This document shows, one piece after another, positions 1 to 64,000 of a stretch of DNA of 64,000 nucleotides. The notes under the pieces are model-generated. The model saw only the letters and a list, made by a program, of their open reading frames with translations, ran no database searches and was not told where the DNA came from. Both the position numbers and the translations under genes were made by a program. Position 1 is the first letter of the stretch, and each line of letters starts with the position of its first letter. Origin of the DNA: Geosiphon pyriformis uo1 (taxonomy: Eukaryota; Fungi; Glomeromycota); contig JAAOMT010000659.1 in the NCBI GenBank assembly GCA_016748015.1, forward strand, positions 897,166-961,165, given 5' to 3'.

Positions 1-3000
1 TCCAGTTGAACCAAAACCTTAAGTTCCTCTTTCACTTTTTTCCAATTGTTCTCTGTTGTTTACTAATTGTAAACCCAAAATGTTAATTAAGAGTAAGTAA
101 ATTGCTTGAGCAATTTTTTCAGCATGTTCAATTTTGAATGGTTTGTTTGTCTCATTCTGTAACATGATGATAATGTCTCCAATGTATCCTGTATCTATAA
201 CTCCTCTTCTAATATTGATTCTTTTGCTTGCCAATGATGATCTGGAGGCAATTTGCATCATTGCTCCTGGTGGAATTTCAAGAGCAATTTTGAGATTGAT
301 TTTTGTCAAGGACTTTGGTTGGAAAACTAAAGTATTTTTTCCTGGGTATCTTAAGTTATATCCAGCATCAATTTCGTGTGCTTTTTCTGGTCTGATTCCT
401 TGACCATGGTTGTCAAAATATTTAAGTTGTAGAGGTGGTTGCTTTTTAAGAAGATAGATGGGGGTGGTTGGTAATTCTTCTACTAGTTCAAATACTTCAA
501 ATTCGATTTCATTTTCATCATTCTCATCTGGCAGAGGAATGTTAAGAGCATAACATTCTAAACACCATTGGTTATCACAAAACATAACACATTCTTTACA
601 CAATTGAATGTTTATTTGCTCTAATTGTTGAATTTGAGCTTCTTTGGTTGGATATGTGTGGCTTGCAATTTGGTGGTAGGTTTCTATTTCATCTTCATAA
701 TCAAATCCAGCTAATTCCATAATATACTCAATATATTCAGCTTCTTTCATTTGGTGGACATCTTCTTGGGTGGCTTTATTGATCAATGCCATTGCTAGGT
801 CAAAAATCATTTCAGCATCATAAAGGTAGTGGTAAAGTTTATTGAAAATACTGTTGTATGCTACATTAAATGGTGTTCTTCTTCTGACTTTTTCCGAAAT
901 TGATAGAGCATATTGACAGGTTTGATCACATACTCCTCCTTTCATTGCAATATCAATCCAGTTGCATTCTTCTAGTAGCATATCTCCACATGTAAGACAA
1001 GGAGTTTTGTTCCATTTTCCACTTCTCTTTGGGAATCCAAATCGTTCTCTATGGCATGCCTTGCAAAAGTACCAAGTGCGAGTTTCGTATTTTTCTTCTG
1101 GGGAAATACAGGCTTCCATAGATGAAAGCTTCTTTTTGCAATCTTTGTATTTTAGTGAAATGTATGGTGGTTTTTTTCGTGGTTCTAGTGTAGAATATCT
1201 AACTTTCTTCTATCATCTTGATTCTTCAAAAATCTTTTGTTCTGTTTTCTCAGCCCAATTGGATGGTAATCTAAGAGCCATGTAGGTTTCAGTGAGTGGC
1301 ATTTCCTTCTCTTTTTCAAATTCAAATACTGAAGTTTTTTCTGATTGTTTGTTAAAGGTACCACAGGTTGCAGATACTATGGTATATTGTTCTTGGTATG
1401 AGATTTTAAGTTCTTGAGTTTTCCAGTTCAGGTTTGCATTGGCCTTAAGAAGCCAATCATTTCCGACTAGAGCTTGGTATTGGGATGCATCCATAACAAG
1501 AACTTTAACTGGAATGGTAATTCCATCAATTGTAAAGGAGAAATCATTAATTTCTCCTACTAGAGTCTTCTTCATACCATCAGCTGTGACAATAACTGTT
1601 TGAGCTGGTCTGTCTACGTTTCATTTGAGTTGTTGCATCAGCTGGTAAGTGATGATACTTCCAGCTGATCCACTATCTAAGATTAAGTGAATGGGTTTTT
1701 CTTCTACTGTAGTTTCTGTATACATAGCAGTAATTGCTTTCTGTTCATTGACTGCTGTATTACTAAGCAGAAATGGTGATTCATTTGCTTCAAATTCAAA
1801 TAGAAATATATCTGACAGATTGGCATTTTGGGCAATTTGAGCTGGTGGAATGGTGTAGTTAGAAGAGTTTGATCTTGGTGCTGCAACTTCATCTTCAGAA
1901 AGTGCAGTTTGTTGAAAATTCGATTCCTCTGGTATTGTAAAATAACTGGGTTGAGTGTGATAATGATTGGGTCTTTGCTGACCAGAATTTCGGAGAACCA
2001 ACTGGTTATTTGGATTGATTCTGTTGTTATTATTCTGCAATTGATTTTGGGGTGTGAATTGGTTATGTTGAACCAATCTTCTTGCTGATACTTGATATTG
2101 TTGAGTAGGTGGTGTCTGATATGGCTAAATTGGTAAAAATTGCTGATATTGTTACTGCATTGGTTATAGAGCTGGTGGATAGTAACTGTTTTGATTTTGT
2201 GGTCTTGGTAAATAATAGGTTGGTAGTAGAGATTAGTAATAAAATTGTTGTGGTAAAGAGTAACATTGATTACTCCTGTTTTGTTGGTCTCTTTGTAATT
2301 TCCTACAATCTCGTTTCCAGTGTCCTAGAATTCCACAATAATGACAATTTTGAGATTGGTTGTTGGATGGTAATCCAAAATTGTTTTGGTTGCGTCATTG
2401 TGGAGGTTGATATCTTTGTGGTTGTTGTTGCTATTGTTGTTGGTTTGTGAAGTAGCTTTCAACCTTTTTTGTGAGTTGGTCTATCTTCTCTTCAGCTGCT
2501 GAGCTGGTTTCTCCAATTGCAAAGTTTACAAGCTTGGTGTAATTTGCTTCTTCTATTGCCATTTTATAGCTCTTTGTATGTCTAATAGCAGTTGCTAAGT
2601 CTGCTGGAGCATGTGGATAGACTTTCTTAATCAGTTTGTCTTTTAACCCTGCTATAAATTGATCCAGAATTTAAGCATCAGAATAGTAGTTATTGGTTTC
2701 CAATTGTCGGATTTGTCTGAGAAGTTTGTTAAATCTTCCAAGAGAGGTTATAACAGTTTCAGATGTTTCTTGTTTGATATTGTGAAAGCAGTTTCTGAAA
2801 GTGATAAAGGTATTGTTGTTAGTGAATTGTTGTAAAAAAGCATCTTTGAATGCTTGTCAGTTTTCAAATGTTTTTTCTAAATTTTCAAACCATTTTTCTG
2901 CTGTTCCTTAGAGAAAGTAGAGAATTGCTTTAACCATTCTTGCTGCAATCCAACCATTTGCATCTCCTGCTTTTTGAACTTTGTCAAGCCATTCTTGAGA

Positions 3001-3792
3001 ACTGGTATCATTGTCTTTACCAGTGAATTCTGGAATTTTTGCAATGTAAGCAGTTGCCATTTCTTTTTTGTTTTCTGTGATTTCTTCTGGTTCTGATTCA
3101 GTTTCTTCACTTTCCAAGCTTTCTGAATGATTACTTTCATTTTCCTGTAAGTAATCAATAATATTGGCACTTGTTGATATTGGTTTTTGTTGTTGAGTAA
3201 GATTTTTAGGTGACTGAAAATCTTTTGGTCTGGAGAAACAGTTAAGTAATGAACTTAGTGTTTGTGATTGAATAAGTGAAATTGAAAATGGTGTAATAGA
3301 AAATGGTAAAATAGAAAATGGTAATTTGACACTGGTTCCTTGTTCAGGTGTTTGCAAGTGTTTGGCAGTTGTCTTTAATAGTATTGGAGTATTTGGAGTG
3401 GTTCTTGAGTATTGTTTTACTTTTTGTTTGCCTTTGTTGTTTGTCTCTGTTTCTGATTCAAAGTTAAAAGAGTATTTGGGCTGTACTGGGTATTTTTTTT
3501 CACAGTACTCAATAATATTAAAATTAAGTTCTTGGAAGTAGGTAGCAAGTGTTTCACTGTTCAGGTCTTCTGTTCCCAATTGTGAATAGTGCACTAAATT
3601 ATTGTAGAGGTTGCTTTTAACTTCTGAAATGTTGTAGTTTCTAAAAAGATAATTGTTAATATGGTTTTCAATATATTGGTATACTGATTTCTTAAAAACT
3701 TCAATTCTGTCTGGAATGTTGAATTTTTGCTTGCAGTGAGTGTAAATTGACTGGTAATACTCTAGAGTTGCTGTGTTTGGTGTGGTTGCCAC
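1..3792 (-). pseudogene. A1 gag-pol (Gag, CCHC Zn knuckle, aspartic protease, Cys-rich domain, dUTPase), interrupted by stops
   Basis: ORFs 2908-3792, 1621-2076, 1213-1575 and 19-1119 are all in one frame. Motifs: CYYCGILGHWKRDC, DSG protease, dUTPase AGYNL / RSS / GVIDTGYIG / IAQ / *GFGSTG. Confidence 0.92.
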
Positions 3793-3837
3793 TTTGAATT
3801 TGTTGTTGCTGTGTTATTTTCATGGGAGAGCACCAAA

Positions 3838-5064
3838 TATTACTGGAGGTTTTTGGTCTCTTTTCTTAAATGTTGTTAATGTCTGTTTGTTGTAAATTCA
3901 TGTTTTCTAGAAGTAATTGGACCTCCAGTAACTGAATTTATCTTCAAATTATCTTCTATAATTTGAACTGCTGGGCTTATAAGTAGAATAACCAATTTCT
4001 TGTCAGTTACTTTATGTAGTTACATTATAGTAAATGTCAACTCTTTTCCAGGAATTGCTTATCTGGAAGCTCACTAAAAATGTGTAGTTACTTTGCTGTG
4101 AAAGTCAACTTTTCTACAGGAATCTCATTTGTAGGCTACTCTAATTATTATAATAAGAAAATAAAAGAAAAGTAAAAGAAATTGAATTTTGTCAAGAGAA
4201 ACGTTTTCTATTTAGGCCTGGAATCACTAACAGTTTACTGAAATTGGTAGCTAATCAATTTCAAAATGTTAGTTAGGTTTTGGGAATTTTCCAAGTACAA
4301 TAATTAAAAAAATTTGGTTTTTTGAATTATTTGATATTTATTTCTTTTTGTGTGTATAAGAATGGTTCTAGTAATAAAATCTAAAGTAAGATATATTTTC
4401 TTGAAGAAAAAAGCTCTTCTTTTATACAACTTGTTGTAATACTAGTCTATGAACTTGCACTTTTTCTTTTTGCTCAAATTTTGGCAAACTAAAAATACAT
4501 TTTGATGAACTACAAGTTATTTCACTGAACTATTGATTAATTTGGGTGAACTATTCATAATTTCGGCGAATTTCTGTAAATTTCGGTGAATTTTAGAATG
4601 TTACAAAGTTCAGAGTATTGTGTAATTTAATCATCCTACTTTCTGTTATACTAATTAGATTATTTTAATTAAATCGTGATATGTGATAATTGATTAAATA
4701 ATAAATGATAATTTGAAATAATATTAATATACTAATNNNNNNNNNNNNNNNNNNNNAAAAATACATTTTGATGAACTACAAGTTATTTCACTGAACTATT
4801 GATTAATTTGGGTGAACTATTCATAATTTCGGCGAATTTCTGTAAATTTCGGTGAATTTTAGAATGTTACAAAGTTCAGAGTATTGTGTAATTTAATCAT
4901 CCTACTTTCTGTTATACTAATTAGATTATTTTAATTAAATCGTGATATGTGATAATTGATTAAATAATAAATGATAATTTGAAATAATATTAATATACTA
5001 ATTAATTATAGGGATTATAAAGGTAATTTCATGCTAATTACTAGCTAAAATTCTACTGGTAACA
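3838..5064 (-). repeat. Family A LTR (A1 5' LTR; true length ~960 bp, inflated by an assembly gap overlap)
   Basis: Reverse complement aligns with 36660-37630. Contains a 20-N gap (4737-4756) with 4491-4736 duplicated after it. Confidence 0.9.
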
Positions 5065-6055
5065 CTGGTTACATACATCAGAGCCAGATGTGTTGTTGTT
5101 TGTTTTGAGTCAGCCAAATCATTAGATGCTATTATGGAAACCACACCTGTGTTAAAAGATGCTCATTTTCATTGGTTCTATCTTGGTTCTGCTATATATG
5201 CAAAGTGTGGAAGGTTGAATCATACTTCTTTGGGCTGTGGTTTTGGTAGAAAATTGCTTTCTGGTAAGTTGCCACGCCAGGTGTTTTCAGATTTTGATAA
5301 AAGTAGACTGGCAACCATTTATGCCAAGCGTTCAGCTCTGGTCACTTGGCCAGTTGCTTTTGATGATGCTTCATGGGCTAGTGTTGTTAATGAGTCTTCT
5401 TTTCCCCCTTTCTCTGGTCAGAATGTTTTTTTAAAAAATGGCTCCTCTTCGGTGATGAAGCCTACCCTGCTGGTGTCTTTAGAAATGAATGATAGGTTTG
5501 CTGCTCTTGAGTGCAGTCTTGCCAGCCTCGCAGAGTGAGTTGATAAGCTGGCTAAGAGGTTGGACACACCTGGGCCAATGGTTTTTCAGCTTAGCCCTGG
5601 ACATCAGCCATTGATGACTCCTTCATCACAGAATCAAGGGGCAGATATAGTAATGAGTGAGAGTTCAGGTGTGGTCACTAGTGATGAGACTGTTGTGGGG
5701 ACAGTGATTTTTGATCTTTCAGTTGTCTTGAAAATGGAAGAAACTTTAAAAAATTTTTCAGTTATGGTTATGAGTCTTTCAGCTAAAATAAACAATGCTG
5801 GTCTGGTGCCTATTATTCATTCTTCTTAATGATAGATCTGATTTGAAAAGTTGTCACATGTAATGTTAGAAGAATAAATAATCCTGCAAAACAGGAAGAT
5901 ATCATTTATTGGCATAAGGATATGAGCAATTTAATTTCTATTTTTACAGAATCAAAGCTGAAGGAAAATGTTCATCTGTAAATTGCTAACAAGTTTGATG
6001 GTATTTGGGTGTTTACTTCTGGTTTGGATTCTGGTTATCTGAGTGCTGGTGTGAC
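5065..6055 (+). mobile_element. LINE fragment: ORF1 C-terminus plus start of ORF2 (AP endonuclease)
   Basis: ORFs 5134-5538 and 5560-5829 match ORF1 at 27660-28367. ORF2 starts MIDLI*KVVTCNVRRINNPAKQEDII...TESKLK, like 28364 onward. Truncated at a TA run. Confidence 0.88.
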
Positions 6056-6199
6056 TATATATATATGTTTATAGTTCTACAAAAAAACATATTATAATAT
6101 TTTTTTTTGATATTTTAACTTGGTATTTGCTATTATTACTAATTAGTATTAGTTATTATTGCAAACTGGTGCTTGTTATTATTACAAGATAATGCTTGT

Positions 6200-9100
6200 T
6201 ATTATGTTAATTATTATTTTTTTAAGATTATTGTTGTGTTATATTATAATTAAAAATTTTATATTTTTTTATATTTTTTTGCTAAATTTTTGAATTATAA
6301 TACCAAAAAACAAACAATTTTTTGAATAGTATTTTACATAAAATTCAGATTAGAAAGTTTTTTTAAATAATTAAAAGCTTTATTAAACACCATAATATTT
6401 ACCAATATAATATTTTTAAACCAAGTTTATTTGATTATATTAGTTTTTTTAAAGTTGTATTTCTATTAATTTTTATTAATATGCTTGCAAAAAACATTCA
6501 AGTATTTGTTCAAAATATTACTTAAACCAATAGAAATAAAAATAGCAAAGTAGTTAATATTAAAAAAATTATTTATATTTAAAACTACTTTGTTAATTAC
6601 TATATTAATCAAATTTAATAATATAAAAACATAATCAATTGTTTTTTTGACTCTTTTAAGATTTTTTATATAAAAATTTTAATAAATAAATTATCAATCA
6701 AAAAATTAATCAAACCAAAATCAATACACTTTTTGAAATTAGTATTATATTTAATATTATTTTTATTGAAATTATTTTTTAAAATAACAAAAGTATTTTT
6801 ATTAAATATACTAACTATAAAAAAATTGATAATAAATATTTAATTTAACTGTTTTTTTCAGAAATATATTTACATATAATCTCAAAACAAAAACTGACTG
6901 TTTGTTTTTAAATAATAAACAAATCATTAAAAGTTTATCAAAAGTTTTTAAAATTTTTAAAATATGTTTAGCCAAATATTATTTACAATTAATACAACAC
7001 TAGTATTTATATATTCTAAATTTAAACCAAAAGTGAATACTCTTATATTCATAAATTTATTTGCAATTTATAATTTAATATTAAAATAAAGCTTAATTTT
7101 AGTAATAATTAAAATGTTATTTTTTAATTCTCTATATTGCTTAATAATATTATTCTATTTAACAAAAATGTTTACTTTTTTAATATTATATATAGCTATT
7201 TTTCAAGTTAAGTTACTTATTGAAAATATAAAGAAAGTAACATATTATTGCTTAAACTAAAGAATTTTAGTTTATTTATAATTAACTTTATTAAATTTTT
7301 TAAAATTATTATATTAGTTTTTAAATCATTAATTTTAATAATTAAAACTTTAGATCCACTAAAAGAAATATTTCAAAATACATTAGTTATATCTGATAAC
7401 AAATGAAAAAACTGTAATAATATTTTAATAGCTAATTTAAATTTTAGACTATTATATTGTATAAGCATTTTTTTGGTATTTAATAATAATATATAATAAA
7501 TAAAAATGTTTAACTTATAAATAATATTAACAATATAATTAGCCAACAATTTTATAGAATATTTTAAAATATCTAAATAAAAAATCAAAATCAAAGTTGC
7601 TAAGTTATTATTAGAACTGTTAAGTAAAAATTCTACCAAAAAAATACTAATTAATAACATAAATAAAAGACAATTTAAGAAATCACTTATTATAAAAGCC
7701 TAAATAATATTATTAAAAAACACCAAGTAAAACACTAAAGCTTGTTTTTTTGTATAAATAAAAGCAAAATGCTTTTTATTAGAATTAGAAAAAAAAAATT
7801 TCAAATTTTAACCAAAATTTTTTAAATTCAACTTATAAATACTAAAAATATGACTGTATTTTTTCTATTTAATGTATATAAAAGTTAACAATTTAGTTCA
7901 AATTAAGCTTACACTCTTAAAAACAGAAATTAAATAAACAGCAGCATATTTGGCTTTAGCAGAATTAAAATACATAATAATACAATATATATATATATAT
8001 AATACAGAATTTTATAAAATAAAACATATTTTTCTACTATAAAACAAGAAAAGTTTAGAAAAATTGTTATTATTAACCAAAATTTGAAATATTATTTAGC
8101 ATAAAATTATTTTTATAATTTTTATTGTTTATTAGCATATATTATTATTTTAATTTATTACTTATTATCTTAACAAATTATTTAAATTATTATTCAATTA
8201 ATAATTCGATTTATACAAAACACAAATATAATTATATTATAATAATCAGATTATGTAATACACTAAATTATGTAACATTTAAATTTATTAAAATATTTTA
8301 GTAATTTGATAAAATATTTAACAGTTTATTAAAATAATCTATAGTTTGCAAAAATAACTTGTATTTTGATAAAATATATTTTTAGTTTATTAAAATATTA
8401 AAAAAAAAGTGCTAGATTATAGAATAATAATAAACAAATTATATAAAAAAAAAGCTTTTCTCTTTAAAAAAATATATCTTAGCTAGAATTAATTTTTTTT
8501 TAAATATCTTTTTTATAAATCAATTCAAATAAAATTTACTTAAAAAACATAAATTCTTTAATTATTTTTGTTTCAAAATCTACTATTTCATACTAACAGT
8601 TTAAAATTAATTAGCTATTAATTTCAGTAATTATTAATAACTTTTAAGTTTGGATTTAAAACAACTTTCTTGATACATATTTTTATTTTTTTTCTTTAGT
8701 TTACAATTTTATTTTATTTTTTATTTTTATTTTTTTATTTTTATATTATTGGATAATTTACAATCGAAATTTTCTGTAAAAAAGTTGATTTTTATAGCAA
8801 AATAACTATATATATTTTTAAAAAGCTTACAGATAAAATTTTTTGTAAAAAAGTCAACTTTTATTATAAAGTAACTATACAAGTAATTAACATAAAATTG
8901 GTTATTTTATCATAAATCCAACAGTATATACAGTTTAAAATATAAAAAGATACTTTGAAAAAAATTTTAACTTATTAAAAATTTATTATCTTTTATTAAT
9001 AGTAAAATTAATAATAAAACAGTATTAACAATATTAAAATAAAAATAAAAAAATCTTTAATAAATATTATAAATAATAGTGCTTATTAGCAAAGTGTATA

Positions 9101-10100
9101 GAAAAGTACAATAATAGTTTTTCAAATCTTATGTTTGTTTGTTATTATTGGTTTTGATTATGTAAACAAAATTTGTGTTTAGCAAAATTAATTATTTGAA
9201 AACAACCAAGTTAGCAGTTTTTGTATTATTAAATTTAATTAATATTTTTTGCCAAAAACCAATAAATTGTATCTTAATAGATTTTACTATATTTAATTAA
9301 TATTGATTTTAAAGCTGATTTGAACAGATTAACCAGAATTTTCTTAACAATAACTTTTTAATCTGATTTAATATTAAGTTTTTTTAAATTAATATTAACT
9401 TTGATATTTATTTTTATAGCCAATTATTTAGCAGTTTTTAAACTAATTTCAGATGTGAATATAAATTTAATAATGTCTTAAAATTTTAAAAAATTGATGT
9501 TTCTTCAAAATCATTAATTTAATAAAAAAGTTTTTTAATAATAAATTTAATTTTTTTGTTCAGAGACTTGTTAAAAACCACAACAAAACCAACATTTAAT
9601 GTGAATAATTTAACTAGTTTAAAACTTTTATTTTCCTTGGTATTTGTAGTCATAAGTACAATAATATTAATAGATATAAGCAATAAAAAATCAAAAACTT
9701 TATTATTACTTAATATATTAAAAGATAGCTTCTTAGAAAGCTTAAATAAATTGTAAATTATAAAATAAATGTCTTTTGGTATAATTTTATCTATGAATTT
9801 ACTGTTACTTAAACTATTTTAATTGATATAACTGGTTTTTTCTACTATTATGTTTTTTAAATTTTCTAAATTAGATGTTTTAGTAATACTTCTTATTTTG
9901 CTATTAATTTTATTGCTTTAAAATTAATACTTACTTATGTTACTACTTTTTAATACATTTATAATTAAAGGCCCAATTGATGAATTTATAATATTAGATT
10001 CAGCAACAATTTTTTTGAATTATTTAACAAAGTTCTTTAAATTATATATATATGTATTTTGGTTTTTTTAGACTAAAGCAATTTTTTATATTATTTTTAC
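6200..10100 (-). mobile_element. Highly decayed LINE (ORF1 and 5' part of ORF2), split by a solo LTR
   Basis: The reverse complement of ~9080-9220 and ~7880-8060 back-translates (undoing C>T/G>A) to ORF1 motifs such as ADLVASKWSIL...ALLYTLP and C.VCFDSA. Boundaries approximate. Confidence 0.6.
8071..9066 (+). repeat. Decayed solo LTR related to family A
   Basis: Colinear with the A LTR (attatttagcataaaattat..., two aaaagttgatttttatagcaaaataacta-like repeats). Flanked by TTAT on both sides (4-bp TSD), and LINE ORF1 continues across it. Confidence 0.7.
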
Positions 10101-10479
10101 CAATATTTGTAATTTTAATTAAACTACTAGTTAAAATTATAAATGAACTTGTATTAAAAAAAATAGTTAAAAAAATAAAAAAATAAAAAAAATAAGTAAA
10201 TAACCATTTTTTAAATTTCAGTAGTTTTATTATAAGCAAAAAATTAATAAAAAAAAGAGTTTTTTGATTAATTTAAAAATAAAAAAAACTTATTTATAAA
10301 TTATATAATTTATAATACATATTAGAAAAAAGTAATATTTTATAAATAAAACAAAAAAATAAATATAAAAACATATTTATAATAAATAATATTTATAAAT
10401 TATTTTAATAAAAAAAAGTATTAAGTATTTTTAATTTAAAAAATATATAAATTTTATTTATTTAAATAATTAATTATAT

Positions 10480-12116
10480 ATAAAAAATACATAAGTTATA
10501 TGTATTGTATATTATTTTAAATAATAATTTAAACTAAGTATGAATTATGTTTTTTCTATATGTAACCAGCCATTTGGACTGATTAGAACAATACTATATA
10601 CTTATATAAACCAAAACTAAGTCTTTAATGCCTAAAAAAAACAAGCAAGACTTACATAAGCCAAAACTAACACCAAATGTTTCAGTAATACTGAGCAGTC
10701 TAATTACATCAACAGAAAACACCATAGACAATTCAAAAATAAAAACAAAAACCAAACTATTATGTGAAATCAGCCTATTTTTTTTCATAAAGACATGATG
10801 CTTAATATGAATCAACCAAACCTCTTTCCTAAAAACAAGCCAAAAATCATGCACAAAACTTATAATCTTCAGACCTGCAACTTTGGAATCACCAAAAACA
10901 AAAACAGCCTCTTGATGTTAATTATTAAGAACAAAGCTCTTGCAAAAAGTCATACATTGTAACATTAGAAACACAAGAAAACATTAACTGAAATACACAT
11001 AAAAAAGAATGAAGAAAACCAAAAAGCACTTTTTAAGTATCTGCATAGACATTTAACAAATAATGGTAAACAGAATTGTTAATTGTGCAAAAAAAAACAT
11101 GGTCTGAGATCTCAACATTATCACAATACAAACATATTATATTGAAGTAATACTTATTATACAAATACTTTTAAATAACAATGAATAGTTAATAGTGCAA
11201 AGCTTTTATAAAATAACTATAAACACTAGTAGTAAGTCTACTAGTGAAACCAGTAGTCATATGTAAGTTAAAATGCTATACCAAAAATGAACTAAGCCAA
11301 TTAATGTTTGAGAACAAACAATTAGCCAGAATCTTAAAACCAAAACTGATCTTCAAGTGTGCATAATAAATAAAGCAAAAAATTTTATAAACAAAATATT
11401 TAGAATTACTAAAAACAATATTACCACCAGTTTTAATATAATGTTTTTTCAATTGGAGAAAAAACACCAATTAAAGAGAGATACAATATTAGCAAATGCA
11501 TCAATGCATTCATTATCCAAAACATCTGAGTGATTTTTTACTTTGTGTCAGCTAATATTCAAATTTTTGTTACAAATAATGTCTACAATATGCTATCATT
11601 CAATCCAACACTAATTCCAAAAATTTGAACACATCAAATCCAATTTAGATTTGCATGCATCCAAAACTACTTGACTATCTATAAATAATTGAACTAAGCC
11701 ACAAAAGAGAACACACTTAAGAGCCAATACAATAATCTGTAACTTTACTAATATAAAAAACATTAAACCAGAAATCTCAACATTCAAATTTAAATTTACA
11801 TTCTCAAAAAAAACCACAGTACTAGCTCTTATGTGGGTTGTTCTTAAGTTTTTTAAAGACCTATCTATATAGACAAACTACTAATATTAACATCTAATAA
11901 ACAACCACAAACCAATTCAAATTTACTTGATTCGAAAATATTAAAAGATTCAGTATTACCCAAAAAAGAGGAAGAAAGCCATACCACTAAAAAAGTTAAC
12001 AAAAAGCTTAAATTATTCAGAAATAGGGCCATAAAAATCCAATTTCTTCCAATACTTGAAGGTTTTTTAATCAAAAATATTACTATTTCAACAATAAAAT
12101 TAGTCCACAAAAGCAA
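10480..12116 (-). mobile_element. Decayed LINE 3' portion (RNase H, C-terminal CCHC region, 3' UTR)
   Basis: ORF 11611-11817 has the RNase H motif L..I.LAL...LF.DSQ. ORF 10594-10854 matches the ORF2 C-terminus (..CKSCLFF.GI..V.VYI.I*). The 3' UTR matches 33050-33170. Confidence 0.82.
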
Positions 12117-12599
12117 TACTATATCACCAAAGCAAATTTAATTATTTTTATAATTAGAATATAAATATTATTAAAAAATCTATTAACTTTAATAAAACAA
12201 AATTAATTAAATAAGTATTATATATATTTATTAAAACTAAATAATCAGTTATAATAAATATCAAAAAAATTATATTAATTAATTTTTGCTTTTTATATTT
12301 TATTTTAAACTTAAAATTAAATATTTAAAATTTTTTATAATAACTAACCAAAACAATAATTTAAAATAATATTAACTTAAAAATTTTAAAAAAATTCAAA
12401 AACTTTTTATATTAATTTTTTAAACTCAATTTTTTATAAAAATTATATATTTTGTATTAAGTTTTTGTTTAAAATAAACATTATAATATTAAAAAACCAA
12501 TAATTAATATTTGATATAAAAAATTATTTTTTTATTTTTTTATTAAGATTTAATAAATATAACCTAACTATTATCTAAAAATTAAAAACAAATTAAATA

Positions 12600-14760
12600 T
12601 TCTAATACTAAATATAATTTATGTGCTTTTTATATATAACTAGTTATTTAAGTTAATTCAAGCTATACTATGTTGATACTCTAAAAAAAACTTATTTAAA
12701 AAAAACATTTTTTAAACAATTTTAAACAATATAATAATATTATTAATCAATCCAACCAGCCACTTATTTGTTTTTAAAATATCAGTCTTTATAACAACAG
12801 ATTTATGTTTTCAAAGTAACATCAAATTAGAAAACATATTATTATTAACAAAAAACAAATTCATATAAAGACCAGACATATTAAAATCCTTATAATTATA
12901 CTCAATTTTCAAAGCAATTATTTTTTGTTTCAGCTTATTAAAAGCTTTGTTAAAAATACTTATGTGTACTAAAAGTTTATTGACTTTAAGACCAAAAAGA
13001 CTACTTAAAACCAAATTTTTATTAATAAATTGTTCAAACACAATAATTATAAAACTAACTGACTTAACAATAGAATTAACCAAAGCAAAAAACTTGGCCA
13101 ACTCAAATTTTAAAGAGATTAATTAAGAAGAAATCACAAAATTATTAATCATTATATTAGCAAAAAAAGCTAAACCAACCAAAACCAAAAAAAATGCAGA
13201 AGCAGCAGTTTTAACATAAAACTTGTTGTCAACAACAAAAAAAATAAAAGTCTTGGAAACTTTAAGAGAAAAAAATGAAGACATTTTACAATCTAAAGTC
13301 AAATAATTCAAATTCTAATACCAAAAACAGTGCTGATTTTTAAAAGTTTTTTATTAGATATGGCATTTTTTTAGCATATTAGTTTTAATAATTACAACAT
13401 TTAAATCAACCTGAAATTTAAATATAATCAGAGTAAACTGGAAATAATAATTAGAATCAAGAAAGCAAAGAATAAAATATGTTTAACCACTAACCTAAAA
13501 AATCATATTACTAATTTCAAAAACAGTACAACCAAAAAAAAAATTAACCAATTTGGTCTTAAACTTATCACAAAACAGAATAGTCTTATTTTGATTTATT
13601 AAGAAGAAGATTCTAATATTATTTTTGCTTATTAAAACCAATCAATAATTCAAAACAGACACAGTAAAATCCAGTTTATTAAAATAAACAACCATATATT
13701 ACCAAACACTAACAGATTTTAGCAAAACACAGACAACTTTATTAAACACATTAAAAACAGTCTTAATATTAGCAGCAAATATATATTAGAAACATATTAT
13801 ATAGCATAACAACAGCAAAAAAAAAACCAAATTTAGAAATCACCAAAAACTTGGCAATTTTAAAGATGACCAAAAAAACAAAGCTTATAAGTTCAACCAA
13901 AAAAACAGCTTTCAAAAATTCTTAAAAAGCAAACTCTATACAGAAAAGCTTTATATTGTCTTTTGACATTGACTTTGTATCCAAAAAACCATGTACAGAC
14001 TGAAAAACAGTCTTAACATAAGCCAATTTAATTTTGAAAGTAGTATTAAACACCAAAGTAGAAGCCATTTATTCAATAAATCTTTAATAACTAGTAATAA
14101 TTTCTTAAGCACTATTAGTAGCAGTACCAAAAATCAATAAGAAGAATAATTCAGTTTCTAAAAACAGATGACTTTATAAAAGATAATTACTTTGTTTTTA
14201 AAACCAGTAAAAATTACCAGAAAATATTATATTTAGCAACACAATTAGTAGTTAATCTTAGTCTATCTTAAATAACATATTAGATAATATAACAGAAATT
14301 TCATCTAAGATCTCATTAAAAATTACAAAAAAGTTCAGTATAACAATAGCAAAAGTAAATAACTGCTTCCATTTTTTGAATCTTTGGTCTTTTTAACTAT
14401 TTTTTTAAAGAAGTAATGCTAATAACACCAGGTATAAAAGCTATAAAGAAGAAAACCAGTTTGCTAACTAATCTGTTTTAAAAAATTTTGGGCTTTTAAA
14501 AAAGATAAAGACAATATTAAGACTAATTTATGTGTGTTTTTTTAAAAAAACTTTGACTAAAAAAGAACTAGTCAAAAATAGTTTTTTATTATTAATATTA
14601 AAGAAAAAGTTTTCAAAACATTTTGTCTAGCAGTTTTTACAACAGAAAAAACTTTTTTGATTAAAACTTTGTAAAATGCTAAAAAAAAAGTATTAGTTAT
14701 AGCTTTTTTACTTTTTGTTCTGGTTGTGATCATAAAATTAAGAAAACAAAGAATATTGTT
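12600..14760 (-). mobile_element. Decayed 5' portion (ORF1) of a second LINE-like family
   Basis: The reverse strand begins MITTRTKSKKA and contains a degenerate WSVL..KDSVRI-like ORF1 motif. Similar to 24490-26100. Confidence 0.55.
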
Positions 14761-17580
14761 ATATTTAAATTTTATTTTTTAATAAATTTATTAATAATTA
14801 AATTTTTTTTATATAATAAATACAAAGTTTATTAAAATAATTTTTATAATAATATAATTTTTTTAATATTATTAATATTTTTTTATAAAAAGTTTTAATA
14901 AATATAAATGTAAATTAATTAATTTATAGTTTATAAAACCAGATTTAATGTGTTTAAAATATTGAATTTGTATTAAAAAAACCCATTAAATTTTTTATTT
15001 CAATATAATTAATAAATTTAAATATATAAAACAATTTTTATAAAATATTTTTACAAATTTATAAAATAATTTAATTATATACTAAGTATTTTTTTATATA
15101 ATACTATATGTTTTAATAAATTGATTTTTATTTGTATTAACAAAATTAAAACAAACTTCACAAAATTTTTTACCTAGTAAATTGGTATTTTTATTATTTA
15201 TAATTTTAATATAATTTTAAATTTTAAATTATATAACACAAAAGTTTTTTTTAATAATAAAACTAATTTGTTTTTTTTATTCATTATTTATTATAATAAT
15301 TAATATTTTTAGTAATGTTTTTAATTATCAAATATTTAAACAGCTTGGCTATTTAAAAATAATTTAAAAATACTATTAATTAAAATAATATTAAGAATTA
15401 AAAAAATTATTTAAAGTTTTATTTTAATATTTAAACCAAAATTCAAATTAAAAAACAAGTTGCAGTACTATTTATGGTTTTAAAAATATTAAAATTTTTT
15501 AATAATTTTTTAATATAAATAAAAATACATAAAAAATCAGTATTAAACTTTTTTTAATCTTACAAAAAATCACAGTTAAAAAACCATTTTTAATATTATA
15601 ATAAATTAAATTTAATAACAATATATCTAACTTTTTAGTATTTATTCTTTTTGTTTTGATAGTATTTATTTTAAAATCTAAAAAAACTTTTTTATGATTA
15701 ATTTTAAACTTAATATTAATTATTATAATTTTTTTTAATATTTGTTTAGAATTAATTTTTATATTATTAAATATATTAAATATATTTATTTTGTTATCTA
15801 AAAATAAAAATTTAACCAAAAAAAAATTGTTTTATCTTTAGAATTTTTAATATTATTGTTTATTTTTCTGGATTTTTTAATAAAATTATGTATAATATCT
15901 TTTAAAGTTTTTTTTGGTTATGTTATTATTATTAATAACCATCAGTTTTAATATAAAAAAATTAATACTTTATAAAATATTAAACAATAAAAAAACAAAA
16001 TAAAACAAAATAAAATAAAATAAAATAAATAAAACAAAACAAATAAAACAAAATAAAATAAAATAAAACAAAAACTTTAAAATTTTTATTTTATAAAATT
16101 TTAAATATAGAAAAGAAAAAACTTTTTAAGATATTTATTTTTAATAAACCAAAATATTTTAATTTTTATTATTAATTAATATTTTAAAATTAATATTAAT
16201 TATTTTATTATTATTAATACAATATTCAAAAATTTTATATTAAATATTTTAAAAATTAGTATTAATTTATAAATATAATTAAATTATTTATTATTCTAAA
16301 ATATACAATAATAAAAATTTGAAGCAGTTTAAAATAATTTTAAACAATATAAGCAATTTAAATAAAATTCTTAAAATTTAATAAATTTTTACAAAACAAA
16401 TATTATTAAAATTTAAAACAATAATAATTTGAAATTGTATAAAAAAAGCTTATTTTTTTTAATAAATATATTTAATAACAGAATAATAATTTTATTACAA
16501 TTTACCAAAACAATTTTTTTTAACTAAATTATAATCAAGAAAAAAATCATAATTTTGGAATGTTTAATTATTAACTTTAATAAATTAGATTTATTTAAAA
16601 TTATTAAACTCAAAAAAAACAAGTTTTTTATTTTTTTTTATTGCTTTAACAAAGTGTAATCAATTATTAACTATGATATAAATTTTACAAATAGTCATAA
16701 TTAACACTTTTTTACATGTAATTAGCCATTAAAATCGGTTTAAAATATATAAATAAATATTATAATTATTTTTAAAACTTTAACATAATATTATTAAAAT
16801 TTATTAACCAAAAAATAATTTAATACCAAAACTTTTTAATAAATTATAATATTAAATTAAATCTTAACTAAATTAAGTATTTTTCTATTATTAAAAATTA
16901 CTTTAGAATAACAATAAATATAAATTGTTTTTATTTAAATTAAAGTTCTTAAAAACAAGTTTGTAGTATATACATATAATTAATTAAAATTAAAAGTTAT
17001 TTTACAATAATAAAAATTGGCAGCTTTATAAAATTATTGAATTTAAAAAAAAATGAATTTATTAATATTAAAAAACAAAACTTTTAAAAATACTTTAAGT
17101 AATAAAAATAATTTCTGATCAAAATTATTTATTAGATATAAAAATTTGCTTATTATAATAAATTATAAACATTTATTAATTTTATATTTAAAAAAAATAT
17201 AGAATATTTTTATATAAAAAACATAATTAAAAATATAATTAATTTAGAAAATTTTCTTAAAAAAAAATGAATAATAAACAAAAACTATTACAAAAATTTT
17301 AACATTATTGTTAATTACATTAACTGTTAATTAAGTAATTCACAAAACTGATTTTTAAATTACAAATATATTTAGAATAATAACCAAAAAATTAAATTAT
17401 TAAAAATACTAACAAACCAATTTTATAACAGCACAATTTTAAGTAAATACCAGGGTTTCAAAATGGAATTATTTTAAAAAAATAAAGCTTATTTAAAATT
17501 TATTACTTCTGTATAAATACAAATTAAATATTTTTAACTTATTAATATTTATTTTATTTTTAATAGTTTTTTTAATAATA
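14760..17580. other. Extremely AT-rich decayed repeat sequence, identity unresolved
   Basis: Almost no C/G except in AC/GC/GT contexts. Abrupt change to CpG-containing sequence at ~17580. Confidence 0.5.
15991..16074 (+). repeat. (AAAAY)n pentanucleotide microsatellite
   Basis: aaaac/aaaat tandem units visible directly. Confidence 0.85.
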
Positions 17581-18029
17581 CCGGTTTATCATGGTCTATA
17601 CATTGCAAATATTGGCAAAAATTTAATTAAGATTGTTAAATTGCGTTGCAGTTAAAGGGCAAAAACATTTTGAGCCAAAATTCGTTTCCTTTTGTGCACA
17701 TAATTATCTAGAAATTCATGTCCCCAAATAAACAGAAAATTTTTTGATTCCTTATTGCAGACAACAATATTCTTATGAATGTAGTACGATGATACCTGCC
17801 ATCAAGTTTACATTCACAAAAAATTTCCACCAATAGAAAGACTCCATCATTATTTTTGCAGAACAAATGTGCAGTGTGATGGTTTCTTAAGGCTGAAAGA
17901 GTGAGCTTAGCAGCTCTCTTTTTACTGTCAAAGCAAAGATCTTTCTATTTAGTTTTGGTGGCTTTTGCATTTTTTAGTCGGTGGGATTTCGAATAGTTTA
18001 AGTAACTTCTACATAGCCCTTTTGGGAAA

Positions 18030-20128
18030 ATGGGTGATTATTTTCGTAGTTGATTGGTTTGATCATTACCGATTCGTGGTCAAAGCCTTTTTAACGCGAA
18101 ACTTAACTTTAACGTATGCCGTTGATGCGATTTTAAAGCGAACAAAAGGAAAGGGACTAAAATGTCCTTGGGTACTTTCTTGACCGATCAGTGTATGTAG
18201 GCACTAGGCTGTTAGTGATCCTTCACTCTTTTCTAGTGATATATTGATCTGTTGTTATCTGGAAATCTTCAAATAAATGTATTTCGGTTATCAACCAGCA
18301 ACAGGATCATGGGCTGATCAAATGGAAGATTTACCCTCTGCACGTAAGTATTTGGACATGGTTTTTTCTTTGGAATAATTCATGATCTTGTAGCTGAAAA
18401 TTTTTCAATTTTTTTCAATAGCTGCGGCCTCATTTTCAGGTAAGGTTCGAATTTTAGAATTCAAAGATATATCGTAAAACCTAATGTTAATGACACATAT
18501 TTAATCTTTTAGGGGAAAACGAAGGTGGTGGATTTTCCGATCGTGGGAGTCGGGGAGGCTTTAATCGAAGCTATTCTAGAGGTATCAATAAAAATTACCA
18601 TAGGATCATAAATTTAAAATTATATATTTTGTAGATATTTCAATCTTAGAAAATTACTTCTAGATTCACGCTACGAAAGTCGTGACTCACCGCGTGATAC
18701 TAGGTTTTCGTCTCGTGCTGAACGTCCACCACAACCTCTTCCTACATCTCCACCATTTACGGCACATCTTGGAAATCTGCCTTTTGATTTAACAGAGCAA
18801 GACATTCAAAATTTCTTTCATGAATCAAAGGTTTGAAAATGCTTCATTTTTTATTTTTTATTCAAAGTTTTTGATTAGGCTTAAATGGAATTTGATTATA
18901 AATACAGATTTCCAATATCAGAATTCTTCGAGATAGAGAAGATAAACCTAAAGGTTTCGGATATGTTGAATTTGATGATTTAGTATCTTTAACAAAAGCA
19001 TTAGAGTTGAGTGGCGAGGTATGAGGGATTTTTTTTCTGTTAAGTGGTTTTCGTTTATGTAAGCTAGATTCCCATGAAATTTCTGATTTTTCTTGATAAT
19101 TTTATCAGACGATTCGTAACAGAGTTATTAGAGTTAGTGTAGCCGAACCACGTGAGCAGCTTTTATTATTTTAATATAGGTTTAAAAAGTCTAATTTTAA
19201 TGCACACCTTAGAATTAATGTCTAAAATTTGATAGCACGAGAGCGTGATCAGCAAGAAGATCGTACTGCAGGAGAATGGAGAAGAGCTCCCAGAGATTCT
19301 CCTTCTTCATCACCGAGAAACGATCGATTTGGTAGTGGTGATAGATATGGACATCGAGAAGATCGATGGAGTGGAAGAAGTGAGCCACGCGAGTCACGTG
19401 AATCTCGTGAAAGAAATACACGTAGTGATCGTGGTGATAGTAGTCCTCGTGGTGATCGTGTTGACCGTCCAGAACGTGGAGGATTCCGTGATAGAAATGA
19501 TCGTAGCATGGATAGAACCGATCGTAGTAGAATTGATACCGATTGGAAAGGTGGGGCTTTTAGTAATAGAGGAAATAGTTTTCGAGATCGTCGACCAGAG
19601 GAAAGACCTGGTAATTGTAAAATTGATTTATTTTTCAAGAAAATAAATAGAAAATTGAAATGCCTCCTTACTTTTATATATTTTACAGGGACATCCAACA
19701 CTTCCCCTCCACCGCCATCTTCTTTTCGTAAACGGCTTGACCTAAAACCCCGCAGCAATACAGCTCCTGCTACCAATACTACTGCTACTACTGCTACTAC
19801 TGCTATTACTACTACTACTACCGCTACTGCTACTGCTACCACCACCATCATTAATACCACTGAAACTACATCATCATCATCACCAACACTTGAAGATTCA
19901 TCTTCCTCATCATCTGTGACTTCAGCTCCTCGTGTCCATAAACCAAATCCTTTTGGGGATGCTAAACCAATAGATTCTGATGAAGCGCTGAGGCGTTTCG
20001 AAGAACGCAGAAAATTAAAAGAAAAAGAACGTGAAGAGAAAGAGTTGGCGGAAAAAGAATTAGCGGAAAAAGAAAAGAGTTCCGATTCCGAAAAAGTTAT
20101 CATTACCAAGGAAAATGGGGATGGTTAA
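18030..20128 (+). CDS. TIF3: Eukaryotic translation initiation factor 4B (RRM plus DRYG/RE-rich region), 10 exons
   Basis: Hand-spliced GT-AG exons: 18030-18033, 18139-18192, 18299-18343, 18422-18439, 18513-18581, 18664-18830, 18908-19018, 19109-19151, 19236-19610, 19689-20128. Protein MANKRKGTKMSLGTFLTDQSTGSWADQMEDLP...PPFTAHLGNLPF...KPKGFGYVEF...RKRLDLKPRS...KPNPFGDAKPID, all typical eIF4B motifs. Confidence 0.93.
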
Positions 20129-20563
20129 AATAATACGTCTTCGATCTACGCAGGTAATTTCATATATACATACCTATCCTGAATGAAACATCTGACAATC
20201 AAAAAAAAAGTCAACAATAATATTTAACTTTAGTTTTTGTTTATTATATTACTATGTAATCATGCGAAAGATATTTGATGCTTGTAGTTATTTAGAGCTA
20301 GCACGAAACACTTTACACAATATTCAAAATATTATTCTCAAAAATCACCCTATTTTTAATTTCAATTTAATCCTAAAAATTCTGCGTTCCCATCATAATT
20401 TGCTACAGCGCTAGCTACACTCAAAGGACTTTAAATCCTAAGCATAAAAAAGCGGTCACTAATAATGTGTCAGTACTGATCATCATTATTTACTAATAAA
20501 TTTCTGATATGGATAAGAGTTTCTTCTCTTTGAACCAAGTTTTAATCAAATTACCTTAAAAAT

Positions 20564-21190
20564 ATGCCGCGCGCTGAATGGAACGGGGAGAGTAAGTTTG
20601 CAAAGTCTCAATCTTTTAAAGTGCTGCGAAAATGAAAAGATGCTTTCTTGCGTTCACAAGAATTAATCCCGAATTTTATTGTAGTTATCGCAGAGAGCAA
20701 TGTTTATGAGACTGTAGAGGGCAATATTTATGTATGTAATAATCCCGATAATATCTGAATAAAGGTGTAATTTTTTCTTTTTTTTTTTCTTAAACAGTTC
20801 CCACCAACCAGTATCAAACGTGAGCTTTTTATTGAAAGTCCTAACACCACCACTTGTTCCTGGAAAGGTGAGGCCCATTACTACACCCTCTCTGTAAATG
20901 GTATGTCTTTATTAATTTCTTTAAATTTTTGTATGTTTATTGTTAAACTTATAATAAGAATTTTTAAATTTTCTCGATTCATCTTTTTATAAAGGTTCTA
21001 AAAACAAAGATGCTGCTTGGTAAGCCACTAAAATACTCATCTTAAAATTTAATCACTGCACCCAACTCAGAATGTATTCTGATAATTAAATTTTGGCCAT
21101 ACATATAGGTATTATCCGAACCCAAAACCTGCTGCTGCAAATATCGCTGGATATGTGGCTTTTTGGCGAGGGGTTACAGTAACTCCCTAG
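20564..21190 (+). CDS. DUF427 (NTP_transf_9) single-domain protein, 94 aa, 5 exons
   Basis: Exons 20564-20591, 20685-20731, 20798-20900, 20995-21019 and 21109-21190 (all GT-AG, phase-consistent) give MPRAEWNGEIIAESNVYETVEGNIYFPPTSIKRELFIESPNTTTCSWKGEAHYYTLSVNGSKNKDAAWYYPNPKPAAANIAGYVAFWRGVTVTP. It has the DUF427 motifs YFP, T.C.WKG.A.YY, AAWYYP and I.GYVAF. Not in the ORF track. Confidence 0.92.
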
Positions 21191-21960
21191 ATTTCAGTGA
21201 TTCGACGTATGCTGGTGGACACAATTGATAATCGGTCGCCTTTCCTTTTTTGTAGTTTCTGATTTCATTCTTAGTTATTGTTTCGTGATATTATTTCGAA
21301 CCACTTGAATTGGTTATCATCAAATTGATTAAATTTTAAATATTTCACCCGCCATTAAGCAAACAAATGAATTAATAAGATTTTCTGCATAAAATTTACT
21401 GTTATTTTTGAATCATCTAGGTCATTAAAATTGATTTGGCTATTTCTAGTTTAACCATAACAAAATTTTTCAAATATGGTGTATAATACATTAGGGAATA
21501 GTATACTTTCTCATTGTACAGCTTCCGAGATGGGTTTGAATAAATGCTACTTGCCTGGATTATAAAATAAAGGTGCTTATAAACTCTTCATTATCAATCG
21601 TCATAATGAATTTCTGCGTGAGAGAACTAAGTTGGATATTTGTAATTGTGATTATCAGAATATAGTATATACAAAAATACAATGGGATAGGCAAACGTGA
21701 ACAAACGTCGATGGCCCAAATAAAAAAGGTAAATGCAAATCGGCACATTGTATTATCGGCTATCACCATCATCAATTTCCCTTGAAGAATTTCCACCTTA
21801 TTCAAATTTTTGAGAAAAGAAATTCATCGTGATTTTGAAGCCAGAAAAAGTTAGATTCTGATGTAGCGGATCGGCGGAAATCCTAATCACGGGACAACAA
21901 ATCTCCTTCCATGTCGAAAATTCCTATCATTGCTAAGAAAAAATTTTCCTTTTTCTTCAT

Positions 21961-23418
21961 TCAGCCAGTCCTATGTTGGTCATGTCTGGAAGTTATTTCA
22001 TAGCTATTCCTTCGAGAATCATTTTGTTCCCCTTCCAATAAATAAGTTTCTGAAGATTCGGATAATACAGATTGTCTGTCAAAATAGCGATCAACTGAAG
22101 AGTAAGAGGGTGGTGGGAGAGTGAGATCAGCCAATGAAATGTCCAAGGCGGCTTCAGGTTGTACCTCCATGCCTACTTGGGTGTATGAGATACGAGGAAT
22201 ATCTTCGGAGGGACGTCCTCTTGAGCTGGATTCTAAAAGAATTGATCCTCGTTCTGATCCATAAGCGGGCGGAGGGGCAAGTGTTCCCATAGACGGAGCA
22301 AGTCCCCATTTTTTGACGTTTGCCTCAATAAAAACAAATCCAAGTTGCCCAAAATTTACATGAACACAGCAAGGTCCATTGGCCCCAACAGTAGGGAATA
22401 AATTCATTTTCATTCCAGTAAACGCATCGTCCAATTTTTTTCCATTGCGAGTGAAAAAAATTGTACCAGTTCGAGGACGGAATCCAACTCCAATAACGTC
22501 ACCTTGCTGGAATTGCGGACCATAGGTTTTTCCATTAAAGGGTGAATTGTAGTACTTTAATCCAGAGTCTGAAAAATAAGATACTGAATGGCGATTCCAA
22601 CCTAATATCAATAAATAAGAGTTAATGTGAGAAAATTAATAGTATTCAAATAATTCCATAACGTTCAAAAAATATACCTGGAAGACGAAACAAAGGATAA
22701 GGTTTAGTAGCTAATCCGACGGCAACTGTGGTGGATGATGGTTTTTCATACATCTTTGCTTCCCAATAATATACCTCTTGTTGTTTTGGTAAAGGTAAAT
22801 TAGTTTGAACACAGCATTCACCATCATAAAATGCTATTTCCGTTCGGCATTCCACGAAACAATGGGTGTGATGTAGATCAGGTTCAAATTCCCAAGCTGA
22901 GACACCTTTTTCTTGAATAGAAAGAAATTGCGAAAGGGTAATATCTGTAGAGATGCCATCCGGGGGATATGCTTCTTGAAACACTTTTTTTCCGAGAAGG
23001 GATTTCAATTAAAAGATGAATTAAGATAAAATGGAAAAGAATCATTTTTTGGTTTTCAAATTATCAACAATCGCTAAAGTAATAACTTACGACGAGCACG
23101 TTCATAATTCTGTCGAGCAGCTTCGTCTAGAGTTTCAACCAGGCTTGCTTCTGCCCGAGCAATTTCTGGATCATTGACGTCCGGTATTCTGTTTTTATTA
23201 ACGGCGGCAAGCCGATGACGAAAGCATGCCCAAATAACTATGAGCATTATAATAACAAATGCACTAATTGTTCCGACAAGGGCAAAATTTGTCGACTGAG
23301 ATCTTTTTGCATTTGCGGTATCATCAGTTTTGACTAAAGAGAGTTGCAGCAGAAAGATAAATACTATGAAAGGGAGAGTGTGCTTTAAGCGGTACAAGTT
23401 TAAAAGTTTTTTAGGCAT
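21961..23418 (-). CDS. SSH4: SPRY-domain membrane protein, Ssh4/Ear1-like (Rsp5 adaptor), 3 exons
   Basis: Exons 23418-23091, 22983-22678 and 22601-21961. N-terminal hydrophobic and TM segments, IQEKGVSAWEF, YYWEAKM..KP.....VGLATKPYP.FRLPGW, GDVIGVG..P.TG.IFFTRNGK, FVFIEANVKKWGLAP, and PY motifs PPAY and PPSY. Confidence 0.9.
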
Positions 23419-24489
23419 TTTAGACTTTATATTCCGGGGTTGGAATCTTTTTTTTTTTTGAAGGTGAAGTAAGCGCAAAAATCTCTTTGAATTTGTTATC
23501 AATTAAATAGGAAAGTCACACTGAAGAAACCAAGAAATAAAGAGAGGTAAAGGCTGTATATTTACTATAAGTCACAAGTAAAAGAAACTGCAAATATTAT
23601 AGACTGGAGAAAAGGGTTATTATATTTTCACCATATGTACTACGCAACCCGAAGTTTCATCCTTATCTTATTAATCCTAATCCAATTCTAAAGTCTTAAA
23701 AAAAAAAAAGAAGTATGTTGGGTATAACTGATTGATATTCAATTATAAGCCAGAAGTTTGTAAATCAAGGCTTATTTCAAAGTCCAACTTAAACAGTTGT
23801 TTCAATAAGGCTAAATTATGCATGATCAACCAAACAAAATTTTAAATTAAGATAAATGTTTATCCATTTTTATTGCCATTTTAGAACGAGATGTGAAATA
23901 ATCAAAAGACCTATAATCGGGAATGTTGTTGTATAAAATTGAAAATCCCACGGAAGAAGATCTCCATCTCGGTTGATCAAGTTGGAAAAATATCTTAATC
24001 TCAAATGTTGTGTCATAGAACTAAATGTCTACTTTACATTACTACTTTTTTTCATAAAATGTTTCGGAGAACGTAAATGGTCTTGCAATTCAACGATTAC
24101 CAGAAAGGTTATGATAATGGCATAAGTAGTCCCAAAAGTTACTTTTTGTACACTTGTACCACTTTAAGTGTTTTGAATTAAAAATATTGTAGCAAATCTA
24201 TTTGCGAAAGGACAAAGGCCATATATATTTTTATGAATATTAAAATCTTCATTTACATGAAAGCTTGAAATTTGATACAAGTTTAAACAACTTTTCAATC
24301 TGCAAAGTTAATTTCAAAGTAATCTTAAAATTTTAATACTCCAATTTATAAACAATAATTTAGAAAAACTATAATAATAAAATTTGTATAAAAAAATATT
24401 ATATTAATAATAAGAATTATTATTAAAAAATTTTTTAATTAAAATTAATAAAAATAAAATATCTTATTAAATATTGAAATTAAAATAAT

Positions 24490-26100
24490 TTATAAACATT
24501 AAAAACTCTTTCTCTCTTATATTTTTATGACTACAAACAAAGCTAAAAGTAAAAAAAAAACATACTTTATTTTGGTTTTTGGTTTTTTCAATATATCTAT
24601 TTTAAAAGCTTTTTTTATAATAAAAACAGCAAAACAATATTTCATTAAAGCATTTTCTTAAGTAATAAAAACATAAAACAGCTTTTAATTGTTAAAAAAA
24701 CACTTTTTTTATCTTTGATTAAAAACACTTTTTTTTAAATTAATTTACCAAAGAAAGTTTTAATGTATTTATTATTATTGTAAAAAGTTTTAGAATTTTT
24801 AATTATAAATTAATAGTTAAGTTGTCATTTTTTGTTGTTTAAATAATTAGAAAAGCCAAATTAAAATAAAACATTAATTTTACTTGGTTTTTTAATGTTT
24901 TTTTTATTTAATAATATTTATATTAATTATAATATTCAGTTTTATTTGGTTATAAACAATAATATTTTTTTTTAAACAATAATAATAACAATATATCTGT
25001 TAAAGTTAATTAAAATTAACAAATAACTATATTATTTAATATAATAAAATTTAGTAGTTTTTATTAATTAAATTATAAAAGCTTAAACTTTTTTGTTTTT
25101 CTTAAAAATATTATTAAATTTAATAATATCTGAAAAATAATTATTAATTATTAAAATTTTTTGAATAAATAATTTTTATTTTAATATTTAACATTATTTA
25201 AAAATTTTAAATAACTTTTATTAAAATTGTATTTTAGTTTTTATATAATTTATTAATTTAAATTAAGATTAAAACATTATTGAATTTTTTTATGTAAAAT
25301 TAGTATTTTAAATATTGCTATCAAAATTAAGTTTATTAAAATTATAAAATTGCTTATAATTTCTGTTTTTGGTTTTTTTATTGTTGTGATTTTTATATTT
25401 TTTCTTTTAAATAGCTTTTTTAATAACAGTAAAAATGTTTTTTATGTTTTTTTTGTAAAGTTTTTAATATTAAATTAAAGCTTACTAATTTTTATTGTTT
25501 ATTTTAAATTTTTTAAAGTTTTTAAAATTGTTTTTGCTTGTTGGTTTTTATTAATAAAAAAAATAATTTAGAATTTTTTAATAAAAAAAAATTGCTTTTC
25601 TTTTATAATACTTTTAAAACCAAATTAATTATTTTTTTTATGTATTATTATTAAAAATTAGAAAAGTTTTTAATAAAATTATTATTAAAATTAATACTTT
25701 GCAAAAATATTATATTTAATAAAAAAGTTTTTTTGTAACTTATTTTGTTGGTTTAATGTTTTATAATAATTTTTAAAATTATTATTAAAATAAAAATAAT
25801 ATTTTGAAATTTTACTTATTTAATTTATTTAACTTATTGGTATTTTAATTTAATTATAAAAAACTTAATATATTGGTTAAATATTTAAGTGTTTTTTTAA
25901 AAAGCAATTAATAATATTGCTAAATTAATTACCAATATATAAAAATTTTATTGGTTTAAAAAAAATTTAAAATAAATCTGGTACTGATTTTTTTTAAATT
26001 TAATTAATTAATAATGTTTTAAAATTTTAAGTTTTTTCTATAAAAATAATAAAAAAATAACTTATTTATAATTAAAAAAAATTGTTATATTAATAAAATA
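24490..26100 (+). mobile_element. Very decayed ORF1 of the second LINE-like family
   Basis: Starts MTTNKAKSKK (compare MITTRTKSKK at ~14730 -). 25530-25580 aligns with the reverse complement of ~13610-13660. Confidence 0.45.
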
Positions 26101-26577
26101 AAAACACATATATTTTTTTTGTTTAATTTAAAATAATTTTAATTAATATAATAATTTATATATTGTTTATAATATAATATATATTTTAATATATAATAAT
26201 TAAATTATTAAAAATAATTATAATTAAATTATATTTGTAAAAAATAAAACAATTTATTAAGTTATAAATATTAATTAATATAAAAAATTATTATATAAAC
26301 GTAAATTTAAATATAAAATATTAATTTAATTTAAAGTAACAAAAAAAACAAAAATTTTGCTTTTTAAAATTAAAATTATATAATTTTTTATAAATATAAA
26401 ATTTCCATATATTTTTTTTTAGTATTAATTAACAAACAAAAACAGTAGGAAAAACTTTTTTCTCTCTTTCATCCCAAATTCCTAAAAAAAAGTCAAAAGT
26501 TTTTTACAATTCAGTATAATAAATCCAAACTCTTTATTCTTAACTATAAGGCCACTGTTGGCTATAGTATTGCTGTT

Positions 26578-28367
26578 ATGAAAAAGACTGTCAAAGCTTT
26601 TGGTCCTGTTGTTGGTCTTAAACTCATTCTTCTAAGGAAAAAAAAAAGAGGTGGTATTTTGAAAAATGCTTCTGGTGACATTAATATTGTGTCAAAAGTT
26701 CAAGATAGTCATTTATGGGGTTCTAAGACTGGTAACACCACCGAGTCTAACAGCATGAACATGAAGAAAAAATGTTTGGTGGAGGAAACTAGTTTTGATT
26801 ATGGTGCAGATGGTACTCTTGCTGATGGTAATTTGGATCAGACACCTAAAGGCTCATGGGTAAAAACCAAGAAGACATTGGGGAAACCATTGGGGAAAAT
26901 TAATTTCTTGAGTGATAATAAGAGTGATGATATTTTGTTGGATGCTTCTCTGGCTTTGCCATCTTCTTTGAAAAACCTGGTTAATGTTTTTGTCAGAAAA
27001 TTTTTTGTCTTAGATATTGATTTGAACAATGTTGCTGAAAAATCAGTACAGGAAAAGCTTGGGGTGGTTAGAAAGTTATTTTCAAAAATCAATGGTTTTG
27101 GGGGGGTCTTTACCCCCTCAAAATTTGCTGGAATCATTAGAGCAACATTTACATCTGAATCAAGTTTAATAAAAGCCACTAATATGACTACAAATATGAA
27201 AATTCTGGTAACACACCAATCTTAAAAGATCACTTAGGCATTCAGATTGGGCAGTAGTACTTAAGAAAATCCCAATTGGAACATTAGCTGAGACTGTGTG
27301 CACTGTGCTGTCTGATTTTGAGTTGATTAAGTTAATCAAAATACAATTGATAGGGCTGTGGCAAAAAGCTGTGGTTGAATTTAAACAGATTGATCATGCT
27401 GATTTGGTTGCAGCAAAATGGTCTATCTTGATTGGAAAAGATGCAGTATGTGTTACAAGAGCTAATATGGACAAAAAATCATGAGATGTAAGAAATGTTC
27501 ACAGAGCTCTTTTGTACACTCTGCTTATAGAGACTAATGCACATAATATTTGGAACTACATTACTTCAGTGGGTGATAAAACTTGTGTTATCAACTATCA
27601 TTAAGTTTTTTATGCCCAGACCAACTATTTGCTTTGACTCTGCTGATTTTTTGGATGCTGTCATGGGAACCACGTCTGTTTTAAGAGGAGCCAATCTGCA
27701 TTGGTCTTGTTTTGTTTTGGTTAGATGTGCTGGGTGTAGGAAATTGGGTCATACTTCCTTGGCTTGTTTTGCTGATGAGAAAAAGAGTGTCTCTTCTGGT
27801 ACTTGGTCATGAAAAACTCTCTCGAGTTTTGATAAAAGCAGGCTAGCTGCCATTTACGCCAAACATTTGGCTCCAGTTGCTTATCTGGTTTCTTTTGGTA
27901 GTGCTTCTTGGACACAAATTGCTAATGGAACCTCTTTTTTTTCTCTTCCTGTACAGAGTGTGTTGTTGAATTCTGGCTCCTCTTTGGAGATGAAGCCTAC
28001 TCTGCTGGTGTTTTTGGATTTGAATAATAGGTTTGCCACTCTTGAGCACAGTCTCGCCAGCCTCACAGAGCATGTTGATAAGCTGGCTATAAAGTTGGAT
28101 ATGCCTGGGCCAATAGTTTTCTAGCTTAGCCCTAGATGTCAGCCATTGGTAACCCCTTCATCACAGAATCAAGGGACAGATATAGTGATAAATGAGGGTT
28201 CAAGTATGGCCACTAGTGATAAGACTGTTGCAGGTGCAGTGGTTTTTGATCCCTCGGTTATCTCAAAAATGGAGGAAACATTGAGGAATCTTTTAGTTAT
28301 GGTTATGAACCTATCAGCTAAAATAGACAATGCTAATTCTGTTCCTGTCTTTCGTTCTTCTCAATAA
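26578..28367 (+). pseudogene. LINE ORF1 (with CCHC knuckle CAGCRKLGHTSLAC), stops and frameshifts
   Basis: ORF fragments 26578-27225, 27296-27484, 27537-27812, 27867-28124 and 28146-28367. Confidence 0.85.
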
Positions 28368-31300
28368 GTGGTATAATTTGGAAAGTTGCCACTTGCAATG
28401 TTAGAAAGATAAACAATTCTGCAAAACAAGACAATATTATTTGTTGGCACAAGGACATGGACAATTGTATTTTTATTTTTACAAAATTAAAGCTTAAAGA
28501 AAAAGTTTGCTCTTGGATAACCAACAAATTTGATGGTGTTTAGATATTTACTTCTGGTTTGAATTCTGGTTATTTGGGTGTTAGTGTTGTGATTGTTATG
28601 AATTTTTCTTTAGCAAAACATGTGTATAGAGTCTCTGAAGTGCCTGGTTGGCTTCTATCCATCAAATTACTTTTCAAGAATAAGCTCTCTGTGTTAATTT
28701 GGGGCTCTATGCTGGTGTTTTTTTGACAGTCTGGTTTTTTCAAGCTGGTAAAATCAACTCTTTCATTGCAAAGACTGTTAATAAGTCTTCTTTTGTTATT
28801 CTCAGTGGTGACTTTAATGAAAATAGGTTTTATAAGTGTGCTAGTTTTAAAAAATGCTTTGATCTGGAACTGGTTAATTCTTTGGTTGGAAGCTCAGCTG
28901 CTAAGATGCCCACTTGAGTAAATTCTAAGGGTGTTGTGAAAACCATTAACTACATGTTTGTTTCTTCAAATTTGGTTAGTGCAATAGTTTATCATGGCAT
29001 TTTTAATGTTAATAAACATTTTGACATAGATCACCAGACTGTTTCTGTGTTGTTGAATTTTGGTGGACTTTTGGATATGCATTTGAATTCTCTTTGCAGA
29101 CAAACAAATAGAGATTGTTGGAAGTTTAACTTCAAAAATGTCAATAAAACAAATTGGTTTGAATTTAGAGATAATATGGCTGCTAATGCTTCTATGTTCT
29201 TGGATGTATTTAATTTTGCTGTGAGGTTTTTGGATCTGGATACTATGTGAGACATTATTTGCAAGATCATGGTTTTCTCAGCTAATGGTATATTTAAGAA
29301 GAAATGGTTCAAGAGTTTTGATAGTGTTTTTATCAAGGAGTCTTTTAGATTTCATAAGCTGGAGTTGCTGGTTTCCAAGTTGGTCAGAACTTTGCATTTG
29401 ATTTTTAGTGATGATTTTGTCTTATTGTTGGATGTATAAGACAAGCTTGATTCCACTAGTGTATCAATGGTGAAATCTCTTTTTCTTTTAGGTTTTAATT
29501 TTGATATTATTTGTTCTGTACTTATCAAGGTGAGAAAATTATACTGTTCTTCCAAATTGTTGGAATCTAAGTATACTGAAAAGTCTCATATCAAGCAGGC
29601 TATTAGTAAGAAAATGGAGAGTTTTGAATTAGACAAAGGTCATACCATTTGGAGTGTATTGGAGTATTTTTTTCATAAAGTGGTTTGGATCATCTGGTTG
29701 TGAGAGATGAGTTGATTTTGGAGTCTAATCTGGTCAAATCTAAAGTGGATAAGATTATGAAGAGATGGACCAGAAAATGTAGGATGGTGTCTAATTTCTC
29801 TGATAATTGGGTTTGCCAATATTAGTCTCTGAACTACATATTTGATGATGTTTTTTTTGGTGTTATGTGTTTAATTAGTTTTGATGAAATGTCTGCCATT
29901 GTCAAGGATCTTTCTAATGAAAAGATGGCTGGTCTTTCTGACATCTCTAATGAATTGTGGAAACATTGTGACAAGTCAGTTTTAGATATGCTTCTGGTGC
30001 TTTTGAACTTTTGCTTAGTTGGTAAATCAGTTCTTGAATCTTGAAGGGAAGCTTGGGTTTTGATAATTTCTAAACCATATGAATAGAAGAGTGTTCTCAC
30101 AAATACCTGTCCTATTGCTCTGATTGAAACGGCTCACAAGATTCTCTTCAAGGTTTTTTCTGATAGGATTTTTTCTGCTTGTAGTGCTTTCAATGTTTTT
30201 TGTGGGGATAACTTCTCTGTTTTGAAAGGTACAATAACACAGTCTTCTATTTTTGCCATTGGTTTTGTTGTTGAGGATGTTTTGAAAAAGGACAGAGAAC
30301 TTTGGTTGGCTTTACAAGACATGCATAAAGCTTATGACTCAGTTGGTTAAGAACATTTTAGAAGAAGTCTGGTCAGAATTAAGATGTATGGCAGATTTAT
30401 AAAATTTTTTGGCAGCATTCACAATGGTTGCATTAACAGGGTGATGACAGACTTTGGTCTGACTGATGGATATTGTGTTTATGATGGGTTGGACCAAGGG
30501 GAAGTTTTTTCACCTCTTCTTTGGTGCATATTCTATGATTCACTTTTGTATAAGGTCAAAAGACAAGAGAGTGTGTATGGTTACAGGTTGAATTCTTATT
30601 TTATTTCCAAAACTGGCCAAACAGATTTTCAGGCTGGTTTGACTTTTTTTTTTGCTGCTGGTGCTTTTGTTGATGATACAATTTGGGTTGGTAGTAGTCA
30701 GGCTGCTATACAACACATTTTTGATGTTGCTAGTAAATTTTTCAGGTTTAATGACATTTTCATAAATAATGACAAAATGGTGGTCATTCCTATCAACTGT
30801 TAGGTAACAGACCCTTATCTAATTATCAGTGGCTCTTCTATTTCTATTGTTAAGAGAGATGAATCTTATTGTTATCTAGGTATTTTTTTGTCGACTGAGA
30901 GTTTATCAAGGCCAAGCTTGGCTAAGGCTCATTTGGATGTATGGTTTTTTGCTAATCTTGTTTTGAAGAAGGCAGTCTCAAATAAGCAGTTTGCATATTT
31001 GGTATCTGCTGTCCTTTTTTCAATTCTCTGTTATAGAATGCAGTTCAGTTATGTTCCTCTTAATGTATGCAATAAGTGGGATGTCCTAATTCTCAAGGGC
31101 TTAAAGTCTAAATCTGGTCTTCTGCTCAATTTTCCCAGTAATGCACTTTATTATCCTTCTTTGTATGGTTTAAAACTTTTAAGCAAATTCAGGCTAAAAG
31201 CAAGTCAGCTTCTGTTGTTTTCTTTGCAAATCCTGTTGGAATTTTGAATTGGTTGTTCTCTCATAGGTCTTATGATTTCCAGGTTTTCAGTTGGCAGCCT

Positions 31301-33049
31301 TACCATCTTTTGCAGTTTCCAGTTCATGTCAGGGTCTGTCCTTCAGATAATTTCTTGACAGAAATGGTCTGTATTTTTTCTGGATGTGATTTGTCTCTGG
31401 ATGATTCTCTGGCTGGTGCTTTTTGTTTTTGTGGTGGTACTCCTATGTCTCTTGTTCTGGGTGAGCATTGTTTTTTCAAGTGTGTCTCTTCACTCCATTG
31501 CTATGGTATTGCTTTTGTGGAGCAACTGTGTAACCAGAATGGAGATGTCTTTAGTTGAAAGATCTTTAAAAAGTAGAAGCAGTTGGATCCATGCAGCCCA
31601 GTTTCTGTCTGGTTTGAGTTTTCTGTTTGTTTTCTTGATGGTGTGGTGTCTCCTCTTGTTAGCCCATCACTTATGGACATTTGTGCTTCTTTTGATATTC
31701 TTTAGTCTCATAAGTTTGAGGTCATTGGTGATAATTTGTTGCGTGTTAACACTGCTCATCTTTCTGTATTTATGGATAAGTCTCTGAGTGGCTTGGGAAC
31801 TCTTAGTATGAAAGCTGGTGCTGCTGCTTATTTTGAGGATGTAGATTTGGGTTTGGGGGTGAGAGTGTCTGGCTTGATTTTTTCTATAATGGCGGAGTTG
31901 CAGGCAATTGCTTTGGCTCTTAAATGTATTCCTCTCTTTTGTTTAGTCAATCTGTTCTCAGACAGCCAGGCAGCCTTGGATGCATACAAATCTGAGTTTT
32001 CTTTGTTTAGACTGGATTTTAGGAATCAATGTTAGATAGAGCACTGCTACATAGTGAATGTTATTCATCATAAGAATTTGAATGTCAATTGGGTTAAGGT
32101 TAAAGATCACTTGGGTGTATCAGACAATGAGCATGCTGATGCATTTGCTAAGTCTGCAACATCATCTGGTTGGTACTTGCCTCATATGGTTAGTAAACAA
32201 TTTTTGAGGGCCAATGGTACTGTAGTTTCTGGCAATTCTAAGCATTTTGTTTGTAATGTTTTCCAGTTTGTTCATCAAGCACATTGGGAGATTGATTTTA
32301 GTTCTTGGGTTGTAACAAGTACTCTCCATGCTGATATTGATTGGTTCAGATTGTTGTTGATTTGACATCCAGATTTCCACCTGGCTGCTGGTTTTACTAG
32401 TGTGTTGACTGCTGGTCTCTGATCTTATTTCATGAAAGCTTTGTATTGTCAGCTTCTGGTTGCTGTATAGAAGCATCTTTATAATAAGCATTATCCCAGT
32501 GTATTGTGTTTGTTCTGTGAAAATGTTAAGGTCTCAGATCATGTTTTTTCTTGTCTATTTAATGCTGCTGATCATGCTCATTTGATGGATGCTCATGTTT
32601 TTGCTTGGGTGGTGAGTTCTGGGTTGTTTTGTTCTTTCTTGTGTGTTTCTCAATTACTGTCTACCTGTGCTTCTGATGTGGCTGTTGGTGTGGCCCTGTA
32701 TAAAGACTTTGTTTTCAATAATTGGTTTAATGAGTCTGTTTTTACTTTTAAGGATTCCAAAATAGTGAGTTTAAATATAATGAATTTTGTTCGCGGATTG
32801 TGTGTGATATTCCAGGAGGATATTTGGCTGGTTTATGCCAAACACTGGGCTTTTATGAAAAAAAATGGGCTGATCCCATGTGATGACTCTATCTGTGCCT
32901 CTGTTTCTGGTCTTCTTTCAGTTCTATTAGCTGGCATTATTAAATTGTTGGGTGTTGCCAATGCACATGATGTTGGTTTTAGGTTTCATAAGTCTTGTCG
33001 GTTTTTCTCAGGGATTGGTGACATAGTCTCTGTTTATATAGGTGTCTAG
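28364..33049 (+). pseudogene. LINE ORF2: AP endonuclease, reverse transcriptase, RNase H, C-terminal CCHC
   Basis: APE: TCNVR, IL.GDFNE, KTI(D)Y, D.DH. RT: KAYDSV, GLDQGEVFSPLLW, AFVDDT. RNase H: SVFMD.S, AELQAI, LFSDSQAAL, WVKVK.H.G...NE.AD. C-terminal CLFC...DHVFSC. Confidence 0.92.
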
Positions 33050-34399
33050 TGTTGTTCTGATTGGCCTGAATGGCTGGTCATGTGTGGAAAATGCATGATT
33101 CACACTTAGTTTAGATTATTTGTATGATGTATAATACTAGGCAGTATTTGGATTTCACTTAATAAACGTAAAAAAAACAAAAAAAAAACAGTATAAACTA
33201 GCAGACTTTAACTTAATATTATTATAAATAAGTATATTATATTATGTTTTATAATTTAATACTTATAATATTATTATATTATTTAAAAAATTTGATAAAT
33301 TTAAAAGTTTTTATGATTAAGTTTTTTGTATAAAAAACAGAAATTCAAATATTAATAACTTTTAATACTTATAATCTTACTTTTTTAATATAATAACTAA
33401 TTTATTCAAATGTTTTTTATTTTTTTTAATAAATATTTAATTATTAATAAATTAAATTTATATTATCTTTGTATTTTTTATTAGACAATATTTGATGTTG
33501 TAATTTTATTATTTATTTATTTTAATTAATTAGTTTAAAATAATAATAAAATAAAAGCAAAAAAAATAAAAATAAAAATAAATTTTTTATTAATAATTAT
33601 AATTAAAAACTATTGATTTAATATATTAAAATTTTTAAATATTTGTTAACAATATTTATTGTTTTTAAAAAATAATAAAAATAGAATAAGTATTTTTATT
33701 ATTTATAATTACAAATTATAAATTTTTTTGGTTTTAAATAATAATTTTATTTATTTATAGATTGAATTAAAAATAATTAAATAAGTTAAATTAATTGCTT
33801 TTTTTTGTTAAATTGTAAAATTGTTAAATATTAAATATATTTATTATTATTATTATTATATATATATAACTTTTATAATATAAGATATTTCGATATTTTT
33901 AATTATTTTTATACTTTTTTTGATTTATTATTGACATTTTTGAAATTTTTAATACTTTTAATATTTTTGAAATTCTTATAAATATTTTAAAAATTTTAGC
34001 ATTATATTATTTTATTAAATTTTTTATATAATTAACTAATATATATTAATTATTAATTCTTTTTTTCTTATAAATAACAATACTAATAACTTTATTAAAA
34101 ATACCAAAAGATTTTTTAATATTATTTAAAAAAATCTTTAAAAACATTATAAAAAATTATAATAACAAAAACAAAATTATCAAAAATTTTATAATTTTAA
34201 AAATAACCAAAAAAAATTCACAAGTTTAATTTTAACAACAATATATAATAATATTTTAAATAAAAATTTTATATAAAAAAATATAATATTGTTTTTAAAA
34301 TTTATTTTAAAATAATAAAACTAAAAATATTTTTTAAAAACAAAAAAAGTAATTAATTTTTATTTATTAATCTAATTGCTATAATTAAATAATTTAATA

Positions 34400-34996
34400 A
34401 TATGAAGCACCAAGTTACAGATTTGTTATTTGTTTTAACACCTCAAATAATTATTTGTAACAGTATTAATAATAATATATTTTTCAGTTTAATATCTCTT
34501 TAAATATATAAGTCTAATAGTATTAAAACTGATCCCTTAAAAACAGCTAAATAACTGATTAGATTGGTTTTTTATAATATATAATTATTTAATATAGTTC
34601 AAAAAATATTAACTGGATAAGTTTACTTTTATTATAGCAATATAACATAGCTTAAACTGGTTTAAGTAGCTGGTTATATGTAAAAAGCATGTAAATTATA
34701 CTTAATTTAGAATACTTAGTTTGTTTCATAGTCTTAGGTAATAATTGAACCATACTCATTAAATTTAATAAAAAAATTTTTAATTAATTATAAAAATAAA
34801 ATTAATAATTGTTAATAATAGTAGTTTCTAAAGGTTTTGAAGTCTGAAAGTTTTGGTTAAGTCTTTTGTATAATGAACAGAGGTTCAATTAATAGTTTTC
34901 TTTTATAAATTTTTTTTTTTAGCATGATAACCAGTTTATTCTAACAGTTATGTTTTTCTGATAAGCTATTCTTAAGTTTTCTACTCTTGTTTTCAG
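34400..34996. repeat. Mosaic of fragments: B/C-type LTR 3' end (34400-34462 +), LINE 3' UTR/poly(A) (~34630-34776 +), C-type LTR piece (34800-34996 -)
   Basis: Local matches to 56715-56770, 33050-33170 and the reverse complement of 36555-36659 / 56621-56700. Confidence 0.65.
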
Positions 34997-35976
34997 TGTT
35001 ACTAATGGAATTCTAGTCATTAATTAACATAAAATTACCCTTATAATTTCTATTATTAGTTAGCATATATTAATATTATTTTAATTATTACTTATTATTT
35101 AATTAAATTATCAAACATTATTATTTAATTAATAACCTAATTTGTACAATAAAAATTAAGAAAATCAAATTACACAATATTTCGAACTATTTAATATTCA
35201 AAAATTTGTAAAAATTTGTAAAAAATTCGCCAAAATAATAAATAGTTTACCAAAATAATTAATAGTTTGTAGAAATAACTTGTAGTTTGTTAAAATGTAC
35301 TTTTAGTTTGTCAAAATTATAGCAAAAAAATAGTTCAAATTTATAGACTAGTACTATAATAAGTTGTATAAAAGAAGAGTTTTTCTCTTTAAGAAAATAT
35401 ATCTTATATAATTTCAGAATTATCTTAATTTAAATTAATTAGCTTTACAAAAAGTAATAAAAAAAAAACATTGAATACTTGAAAACTAAATTCCTTAATT
35501 TTTTGCACTTGAAATTTTCCAAAAACCCAACTAACATTTTAAAATTAATTAATTACCAATTTTAGTAATCTGTTAATGACTTTAGGTTTGAACCAAAAAA
35601 CAATTCTTTTAATAAAATTCTATTTTTTTTACATTTCTCTTATTTTTTTTTATTTTTTTATTATAATCATTAGGGTAGTTTACAGACAGAATTTTTGTAT
35701 AGGAGTTAACTTTCATAGCAAAGTAACTATACATTTTTAATAAGCTTTTAGATAAGCAATTTTTAAGAAAGAGTTAATATTTACTACAATATAACTACAT
35801 AAAATAACTGGCACAGAATTAGTTATTCTACTTATAAGTTCAGTAGTTCAAATTATAGGAGATAATTTGAAGATAAATTCAATTATCAGAGATTTAACTA
35901 CTTCCTAAAAACGTGAATTCATACCAAACAGATGTTAAAAATATTTAAAAAAAGAGACCAAAAATCTCTGATAATA
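34997..35976 (+). repeat. Decayed family A LTR without internal region
   Basis: TGTTACTAATGGAATTCTAG...AAAATCTCTGATAATA, colinear with 36660-37630. Confidence 0.85.
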
Positions 35977-36659
35977 TTGGTATAAATGGTAGTCCAATTA
36001 TACATATAGATATTATTACTTATAAAAATTAAAAATTATAATAATAAATAAAATAACCAATCAAAAATAAGCATAGTAAAAAGAGGAATTGCAAGATTTC
36101 AAAATTACAAAATTGCAGAATTTTTTTCAAAAAATTTTGTATAACATAAATTATGTATATATAGTAAAAGTATTAAAAGCAAAAAAAGTAATTTCAAAAG
36201 AATTCAATAAAATAGATAAAATTTCATTCAGTTTAGAACAACAATATCTTTTCTTTCAAAAAATAATTTTCTATAACTTGAAATGGAATCATTTCCATAT
36301 TAATAAAATTATCTATTATCATCTAATCTATATTATAATTACTTGATTAAAAAAATATTAAATTATTTTACACTATTAACACTCCATGTTAATAAAATTT
36401 AATACTTTACTATACTGAATCAATAGCTCTTAATTATGGCTATTGATGAAATACTAATTTTTTATTTTTTTTTCTTATTTTTTTTTGTTTCATTTACTAA
36501 TTGATTAAAAAAATTAAACACTAAATATTTGATGTCAAAAATAGCCTGGTAAAAAACCTAGAAACAAGAGTAGAAATTTAAAGATAGCTTACCAGAAAGA
36601 CATGACTGCCAAAATAAACTGGCCACTATACTGAAAAAAAAATTCACAGAAGAAACCAT

Positions 36660-37630
36660 TGTTACCAGTAGAATTTTAGCTATTAATTAGCACGAAATTA
36701 TTTTCATAATTCCTATTATTAATTAGCATATTATTATCATTTCGATTATCACTTATTAAATTAGCCAAATTATCAAATATCATTACTCAATCAATAATCC
36801 GATTTGTACTCTAGAAATTAAGATGATCAAATTACACAATACCCTGAACCATTTAACATAGTCAAAATTCGCCGAAATTAATGAAAATTCGCCGAAATAA
36901 TCAATAGTTCAGTGAAATAACTTGTAAATTTGCTGAAATGTATTTTTAGTTCACCCAAATTGTAGCAAAGAGAAAAGTGCAAGTTCAAAGACTAGTACTA
37001 CAACAAGTTGTATAAAAGAAGAGCTTTTCTCTTCAAGAAAATGTATCCTTCCCATATCTTACTATAGTATTTTACTTTAGATATCTTAATTAGAACAAAT
37101 CACTTTTTTTACAAAATCAAATAAAAATTAAAATATTCAAAAACCAAATCCTTAAATTATTACACTTGAAATTTCTTCAACACAACTAACGTTTTGAAAT
37201 TGATTAGCTACCAATTTCAATAAACTGTTAGTGATTCCAGGCCTGGATAGAAAACGTTTCCCTTGACAGAATTCTATTTCTTTTACATTTCTTTTAGTTT
37301 TCTTTTATTTTCTTATTACAATTATTAGGGTAGCCTACAGACGAGATTCCTGTAGAAGAGTTGACTTTCACAGCAAAGTAACTACACATTTTAGTGAGCT
37401 TCCAGACGAGCAATTCCTGGGAAAGAGTTGACATTTACTACAATGTAACTACACAAAGTAACTGGTATGGAATTGGCCATTCTACTCATAAGCCCAGCAG
37501 TTCAAATTATAGGAGATAATTTGAAGATAAATTCAGTTACTGGAGGTCTAACTACTTTCTAAAAACGTGAATTTACAGCAAATCAACATTAACAACATTC
37601 AAGAAAAGAGACCAAAAACCTCTGGTAACA
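36660..37630 (+). repeat. A2 5' LTR
   Basis: TG...CA, followed by the PBS TTTGGTGCTCTCCC. About 96% identical to 55650-56620. Confidence 0.96.
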
Positions 37631-40600
37631 TTTGGTGCTCTCCCATAGAAATAACACAGCAACAACAAATTCAAAGTGGCAACCACACCAGACACAACAA
37701 CTCTAGAGTATTATCAGTCAATTTACACTCACTGCAAGCAAAGATTCAACATCCCAGACGGAATTGAGGTTGTCAAAAAATCAGTATACCAATACATTAA
37801 AAACCACATCAACAATTATCTTCTTGGAAATTACAACATCTCAGAAGTTAGAAGCAATCTTTACAATAATTTAGTGCACTATTCACAGTTGAGAACTGAA
37901 GACCTTAACAGTGAAACACTTGCCACTTACTTCCAAGAACTTAATTTTAACATTATCAAGTACTGTGAAGAAACATATCTAGTGCAGTCTCAATACTCTA
38001 TTGACTTTGAATCAGAAACAGAAACAAGCAACAAAGACAAACAAAAAGTGAAACAATACTCAAAAACCACCCCAAATACTCCAATACTACCAAAAACAAC
38101 TGCCAAACATTTGCAAACACCTGAACAAAGAACCAGTGTCAAATTACCACTTTCTATTACACCATTTCCAATTTCACTTGTTCAATCACAAACACCAAGT
38201 TCACCACTTAACTGTTTCTCCAGACCAGAAGATTATCAGTCACCTAGAAATCCTACTCAACAGCAAAAACCAATATTAACAAGTGCCAATATCATTGATT
38301 ACTTACAAGAAAACAAAAGTAATCATTCAAAGAGTCTAGAAAGTAAAGAAACTGAATCAGAACAAGAAAAAACTACAGAAAATAAAAAAGAAATGGCAAC
38401 TGCTTACATTGCAAAGATTTCAGAATTTACTGGTGAAGATAATAATACCAGTCTTCAAGAATGGCTTGACAAAGTTCAAAAAGCAGGAGATGCAAATGGA
38501 TGGAATGCAGTAAGAATGCTCAAAGCAATCTCATACTTTCTCCAAGGAACTGCAGAAGAATGGTTTGAAAACTTAGAAGAACCATTTGAAGACTGGCAAG
38601 CATTCAAAAATACTTTTTTACAACAATTTACCAATAACAACACCTCTATTACTCTTAAAAACCACTTTCGCAATATTAAGCAAAAAACATCTGAAACTGT
38701 TATGACCTATCTTGGAAGATTCAACAAACTTCTCAGACGAATTTGACAATTGGAAACCAATAACTATTATTCTGATGTTCAGATTCTGGACCAGTTTATA
38801 GCAGGATTAAAAGACAAACTAATTAAGAAAGTCCGCCCACATGCTCCAGCAAACTTAGCAACTGCTATTAGACATGCAAAGAGCTATAAAATGGCAATGG
38901 AAGAAACAAATCACACCAAGCTTGTAAACCTTGCAATTGGAAAAACCAGTTCAGCAGCTGAAGAGAAGATAGACCAATTCACAAAGAAAATTGAAAGCTA
39001 TTTTACAAACCAACAACAACAGCAACAACAACCACAAAGATATCAATCCCCACAATGACACAATCAAAACAACTTTGGATTACCATCTAACAACCAACCT
39101 CAAAATTGTTATTATTGTGGAATTTCAGGACATTAAAAATAAGATTGCAGGAAATTACAAAGAGACCAACAAAACAGGAGTAATTAACGTTACTCTTTAC
39201 TACAACAATCTTATTACCAATCTCTACCACCAACTTATTACTTACCAAGACCACAAAACCAAAACAATTACTATCAACCAGCTCCACAGCCAATACAGCA
39301 ACAATATTAGCAACTTTTACCAATTCAACAATATCAGACACTACCCATTCAACAATATCAAGTACCAGCCAGAAAATTGGTTCAACATAACCAATTTACA
39401 CACCAAAATTAATTTCAGAATAACAACAACAGAATCAATCCAAATAACCAGTTGGTTTCTCAAAATTCTGGTCAGCAAAGACCAATCACTATCCCACTCA
39501 ACCCAGTTATCTTACAATGTCTGAAGGATCGGATTTTCAACAACCTGCACTTTTTGAAGGTGAAGCTGCAGTACCAAAACAAAACTCTTATAACAATACA
39601 ATCCCACCAGCCCAAATTGCTCAAAATACCAACCTCTCAAATATATTCCCATTCGAATTTGAAGCAAATGAATCACCATTCTTGCTCAGTAATGCAGCAG
39701 CTAATGAACGAAAAGCTATCACTGTCATATACACTGAAGCTACAGTAGAAGAAAAACCCATCTGACTAATTCTAGACAGTGGATTAGCCAAAAGTATTAT
39801 CACCTACCAATTAATACAACAGCTTCAAAGAACTGTTGACAGACCAGCCCAAACTGTAATTGTTACAGCAGATGGTATGAAAAAGACACCAGTAAGAGAA
39901 ATTGACAATTTCTCATTTACCATTGATGGAATCACTATTCCAGTCAAAGTTTTAGTCATGGATGCACCCCAATACCAAGCTTTGGTTGGAAATGATTGGC
40001 TTCTTAAGACCAATGCAAACTTAGATTGGGAAACTCAAGAACTAAAAATCTTATACCAAAAACAATACACCATAGTACCTGCTACTTGTGATACTTTCAA
40101 CAAATGATCAGAAAAAGCCCCAGTATTTGAATTTGAAGAGAAAAAGGAAATGCCACTTATTAAAACCTACATGGCTCTTGGATTAACATCCAATTGGGCT
40201 GAGGAAACAGAACAAAAGATTTTTGAAGAATCAAGAAGATAGAAGAAAGTTAGATATTCTACACCAGAATCATGGAAACAACCACTCTATATTCCACTCA
40301 AATACAAAGATTGCAACAAGAAACTTTCATCAATGGGAGCATGTATTTCTTCAAAAGAGGAATATGAAACTCATACCTGTTAATTTTGCAAAACATGCCA
40401 TAAAGAACGATTTGGATATCCTAAAAGAAGTAGAAAATGGGACAACACTCCTTGCCTTACATGTGGGGATATATTACCAGAAGAATGCAACTGGATTGAT
40501 GTTGCAATAAGAGGAGGAGTATGTGATCAGACTTGTCAATATGCTCTATCAATTTCAGAAAAAGTCAGAAGAGGAACACCATTTAATGCAGCATACAACA

Positions 40601-41090
40601 ATGCTTTCAATAAACTTTACCACTACCCTCATAATGCTGAAATGATTTTTGACTTAGCAATGGCATTGATTAATAGAGCCACCCAAGAAGATGTCTGCTA
40701 AATGAAAGAAGCTGAATACATTGAGTATACTATAGAATTAGCTGGATTTGATTATGAAGATGAAATAGAAACCTACTACCAAATTGCAAGTCATACATAC
40801 CCAACCAAAGAAGCTCAAATTCAACAATTAGAGCAAATAAACATTCAATTGTGTGAAGAATGTATTATGCCTTGTGATAACTAATAGTGTTTAGAATGTT
40901 ATGCTCTTAGCATTCCTCTGCCAGATGAAAATGATGAAAATGAAATCGAATTTGGAGTATCTGAACTAGTAGAAGAACTACCAACCATTCCTATCTATCT
41001 TCTTAAAAAGCAACCACCTCTACAACTTAAATATTTTGACAACCATGGCCAAGGAATCAGACCAGAAAAAGCACACAAAATTGATGCTGG

Positions 41091-41928
41091 TGTTACAGGT
41101 GACTATTTCTGTTGTTGGATTAAATAAAAAAACCTGTAACTTGGTGCTCAAATCTAGTTGCCATTAATAGTGATCTGAAGGTTTTGTATCTGAAGATTTC
41201 GGTTAAAGTTCTTTGTATAATGGACAGAGATTCAATGGTGATAGTTTTATCCGTAGCTTTCCAAAACCGCAGTTTTGTCAATTTTTTTCTCAGCTTGATG
41301 GCTGGTATTCCCCCTGGTAAGTTATCTTCAATCGAGTGTTTTACCCTTATTCCTGGGTCTTTTACCAGTTATGTTTATCCTGACATCAGTGCCCCATGCA
41401 TTAATCCTCAATAGAGTTAGTAAACAACAATAAAATCAAAGCAAGAAAATAAAGAAGAGAAAAGAAAATAAAGAATGAAAAGAAATAAGCCAAGGCAATT
41501 TGTAAGTTTAGTATTCCGTTAATAGCCATAATCAAGAGCTATTGTTCTAGAGTAGTTAAGTATTGATTACTATTAACATGAAGTATTGATAGTGGAAATG
41601 GATTTGAGATAACAAATAGTTATTTATTAAATGATTGTGATTTTAAGAATTGTTTAGATTAAATCTAAACTTGAGAGGTCTGTTTTTTTAGCTTCTAATC
41701 CTACTGCTATATATACATAATTGAGATTTCTCAATTTCTCAATTCTTTGCAACAGGAATCCTGCAATTCCTAATGAAAAGAATCCTGGAATTCTGGAATC
41801 CTGTGATTCCTCGTCAGGGAATCCTAAAATTCTTGGAATCCTAAAATTCCACATTTACTATGTCTACATCTGATTGGCTAATATCTACTGACTAATAATA
41901 CTATATTTCTTATATTCTATGAGTAACA
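41091..41928 (-). repeat. B 3' LTR (838 bp)
   Basis: TGTTAC...GTAACA, direct repeat of 50350-51147. Confidence 0.95.
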
Positions 41929-41941
41929 TTATTCCCTCCTT

Positions 41942-42571
41942 TTAATATTGAGCTCCATCAAAATCTAATTCTTTTAATTCCCCTTCTTGAATTATTTCTT
42001 GAACTTCTTTTTTGAGGATTATTTGTGTTATTTTAGTTTGTAGTTTTTCAAATTGGGCATTGGTTATTTTTCCTAATTGATTACTCATAACTGTATCTAT
42101 TGCTGTGTTGAGTAAAATTTCTGGTCAGTCTTGAAATCTCATATATAGCCAGTAAATGGCTCAAGCTTGTGTGGTTAGATTGTTCTTTTCTACAAATTGT
42201 TCCAGTTGTCTCAGTATTGTTGTGTCAAATAACCGTTTTGTTTTGTCGGTGTACAAATTCTGGATATTTACGTGTTGTTCCAAGTGAAAATGACAATATT
42301 TTTTTGGAAATTGTTGCATCCATCAAGTCCAAGTTTTTCTGATAAGTTCTTGGTGTAATTCGACTATTTGTTGTTCTTTTATGGCCAATTTTATCTTGGT
42401 CATGATCTTGTCAACAATATTTTCAAGTCTTTTCTGTGCTTTGTGTTGTGGTATCTTTGCCATATTTTTGTAACAAATGGTTTGTTAATTGATTGTAATT
42501 TTTATCTCCTGGTGTTGGATTAATTGAAAAATTTGTTGGGCTAGTGAATAGATATTGTCTGTAATTTCCAT
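41942..42571 (-). pseudogene. B ORF3, uncharacterised ~209-aa protein between integrase and 3' LTR
   Basis: One frame MEITDNIYSL...LDFDGAQY* with four internal stops, each explainable by CAA>TAA or CGA>TGA. Homologous to A2 ORF3. Confidence 0.8.
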
Positions 42572-42625
42572 TTTTCTGATCTCTTTTGTCACGTCAACCA
42601 TGTTCTTATATATTCTTTTGTCGAT

Positions 42626-44007
42626 CAATTGGACATGTTATTGTCAATGATAATGATTGGTTCCAGATCTTATGGAATCTCATCTGGTTGGACTAGTATT
42701 CTCTGTATTCCTAATTGTGAAATATTACTGGTAGATGATGATGCTATATGGTGGTATGGTTTCAATCAATCTCCATGTGCTGCTTTGGTCAAGATTTTGT
42801 TATTCAATCTTAATTTGTAAGCTCCATTTTCTAAAATTTCTTCTATGTAAAATGGTCTGTTCTATTTGGGGTCAAATTTTCCACTCCATTGTTTTTCTGC
42901 TTTGGTACAATGTAAGAGTACTTTGTCTCCAATCTTGAATTCAACTGGTTTGTCTGGTAGTTGATTATCATGTCTTTCTTTCTGCTTTTCTTGTGACTTT
43001 TGTATATTATCAGCTGCTCTTTTTCGTTTGTTTTCCAATGTTTCCATTAAGTTATATGTTCTTCTTAACAATGTTTCTTGGAAATTCTCTTTTGTTATTG
43101 GTTCAGTTGGATATGTGGTAACCTCTATCTCAACTGGTAATATTGCTGTTCTACCATATATCAATTCAAATGGTGTTGCTTGTGTGGTGTCTTGCTTCAT
43201 TGTCCAATAAGCTAATAATACTGATGATATGAACAAATTCCATTTGTCTTGGTTTTCTTGGCTGAGTTTCACTATTGTTTTACACAATGTTCTATTAAAT
43301 CTTTCAACTAATCCATTGGTCTGTGGATGGTATAGTAATGATAGTGGTCTCTTAATTCCAAATCTTTGGCTTAGTTCTGCTAATGTTCTATTTACAAAAT
43401 GGGTTCCTTGGTCTGATAATAGTTCTTTTGGACATCTATGTCAACAAATCAAATCTTGATGGACAAATTTAACAATGAATTCTGCATCTGCTCTTTGAAT
43501 TGCTTTTGCTTTTGGCCATTTCATAAGGTAGTCTATGGCTACTGCAATATATCTGTTGCTTCTGCTGGTCATTGTCAATGGTCCGACTAAATCAATTCCA
43601 ATGCAGTCAAATGGTTGTCCCACTTTGATTGGTCTCAATGGTTCACTGGGTCTTGTTCCTTTTTTTCTTTGACAAGCATCACAATTTTGCACATATTGGA
43701 TGATGTCTGGATACATTGATGGCCAATAGTATCTCTTTCTGGTTCTTTCTATGATTGCTTCTTTATGAAAATGTCTTGCAGCTGGATCTGAGTGCATGTT
43801 AAACAGTATTGTCTCTTTTTTTGGTTCTGTAATTACTCTGGTTGGTTGATCTGAATCTTTTCTATTTTTCTGATAAAGTATATTTTGGTGAGTGATAAAA
43901 TATTTGGATTGTTGTTTGATCCTCTTTTGTTCTGATTGAGATAATTTCTCCTTGAACTGTTGAGTATCTATATAATGTTGAAATTGTTGATATTTTTGTG
44001 TGTTCAT
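42626..44007 (-). pseudogene. B integrase (HHCC, DDE, GPF/Y motif; no chromodomain), separate ORF
   Basis: MNTQKY..., H.....H...CDAC, IGIDLVGP, SDQG, NGLVERFN, (W)NRPFYI..L.NGAYKL. Confidence 0.92.
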
Positions 44008-44066
44008 CTTTTGTTATATTTTCGTGAGTCTTGTTTTGGTTGTTATATTTTTGAGTTGAAATGTTC

Positions 44067-47000
44067 TTAGATTTGTCTCATTCATGACAAACTGTCAGCA
44101 TTTCTATTGTCTTTTCCCTTTTTATAATGTATAGTATAATTATATGACGAAAGTGCCATTTTCTATCTTAACTGTCTTCCGTCTCCAAATTTTTGTTTTT
44201 GGAGTGATGTCAATCCTTTGTGATCTGTATACATCTCAAACTTTTGGCTCAAGTATTCTTTCTATTTCATAACTGCCCAGTATATCGCTAAGTGTTCTTG
44301 TTCTAGTGTTCCATAGTTCTTTTCAGCTGGTGTTAAACCTCTGCTGGCATATGCTATTGGATGTTTTCTGCTGTCTGGTCCTTTCTGAGATAGTACCACT
44401 TCTAATGCTTGGCCAAATGCATCAGTGGTGATAATGAATGGTTTGCTGTGATCTGGATAGATCAATACTAGAGCTTAAATGAGCTTTCTTTTCAAAATAT
44501 CAAAAGCTTCTTGTTGACTTTCTGTCCATTCATATTTTGTATTCTTGGTTTGCAGTTGGTTGAGTGGCTGCACTATCTTGGAAAAGTTCTTGATAAAACA
44601 TTGATAGTAGTTGGCAAATTCCAAGAATAATTTCAGTTTTGTCATATTGGTCAGCACTGGAAAGTTCTTTACTATCTCTATTTTCTCTGGATCTGTTTTG
44701 ATGCCATCTTTGCTGACTATGTGTCCCAAGAATTTTAGTTCTGTCTTGCCGAAAAAACACTTTGTTGCATTCAATTTTAATCCTGCTTGTCATAGTCTTT
44801 CAAATACTTGTTGGAGATGATGTAAATGATCATCAAATGTTTTTGAAAACACATTGGTATTATCCAAGTATACAACTACTGATTTTCACAATAAACTGGT
44901 GTACACAATTTCTATTAGCCATTGGAATGTAGCTGGAGCATTGGTTAAGCTAAATGGCATAACTTCAAACTCAAAGTTTCCTTCTCTTGTGGTGAACGCC
45001 GTTTTTTCTTTGTTGGCTGGATCCATGACTACTTATTAGTAACCACTATCCAAGTCTAATATTGAGAACCATTTGTTTCCACTGAAAGCATTGAATAATT
45101 CTTGTATCCATGGAGTTGAATAACTATTTCCACAAGTTACATCATTAAGTTTTCTGTAATCTACACAAAATTGGATTTTTCCATTCTTTTTTCGGACGAG
45201 TACTACTGGTAATGACCATGGGCTCATAGATGGCTGAATTAGCCCATTGTCAAGCATTTGATTGATCTCTTAACAAATGATTTCATGGCTGGCTGGTGGT
45301 ATTTTATATGCTCACTGTTTGATTGGCATTGTATCTTCAGTCTTGATTTGATGTTAGATGATGTCAGTTCTGCCGAATTTGTTTTCATTGGCAAAGATGT
45401 CATTGAAATTGTTGAGTAACATCTTGAGCTGTATACATTGTAGTGGGTCTAAATTTCTCATGTTCATTTGTTCTAATTGTTCTGGTTGGAGCAAATAACA
45501 TTTGTCTCGTCTATAAATTGTTTGTAATGTGATGTTGACATATTCACAAAATTGTGGAAAGTCTAGAATGGGGTTTGGTGGTTGGTTTTCTATTTCTGTG
45601 ATTAAATATCTGATGGTGGTTCCTTCTGATATGTTGATGACATTGCCAGTGTTATTGTAGATGGGAATTTTTATGTGGCTATAGCTTTTAGCTGATATGT
45701 GGAGATTGATCAGTCCAATCTCTCCTAATTCACAAAGGTTTGCTTCAGCTTCAAAAATCTGTTCTTGCTCCTTTTTTTTCTTTTTTATTGCTAGCATGTA
45801 CTGGCTAAATGATGGAATGAAAATAGCTTGACTGGTTAAAATAATTTCTTCTTGGCCAATAATTTCTTCCTCTGCCATATTAACTGGTACATCTATTTTA
45901 TCCATTGACCCAAATCCCTGTATCCCTCTTATTGTTATTCCTAACTCTTCCCTATTTCCTACTAATATTAACTGAGCTATCTTAACCAAAGGTAAGAATA
46001 TTGCCTGTACTATCTTTTTGTTTGGCTCTATTATATAGGTCTTTTTTGAGTCATTTTGTAGTATGGCAATGATATTTCCTACATATCCCGTGTCAATTAT
46101 TCCTCCTCTTATATTAATCCCTCTTTTTGCTAAACTACTCCGGAATGCTAGTTGAACTATTGTTGTTGCTGGGATTTCCAGTGCTATTTTCAGATCAATG
46201 CAAGTGCATGAATGTGGTTCCAATTTGATAGCATTTTTTCTTGGATACCTCAAATCAAATCTGGCATCAGTATCATGCATGCATTCTGACATAATACTTT
46301 CATTATTATCGCTGAACCATTTCAGTTTTTGTTTCTTGGTGAGGTCAGAAAGTGCAATATATTGTTCATAGTTTGAGTCAGAGTTTGAATTTGAGTTGAT
46401 ATTGTTATCATTGTCATTGCTATTTTGAATGGAGCTGGAACCATTATTCTCGTCATCATCATTGTCGGAGTTTAAATCAGGATTGAATGGTAATTTCAAC
46501 TTCAATGCACAGCTGCTGATTGGTTCTTCCTCTTCAGGGATCATGTAGATCATCCATGGTGGTGGATTGTAAATGAGGTCACAATCGTTACAATATTCAA
46601 AGTCACTGGAAATTAAACAATGGTGACACAGTCTTGTATTCAACTGTGCTAGCTGTTGTTTTTGCTCCTCTCTAGTGGGTGCCAAGTTTTGGTAGTGTTC
46701 ATGAAATTCTTCTGGTTCTAGGAAGTTTATGACTGGCTCTGCATCTCAGTTAAGCTCGATGGGTTCTGGTGGGTTGTTTTTAATTATTCTGATTTCTTCT
46801 GGCAACGTGCCTTCAATTTTGGTGATTGCCATTTGCCATAATTCATCATCATCGTGTGAACAACTGTCCAATCACTGTACAGCTCTTTTCCAGACGGCTT
46901 CTATTGGTGTTTCTTTCTCGACCTAGTCACTGATGAGGATTGTGTATTGGTAGAAAATGTTGCACATTCCTCCTTTCCCAAGAATGTCGTTCCACATTCC

Positions 47001-50000
47001 TTCATTGAAGAGAGTTTCTCCACAGGCTAAACATAGTGTATTATCCCATTTTCCCACTCATTTTGGTCTTCCAAAACGTTCGACAAGGCATGTGTGGCAA
47101 TAGAACTTGGTTGCTGTCTGATATTCTTCATTGTCGCCACAGCATGTGCCCATTGACAACAATTTCTTGCCACAATCAATACACACTAGTTTGAATCAGC
47201 GATAAGTGAATTGTTGTGGTGTTGTGTGTTGATAGGAAGTATACGTGTTTTTTGGCAGTGGCTCTTCTTTTTTTGCTTTTCCTTTTCCTTTGTTGCTTTT
47301 TTCCCATTCCCAGCTTGGTGTCAATTCCCTTTTATTGTTGTTGATCCAGATCAAGTCATCCATTTCCCAGGTATGTTCTTCTGTTTCTGTTCCTTTTCCC
47401 TTTACATTGTTCTTTTCTTCCCAATCTAGAATTGGCAGTAGCTTGTTGTGCTCGATGTCAGCTCATAATACTTGGTACGCCTCCCAAGTAGGCTTTGGTT
47501 TTTCCTCTTCGAAATTGATAAGCAGCATTGATGACATAATGTTGTTAGGTTTGAAATGGCCACACATGGCTGGTACTTGCATGTATTGGCCATTTTGGCT
47601 GAGTTGGAGTTCCTGTGTGTTCCAGTCAAACATTGCGTTGGTTTTAAACAACCAGTTGTTGCCAATGAGAGCTTAGTATTAAGTTGCTTCTATTACTAGT
47701 ACCTTGATTGGTACAGTAATGCTGTTGATTTCAATAGGTAGATTGTTAATCTCACCAATGGGAGTTTTGGTTGCTCCATTGGCTGTTATGATTCTGGTGC
47801 TGGCAGCACAATTAATTTAGTGACCTAATTGGTCCATGAGTTGTCATGTGATAATGCTGCCTGCTGACCCACTATCAAGAATGAGTTTGATAGAATGGCC
47901 ATCAATTTTTGGCATCAGTATACATCGCTATGATGGGTTTTTCCTCAATAGCAACTTCACTGAACAAAAGAACTTCTGATGTTTCCTCAATTTCAAATGA
48001 AAATATGGCTGTGAGTGACTTGTTTTCTGTAATGGTGGCTGGTGAGATATTGCTGGTAAGTGTTAATTGTAGGTTGGTTTTCAGTTCATTGGGTTGGACA
48101 TCTTCTGGGGTAACCAGAAGACTTAAATAGTTCTGGAAATTTGGGTTTTAGATGGAACCGGTACCCGAATTCCACTGTTGAAAGCCTGATGGTTGGTGAA
48201 AGAAGCTGGGAGTCAGTTGATGTACAACCATCACCAATCTCCAGTTTTGAGTGATTCTAGATCTTGGGTTTTCTAATGTCATTTGAGTGGGGTTTTGGGG
48301 TGGCATTTGAATTGGTTGTTGGGGCTGATAAATTATTTGGGGTTGCGGCTGATAGATTACTGGTGGCTGTAGTTGATAAATTGGAGGTTGATATACTGGT
48401 AGTTGATAGATTGGTTGTTGTGTCATTGGCAAGTAAGTGGTTTGATATTGGTCTTGATTTGGGTAGCAATTTTGAGTCTGAAATCTGTAATCAGGGTTTT
48501 GATATTGATTTTCCGATCATGAATAGTTGCTATAAAATCTGCAGTCTGCTTTTATGTGTCCTTGTTTACTACAGTTGTAACAAACATGTGTTTCTGGCTG
48601 CCATGACTGATTAGGTGCTGCTGATAATGGATGTGACTGATTTTGGAAATGATTCGCATTTCCTGGATTATTGCGTCATTTTAGTAGTTGATAAATGGTG
48701 TGATTGTCAGCTAAGTATCTTTCTAATTTCTGATTAATTGAATCACTGAATTGTTTCAATTTGGAATCCAATTCAGATGATCCATTCATCACTAAGTTTA
48801 CAGCATGGGTGTGATTGGCTTCTAATTCGGCAGATTCAAAATCTCTGGCATATGTGACTGTGTTCTGGAGAGTGGCTGGATGCAATGGGCATATGTGTTG
48901 TAGGATGCTACTGCACAGATCACAAATGAATTGATTGAGAATTTGTGGTGCTATGAAATAATTAGTATCAATTGCTTGGATTTGTCGCAGATTTCTATGG
49001 AAGCATCTCAAATATGTGGTAACTGCTTCAGTTTCTTCTTGTTTAATTGTAGTGAAAGTGTTGGCTAATCTGTTGATACTGTTGTTATTGCTAAAATATC
49101 TCAAAAATTCTAGTTTGAAGGCATTAAAATCTTGGAGTTTGTTAACCAGGCTTTGATACTATGAGTCTGCTGTATTCTTGAGAAAATAGGGTATGGCTTG
49201 CATGACTCTGGCATCATTCTATTCATTGGCTGCAATGGCTTTTTCTATATTGTTTAGCCAAACTTGTGCATTGTTTTTTTCACTGGTGAATTTGTCGAGC
49301 TTTACGATTGGTGCATATGCTATTTGTTGTTGTTGCTGTGGTAGAAGTTGTTGTTGTTGTTAAGGCAGTACTGGGGGTAGTTGTTGATTTTGTTGATTTG
49401 GTGTTTAGATGGGCTGGCCAATTGGTTCAACTGGTGGTTAATTGATGATGATAACTGGAGGTAAGTGCTGATTAATTACTTTGGGGTTTTGATTTTGCGG
49501 TGCTTGAATATTTGGGGTTTTGATTTCTGGATTTTCTTGCTGAGTTTGAACATTCGGGGTTCCAAATTCCAGGTTTTCAAGGATCGGGTTTTGGTAAGTA
49601 AATTCTTGATCTTTCAATTCCTCTTCCTCTTCTTCTTCAGATAGTTTTCACGGGGTAGCAGTTCCAAAGTCTGGTTGAGACGGCAGTGATTGAATTCCTA
49701 ATGATGTTGGTAATCATGATTTAAATCCTTCAAAATATTTGCCTTATGGTCCTAATAACTCCTGCTTTTTTTTGTTTACTTTGGAATGAAAATTGTCCAA
49801 ATGTTGATGTCACGTTTGGTGTGAACATGCCTGCAGATGAAATATTGATAGTGCTTCTGAGTGTGTAATGATATGATGAATATGGTTGAGATTCAATTCT
49901 TTGTTTCTTTCAGATTGGTAGTTGTATCTCTTTAGGCATTACTGCTGGTGTTTGTAACCTTCTTTTGCCTTTATCTGCATAGGTGATAGGAAATTGTTGT

Positions 50001-50287
50001 TGAGTGTACCTTTCAATAGTTTGGTTGATTTCTCTAATTATTGATGTGAAACTATAGTTCCTTGGTAAGTTGGTGTGTTGATATAATTTTGTGTAAAAGT
50101 TTTCTCTTGCTGCTTCAATGTTAACTGTTCCTCCTAAGCATTTAGTGATTTTGTCATTGACATAGAAGTTGAAGACTAATTCGGTTGGGTAATGATTACT
50201 GTTTAATCCTAATTGTTGGCTGTATTGTTGAAACAAAGATTTCGCAAATCCTAAATGGTTTGCTCCTATATTTTCTGATTCTGCCAC
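44067..50287 (-). pseudogene. B gag-PR-Cys-rich-dUTPase-RT-RNase H
   Basis: CYNCSKQGHIKADC, LILDSGSAGS, dUTPase ARFDL / RSS / GGIIDTGYVG / QGFGS (in 45354-46685), RT PWS.PVVLVRKK, FCVDYRKLN and YLD(D), RNase H IITTDA...PIAYASR. Confidence 0.92.
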
Positions 50288-50349
50288 TTTTGGTTTGTTC
50301 TTGTTGATGCTAGTTCTCTGTAGGATTATACCTCACAGGGAGCACCAAA

Positions 50350-51147
50350 TGTTACAGGTAACTATTTCTGTTGTTGAATTAAATAAAAAAACCTCTAACT
50401 TGGTGCTTAAATCTAGTTGCCATTGATAGTGATCTGAAGGTTTTGTATCTGAAGGTTTCAATTGAAGTTCTTTGTATAATAGACAGAGATTCAATGGTGA
50501 TAGTTTTATCCATAGCTTCCCGAAACCACAGTTTTATCAATTTCTTTCTCAGCTTGGTGGCTGGTATTCTTTTTGGTAAGCTATCCTCAATCAAGTGTTC
50601 TATCCTTATTCCTGGGTCTTTTACCAGTCACATTTATCCTGACATTAGTGCTCCGCATGTTAATCCTCAATAGAGTTAGTAAACAACAATAAAATCAAAG
50701 CAAGAAAATAAAGAAGAGAAAAGAAAATAAAGAATAAAAAGAAATAAGCCAAGGCGATTTGTAAGTTTAGTATTCTGTCAATAGCCATGATCAAGAGCTA
50801 TTGTTCCAGAGTGGTTAAGTATTGATTACTATCAACATAAAGTGTTGATAGTGGAAATAGATTTGAGATAACAAATAGTTATTTATTAAATGATTGTGAT
50901 TTTGAAAATTGCTTAGATTAAATCTAAACTTGAGAGGTCTGTCTTTTCAGCTTCTAATCCTACTGCTATATATACATAATTAAGATTTCTCAATTCCTCA
51001 ATTCTTTGCGACAGGAATCCTGGAATTCCTGAAATCCTGCAATTCTTCTAAGAGAAATCTTAGAATTCCACACTTACTACGTCTACATCTGATTGGCTAA
51101 TATCTACTGACTAATAATATTATATTTCCTATATTCTATAAGTAATA
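50350..51147 (-). repeat. B 5' LTR (798 bp)
   Basis: Adjacent to the PBS. 40 bp shorter than the 3' LTR in a GGAATCCT-type tandem array. Confidence 0.95.
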
Positions 51148-53427
51148 CTGGATATGATCTAAGATACCCAGGAAAAGATACTTTAGTTCTCCAACCAAAG
51201 TCCTTGACAAAAATCAATCTCAAAATTGCTCTTGAAATATTACTAGGAGCAATAGTTCAAATTGTCTCCAAATCATCATTGGCAAGCAAAGGAATCAATA
51301 TTAGAGAAGGAGTTATAGATGCAGGATATACTGAAGACATTACCATCATGTTGCAAAATAAAACAGACAAACCATTCAAGATTGAACATGCTGAAAAAAT
51401 TGCTCAAGCAATTTACCTACCCTTAATTAATATTTTGGGTCTACAATCAGTTAACAACAGAGAACAATTGAGAAAAAATGAAAGAAGAATGCAAGGTTTT
51501 GGTTCAACTGGACAATTTACAGTTCCAATAAACATAGCCCTTAATATACAAAATGAATCTCACCAGATTCTTTAACTTCTCCAACCAATTACCATTTCAC
51601 TTTTTGGAGAACATTACAAAATTTACACTTGCTTAAAACCCACTATTACTCAACAAATCTTTGAATCCAATGAACAAATCTGTTTGAAGTATGAAATCTC
51701 AATTCCAAACGTTTATATTCCCAAAGGAATGAAAAAATTTTGAGTTACATTCTATAATCCCAATAATTACTCTATTGTATTATTAAACAAATTAGAAATT
51801 GGAATCATACACAGCAATATTTTTCAAGATAAAAACTCTCAAATTGTCTCTAATTTTATCGAAATTATAAGGCACACTCTACTCCCAAATCCAAATATCA
51901 TTTCCACCACTGAAAACTATTATTTTTTGGAAGAAAAACTCTCTTAAATCAACATGGGTCCCTTAGAACCTCAACAACAAAGACAATTAAAACAATTGAT
52001 AGCTGAATTTGCAGATATATTTGCAAAAGACAACAATGACCTGAGAAAAACGGATATTATTCAACATCAGATTCATACAGGAGATGCTCCACCAAAACAT
52101 CAGCAAGCTTACAGAGTGTCACCTGCCAGCCACCAATTCATCAGAGAAAAAGTCCAGAGAATGCTCAATAATAGATTGATTTAATTATTAAAAAGTCCTT
52201 GGGCCTTACCAGTAGTCCTTGTTAAAAAGAAAAATGGAAAAATCAAATTTTGTGTTGACTATTGCCAATTGAACAATATGACAATTGGAGATGCCTATCT
52301 TCTTCCAAGAATTGATGACATGCTAGATGTTCTAGAAAAAGCCAAGTTCTTCTCAACTTTAGACTTGGAAAGTAAATACTGGCAAGTCGAAATAGACCCA
52401 AAAAACCTACCCAAAACAGCATTTACCACCCAGGAAGGAAACTATGAGTTCAATATTATGCCTTTTGAACTTTGCAATGCATCAGCAACATTCCAGCAAC
52501 TTATGGATGTTGTATATGAAGGACTCTTATGGCAATCAGTAATTGTCTATCTTGATGACACTGATGTATACTCACCAAGCTTTGAAGCTCACCTCATTCA
52601 CCTACAAGAAGTTTTTTAACAATTATGGAAAGCAGAATTAAAGTTAAACATTGAGAAATGTCACTTTGGAAAAACAAGCTTAATCTTTCTTGGACACATT
52701 GTGAGCAAAGATAGAGTTAAACCAAACCCTGGAACAATCAGTGCTGTCAAAAACTTCCAAACTCCCAAAAATATTACAGAGCTATGAAGATTTGTAGGAT
52801 TAGCCTCCTACTATTGGAAATTCATCAAAGAATTCTCAGAAATTGCCAAACTACTTAATTATCTTACCAACAAAAATGTGCTATACAAATGGGTGGAAGA
52901 ACAACAAAAAGCTTTTGAAACTCTCAAAACAAGATTGACAACAGTTCCAGTTCTTGCTTACTCAGATTTCAACAAATAGTTCCAACTAGCCACTAATGCT
53001 TCACATATAGCATTTGGTGCCATCCTATCACAATTAGATAAAAATGGCCAGAAACAAGTCATTGTCTATGCCAGTAGAACATTCAAGCCAACAGAACTCA
53101 AATATGGCTCAACTGAATTGGAAGCTGTTGCAGTTATTTGGGCTCTTAAACATTTTCAACAATATCTGAAGAATGGAAAAAAATTTGATATCATAACTAA
53201 CAATATTGGTCTTAAATGGCTTAATAAAAAGAAAACTGAACAAAGTATCAAACAGTCTTAATGGAATAACTTTTTAGCAGACTACAAATATATTGTACAC
53301 CACAAACCAAAAAAACTACACACTAATGTTGACAGTCTCTCAAAAATAAAACAATATTAATACCAACATTAACACCAACAAAACACCAACAAACTTAACA
53401 GCAAAACAAACAACAAAATCAACAACA

Positions 53428-54813
53428 ATGAATCCAGAAAACTACAACAACATTAAAAACTATTTGGAGACTTTCACCATGTCAGAAAATTGGTCTCCAA
53501 GTGAAAAACATCGATTACAACACCAATTCAAACAATATTTTATACACCACAACAAAATCTATTACAAAAATTGTAAAAACCCAAACCAATCACTCAGATT
53601 AGTACAGGAAAATGAAAATGAAACAATTCTATACAACATGCACACAGATTCTTCTTCAGCACACTTGGGAAGAGATGAAACAATTCAAAGAACTCTTGAA
53701 CATTATTTTTGGCCTCACATGTAAAAAGACATTTAATAATATATAGAATTTTGTGATAGTTGTCAAAGAAGAAAAGAAATTCACTCCACAGAACCTTTAA
53801 ATCCAATCAAAGTTGGACAACCTTTTGACAGAGTTGGAATTGATTTAGTCGGACCATTATTTATTACAATTCAAGAAAATTGCTATATTGCAGTAGCAAT
53901 AGATTATCTTACCAAATGGCCTGAAGCTAGAGCCATTCAAAGAGCAGATGCAAAATCAGTAGCAAATTTTATCTATAAAGACATTATTTGTAGACATGAA
54001 TGCCCAATTGAACTTTTATCTGATCAAGAAACACATTTTGTAAACAACTTGATACAAAAAATTTGTGAATAGTTCAATGTCAAAAGACCTTTATTATTAC
54101 CTTATCACCCTCAAACAAATGGACTTGTAGAACATTTCAACAGAACATTGTGTGAATCTTTAGCCAAAGTTTCAACAAATTTTGAGCAGGAATGGGATAT
54201 CTTTATTCTATCAGTGTTACTAGCATACAGAACACTAAAACAAGATACTATGAAACACACACTATTTAATCTTACTTATGGAAGAACAGCAACACTACCA
54301 ATTAATTTCACAGTGGAAACATACCCAATACAACCAATCAATAAAGAAAACTTTCAAGAAACACTCCAAAGAAGGGCCTACACTTTTCTTAGTACACTAG
54401 AAAGAAAAAGAAGGATAGCAGCAACTCATATTGAATATTCCCAAGCTCAACAAAAAGAAAGACATGACAACAAATTACCACCTATTACCAATGAATTTAA
54501 AGTTGGAAATAAAATTCTCTTACACAGAACTAAGGCTGAAAAACCATGGAATGGAAAATTTGAAAACAAATGGGATGGACCATTTTATATTCACGAAATT
54601 TTAGGCAATGGATCATACAAGTTAAGACTTGATGACAAAATACTAGCAAAAGTTGCACATAAAAACAGATTGAAACACTATCATTCCAAAAACAATCCTA
54701 AATCATTAATTTCACAAATTGGTATACATTCTTCTTTAATTAATTCTGAAGATATTCCCCAAAATTTAGAACCAATAATTATAATAGAACAACAACCAAA
54801 CTTGAACACTTAA
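53428..54813 (+). pseudogene. A2 integrase (HHCC, DDE, GPF motif), separate ORF
   Basis: MNPENY..., MHTD...AHLG...CDSC, VGIDLVGP, SDQ, NGLVE, WDGPFYIHEILGNGSYKL. Confidence 0.92.
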
Positions 54814-54963
54814 TTCAACATAATTTTACAATAATCTTTTAATAACACACAAAGACAAAAATAGTATATAATTACAAAAACACCCAAACCCAAAAACAAA
54901 TAAAACCCCATATCCAAAAATAATTTCTTTATTCTCCCTTTTTATTAATTAGTCAATTTTATC

Positions 54964-55669
54964 ATGATTATTCCCCAAAATATTTAACAAATATTCCAAA
55001 AATTAATGTTAGCTTTGAAAACACTTCCTGACTTGTCCATAACGATTAATGGAAGTCAAATTAAATACATTCAGAAAGAAATCACAGCCCCAATAGTAAA
55101 TAATTCTCAAAACTATCACCTTTATAGAAAAAAAACAAGAAGTCACTCTGGAAATAGATTACCAGAACTTTTGAAGCAAGCACTAAAAGAAAACTTTTTA
55201 ATTGCTCCTATTGACATTCTACCAAATATCACATTGCAACAAAAACTTTTACTATTCCTCAATGAATAGAACAATGAATATACCCCTATATATAGATATT
55301 TTCACATGGAAAAAACACTTTATAAACGAAAACTAAAACTTAAAGCAACCAACATCACTCCTGAGACTACAAAAACAAATTCACAATGAATTTAAGGCAG
55401 CAGCTGGACCAACAAATACTTGCTACAAACTTAGAGCAGCTTTTAGACTCTATAATTTGTTCAACACTTGTGAAAAGGTCCTACAAAATCCAATACTGCA
55501 ACCAATAAAAGTTCAATACATTGGCAAACTCACAGAACTGAAATTTCAACAATTTTCAGACCAAATCACTTCAATTATTCTGGACCATTATCTTGACATC
55601 ACAGATAGTGCTTGGACTTCGATGGAGCTCAGTCTTGAGGAGGAGATTATGTTACCAGTAGAATTTTAG
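54964..55669 (+). pseudogene. A2 ORF3, uncharacterised, homolog of B ORF3
   Basis: MIIPQNI*QIFQKLML... in frame with ORF 55006-55269. One frameshift at ~55372 leads into ...RAAFRLYNLFNTCEKVLQ (ORF 55457-55669). Confidence 0.75.
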
Positions 55670-56620
55670 CTATTAATTAGCACGAAATTATCTTCATAAT
55701 TCTTATTATTAATTAGCATATTATTATCATTTCGATTATTACTTATTAAATTAGCCAAATTATCAAATATCATTACTCAATCAATAATCCGATTTGTACT
55801 CTAGAAATTAAGATGATCAAATTACACAATACCCTGAACCATTTAACATAGTCAAAATTCGCCGAAATTAATGAAAATTTGCCGAAATAATCAATAGTTC
55901 AGTAAAATAACTTGTAAATTTACCGAAATGTATCTTTAGCTTACCCAAATTGTAGCAAAGAGAAAAGTGCAAGTTCAAAGACTAGTACTACAACAAGTTG
56001 TATAAAAGAAGAGCTTCTCTCTTCAAAAAAATGTATCTTTCCCATATCTTACTATAGTATCTTACTTTAGATATCTTAATTAGAACAAATCACTTTTTTT
56101 ACAAAATCAAATAAAAATTAAAATATTCAAAAACCAAATCCTTAAATTATTACACTTGAAATTCCTTCAACACAACTAACGTTTTGAAATTGATTAGCTA
56201 CCAATTTCAATAAACTGTTAGTGACTCCAGGCCTGAATAAAAAATGTTTCTCTTAACAGAATTCTATTTTTTTTACATTTCTTTTAGTTTTCTTTTATTT
56301 TCTTATTACAATCATTAGAGTAGTCTACAGACAAGATTTCTGTAGAAGAGTTGACTTTTACAGCAAAGTAACTACACATTTTAGTGAGCTTCCAAACAAG
56401 CAATTCCTGGGAAAGAGTTGACATTTACTACAACATAACTACACAAAGTAACTGGCACGGAATTGGCCATTCCACTCATAAGCCCAGCAGTTCAAATTAT
56501 AGAAGATAATTTGAAGATAAATTCAGTTACTGGAGGTCTAACTACTTCCTGAGAACATGAATTCACAGCAAATCAACATTAACAACATTCAAGAAAAGAG
56601 ACCAAAAACCTCTGGTAACA
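55650..56620 (+). repeat. A2 3' LTR
   Basis: Preceded by the PPT and followed by TSD CCAT. Confidence 0.96.
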
Positions 56621-57013
56621 CCATTAATTAAATCTCTGTCTATTATACAAAAGACTCAACCAAAACTTTCCAACTTCAAAACCTTCAAAAATTACCAATT
56701 TTTCCAGCTATTGAGCACTAAGTTATGGGCTTGTTATTTGTTTCAACATTCCAAATAATTTTTTGTAATATTTGGTGCTTCTTGTGAGATATAATTTAAC
56801 AAAGAACTAACATTAACATTAACTATCTAGAAAAGTAGCAAACCAAAAAATCATAGGAGAATATCATTTAAGATTCATGAAATTTTTATTTCAACATTAT
56901 CAAACTTATCTTAAACTAACAAGTAACTATTGGCCAGCAGAATTAACTTTCAACTTTTATGTCAACAAAAAAATTAAATACTATTTGGAAAACCAAGAAG
57001 ATTTAGAAATTGT

Positions 57014-57975
57014 TATTATCAGAGATTTTTAAGATCTCTTTTCTTTAATATTTTTAATGTTTGTATGTTGTGAATTCATATTTCCAGAAAGTAGTTAAAT
57101 CTTTGATAACTGAATTTATTTTCAAATTATCTTCTATAATTTGAATTGTTGAACTTATAAGTAAAATGGCCAATTTTGTGTTAGTTATTTTATGTAGTTA
57201 TGTTGTAATAAACATTAACTCTTTCTTAGGAATTGTTCATCTGGAAACTTACTAAAAATGTGTAGTTACTTTGTAGTAAAAGTCAACTTTTTTACAGGAA
57301 TCTCATCTGTAGGTTACTCTAATGTTTATAATAATAATAAAAAATAATAATAAAAGAAATAAAATTTCATTAAAGAAATTGTTTCTAGTTTAGGGCTAGA
57401 ATTACTAATGGTTTACTAAAATTGGTAGTTAATCAATTTCAAAACATTAGTTGGGTTTTCAGTAAATTTCAAGTATAATATTTTTAAAAAATTTATTTTT
57501 TGAAATATGCTTTTTATTTGATATAAAAGTATAGATATTATTGTATAAAAGGATAAATTTAAAATAAAATACATTTTTTTAAAGTGAGAAGCTCTTCTTT
57601 TATATAACTTGTTATAGTACTAGTTTATAAACTTGAACTTTTTTCTTTACTATAATTTTGACAAACCAAAGATACATTTCAACAAATTACAAGTTATTTT
57701 GATAAACTATTAATAATTTTGGTAAACTATTCATTATTTTGGTGAATGTTTTACAAATTTTGGCAAATTTTTGAATACTACATAATTTGAGATATTGTGT
57801 AATTTGATCATCCTAATTTCTATTGTACAAATCAAGTTATTAATTAAATAGTAATATTCAATGATTTAATAAAATAATAAGTAATAATTGAAACAATAGT
57901 AATATATGCTAATTAATAATAGAAATTATAAAGATAATTTTATGTTAATTAATAGCTAAAATTTTATTGGTAATA
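57014..57975 (-). repeat. Solo family A LTR inserted in element C gag
   Basis: Reverse-complement match to the A LTR. Flanks TTGT/CTGC (4-bp TSD with two C>T changes). C gag continues across it. Confidence 0.85.
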
Positions 57976-60900
57976 CTGCTTTTAGGAATTTTTACAATGA
58001 ACTATTACAAAACACCACACTTCTACCAAACCATCTGTTTGTATTTCTAATTACAAAAATAAACAAAAAAATTGAAAAATACACCCAATAAAATTTTTTT
58101 ATTACTTTTATAGACAAAGAAAAATTATAAACTTTAGCAAAAACATTCAAGAAAATACAACTGTCTACTTAAAAAAAACCAAGAGTTATTTTACTCATCA
58201 TATCATTATATATCAGAAAATACTATACATATATCATTAGGAATCATATTATTATCAACTACAAAAATACTATTATCTAAAGTATTATTTTAAAATAATT
58301 AAGAAAAAGCCAAATTATTAAGAACCTATAGTAATTTCTTTGAAAGATTTAAATTGTGATCAACAATACTATCAAAATTTTAATTACTGTTACTTTAACC
58401 AAATTTCGAATCTACCAGTTATTGGAAAGATATTGAATTAAAAGAAAAAAGACAACAATTAGAGAAATAATAATCAAAACCTGATTTTAAATAATTCAAA
58501 AGTACAAACTCTAATTGTTCAAACTTAATAAAACCCAAACAATCCAAATTCTACTCTTATTTTTTAGCAAAACTTACTTTTAATTATTGTGATCAATTCA
58601 TTAGTTGCACTAATTGCCACACAATAATAACAATCTTAACAACAACTGCAACAATAACAACTTGTACTAAGGGCATATATACTTATTGTCAAACTAGAAA
58701 AATTTACTGATAAAGAGAATAATACCCAAACATAATTGAATAACATAGCTAAAGCAATTACTATTAATAACTGGGATAATATTAAAGCTTTTTAAGCCAT
58801 TTTTTACTTTTTATAAAATACTGCTAACTTATGGTATTAGAGCTTAGTCAACAAACCACAAATTTTTAACATATTTAAAACTGCATTTTTACAATATTTT
58901 AGCAATCACAACAGCATTAATTGATTATTAACTAGTTTTACCACTATTAAACAAAACAATACTAAAACAGTCATCACATATTTGAAACATTTCCATTAAA
59001 ATCTGTGTTAAATTTAGGCAATTAAAGCTGACTACTTTATAGTGTCACAGATTTTAAATCAATTCATTTATAGACTATGCAACAGTTTGTTACAACAAAT
59101 ATGCCCAATGCATTTAAATACTCTCCAAAATACAGTCACATATGCCAGAAATTTTGAATCAGCCAAACTTAAAGCCAATTATGCTCAAGCCATAAATCTA
59201 GTAATAAATGAATCATCTGAATTGAATTCTAAACTGAAACAATTTAATGATTTTATTAATCAAAAAATCAAGAGATACTTAATTAACAATTAGGCAACTT
59301 AGCAATTTTTTTAATGTTGTAATAATTTAAAAAACTCCAATTACTTCCAAAATCAATTGTGTCTAATATTATTGTTATTATCAAATCAATTATAACAACA
59401 AAAAATGCATAATTGTTACTATTGTGGCAAATAAAACCATCTAAAAGCAAATTGCCATTTTAGATTTAATAACCAATAATTGGAAAATCAATATTAAAAC
59501 TCTGATTGTAGGTTTAAATCCAAAACTATATTAACAATTTATTATTAAGATTATACTTATATCAGCTTTATTATATCCCAATAATACAATAATTAATATA
59601 TTTACCTCTAGTATATTAAACTTTAAGACTAATAATATATTAGCCACAGTTCCAAATTATTTATCAATCCCAATCAATTCAAATACTGCCACAAAACTTA
59701 GTTCAAATGTCAACCAGAAACCAAAGACTAAAAATTATATATACTTAACAGAACTGGCAATTAGCAATAGTTATATACCAATTAATTCTTAGTTTTTCAA
59801 ATTAGCTATTAGGATCATGTCCAAAAAATTCAAAAAATAAGTATACTCAAAACCCAAATACCTAAAACTATTTAAGTCTCTTGGTTACTCTATAAAACAA
59901 CCTATCTAACAACCTGAAAACCAATTCAATACTCTTTACCAATAATATTCCATTAATAATAGTTACTAAAAACAAGTTACTTATAGCCATTTTTTCTTTT
60001 GAATTAGAAGAATCAGCAATAATATCTCTTTTTAATAGAACCATTTTCAATACCAAACTAATTACTGTGATGTACACAGATGTCAAAGTTGATGACTAAT
60101 CTATCAAGTTAATTCTTAATAGTGAGTTAACAAACAGTATTATTACATAATAACTCATAAACCAATTAGGTTACCAAGTTAATCAAGCTGTTAGCACTAA
60201 AATTATCACAGCCAATAAAGCAACAAAAGCTTCTATTGGCAAAATCAATAACTTCCTCTTTAAAATTAATAGTATTATTATGTCTATTAAAGTTTTAGTT
60301 ATAAAAACCACATAATATCAAGTTCTTATTGGTAATAACTGGCTGTCCAAAACTAATACTGTACTTGACTGAACTACACAAAAACTATAGCTTAGTTAAA
60401 ATAGTTAGCATACTTAAATACCAGCCATCTGTAATCACTTTAAAATAAACACTATCATCTAATTACTATTAATTAAGTTTAAAAAAGAAAAAAAAAACCT
60501 ATCAAGTTTTATGGACTGATAATGATCACAATAAGCTACTACCAATTTTATTTTAGAATAACAAAAAAAAAGAAAACAAACTACAAGTCACCACTTTCAC
60601 AAAAGAAACAAATAATGATTGGCATATTCCATACTTATTGAAACCAAGGAAAAAACTATTCTACTACCAAGATCTAGTACTCACTTAAAAAAAACAAGAG
60701 CAGCATTTAAAACAATTAAATACTAGACTCTATAAACATTGCTTAATTTTTAGTAACTTCGAATATTGTAATAATTGTGATTTTATTCACAATTTGTCAC
60801 CACACAGAATCTATTCAATTTCTAAAAAAAAACAAATTAATTAGCAAGTGCATTTCAGAATTAAAATCAAAATTCAATTATAATTCAGACTTTAATAATA

Positions 60901-61200
60901 ATAACAACAATAGTTCTAATACTGTTTACTATAACAACAATAATAATAATGATTCAAACTCTAATTACAATCCCAAACAATATATCATGCTTCCCAATTT
61001 TTCAAAAGAGCAGAAACTTAAATGATTTAGTAATAATAATAAAGGTATTATACTAAAATGTACACATAATATTAAAGCAAAATTTAATCTCAGATATTCT
61101 GAAAAAACTGTTATCAGATTGAAATCTTATTTGTATATCAGTATAGATTTAAGAGATTTAGAAGATCTTAATAGAGCTCAATATTAAAAGGAGAGAATAA

Positions 61201-62081
61201 TGTTATTTATAGAAATTAAGAATTATAATAATAGGCAAAATAGCCAAATAAAAATAAATGTAGTAAAAAAAGAAATTACAAGATTTCAGAATTCCAAAAT
61301 TGTAGGATTTTTTTCAAAAAATTACAAAATTACAAAATTACAAAATTGCAGAATTTTTTAAAAAAAATTAAAGAATTTCAAATAATTTTATATAACATAA
61401 ATTATGTATATATAGTAAAAGTATTAAAAGCAAAAAAAGTAATTTCAAAAGAATTTAATAAAATAGATAGAATTTCATTTAGTTTAGAATAACAATACTC
61501 CTTCTTTCAAAAGATAGTTTTCTATAATTTAAAATAGAATTATTTCCATATCAATAAAATTATCTATTATTATTCAATTCATGTTATTATCATTTGATTA
61601 AAAAAATATTAATCTATTCCATACTATTAACATTCTATGTTAATAAAATTTAATACTTAATTATACTAAACTAATAGCTCTTAATTATAGCTATTAACAG
61701 GATATTAATTTTTTAATTTTTTATTTTATTTTATTTTATTTTATTTTCTTTTGTTTTGTTTTTTTGTTGTTTACAAATTAATTAAAGAAATTAAATACTA
61801 AGTATTTAATATTAAAAATAGTCTGGTAAAAGACCTAGGAACAAGTGTAAAAATTTAAGAATAACTTACTAAAAAGATATGACTGTTAAAATAAACTAAC
61901 TATTATGTTAAAAAAAAATTCACAAAAAAAACCATCAATTAAATCTCTGTTCATTATACAAAGAATTCAATCAAAACCTTTAAACTTCAAAATCTTCAAA
62001 AATTATCAACTTTTTCAGTTATTGAACACCAAGTTATAAGTTAGTTATTTGTTTTAACATCCTAAATAATTATTTATAATA
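61201..62081 (+). repeat. Element C 3' LTR
   Basis: Colinear with 36014-36659 plus 56621-56770, and preceded by a PPT. Confidence 0.88.
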
Positions 62082-62527
62082 ATGTATAGTATTGCTTAGA
62101 TTAACTTAAATAGCTGGTCACATATAGTAAACACATCAATTATATTTAGTTAGAATTATTTAGTTTAATTTTGTATATTAGATAATAATTGGACTGTACT
62201 TATTTAAACAATAATAAAAATAAATAAATAGTATATTATATTGGTTTAATTAATTTAGATAATTAATTTAAATAATTGATTATATATATAAAAAATATAA
62301 ACTTTATTTATTATAAAATATTTTAGTTTTATATATATAAATAAAAATAAAATTATATTTTATAAAAACAAAAAAAAAGTTTAAATTATTATTTTAATAT
62401 TAACAATTTTAATTTATTTTTAATTAATTATTTAATATATATTCTTTATTTTAATTATTATAAAATAATAACAATTTTAAAAATTAAGCCAATATTGTAA
62501 AATTAAAACAACATTTTTTTAACAGCA

Positions 62528-62558
<31 letters not shown>

Positions 62559-62724
62559 AATTATTACTTATTATTAAAAAATTTTTAAAAAAGTGAATTT
62601 TTTAATGTTTAATGTTTGAAATTAATAAATTTGCTGTAATTACAAAATTGATTTTTTTATTTTACTTTGCCCTTCTTTTCAGTTATTTATTAATTTCTTA
62701 TAATTTATTTATTTGGGCCAATTG

Positions 62725-64000
62725 TCATTTAAGATAGTATATCTCATCCAATAAAGGCCCACAAATCTCAACTGCGGTTGATTGCAATTCATCCAAGGTG
62801 GGTTTGTTATTTTTAACCCATTGTTTCAAATCTGTAATTGTCTCTTGCGCATAGATCTCTCTAGGCGACACCTTGATCTCTGTTTCAGGATTGGTAGCAA
62901 GGAAGTGGACACCAAATTCAAATTCACATTTTCGGTATCTTAAATTCTTGAAGAAAACAATGCACATTGGCTAACCAGGATCGGGTTTATTGTATTTTTG
63001 TTAGTTCAATCCAAAAGTTTCAGAAGAGTCTTAATAACTAAATACCTTAATAAGTTCANNNNNNNNNNNNNNNNNNNNNNNNNNNNNNNNNNNNNNNNNN
63101 NNNNNNNNNNNNNNNNNNNNNNNNNNNNNNNNNNNNNNNNNNNNNNNNNNNNNNNNNNNNNNNNNNNNNNNNNNNNNNNNNNNNNNNNNNNNNNNNNNNN
63201 NNNNNNNNNNNNNNNNNNNNNNNNNNNNNNNNNNNNNNNNNNNNNNNNNNNNNNNNNNNNNNNNNNNNNNNNNNNNNNNNNNNNNNNNNNNNNNNNNNNN
63301 NNNNNNTAGAATGCCCCATCGAGTTTAAACGCATGGGAGTCCCTGGGGAAAGTGGATAAGTTTGCCAATTAGGTGTCGTAACGTTGTGAATCTAATATGT
63401 AAATTTATAGTCATTAAAATGTCAAATGTCAGAAAAATTAAGATCATTTAAATAGGATTATTTGTTTACTAGATATCGTCCACCCTCTTTGATATTACTG
63501 TAAAGATTTTCATCAGGTCTCCACATAGTCAGGGTTGCTTTACACCTATCATCCATGGATGATCCGGAATAATCACAGATACTCACTCTAAAATAAGGGA
63601 CAACTAAACGATCAATGTCCATTTTCTATGATAGTCATAATAAATTAGCCAAAGAATATCAAGTTGATAAAAGCTGGGTAAATTTCCAAAAATACCTTGA
63701 GCTCTTCAGAAATCCATTGATTCATTTCAGAAGATGCTTCTTGCTCTTTCAATATTATGTATCCCTGAAGGGCTTGAGATTGGTTTGTATTTAAAAAGCT
63801 CCATATTCTTGAAGGGTCCCAATCTTGTTGCATCAATTCATAAATCTCTGAGGTTGAAAGGTTATCTTCAATTTCTGGCCAATTTAATATTGAATAATAA
63901 ATCTCATTTAATATAATCAGTGGGTTATAGTCTATTTGATATAATAAAAAAGACCACCTTTGGAAACCTTCTCTTTCAGAAATTTATGGTTTGATTTTTT
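62725..64000 (-). CDS. BRCA2: BRCA2 (Brh2) homolog, 3' part: end of tower, OB2 and OB3; 5' end outside window; one assembly gap
   Basis: GT-AG exons >64000-63958, 63874-63696, 63625-63470, 63391-gap, gap-63046 and 62970-62725. They give ...SEIYELMQQDWDP...QSQALQGY...|KMDIDRLVVPYFRVSICDY...ATLTMWRPDENLYSNIKEGGRYL|IHN... and ELIK|PMCIVFFKNLRYR...SPREIYAQETITDLKQWVKN. These match human BRCA2 segments as I recall them: [51 protein letters not shown] and [20 protein letters not shown]. Confidence 0.85.
63059..63306. other. Assembly gap (248 N) inside the BRCA2 gene
   Basis: N run. Confidence 0.99.

Follow-up and report, generated by a model that had tools for sequence, protein, structure and literature searches.

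What kind of process has mutated the transposons at this locus? The window, by which we mean the whole stretch of 64,000 nucleotides analysed here, comes from Geosiphon pyriformis uo1, a member of the Glomeromycotina (GCA_016748015.1, JAAOMT010000659.1:897166-961165), and it is 72% AT. At 36660-56620 it contains a Ty3/gypsy element, A2, and an earlier note had proposed from such repeats that this genome has a repeat-directed pathway acting on cytosines with a 5'-pyrimidine preference.

Organisation of the locus

The window contains the following features.

36660..37630, plus strand: 5' LTR of A2 (Ty3/gypsy), 971 bp, TG...CA ends, 95.8% identical to 55650-56620
37631..41090, plus strand: left internal part of A2, split off by element B; gag ORF at 37676-38746 (Pfam Retrotrans_gag)
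41091..51145, minus strand: element B, a second Ty3/gypsy element with dUTPase, nested in A2; LTRs 41091-41926 and 50350-51145
51146..55649, plus strand: right internal part of A2, pol/integrase remnants; SH3_Tf2-1 match at 54148-54813
55650..56620, plus strand: 3' LTR of A2, 971 bp, paired with 36660-37630
1..5070, minus strand: A0, an A-family copy without B, truncated by the window start, with an assembly gap within its LTR
34994..35978, plus strand: old A-type solo LTR, GC 0.19, which served as an outgroup
57014..57982, minus strand: old A-type LTR copy, GC 0.20, with zero CpG remaining
36087..36659, plus strand: repeat C, older, the target of the A2 insertion; resumes at 56621-56770, second copy at 61320-62081
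6001..17500, no strand: strongly decayed repeat blocks, GC 0.10-0.26; comparable blocks at 24300-26000 and 33200-36000
17751..24250, no strand: host gene island, 6.5 kb between decayed blocks, the internal control
~21961-23502, minus strand: SSH4/SPRY-type gene in the island
19229-20128, plus strand: R/S-rich ORF in the island

A2 is flanked by a CCAT target-site duplication, and the second copy of repeat C provides its empty site; the two copies of repeat C differ by 73 transitions and 10 transversions. The empty site for B is found in A0, and the target duplication of B is GCTGG/ACTGG. A0 aligns with A2 on either side of this point (362-4736 with 41090-36722 at 86% identity, 1-368 with 51512-51145), the two copies differing by 446 transitions and 99 transversions.

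Differences between paired LTRs

The A2 LTR pair contains 41 differences, 26 C/T and 15 G/A, with no transversions and no indels; alignment thus reproduces the count in the earlier note. When the C/G state is treated as ancestral, 9 of these are at CpG, 22 at TpC(H), 5 at CpC(H), 4 at GpC(H) and 1 at ApC(H), nearly identical to the earlier tally of about 10 CpG, about 22 TpC, 5 CpC and 4 ApC/GpC. Of 39 informative sites, 33 have the C/G state in one or more of the three outgroup LTR copies. Per available site the changes amount to 9/30 for CpG, 22/101 for TCH, 5/42 for CCH, 4/42 for GCH and 1/86 for ACH (TCH against ACH, Fisher p=7e-6). The excess at TpC, whose disappearance on normalisation had been named beforehand as grounds for rejecting the idea, therefore persists. 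The B pair is also dominated by transitions, 68 in all, although the single transversion counted before was slightly too few. There are five, three of them adjacent to one another and next to an indel, together with two deletions; within the first 683 bp, which align without gaps, there are 55 transitions and two transversions. The TCCCCC>TCTTTT run described in this pair is present.

Pooling of eight LTR pairs, which represent seven loci and three (sub)families, gives 390 transitions and 16 transversions, a ratio of about 24:1. The fraction of ancestral cytosines that differ is 0.44 for CpG, 0.22 for TCH, 0.17 for CCH and 0.07 for both GCH and ACH; relative per-site rates are approximately 7 (CpG) : 3.4 (TpC) : 2.6 (CpC) : 1 (GpC/ApC). 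A 5' pyrimidine in place of a 5' purine raises the odds of change 3.3-fold (YCH against RCH, p=2e-17), and this effect is independent of local AT content and of whether the cytosine lies in a CpG. The logistic odds ratios are 4.7 for CpG, 2.7 for T and 2.3 for C at -1, 1.7 for a pyrimidine at +2 and 0.89 per 10% of local AT; the -1 base is the chief determinant of mutability, with weaker effects of pyrimidines at -2 and +2. Among trinucleotides TCG is the highest of all (.52); the values are.41 for ACG,.40 for CCG,.38 for GCG,.25 for TCA,.23 for TCC and.19 for TCT.

The earlier description of the process as targeted to TpC and CpG is right in that a genuine 5'-pyrimidine preference exists beyond CpG and recurs across the eight pairs, but there is no strict target. 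Cytosines after a purine still differ at about 7% (ACA.065, GCA.076), compared with a transversion difference of about 0.3% per base of alignment. All cytosines are thus affected, and context only modulates the rate two- to three-fold. Non-CpG cytosines change at 25-70 times the transversion rate, with the 5'-pyrimidine bias. Compared with C-to-T, the frequency per site of transversions, indels and reverse T-to-C changes is 10-50-fold lower. CpG decay alone is insufficient, as had been claimed, because only 106 of the 390 transitions (27%) are at CpG. The spectrum also differs, as suggested, from that of Neurospora, since among non-CpG sites no preference for CpA or CpT is seen (NCA.143, NCC.199, NCT.130). 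As a method control we used L007, a related element from another organism. It has 36 transitions and 12 transversions (3:1) and displays only CpG decay, the YpC bias being absent.

Direction and timing of the mutations

Mutations private to single copies were counted in eight element copies. They comprise 886 C>T/G>A changes (501 C>T, 385 G>A), 209 T>C/A>G changes and 117 transversions. Per site, the C>T rate is 4.95% and the G>A rate 5.69%, so the process is strand-symmetric. Premature stop codons across eight copies were made by pure C>T/G>A changes in 128 of 144 cases (CAA>TAA 71, CGA>TGA 14, TGG>TGA/TAG/TAA 29, CAG>TAG 11), in agreement with the stop types reported previously. Differences between paired LTRs must postdate integration, since the two LTRs belong to one insertion. 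Integrated Ty3/gypsy copies thus lose cytosines through C-to-T change on both strands after insertion. The private spectrum implies an equilibrium GC content of about 11%, which agrees with that of the oldest blocks (10-18%), and over time elements of about 33% GC become blocks of 10-15% GC with little TpC or CpG left.

These observations exclude editing of cDNA during reverse transcription, including the APOBEC type that places G>A on the plus strand before integration. APOBEC3 restriction resembles the Geosiphon process in its TpC/CpC preference and in its retroelement targets, but the changes here are post-integration and strand-symmetric, and they include CpG and purine-flanked cytosines.

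Decayed blocks and the gene island

In the oldest repeats (GC 0.15) an A precedes 47% of the remaining cytosines, and the dinucleotide odds ratios are 0.65 for TpC, 1.10 for ApC and 2.06 for GpC; the claim that cytosines survive in AAC, ACC and AGC contexts as TpC is consumed is to this extent borne out. Across the decayed blocks CpG o/e is 0-0.5 and the TpC odds ratio 0.36-0.8, and the blocks exceed the classical RIP thresholds for TpA/ApT, (CpA+TpG)/(ApC+GpT) and CRI (+0.20). The transposons have a CpG o/e of 0.09-0.24 and a CpA odds ratio of 1.3-1.4. Young elements are internally depleted in CpG (o/e ~0.1) but not in TpC (odds ratio ~1.0); the left internal part of A2, 86% identical to A0, has these values.

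The gene island has a GC content of 0.31-0.41, a CpG o/e of 0.76-1.05 (0.93 overall) and a TpC odds ratio of 1.03-1.24. No 250-bp window below 25% GC lies within 17751-24250, and no loss of TpC or GC is seen in the island, including its 1.8 kb of intergenic DNA. The adjoining repeats have a CpG o/e of 0-.3 and a GC content as low as.10, and the borders between island and decayed blocks are sharp. In this window the process is restricted to transposons and adjacent genes are spared, because an island between decayed blocks retains 31-41% GC, a CpG o/e near 1 and normal TpC. The same spectrum and rate in unique non-coding DNA, named earlier as an outcome that would count against a repeat-directed process, was not observed in the unique gene island.

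These values bear on the simplest alternative, an ordinary mutational bias of an AT-rich genome that is seen in transposons only through their neutrality. The genome is AT-rich overall, as this view expects. However, the island is free of 250-bp windows below 25% GC despite a predicted equilibrium of ~11% GC, CpG o/e falls from ~1 to 0-0.3 across sharp borders, and the related L007 decays at a ratio of only 3:1. At the scale of the present window a genome-wide bias is largely refuted, and we consider it hardly credible as the explanation.

Tempo of mutation

Strand- or copy-coordinated runs were not found in the pooled data, where 78 adjacent same-copy, same-strand pairs were observed against 69.9 expected (p=0.14). 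There is no excess of tandem CC>TT (5 adjacent pairs in the same copy, 6 in different copies), and one copy contains a CCCC>TTTT run. Linked LTR repeats are not hit more heavily: private C>T per site is similar in LTR and internal regions at the loci L003, L004 and L005, and in A2 it is lower in the LTRs. CpG and YpC decay co-vary across the eight pairs (r=0.77, p=.024), with a positive intercept when YpC decay is regressed on CpG decay. This co-variation agrees with gradual accumulation no less than with bursts. Mutation does not proceed as a uniform clock, since B, which is nested in A2 and hence younger, has diverged further than A2.

Comparison with known systems

Like RIP in Neurospora crassa and other Pezizomycotina, the process makes only C:G>T:A changes, on both strands, is limited to repeat and transposon DNA, creates stop codons and leaves AT-rich blocks beside normal genes; the old blocks pass the RIP index thresholds. 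It differs in its preference for a 5' T or C plus CpG, where RIP prefers a 3' A (CpA), in the absence of strand-coordinated runs and of heavier mutation in linked repeats, in a mutation load that grows with element age, and in its host, which belongs to the Glomeromycotina, where RIP is reported absent (PMC8647823, PMC7082362). Pucciniomycotina (Microbotryum, Puccinia, Melampsora) have a hypermutation confined to TpCpG, with no excess at TpCpH or VpCpG (Horns et al. 2012, PMC3318451). The two share a RIP-like C>T excess in non-ascomycete transposons and the involvement of a 5' T and CpG, and TCG is the top trinucleotide in Geosiphon too. The rust trinucleotide is strict, whereas in Geosiphon TCH (0.22) and ACG, CCG and GCG (0.38-0.41) are each strongly raised alone, so a 5' pyrimidine and CpG act separately and their effects approximately add up. 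The methyl-CpG decay of vertebrates, plants and basidiomycetes is similar in that CpG decays fastest, with a transposon CpG o/e of 0-0.3, an excess of TpG/CpA and genes near 1. It differs in that most Geosiphon LTR transitions lie outside CpG, with a 5'-pyrimidine bias; L007 is an example of plain CpG decay. The pattern fits none of canonical RIP (CpA), the TpCpG hypermutation of rusts and smuts, APOBEC cDNA editing and UV damage.

Possible mechanisms

We tentatively favour, at a little short of probable, an explanation in which the silencing of transposons makes their cytosines mutable. Transposon DNA would be marked by the silencing machinery, the likeliest mark being dense 5-methylcytosine in CpG and non-CpG contexts. 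The 5mC, or a cytosine bound in a methyltransferase complex, would deaminate to T (or U), and the resulting mismatch would be repaired poorly in heterochromatin. The preferences for a 5' pyrimidine and, more weakly, a +2 pyrimidine may be the flanking preference of the non-CpG methyltransferase or deaminating enzyme, and accumulation would be mostly gradual, across the whole element, rather than in one burst. Arbuscular mycorrhizal (AM) fungi are reported to have DNMT1, DNMT2, DNMT5, DIM-2 and RID, and very high 5mC (PMC8298701), and transposons of R. irregularis are heavily CpG-methylated (PMC8647823). Against this explanation, we found no demonstration of non-CpG methylation in AM fungi in the literature searched, and the CpT preference reported for Neurospora DIM-2, 3' rather than 5' (PMC13297926), is not matched here. 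The transition excess suggests something more active than passive decay. Methylated plant transposons decaying passively have LTR transition:transversion ratios of only ~2-4 and form no blocks of 10-15% GC. Young elements that lack CpG but not TpC are easier to explain if a YpC component kills copies in pulses, and the positive YpC intercept and the divergence of the younger B also sit poorly with silencing-linked mutability.

The same observations favour a true RIP-type system, which is possible but doubtful. It would recognise homology, probably at a rare pre-meiotic or dikaryotic stage, and deaminate in pulses through RID/DIM-2 homologues with YpC (+CpG) specificity. The extreme transition excess across all cytosine contexts, the sharp-bordered AT-rich blocks that pass the RIP indices, an active lineage that is CpG-depleted yet TpC-normal (as expected if hit copies die), the positive intercept, the different rates of the nested elements, the CCCC>TTTT run and the RID and DIM-2 homologues reported from AM fungi (PMC8298701) are all consistent with it. 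The missing runs, the linked repeats mutated no more than internal regions, the absent CpA preference and the joint rise of CpG and YpC decay argue against it, sex is unproven in Glomeromycotina, and Gigaspora margarita is reported to be without RIP signatures (PMC8647823, PMC7082362). The repeat-directed pathway proposed earlier is partly supported: the restriction to transposons, the near transition-only spectrum and the 5'-pyrimidine bias stand, and several RIP hallmarks (runs, linked-repeat excess and CpA) were looked for and not found. It is improbable that silenced transposon chromatin recruits a DNA cytosine deaminase dedicated to this role, either AID/APOBEC-like or derived from a bacterial toxin and DddA-like (5'-TC on double-stranded DNA). 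A TpC/CpC preference set by the -1 base is classic for such enzymes and is what we observe, on both strands of integrated DNA. CpG rates are highest whatever the 5' base (ACG and GCG included), which points to 5mC, ApC and GpC sites are strongly raised too, and the clustered strand-coordinated runs were not found. Sunlight damage at dipyrimidines, which would become fixed mainly where methylated heterochromatin is badly repaired, is still less probable. Geosiphon bladders are exposed to light at the soil surface, and the UV signature is C-to-T at dipyrimidines (TpC, CpC); the 5'-pyrimidine preference, the weaker -2/+2 effects and the near absence of other substitutions agree with it. Same-copy tandem CC>TT is not in excess, purine-flanked cytosines are mutated although unable to dimerise, and the island with its intergenic DNA is unaffected in TpC and GC.

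Significance

AM fungi are said to lack RIP and to use methylation and RNAi against a very large transposon load (PMC8647823, PMC7082362 on the absence of RIP), and in the literature searched we found no report of RIP-like mutation in Geosiphon. This glomeromycotinan has a transposon-restricted, near-pure C-to-T erosion that makes blocks of 10-15% GC beside normal genes, under a context rule (CpG > YpC > RpC) unlike either known type of fungal hypermutation. Dating of transposon bursts by Kimura or LTR divergence would be badly biased in such genomes, and CpA-based RIP indices would be blind to the young stage of the process. The pattern offers a testable handle on the role of RID and DIM-2 homologues in early-diverging fungi, and it bears on the existence of non-CpG methylation in AM fungi. 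It is unlikely that Geosiphon and possibly other Glomeromycotina have a homology-triggered RIP through RID/DIM-2 homologues with 5'-pyrimidine/CpG specificity. If they do, the origin of RIP would predate the split of Dikarya and Mucoromycota and, since RIP acts just before meiosis, its traces in the genome would testify to a sexual or dikaryotic stage in fungi long thought asexual, bearing on the old question of cryptic sex in Glomeromycotina.

Organisation of the window

The window has an A+T content of 72% and consists mostly of nested LTR retrotransposons, which surround one small gene island. Its principal features are:

36660–56620, + strand: A2, a Ty3/gypsy element with 971-bp LTRs and the target duplication CCAT
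37676–38746: gag ORF of A2, with more than 400 matches in a protein search
41091–51145, − strand: B, a second Ty3/gypsy element nested within A2, with its own target duplication
1–5070, − strand: A0, the third A copy, which keeps an empty site for B
34994–35978, 57014–57982 and about 8081–9080: older A-type LTRs
6001–17500, 24300–26000 and 33200–36000: decayed repeat blocks, GC 0.10–0.26
19–1119 and 45354–46745, both − strand: dUTPase domain, also found at 13643–15229 of the Geosiphon locus L006
About 21961–23502, − strand: SPRY/SSH4-type host gene, for which Gigaspora rosea and Acaulospora supply the best named relatives

A2 integrated into repeat C, which is older and retains an empty site near 61930. 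Families A and B both carry the dUTPase domain, which is placed between the protease and the reverse transcriptase. The dUTPase-bearing family is very large in Geosiphon, with 1399 database proteins at E<=1e-20, of which the best 120 are all from this species. The same is true of the best 120 of the more than 400 matches to the A2 gag ORF, so that no other AM fungus is present among the best 120 matches listed in either search. The locus of the best gag match is 100% identical to 27467–49058 of the window, which places the window on Geosiphon pyriformis contig JAAOMT010000659.1 (GCA_016748015.1), at about 897166–961165. It is a curious coincidence that a uracil-excluding dUTPase is encoded by elements that are later destroyed via cytosine deamination.

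A representative-protein search returned matches from a pseudoscorpion, Chara, a microsporidian and ENA contigs. Relatives of the protease/reverse transcriptase part of family A were also sought in a library of 1.8 billion proteins (proteins P0361, P0364–P0371, P0375). Outside Geosiphon, the top-scoring ones come from the pseudoscorpion Cordylochernes scorpioides; they are very long gene models, about 44–51% identical over the matched stretches, and the similarity probably reflects shared Ty3/gypsy ancestry.

The A0 LTR contains a gap of 20 Ns (4737–4756) between 246-bp segments that are 100% identical (4491–4736 and 4757–5002), which almost certainly arose during assembly or scaffolding and is not biology. 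A second run of Ns lies at 63059–63306. The gene island includes a low-complexity ORF of 299 aa rich in R, S and D (19229–20128, + strand), which has no Pfam match. Its mirror ORF of 286 aa (19249–20109, − strand) is probably a by-product of repetitive codon composition. A tRNA scan of the window found none.

Substitutions between paired LTRs

The two LTRs of A2 differ at exactly 41 positions, all of them transitions, with no indels; this recount agrees with the figures in the earlier note. Comparison with three outgroup LTRs supported C/G as the ancestral state for 33 of the 39 informative sites. The B LTRs (41091–41926 and 50350–51145) are also dominated by transitions, as had been claimed, with 68 of them counted. 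The single transversion previously reported for this pair was a slight undercount, there being five (three adjacent and next to an indel), together with two deletions. The sequence shown alongside these counts is GENERALISING. The excess of changes at TpC persists after normalisation per available site, the TCH and ACH rates in A2 being clearly separated (p=7e-6).

Changes by cytosine context (TCH, CCH, GCH and ACH are non-CpG cytosines by 5' base; relative rates are approximate and corrected for double hits)
Context	A2 differences	A2 per site	B per site	Eight LTR pairs, fraction of sites	Six LTR pairs, relative rate	Private changes, eight copies
CpG	9	0.30	0.64	0.444	7.5	10.6%
TCH	22	0.22	0.26	0.219	3.4	6.9%
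CCH	5	0.12	0.27	0.169	2.6	5.0%
GCH	4	0.10	0.06	0.072	1.2	4.1%
ACH	1	0.01	0.12	0.073	1	3.4%

Two local peculiarities were seen. Derived changes in the 5' LTR of A2 are unequal on the + (sense) strand, at 15 C>T against 2 G>A (11 against 13 in the 3' LTR). This asymmetry was not reproduced in five other LTR pairs examined and is treated as chance or local. In one B LTR copy only, at a TCCCCC run, CCCC has become TTTT. It is the sole such run seen, is unlikely under independent hits and may be a rare processive event.

Seven further Geosiphon loci were retrieved via annotated TE proteins, and six of them hold further complete LTR pairs, which belong to family A and to a subfamily with about 76% identity to it. 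Pooled, the eight LTR pairs have 390 transitions and 16 transversions. Cytosines with a 5' pyrimidine (YpC) differ more often than those with a 5' purine (RpC; OR 3.3, p=2e-17), and the TCH rate exceeds the ACH rate in each of the eight pairs. The base at −1 has by far the largest effect (p=1e-9); pyrimidines at −2 and +2 act more weakly, and G is disfavoured at +2. A joint logistic model gave odds ratios of 4.7 for CpG, 2.7 for T at −1, 2.3 for C at −1 and 1.7 for a pyrimidine at +2. In the same model higher local AT slightly lowers the odds, which rules out AT-richness or DNA breathing as the source of the TpC bias. Misassigned polarity was checked against the three outgroup LTRs and against singleton changes across eight copies; any admixture of T>C changes would make the TpC/ApC contrast smaller and could not produce it.

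Eight A-family copies were placed on one coordinate frame, and changes private to a single copy were counted from per-column majority states. These comprise 501 C>T, 385 G>A, 209 T>C or A>G, and 117 transversions. C>T and G>A occur at nearly the same rate, hence these changes carry no strand bias. The rate per site-copy is 5.3% for GC>AT against 0.65% for AT>GC, which puts the predicted equilibrium GC at about 11%, matching the oldest repeat blocks. In this set the context contrast is damped by the omission of hot sites that were hit in two copies. Premature stops are pure C>T or G>A products in 128 of 144 cases, CAA>TAA foremost.

Restriction to transposons

The host island, a gene-bearing, non-repeat segment (17751–24250), served as an internal control. 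Its GC is 0.31–0.41 per kilobase throughout, with CpG o/e of 0.76–1.05 and a TpC odds ratio of 1.03–1.24; a 1.8-kb intergenic stretch within it has values of 0.32, 0.93 and 1.01, respectively. The surroundings have CpG o/e of 0–0.3, and their most decayed kilobases reach GC 0.10–0.18 and a TpC odds ratio of 0.36–0.78. Composition changes within about 250 bp at the borders. Given the equilibrium GC predicted above, the spectrum is clearly not acting on the island. A genome-wide mutational bias, the chief challenge foreseen in the earlier note, is therefore rejected from the island's composition, intergenic DNA included, and the repeat specificity claimed there stands.

All three classical RIP indices are passed by the decayed blocks (TpA/ApT 1.10, (CpA+TpG)/(ApC+GpT) 0.91, composite +0.20), even though CpA is not the favoured context. 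With a composite of −0.6 to −0.9, young elements do not pass, thus index-based RIP scans would give results that depend on element age in this genome.

The single usable comparator, a method control, was a related dUTPase-gypsy element on a metagenome contig of an AT-rich eukaryote (L007; ENA ERZ25039530 contig_55115, 4269–15565). It is nearly intact, with ORFs of up to 1064 aa. Its LTR pair has 36 transitions to 12 transversions (3:1), with differences at 9/22 CpG, 7/112 TCH and 9/78 ACH sites. This is plain CpG decay without the extra YpC component. The Geosiphon observation is real, statistically strong, reproducible over loci and families, and transposon-specific.

Accumulation of the mutations

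The process acts after integration, because the LTRs of single insertions differ by it. It hits both strands, whole elements and every cytosine context, in the order CpG > YpC > RpC. Clustering and runs tests for strand- or copy-coordinated mutation runs were negative, and same-copy tandem CC>TT changes are not in excess over different-copy adjacent hits (5 against 6). The private C>T load in LTRs equals that of internal regions at three loci (L003, L004 and L005). CpG and YpC decay rise together across the eight pairs (r=0.77, p=0.024), with a positive YpC intercept. Together these results favour many independent hits over time over few processive events.

At insertion the A2 LTR had 30 CpG against about 22.5 expected (~1.3x), and CpG o/e in the internal coding region of A2 is about 0.1. 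It seems that the active lineage has kept a CpG-island-like promoter LTR with a long-term methylated body. The interiors of young elements likewise have CpG o/e of about 0.1, yet their TpC is 1.0, with no depletion. Since interior CpG is depleted while the A2 LTRs were CpG-rich at insertion, the CpG process has long been active on the live lineage. The YpC process shows itself in dead copies alone, which is what would be expected of a process that kills the copies it hits.

The nesting order presents a paradox. B lies inside A2 and is hence younger, yet its LTRs diverge by about 8–9%, with transversions and indels, against 4.2% for A2. The mutation rate evidently differs between elements. Gene conversion between the LTRs, a mutation intensity that varies from element to element, or duplication of A2+B as a composite could be the cause. 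The A2 LTRs are less mutated than the A2 interior and some homogenisation is possible, but gene conversion accounts for the discrepancy only in part, and there is no clear inflation of shared derived sites.

Possible mechanisms

We tentatively prefer a methylation- or heterochromatin-coupled deamination of cytosine in CpG as well as non-CpG contexts, in which the deaminating or methylating enzyme would impose the flanking-base preference. A serious, though less probable, rival is a true RIP system that would be triggered by homology and have a new specificity. Three observations pull towards a process more active than passive decay: the extremes of spectrum and GC, the intact TpC of young elements and the B/A2 divergence. 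In methylated plant and animal transposons the transition:transversion ratio and GC decay are less extreme than the 24:1 and 10–15% GC seen in Geosiphon.

The changes arose after integration and are strand-symmetric, which excludes cDNA editing by an APOBEC-like enzyme. Damage by UV is unlikely: purine-flanked cytosines still differ at about 7%, tandem CC>TT changes are not in excess and genes are spared.

According to published work, Gigaspora margarita and Mucoromycotina lack RIP signatures (PMC8647823, PMC7082362), and the TEs of Rhizophagus irregularis show heavy CpG methylation (PMC8647823). DNMT1, DNMT2, DNMT5, DIM-2 and RID, along with very high 5mC, are attributed to the AMF clade (PMC8298701). 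A recent comparative study of AMF TEs, Geosiphon included, mentions neither RIP nor transition bias (PMC11952901), and our literature search found no paper tying Geosiphon to RIP. The RIP-like target in Pucciniomycotina is strictly TpCpG (PMC3318451), from which the Geosiphon pattern differs. The process in Geosiphon is a repeat-directed C-to-T hypermutation that is new in form relative to known systems.

What the first reader, a model, noticed from the sequence alone, without database searches (positions are those of the whole stretch)
41942..42571. Conserved unknown ORF3 in the env position of two divergent Gypsy families
Seen: both families carry a ~210-230 codon sense ORF between integrase and the PPT (B 41942-42571 -, A2 54964-55669 +). 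The ORF track misses it in B and splits it in A2. The LTRs and PBSs of the two families differ, yet the proteins align: MEITDNI/MIIPQNI, IKITIN.QTICY/LSITINGSQIKY, YCHFHLEQ/YRYFHMEK, and (R)AIY(R)LYMRFQD.PEILLN...NQLGKITNAQFEKLQTKITQIIL / RAAFRLYNLFNTCEKVLQN...QYIGKLTELKFQQFSDQITSIIL. There is no signal peptide or TM segment, so it is not an Env. Inference: a selected, soluble, helical accessory protein, for example a DNA-binding regulator or an anti-silencing factor.
Basis: partly seen in the sequence, partly recalled or inferred. Interest (0 to 1): 0.8.

Follow-up and report, generated by a model that had tools for sequence, protein, structure and literature searches.

The report
Accessory gene of fungal Gypsy retrotransposons
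Two dead, nested jumping genes in this fungal DNA each carry, after their integrase, a broken copy of the same extra gene, found in at least eight diverged versions and matching no family in the libraries searched; its small protein is predicted to be soluble and helical and likely binds the element's own DNA or RNA to regulate it.

Summary
The gene is real; both window copies are broken. B (41942-42571, minus) has four in-frame stops. A2 (54964-55669) has two stops and a frameshift, and it runs through the PPT into the 3' LTR. All 108 B-type and 68 A-type hits are Geosiphon pyriformis gene models, many unbroken. The A and B profiles align end to end (E 7e-6, 23% identity). Searches gave eight sequence groups, mostly 17-37% identical. 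Two come from unnamed metagenomes; in one an unbroken copy follows a Gypsy integrase. Synonymous sites are saturated while pN is 0.44-0.57 (null about 0.71), so the protein was under purifying selection. The model (pLDDT 75; core mostly 85-97) is helical, with no membrane segment and no clear fold or family match. A basic linker and a basic helix after an invariant G-x-x-N turn recur in all eight groups, and most have an acidic tail. A nucleic-acid-binding regulator is therefore likely but untested. Neither a TATA box nor a splice acceptor is conserved. It is not Env. This scan noted similar genes three times before on other DNA.

The parts
41942..42571 (-). ORF3 of element B, 209 aa plus stop, broken by 4 in-frame stops (first bases 42487, 42325, 42163, 42127); upstream in-frame ATG at 42601
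   Evidence: profile hit iE 4e-74
54964..55669 (+). ORF3 of element A2, about 235 codons, broken by 2 stops (54985, 55267) and a frameshift near 55367; ends inside the 3' LTR
41091..51147 (-). Gypsy element B (gag, protease-like region, dUTPase, RT-RH, separate integrase, ORF3), inserted in A2's dUTPase region with a 4-bp target duplication CTGG
50350..51147 (-). B 5' LTR; PBS follows at 50349-50338
41091..41928 (-). B 3' LTR; purine tract just before it (about 41943-41932)
42625..44007 (-). B integrase frame with its own ATG (44007), 62 nt after the first base of the RT-RH stop (44069); broken
36660..56620 (+). Gypsy element A2, interrupted by B; 4-bp target duplication CCAT
36660..37630 (+). 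A2 5' LTR; PBS follows at 37631-37645
55650..56620 (+). A2 3' LTR; purine tract at about 55637-55646, inside ORF3
53428..54813 (+). A2 integrase frame with its own ATG (53428), 70 nt after the first base of the RT-RH stop (53358); broken
54925..54952 (+). Pyrimidine tract plus TAG before A2 ORF3: candidate splice acceptor, not conserved in B or L001
42605..42612 (-). TATA-like box 41 nt before B ORF3 ATG; not above chance (P 0.11)

Best explanation
This is a conserved accessory gene of a Gypsy retrotransposon lineage, broken in both window copies, whose predicted soluble helical protein likely binds nucleic acid of its own element, most likely LTR DNA, and would act in trans as a regulator that promotes the element's expression. 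Shown: position after integrase, homology across eight groups, purifying selection, no membrane-length hydrophobic stretch, conserved basic linker and basic helix. Predicted: a short helix plus beta-hairpin at the N-terminus, a disordered linker, a compact helical core (about residues 80-210). Inferred: the helix after the invariant G-x-x-N turn contacts nucleic acid, the basic linker helps binding or nuclear import, the acidic tail recruits host machinery, and the N-terminal module may dimerise. How the gene is expressed is open. The gene's reality is about 0.95; nucleic-acid-binding regulator about 0.5; DNA rather than RNA about 0.3 overall.
For: 108 of 177 and 68 of 84 candidates hit, all Geosiphon gene models. 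29 of the 39 A-type rows aligned run through without a large gap (39 of 68 hits were given). Profile-profile E 7.1e-6. Eight groups at 17-37% identity (Aa-Ab 68%) share the same majority residue at 15 positions, among them Y110, G116, G149, N152, F167, L174. Unbroken 230-aa copy after RT-RH and integrase in metagenome locus L001. Family E models are joined to the integrase tail. Codon position 2 is the best conserved in 8 of 8 comparisons. pN 0.44-0.57 against null 0.70-0.73; pS 0.62-0.74, at null level. Model pLDDT 75.4, pTM 0.64. Linker 39-64 net +2 to +5 and turn-helix 149-167 net +2.2 to +4 in 8 of 8 groups; tail acidic in 6 of 7 groups scored. Highest 19-residue hydropathy 0.27-1.29 in 6 of 6 natural copies.
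Against: No known nucleic-acid-binding family is matched and fold scores stay at background (best Z 5.4 and 5.7). Overall pI varies from 5.4 to 9.3. ORF3 diverges about 2.5 times faster than integrase (dN 0.76-0.88 against 0.33-0.37), and the two comparisons limited to the N-terminal half with window copies give weak ratios (0.72, 0.79). Groups C and D have only 1-3 partial rows, and their genomic position was not seen. The dN/dS null used only 3 shuffles. No conserved promoter or acceptor explains expression.
Confidence: 0.45

Rival explanations
1. It binds the element's RNA rather than DNA: it exports unspliced RNA or controls translation of the downstream frames, as CERV or retroviral Rev do.
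For: The same basic patches fit RNA. These elements have several separately starting frames (integrase has its own ATG in 3 of 3 elements), which would need RNA-level control. CERV is a precedent in a Gypsy element (PMC10309623). The top wide-search row is a PNPase helical segment (Z 5.4, rmsd 2.2, 59 aligned; background level).
Against: No Cys-rich finger (1-2 Cys). No splicing evidence. CERV is 517 aa, shares exons with gag and has a G-protein-like domain.
Confidence: 0.2
2. It is a protein-binding suppressor of host silencing (methylation or RNAi).
For: Fast evolution relative to integrase. CpG depletion (observed/expected 0.15-0.23) and mostly transition changes among copies suggest methylation pressure. 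LTR elements cover 41.2% of the G. pyriformis genome (PMC11952901).
Against: No match to any silencing factor. Nearly all copies seen are heavily mutated, so any protection was incomplete.
Confidence: 0.17
3. It is a structural or chaperone partner of the particle or of the separately made integrase.
For: It lies directly after a stand-alone integrase that cannot be packaged as part of a Gag-Pol fusion and so may need an adaptor (inference). The N-terminal module has conserved hydrophobic residues but low monomer confidence.
Against: No direct evidence. No capsid-like fold among the listed fold rows.
Confidence: 0.13
4. It is a neutrally carried captured gene or a chance frame.
For: Both window copies are broken; pairwise N-terminal similarity is at chance.
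Against: Kept in eight groups at 17-37% identity with saturated synonymous sites. At the 4 of 6 stop sites visible in the tables, most laid depth has another base (82%, 89%, 60%, 99%), so those stops are copy-specific decay.
Confidence: 0.03
5. It is an Env or membrane fusogen.
For: Position only.
Against: No hydrophobic segment above 1.29; soluble helical model.
Confidence: 0.01

Closest known systems
Sense additional ORFs between pol and the 3' LTR (aORF-3S; Vicient and Casacuberta 2020, PMC7264820, parts 1-2 of 3 read)
   Same: Position, sense orientation, presence across copies, unknown origin.
   Different: The review's sense examples are plant and insect env-like ORFs, some with membrane segments and splicing. 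This one is fungal and has no membrane segment.
'add. ORF' and dUTPase-bearing fungal Gypsy elements such as PosPlaTy3-5 (PMC2864245, passages)
   Same: dUTPase between protease and RT; an extra ORF of unknown function is drawn for some fungal elements.
   Different: No sequence comparison was possible. The paper's fungal focus is chromoviruses; no chromodomain was listed for the stop-free integrase pieces scanned here.
CERV of C. elegans Cer1 (PMC10309623, abstract and passages)
   Same: A non-Env accessory protein of a Gypsy element; a functional precedent for a regulator.
   Different: 517 aa, spliced with gag exons, Cys loop, G-protein-like domain; none of these is seen here.
ORF3 types of bdelloid dUTPase-bearing LTR elements (env, DEDDy, GDSL, CC, TM; PMC5408684, passages)
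   Same: dUTPase-bearing elements with a non-Env third ORF.
   Different: No nuclease, esterase or membrane features here; different host kingdom.

Membership tests
Ty3/Gypsy LTR retrotransposon (host elements) | Paired LTRs with target duplication, PBS and PPT | tested here: met
Ty3/Gypsy LTR retrotransposon (host elements) | gag, then RT-RH before integrase | tested here: met
   Pfam Retrotrans_gag, RVT_1, rve and Integrase_H2C2 in this order; RNase H and protease read by eye from translations
Ty3/Gypsy LTR retrotransposon (host elements) | Placement in a named clade on an RT tree | not tested
   no reference RT set was fetched
aORF-3S (positional class) | Sense ORF after pol, next to the 3' LTR | tested here: met
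   A-type frames extend into the LTR
aORF-3S (positional class) | Present and conserved in many copies | tested here: met
   the fraction of elements carrying it was not measured (no genome)
Env / env-like ORF | Transmembrane segment | tested here: not met
   highest 19-residue hydropathy 0.27-1.29 in 6 of 6 copies; the usual cut-off of about 1.6 is recalled
Env / env-like ORF | Signal peptide | tested here: inconclusive
   no dedicated predictor; the N-terminus has no strongly hydrophobic stretch
Env / env-like ORF | Spliced subgenomic mRNA | not testable with these tools
   needs RNA reads
Helix-turn-helix DNA-binding proteins | Tri-helical HTH fold by structure match | tested here: inconclusive
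   sigmaF fragment 1l0o_C Z 4.6, rmsd 2.3, 57 aligned on model 103-166; ParB DNA-binding domain Z 4.0, rmsd 3.4, 60 aligned; both at background
Helix-turn-helix DNA-binding proteins | Sequence-specific DNA binding | not testable with these tools
   bench test
CERV | Cys-rich loop and G-protein-like alpha/beta domain | tested here: not met
   1-2 Cys; helical core

The most novel reading that the evidence does not exclude
A fungal Gypsy lineage is organised like a complex retrovirus: gag-pol, a stand-alone integrase and one or two accessory genes. ORF3 is a self-encoded transactivator or anti-silencer with an undescribed fold, and it helped LTR elements expand to about 40% of the Geosiphon genome.
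Probability: 0.2. Interest if true: 0.8.

Novelty: new variant of a known kind. Interest (0 to 1): 0.5.

Why it matters
Extra ORFs after pol are a known class, but few have a function and the known sense examples are mostly env-like. This one is a defined, foldable protein family with natural unbroken copies and invariant residues to mutate, so the question 'what do non-Env accessory genes do for a fungal retrotransposon' becomes directly testable. Practically, well over a hundred 'hypothetical proteins' in the G. pyriformis annotation are copies of this transposon gene.

Tried and rejected
No genome held. Pfam: nothing over cut-off for the three window pieces, and no family matched more than 4 of 34, 4 of 39 or 2 of 20 members. 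PHROGs: at most 2 of 20. PDB sequence search: best E 0.028, none. Fold from the B-only alignment was unusable (pLDDT 40). Foldseek: no match at E 0.001 or better in PDB or BFVD. VIA-align best Z 5.4 and 5.7; absence does not show a new fold, and the N-terminal module was barely tested. P0250 is a low-complexity repeat and was dropped as a false hit. Internal TATA promoter: chance of at least one match by shuffle is 0.11, 0.54, 0.77 and 0.79 for the 4 spacers, and the A2 box is copy-specific (another base at 54867 in 26499 of 26611 depth). Splice acceptor not conserved. No RNA holder listed. Viral and prokaryote collections gave no relative of ORF3 or of this integrase; one search gave two weak 31% matches, not followed. 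Paper searches (listings only unless cited) showed no description of this family. The Geosiphon genome paper (recalled) was not listed, and Repbase, GyDB and all supplements were not seen; they may describe it. I recall multi-copy helical hypothetical proteins in Rhizophagus and Gigaspora gene sets with a similar spacing of motifs; none appeared among the named hits, so this is an untested lead.

Full report
Setting. The window is AT-rich repeat DNA. No genome is held. Every named hit of both ORF3 queries is a Geosiphon pyriformis gene model (108 of 108; 68 of 68), so the window most likely comes from this fungus or a close relative. A published survey gives 41.2% LTR content for it (PMC11952901, passages). 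Element B (41091-51147, minus) sits inside element A2 (36660-56620, plus). Both have paired LTRs, a 4-bp target duplication, a PBS and a PPT. Pfam finds gag, dUTPase, RT and integrase domains in Gypsy order.

The observation. B's frame 41942-42571 has four in-frame stops. A2's has two stops and a frameshift near 55367, and it runs through the PPT to end 20 nt inside the LTR. Pairwise, the C-terminal block aligns at z 7.8; the N-terminal part is at chance. Family profiles align over 185 columns at 23% identity, probability 84%, E 7.1e-6. Each family's HMM also scores members of the other above 20 bits (18 of 68 and 6 of 108). The breaks are copy-specific decay: at the four stop sites visible in the truncated tables, 60-99% of laid depth shows another base. 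Natural unbroken copies exist, such as P0006 (209 aa) and 29 of the 39 A-type rows aligned.

Breadth. A profile search of 1.84 billion representatives returned 92 proteins. Of 18 looked up, 15 were Geosiphon and 3 unnamed; one of those three is a repeat artefact. A diverse profile returned 55 of 3133 candidates: 53 Geosiphon and 2 ENA. Together they form eight groups (Aa, Ab, B, C, D, E and two metagenome groups) at 17-37% identity, apart from Aa-Ab at 68%. L001 shows RT-RH, integrase and an unbroken 230-aa ORF3 crossing the PPT into an LTR-like end. L002 shows an apparent integrase tail, read by eye, another 137-codon frame, then a partial ORF3. Family E gene models are joined to the integrase tail. 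The position of groups C and D was not seen, nor directly that of Ab.

Selection. Second codon positions are the best conserved in all 8 pairwise comparisons. In profile-guided alignments pS is 0.62-0.74, equal to the shuffled null (0.62-0.71, 3 shuffles), while pN is 0.44-0.57 against 0.70-0.73. Nominal dN/dS is 0.29-0.51 for the three full-length pairs and 0.44-0.79 for the three N-terminal-only pairs; dS is saturated, so the ratios are rough. Integrase gives 0.26-0.30 with much lower dN. ORF3 was constrained as protein but evolves faster than integrase.

Protein. A 96-row alignment gave a model with mean pLDDT 75.4 and pTM 0.64: a helix and beta-hairpin (about 60), a disordered linker, and a confident helical core. 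Six natural copies have no membrane-length hydrophobic stretch and 1-2 cysteines, which excludes Env. Fifteen positions keep the same majority residue in all or all but one group, among them an aromatic-Gly helix (Y110-G116) and a G149-x-x-N152 turn before a helix. The linker and that turn-helix are basic in all eight groups; the tail is acidic in six of seven. Family and fold searches gave nothing above background. Some weak fold rows are nucleic-acid binders (sigmaF fragment, CHD1 C-terminal domain, Orc6, ParB, PNPase), but at Z 4-5.4 they are only leads.

Expression. I tested two ideas. Expression is unresolved. Because integrase also starts at its own ATG in three of three elements, reinitiation or separate transcripts are both plausible.

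Mechanism. I commit to a nucleic-acid-binding regulator acting in trans on its own element, most likely at LTR DNA (0.45). Rivals are an RNA export or translation factor (0.2), a protein-binding anti-silencer (0.17) and a particle or integrase adaptor (0.13). All functional steps are inferred from anatomy and charge.

Comparison and novelty. By position it is a sense additional ORF as reviewed for plants (PMC7264820, parts 1-2 of 3). Fungal elements with dUTPase and an 'add. ORF' have been drawn before (PMC2864245, passages). CERV (PMC10309623) and bdelloid ORF3s (PMC5408684) are functional or positional precedents but differ in anatomy. Eight paper searches showed no description of this family, with the limits given under Tried and rejected. 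Three earlier notes of this scan describe a similar gene on other DNA; sequence look-ups did not link them to these proteins, so I cannot confirm they are the same family, and they are not independent support. Verdict: a real, selected, undescribed accessory protein family of a known positional kind; interest 0.5.

Noticed in passing
window 44069-44007 (-), 53358-53428 (+); L001 772-801: RT-RH stops right after RNase H and integrase has its own ATG behind an A/C-rich, G-poor spacer; the stop-to-ATG offsets (62, 70, 27 nt) fall in three different frames. Earlier notes e1-9950148 and e1-7557141 report the same split.
   Followed up: partly
L002 398-811: A further 137-codon sense frame lies between the apparent integrase end and the ORF3 homologue, so that family may carry two accessory genes.
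   Followed up: no
window 41946-41958 (-), 55622-55632 (+); L001 about 3090-3100: The DNA motif GGAGCTCA just upstream of the PPT is kept in all three elements but read in different frames in B and in A2/L001: likely a cis signal overlapping the end of ORF3.
   Followed up: partly
window 41091-51147 inside 36660-56620: The inner element's LTRs are more diverged (734 of 794 columns, 92.4%) than the outer element's (930 of 971, 95.8%), opposite to insertion order; almost all differences are transitions. LTR dating is unreliable here.
   Followed up: no
window about 45354-46400 (-) and A2 equivalent near 40100-41000: A Cys-rich, acidic region of several hundred residues lies between protease and dUTPase; no Pfam family was listed for the part scanned.
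   Followed up: no
window 1-4736 (-): A second A-type copy (86% to A2's 5' half); its 3' half, where ORF3 would be, lies outside the window. It holds an assembly gap with a 246-nt exact duplicate.
   Followed up: no
window about 26400-33100 (+): A degenerate element with an RT domain, probably a non-LTR retrotransposon.
   Followed up: no
window 21961-22635 (-): SPRY-domain frame, probably a host gene.
   Followed up: no
window 8081-9080, 34994-35978, 57014-57978: Further A-type LTR-like copies at 66-80% identity, probably solo LTRs.
   Followed up: no
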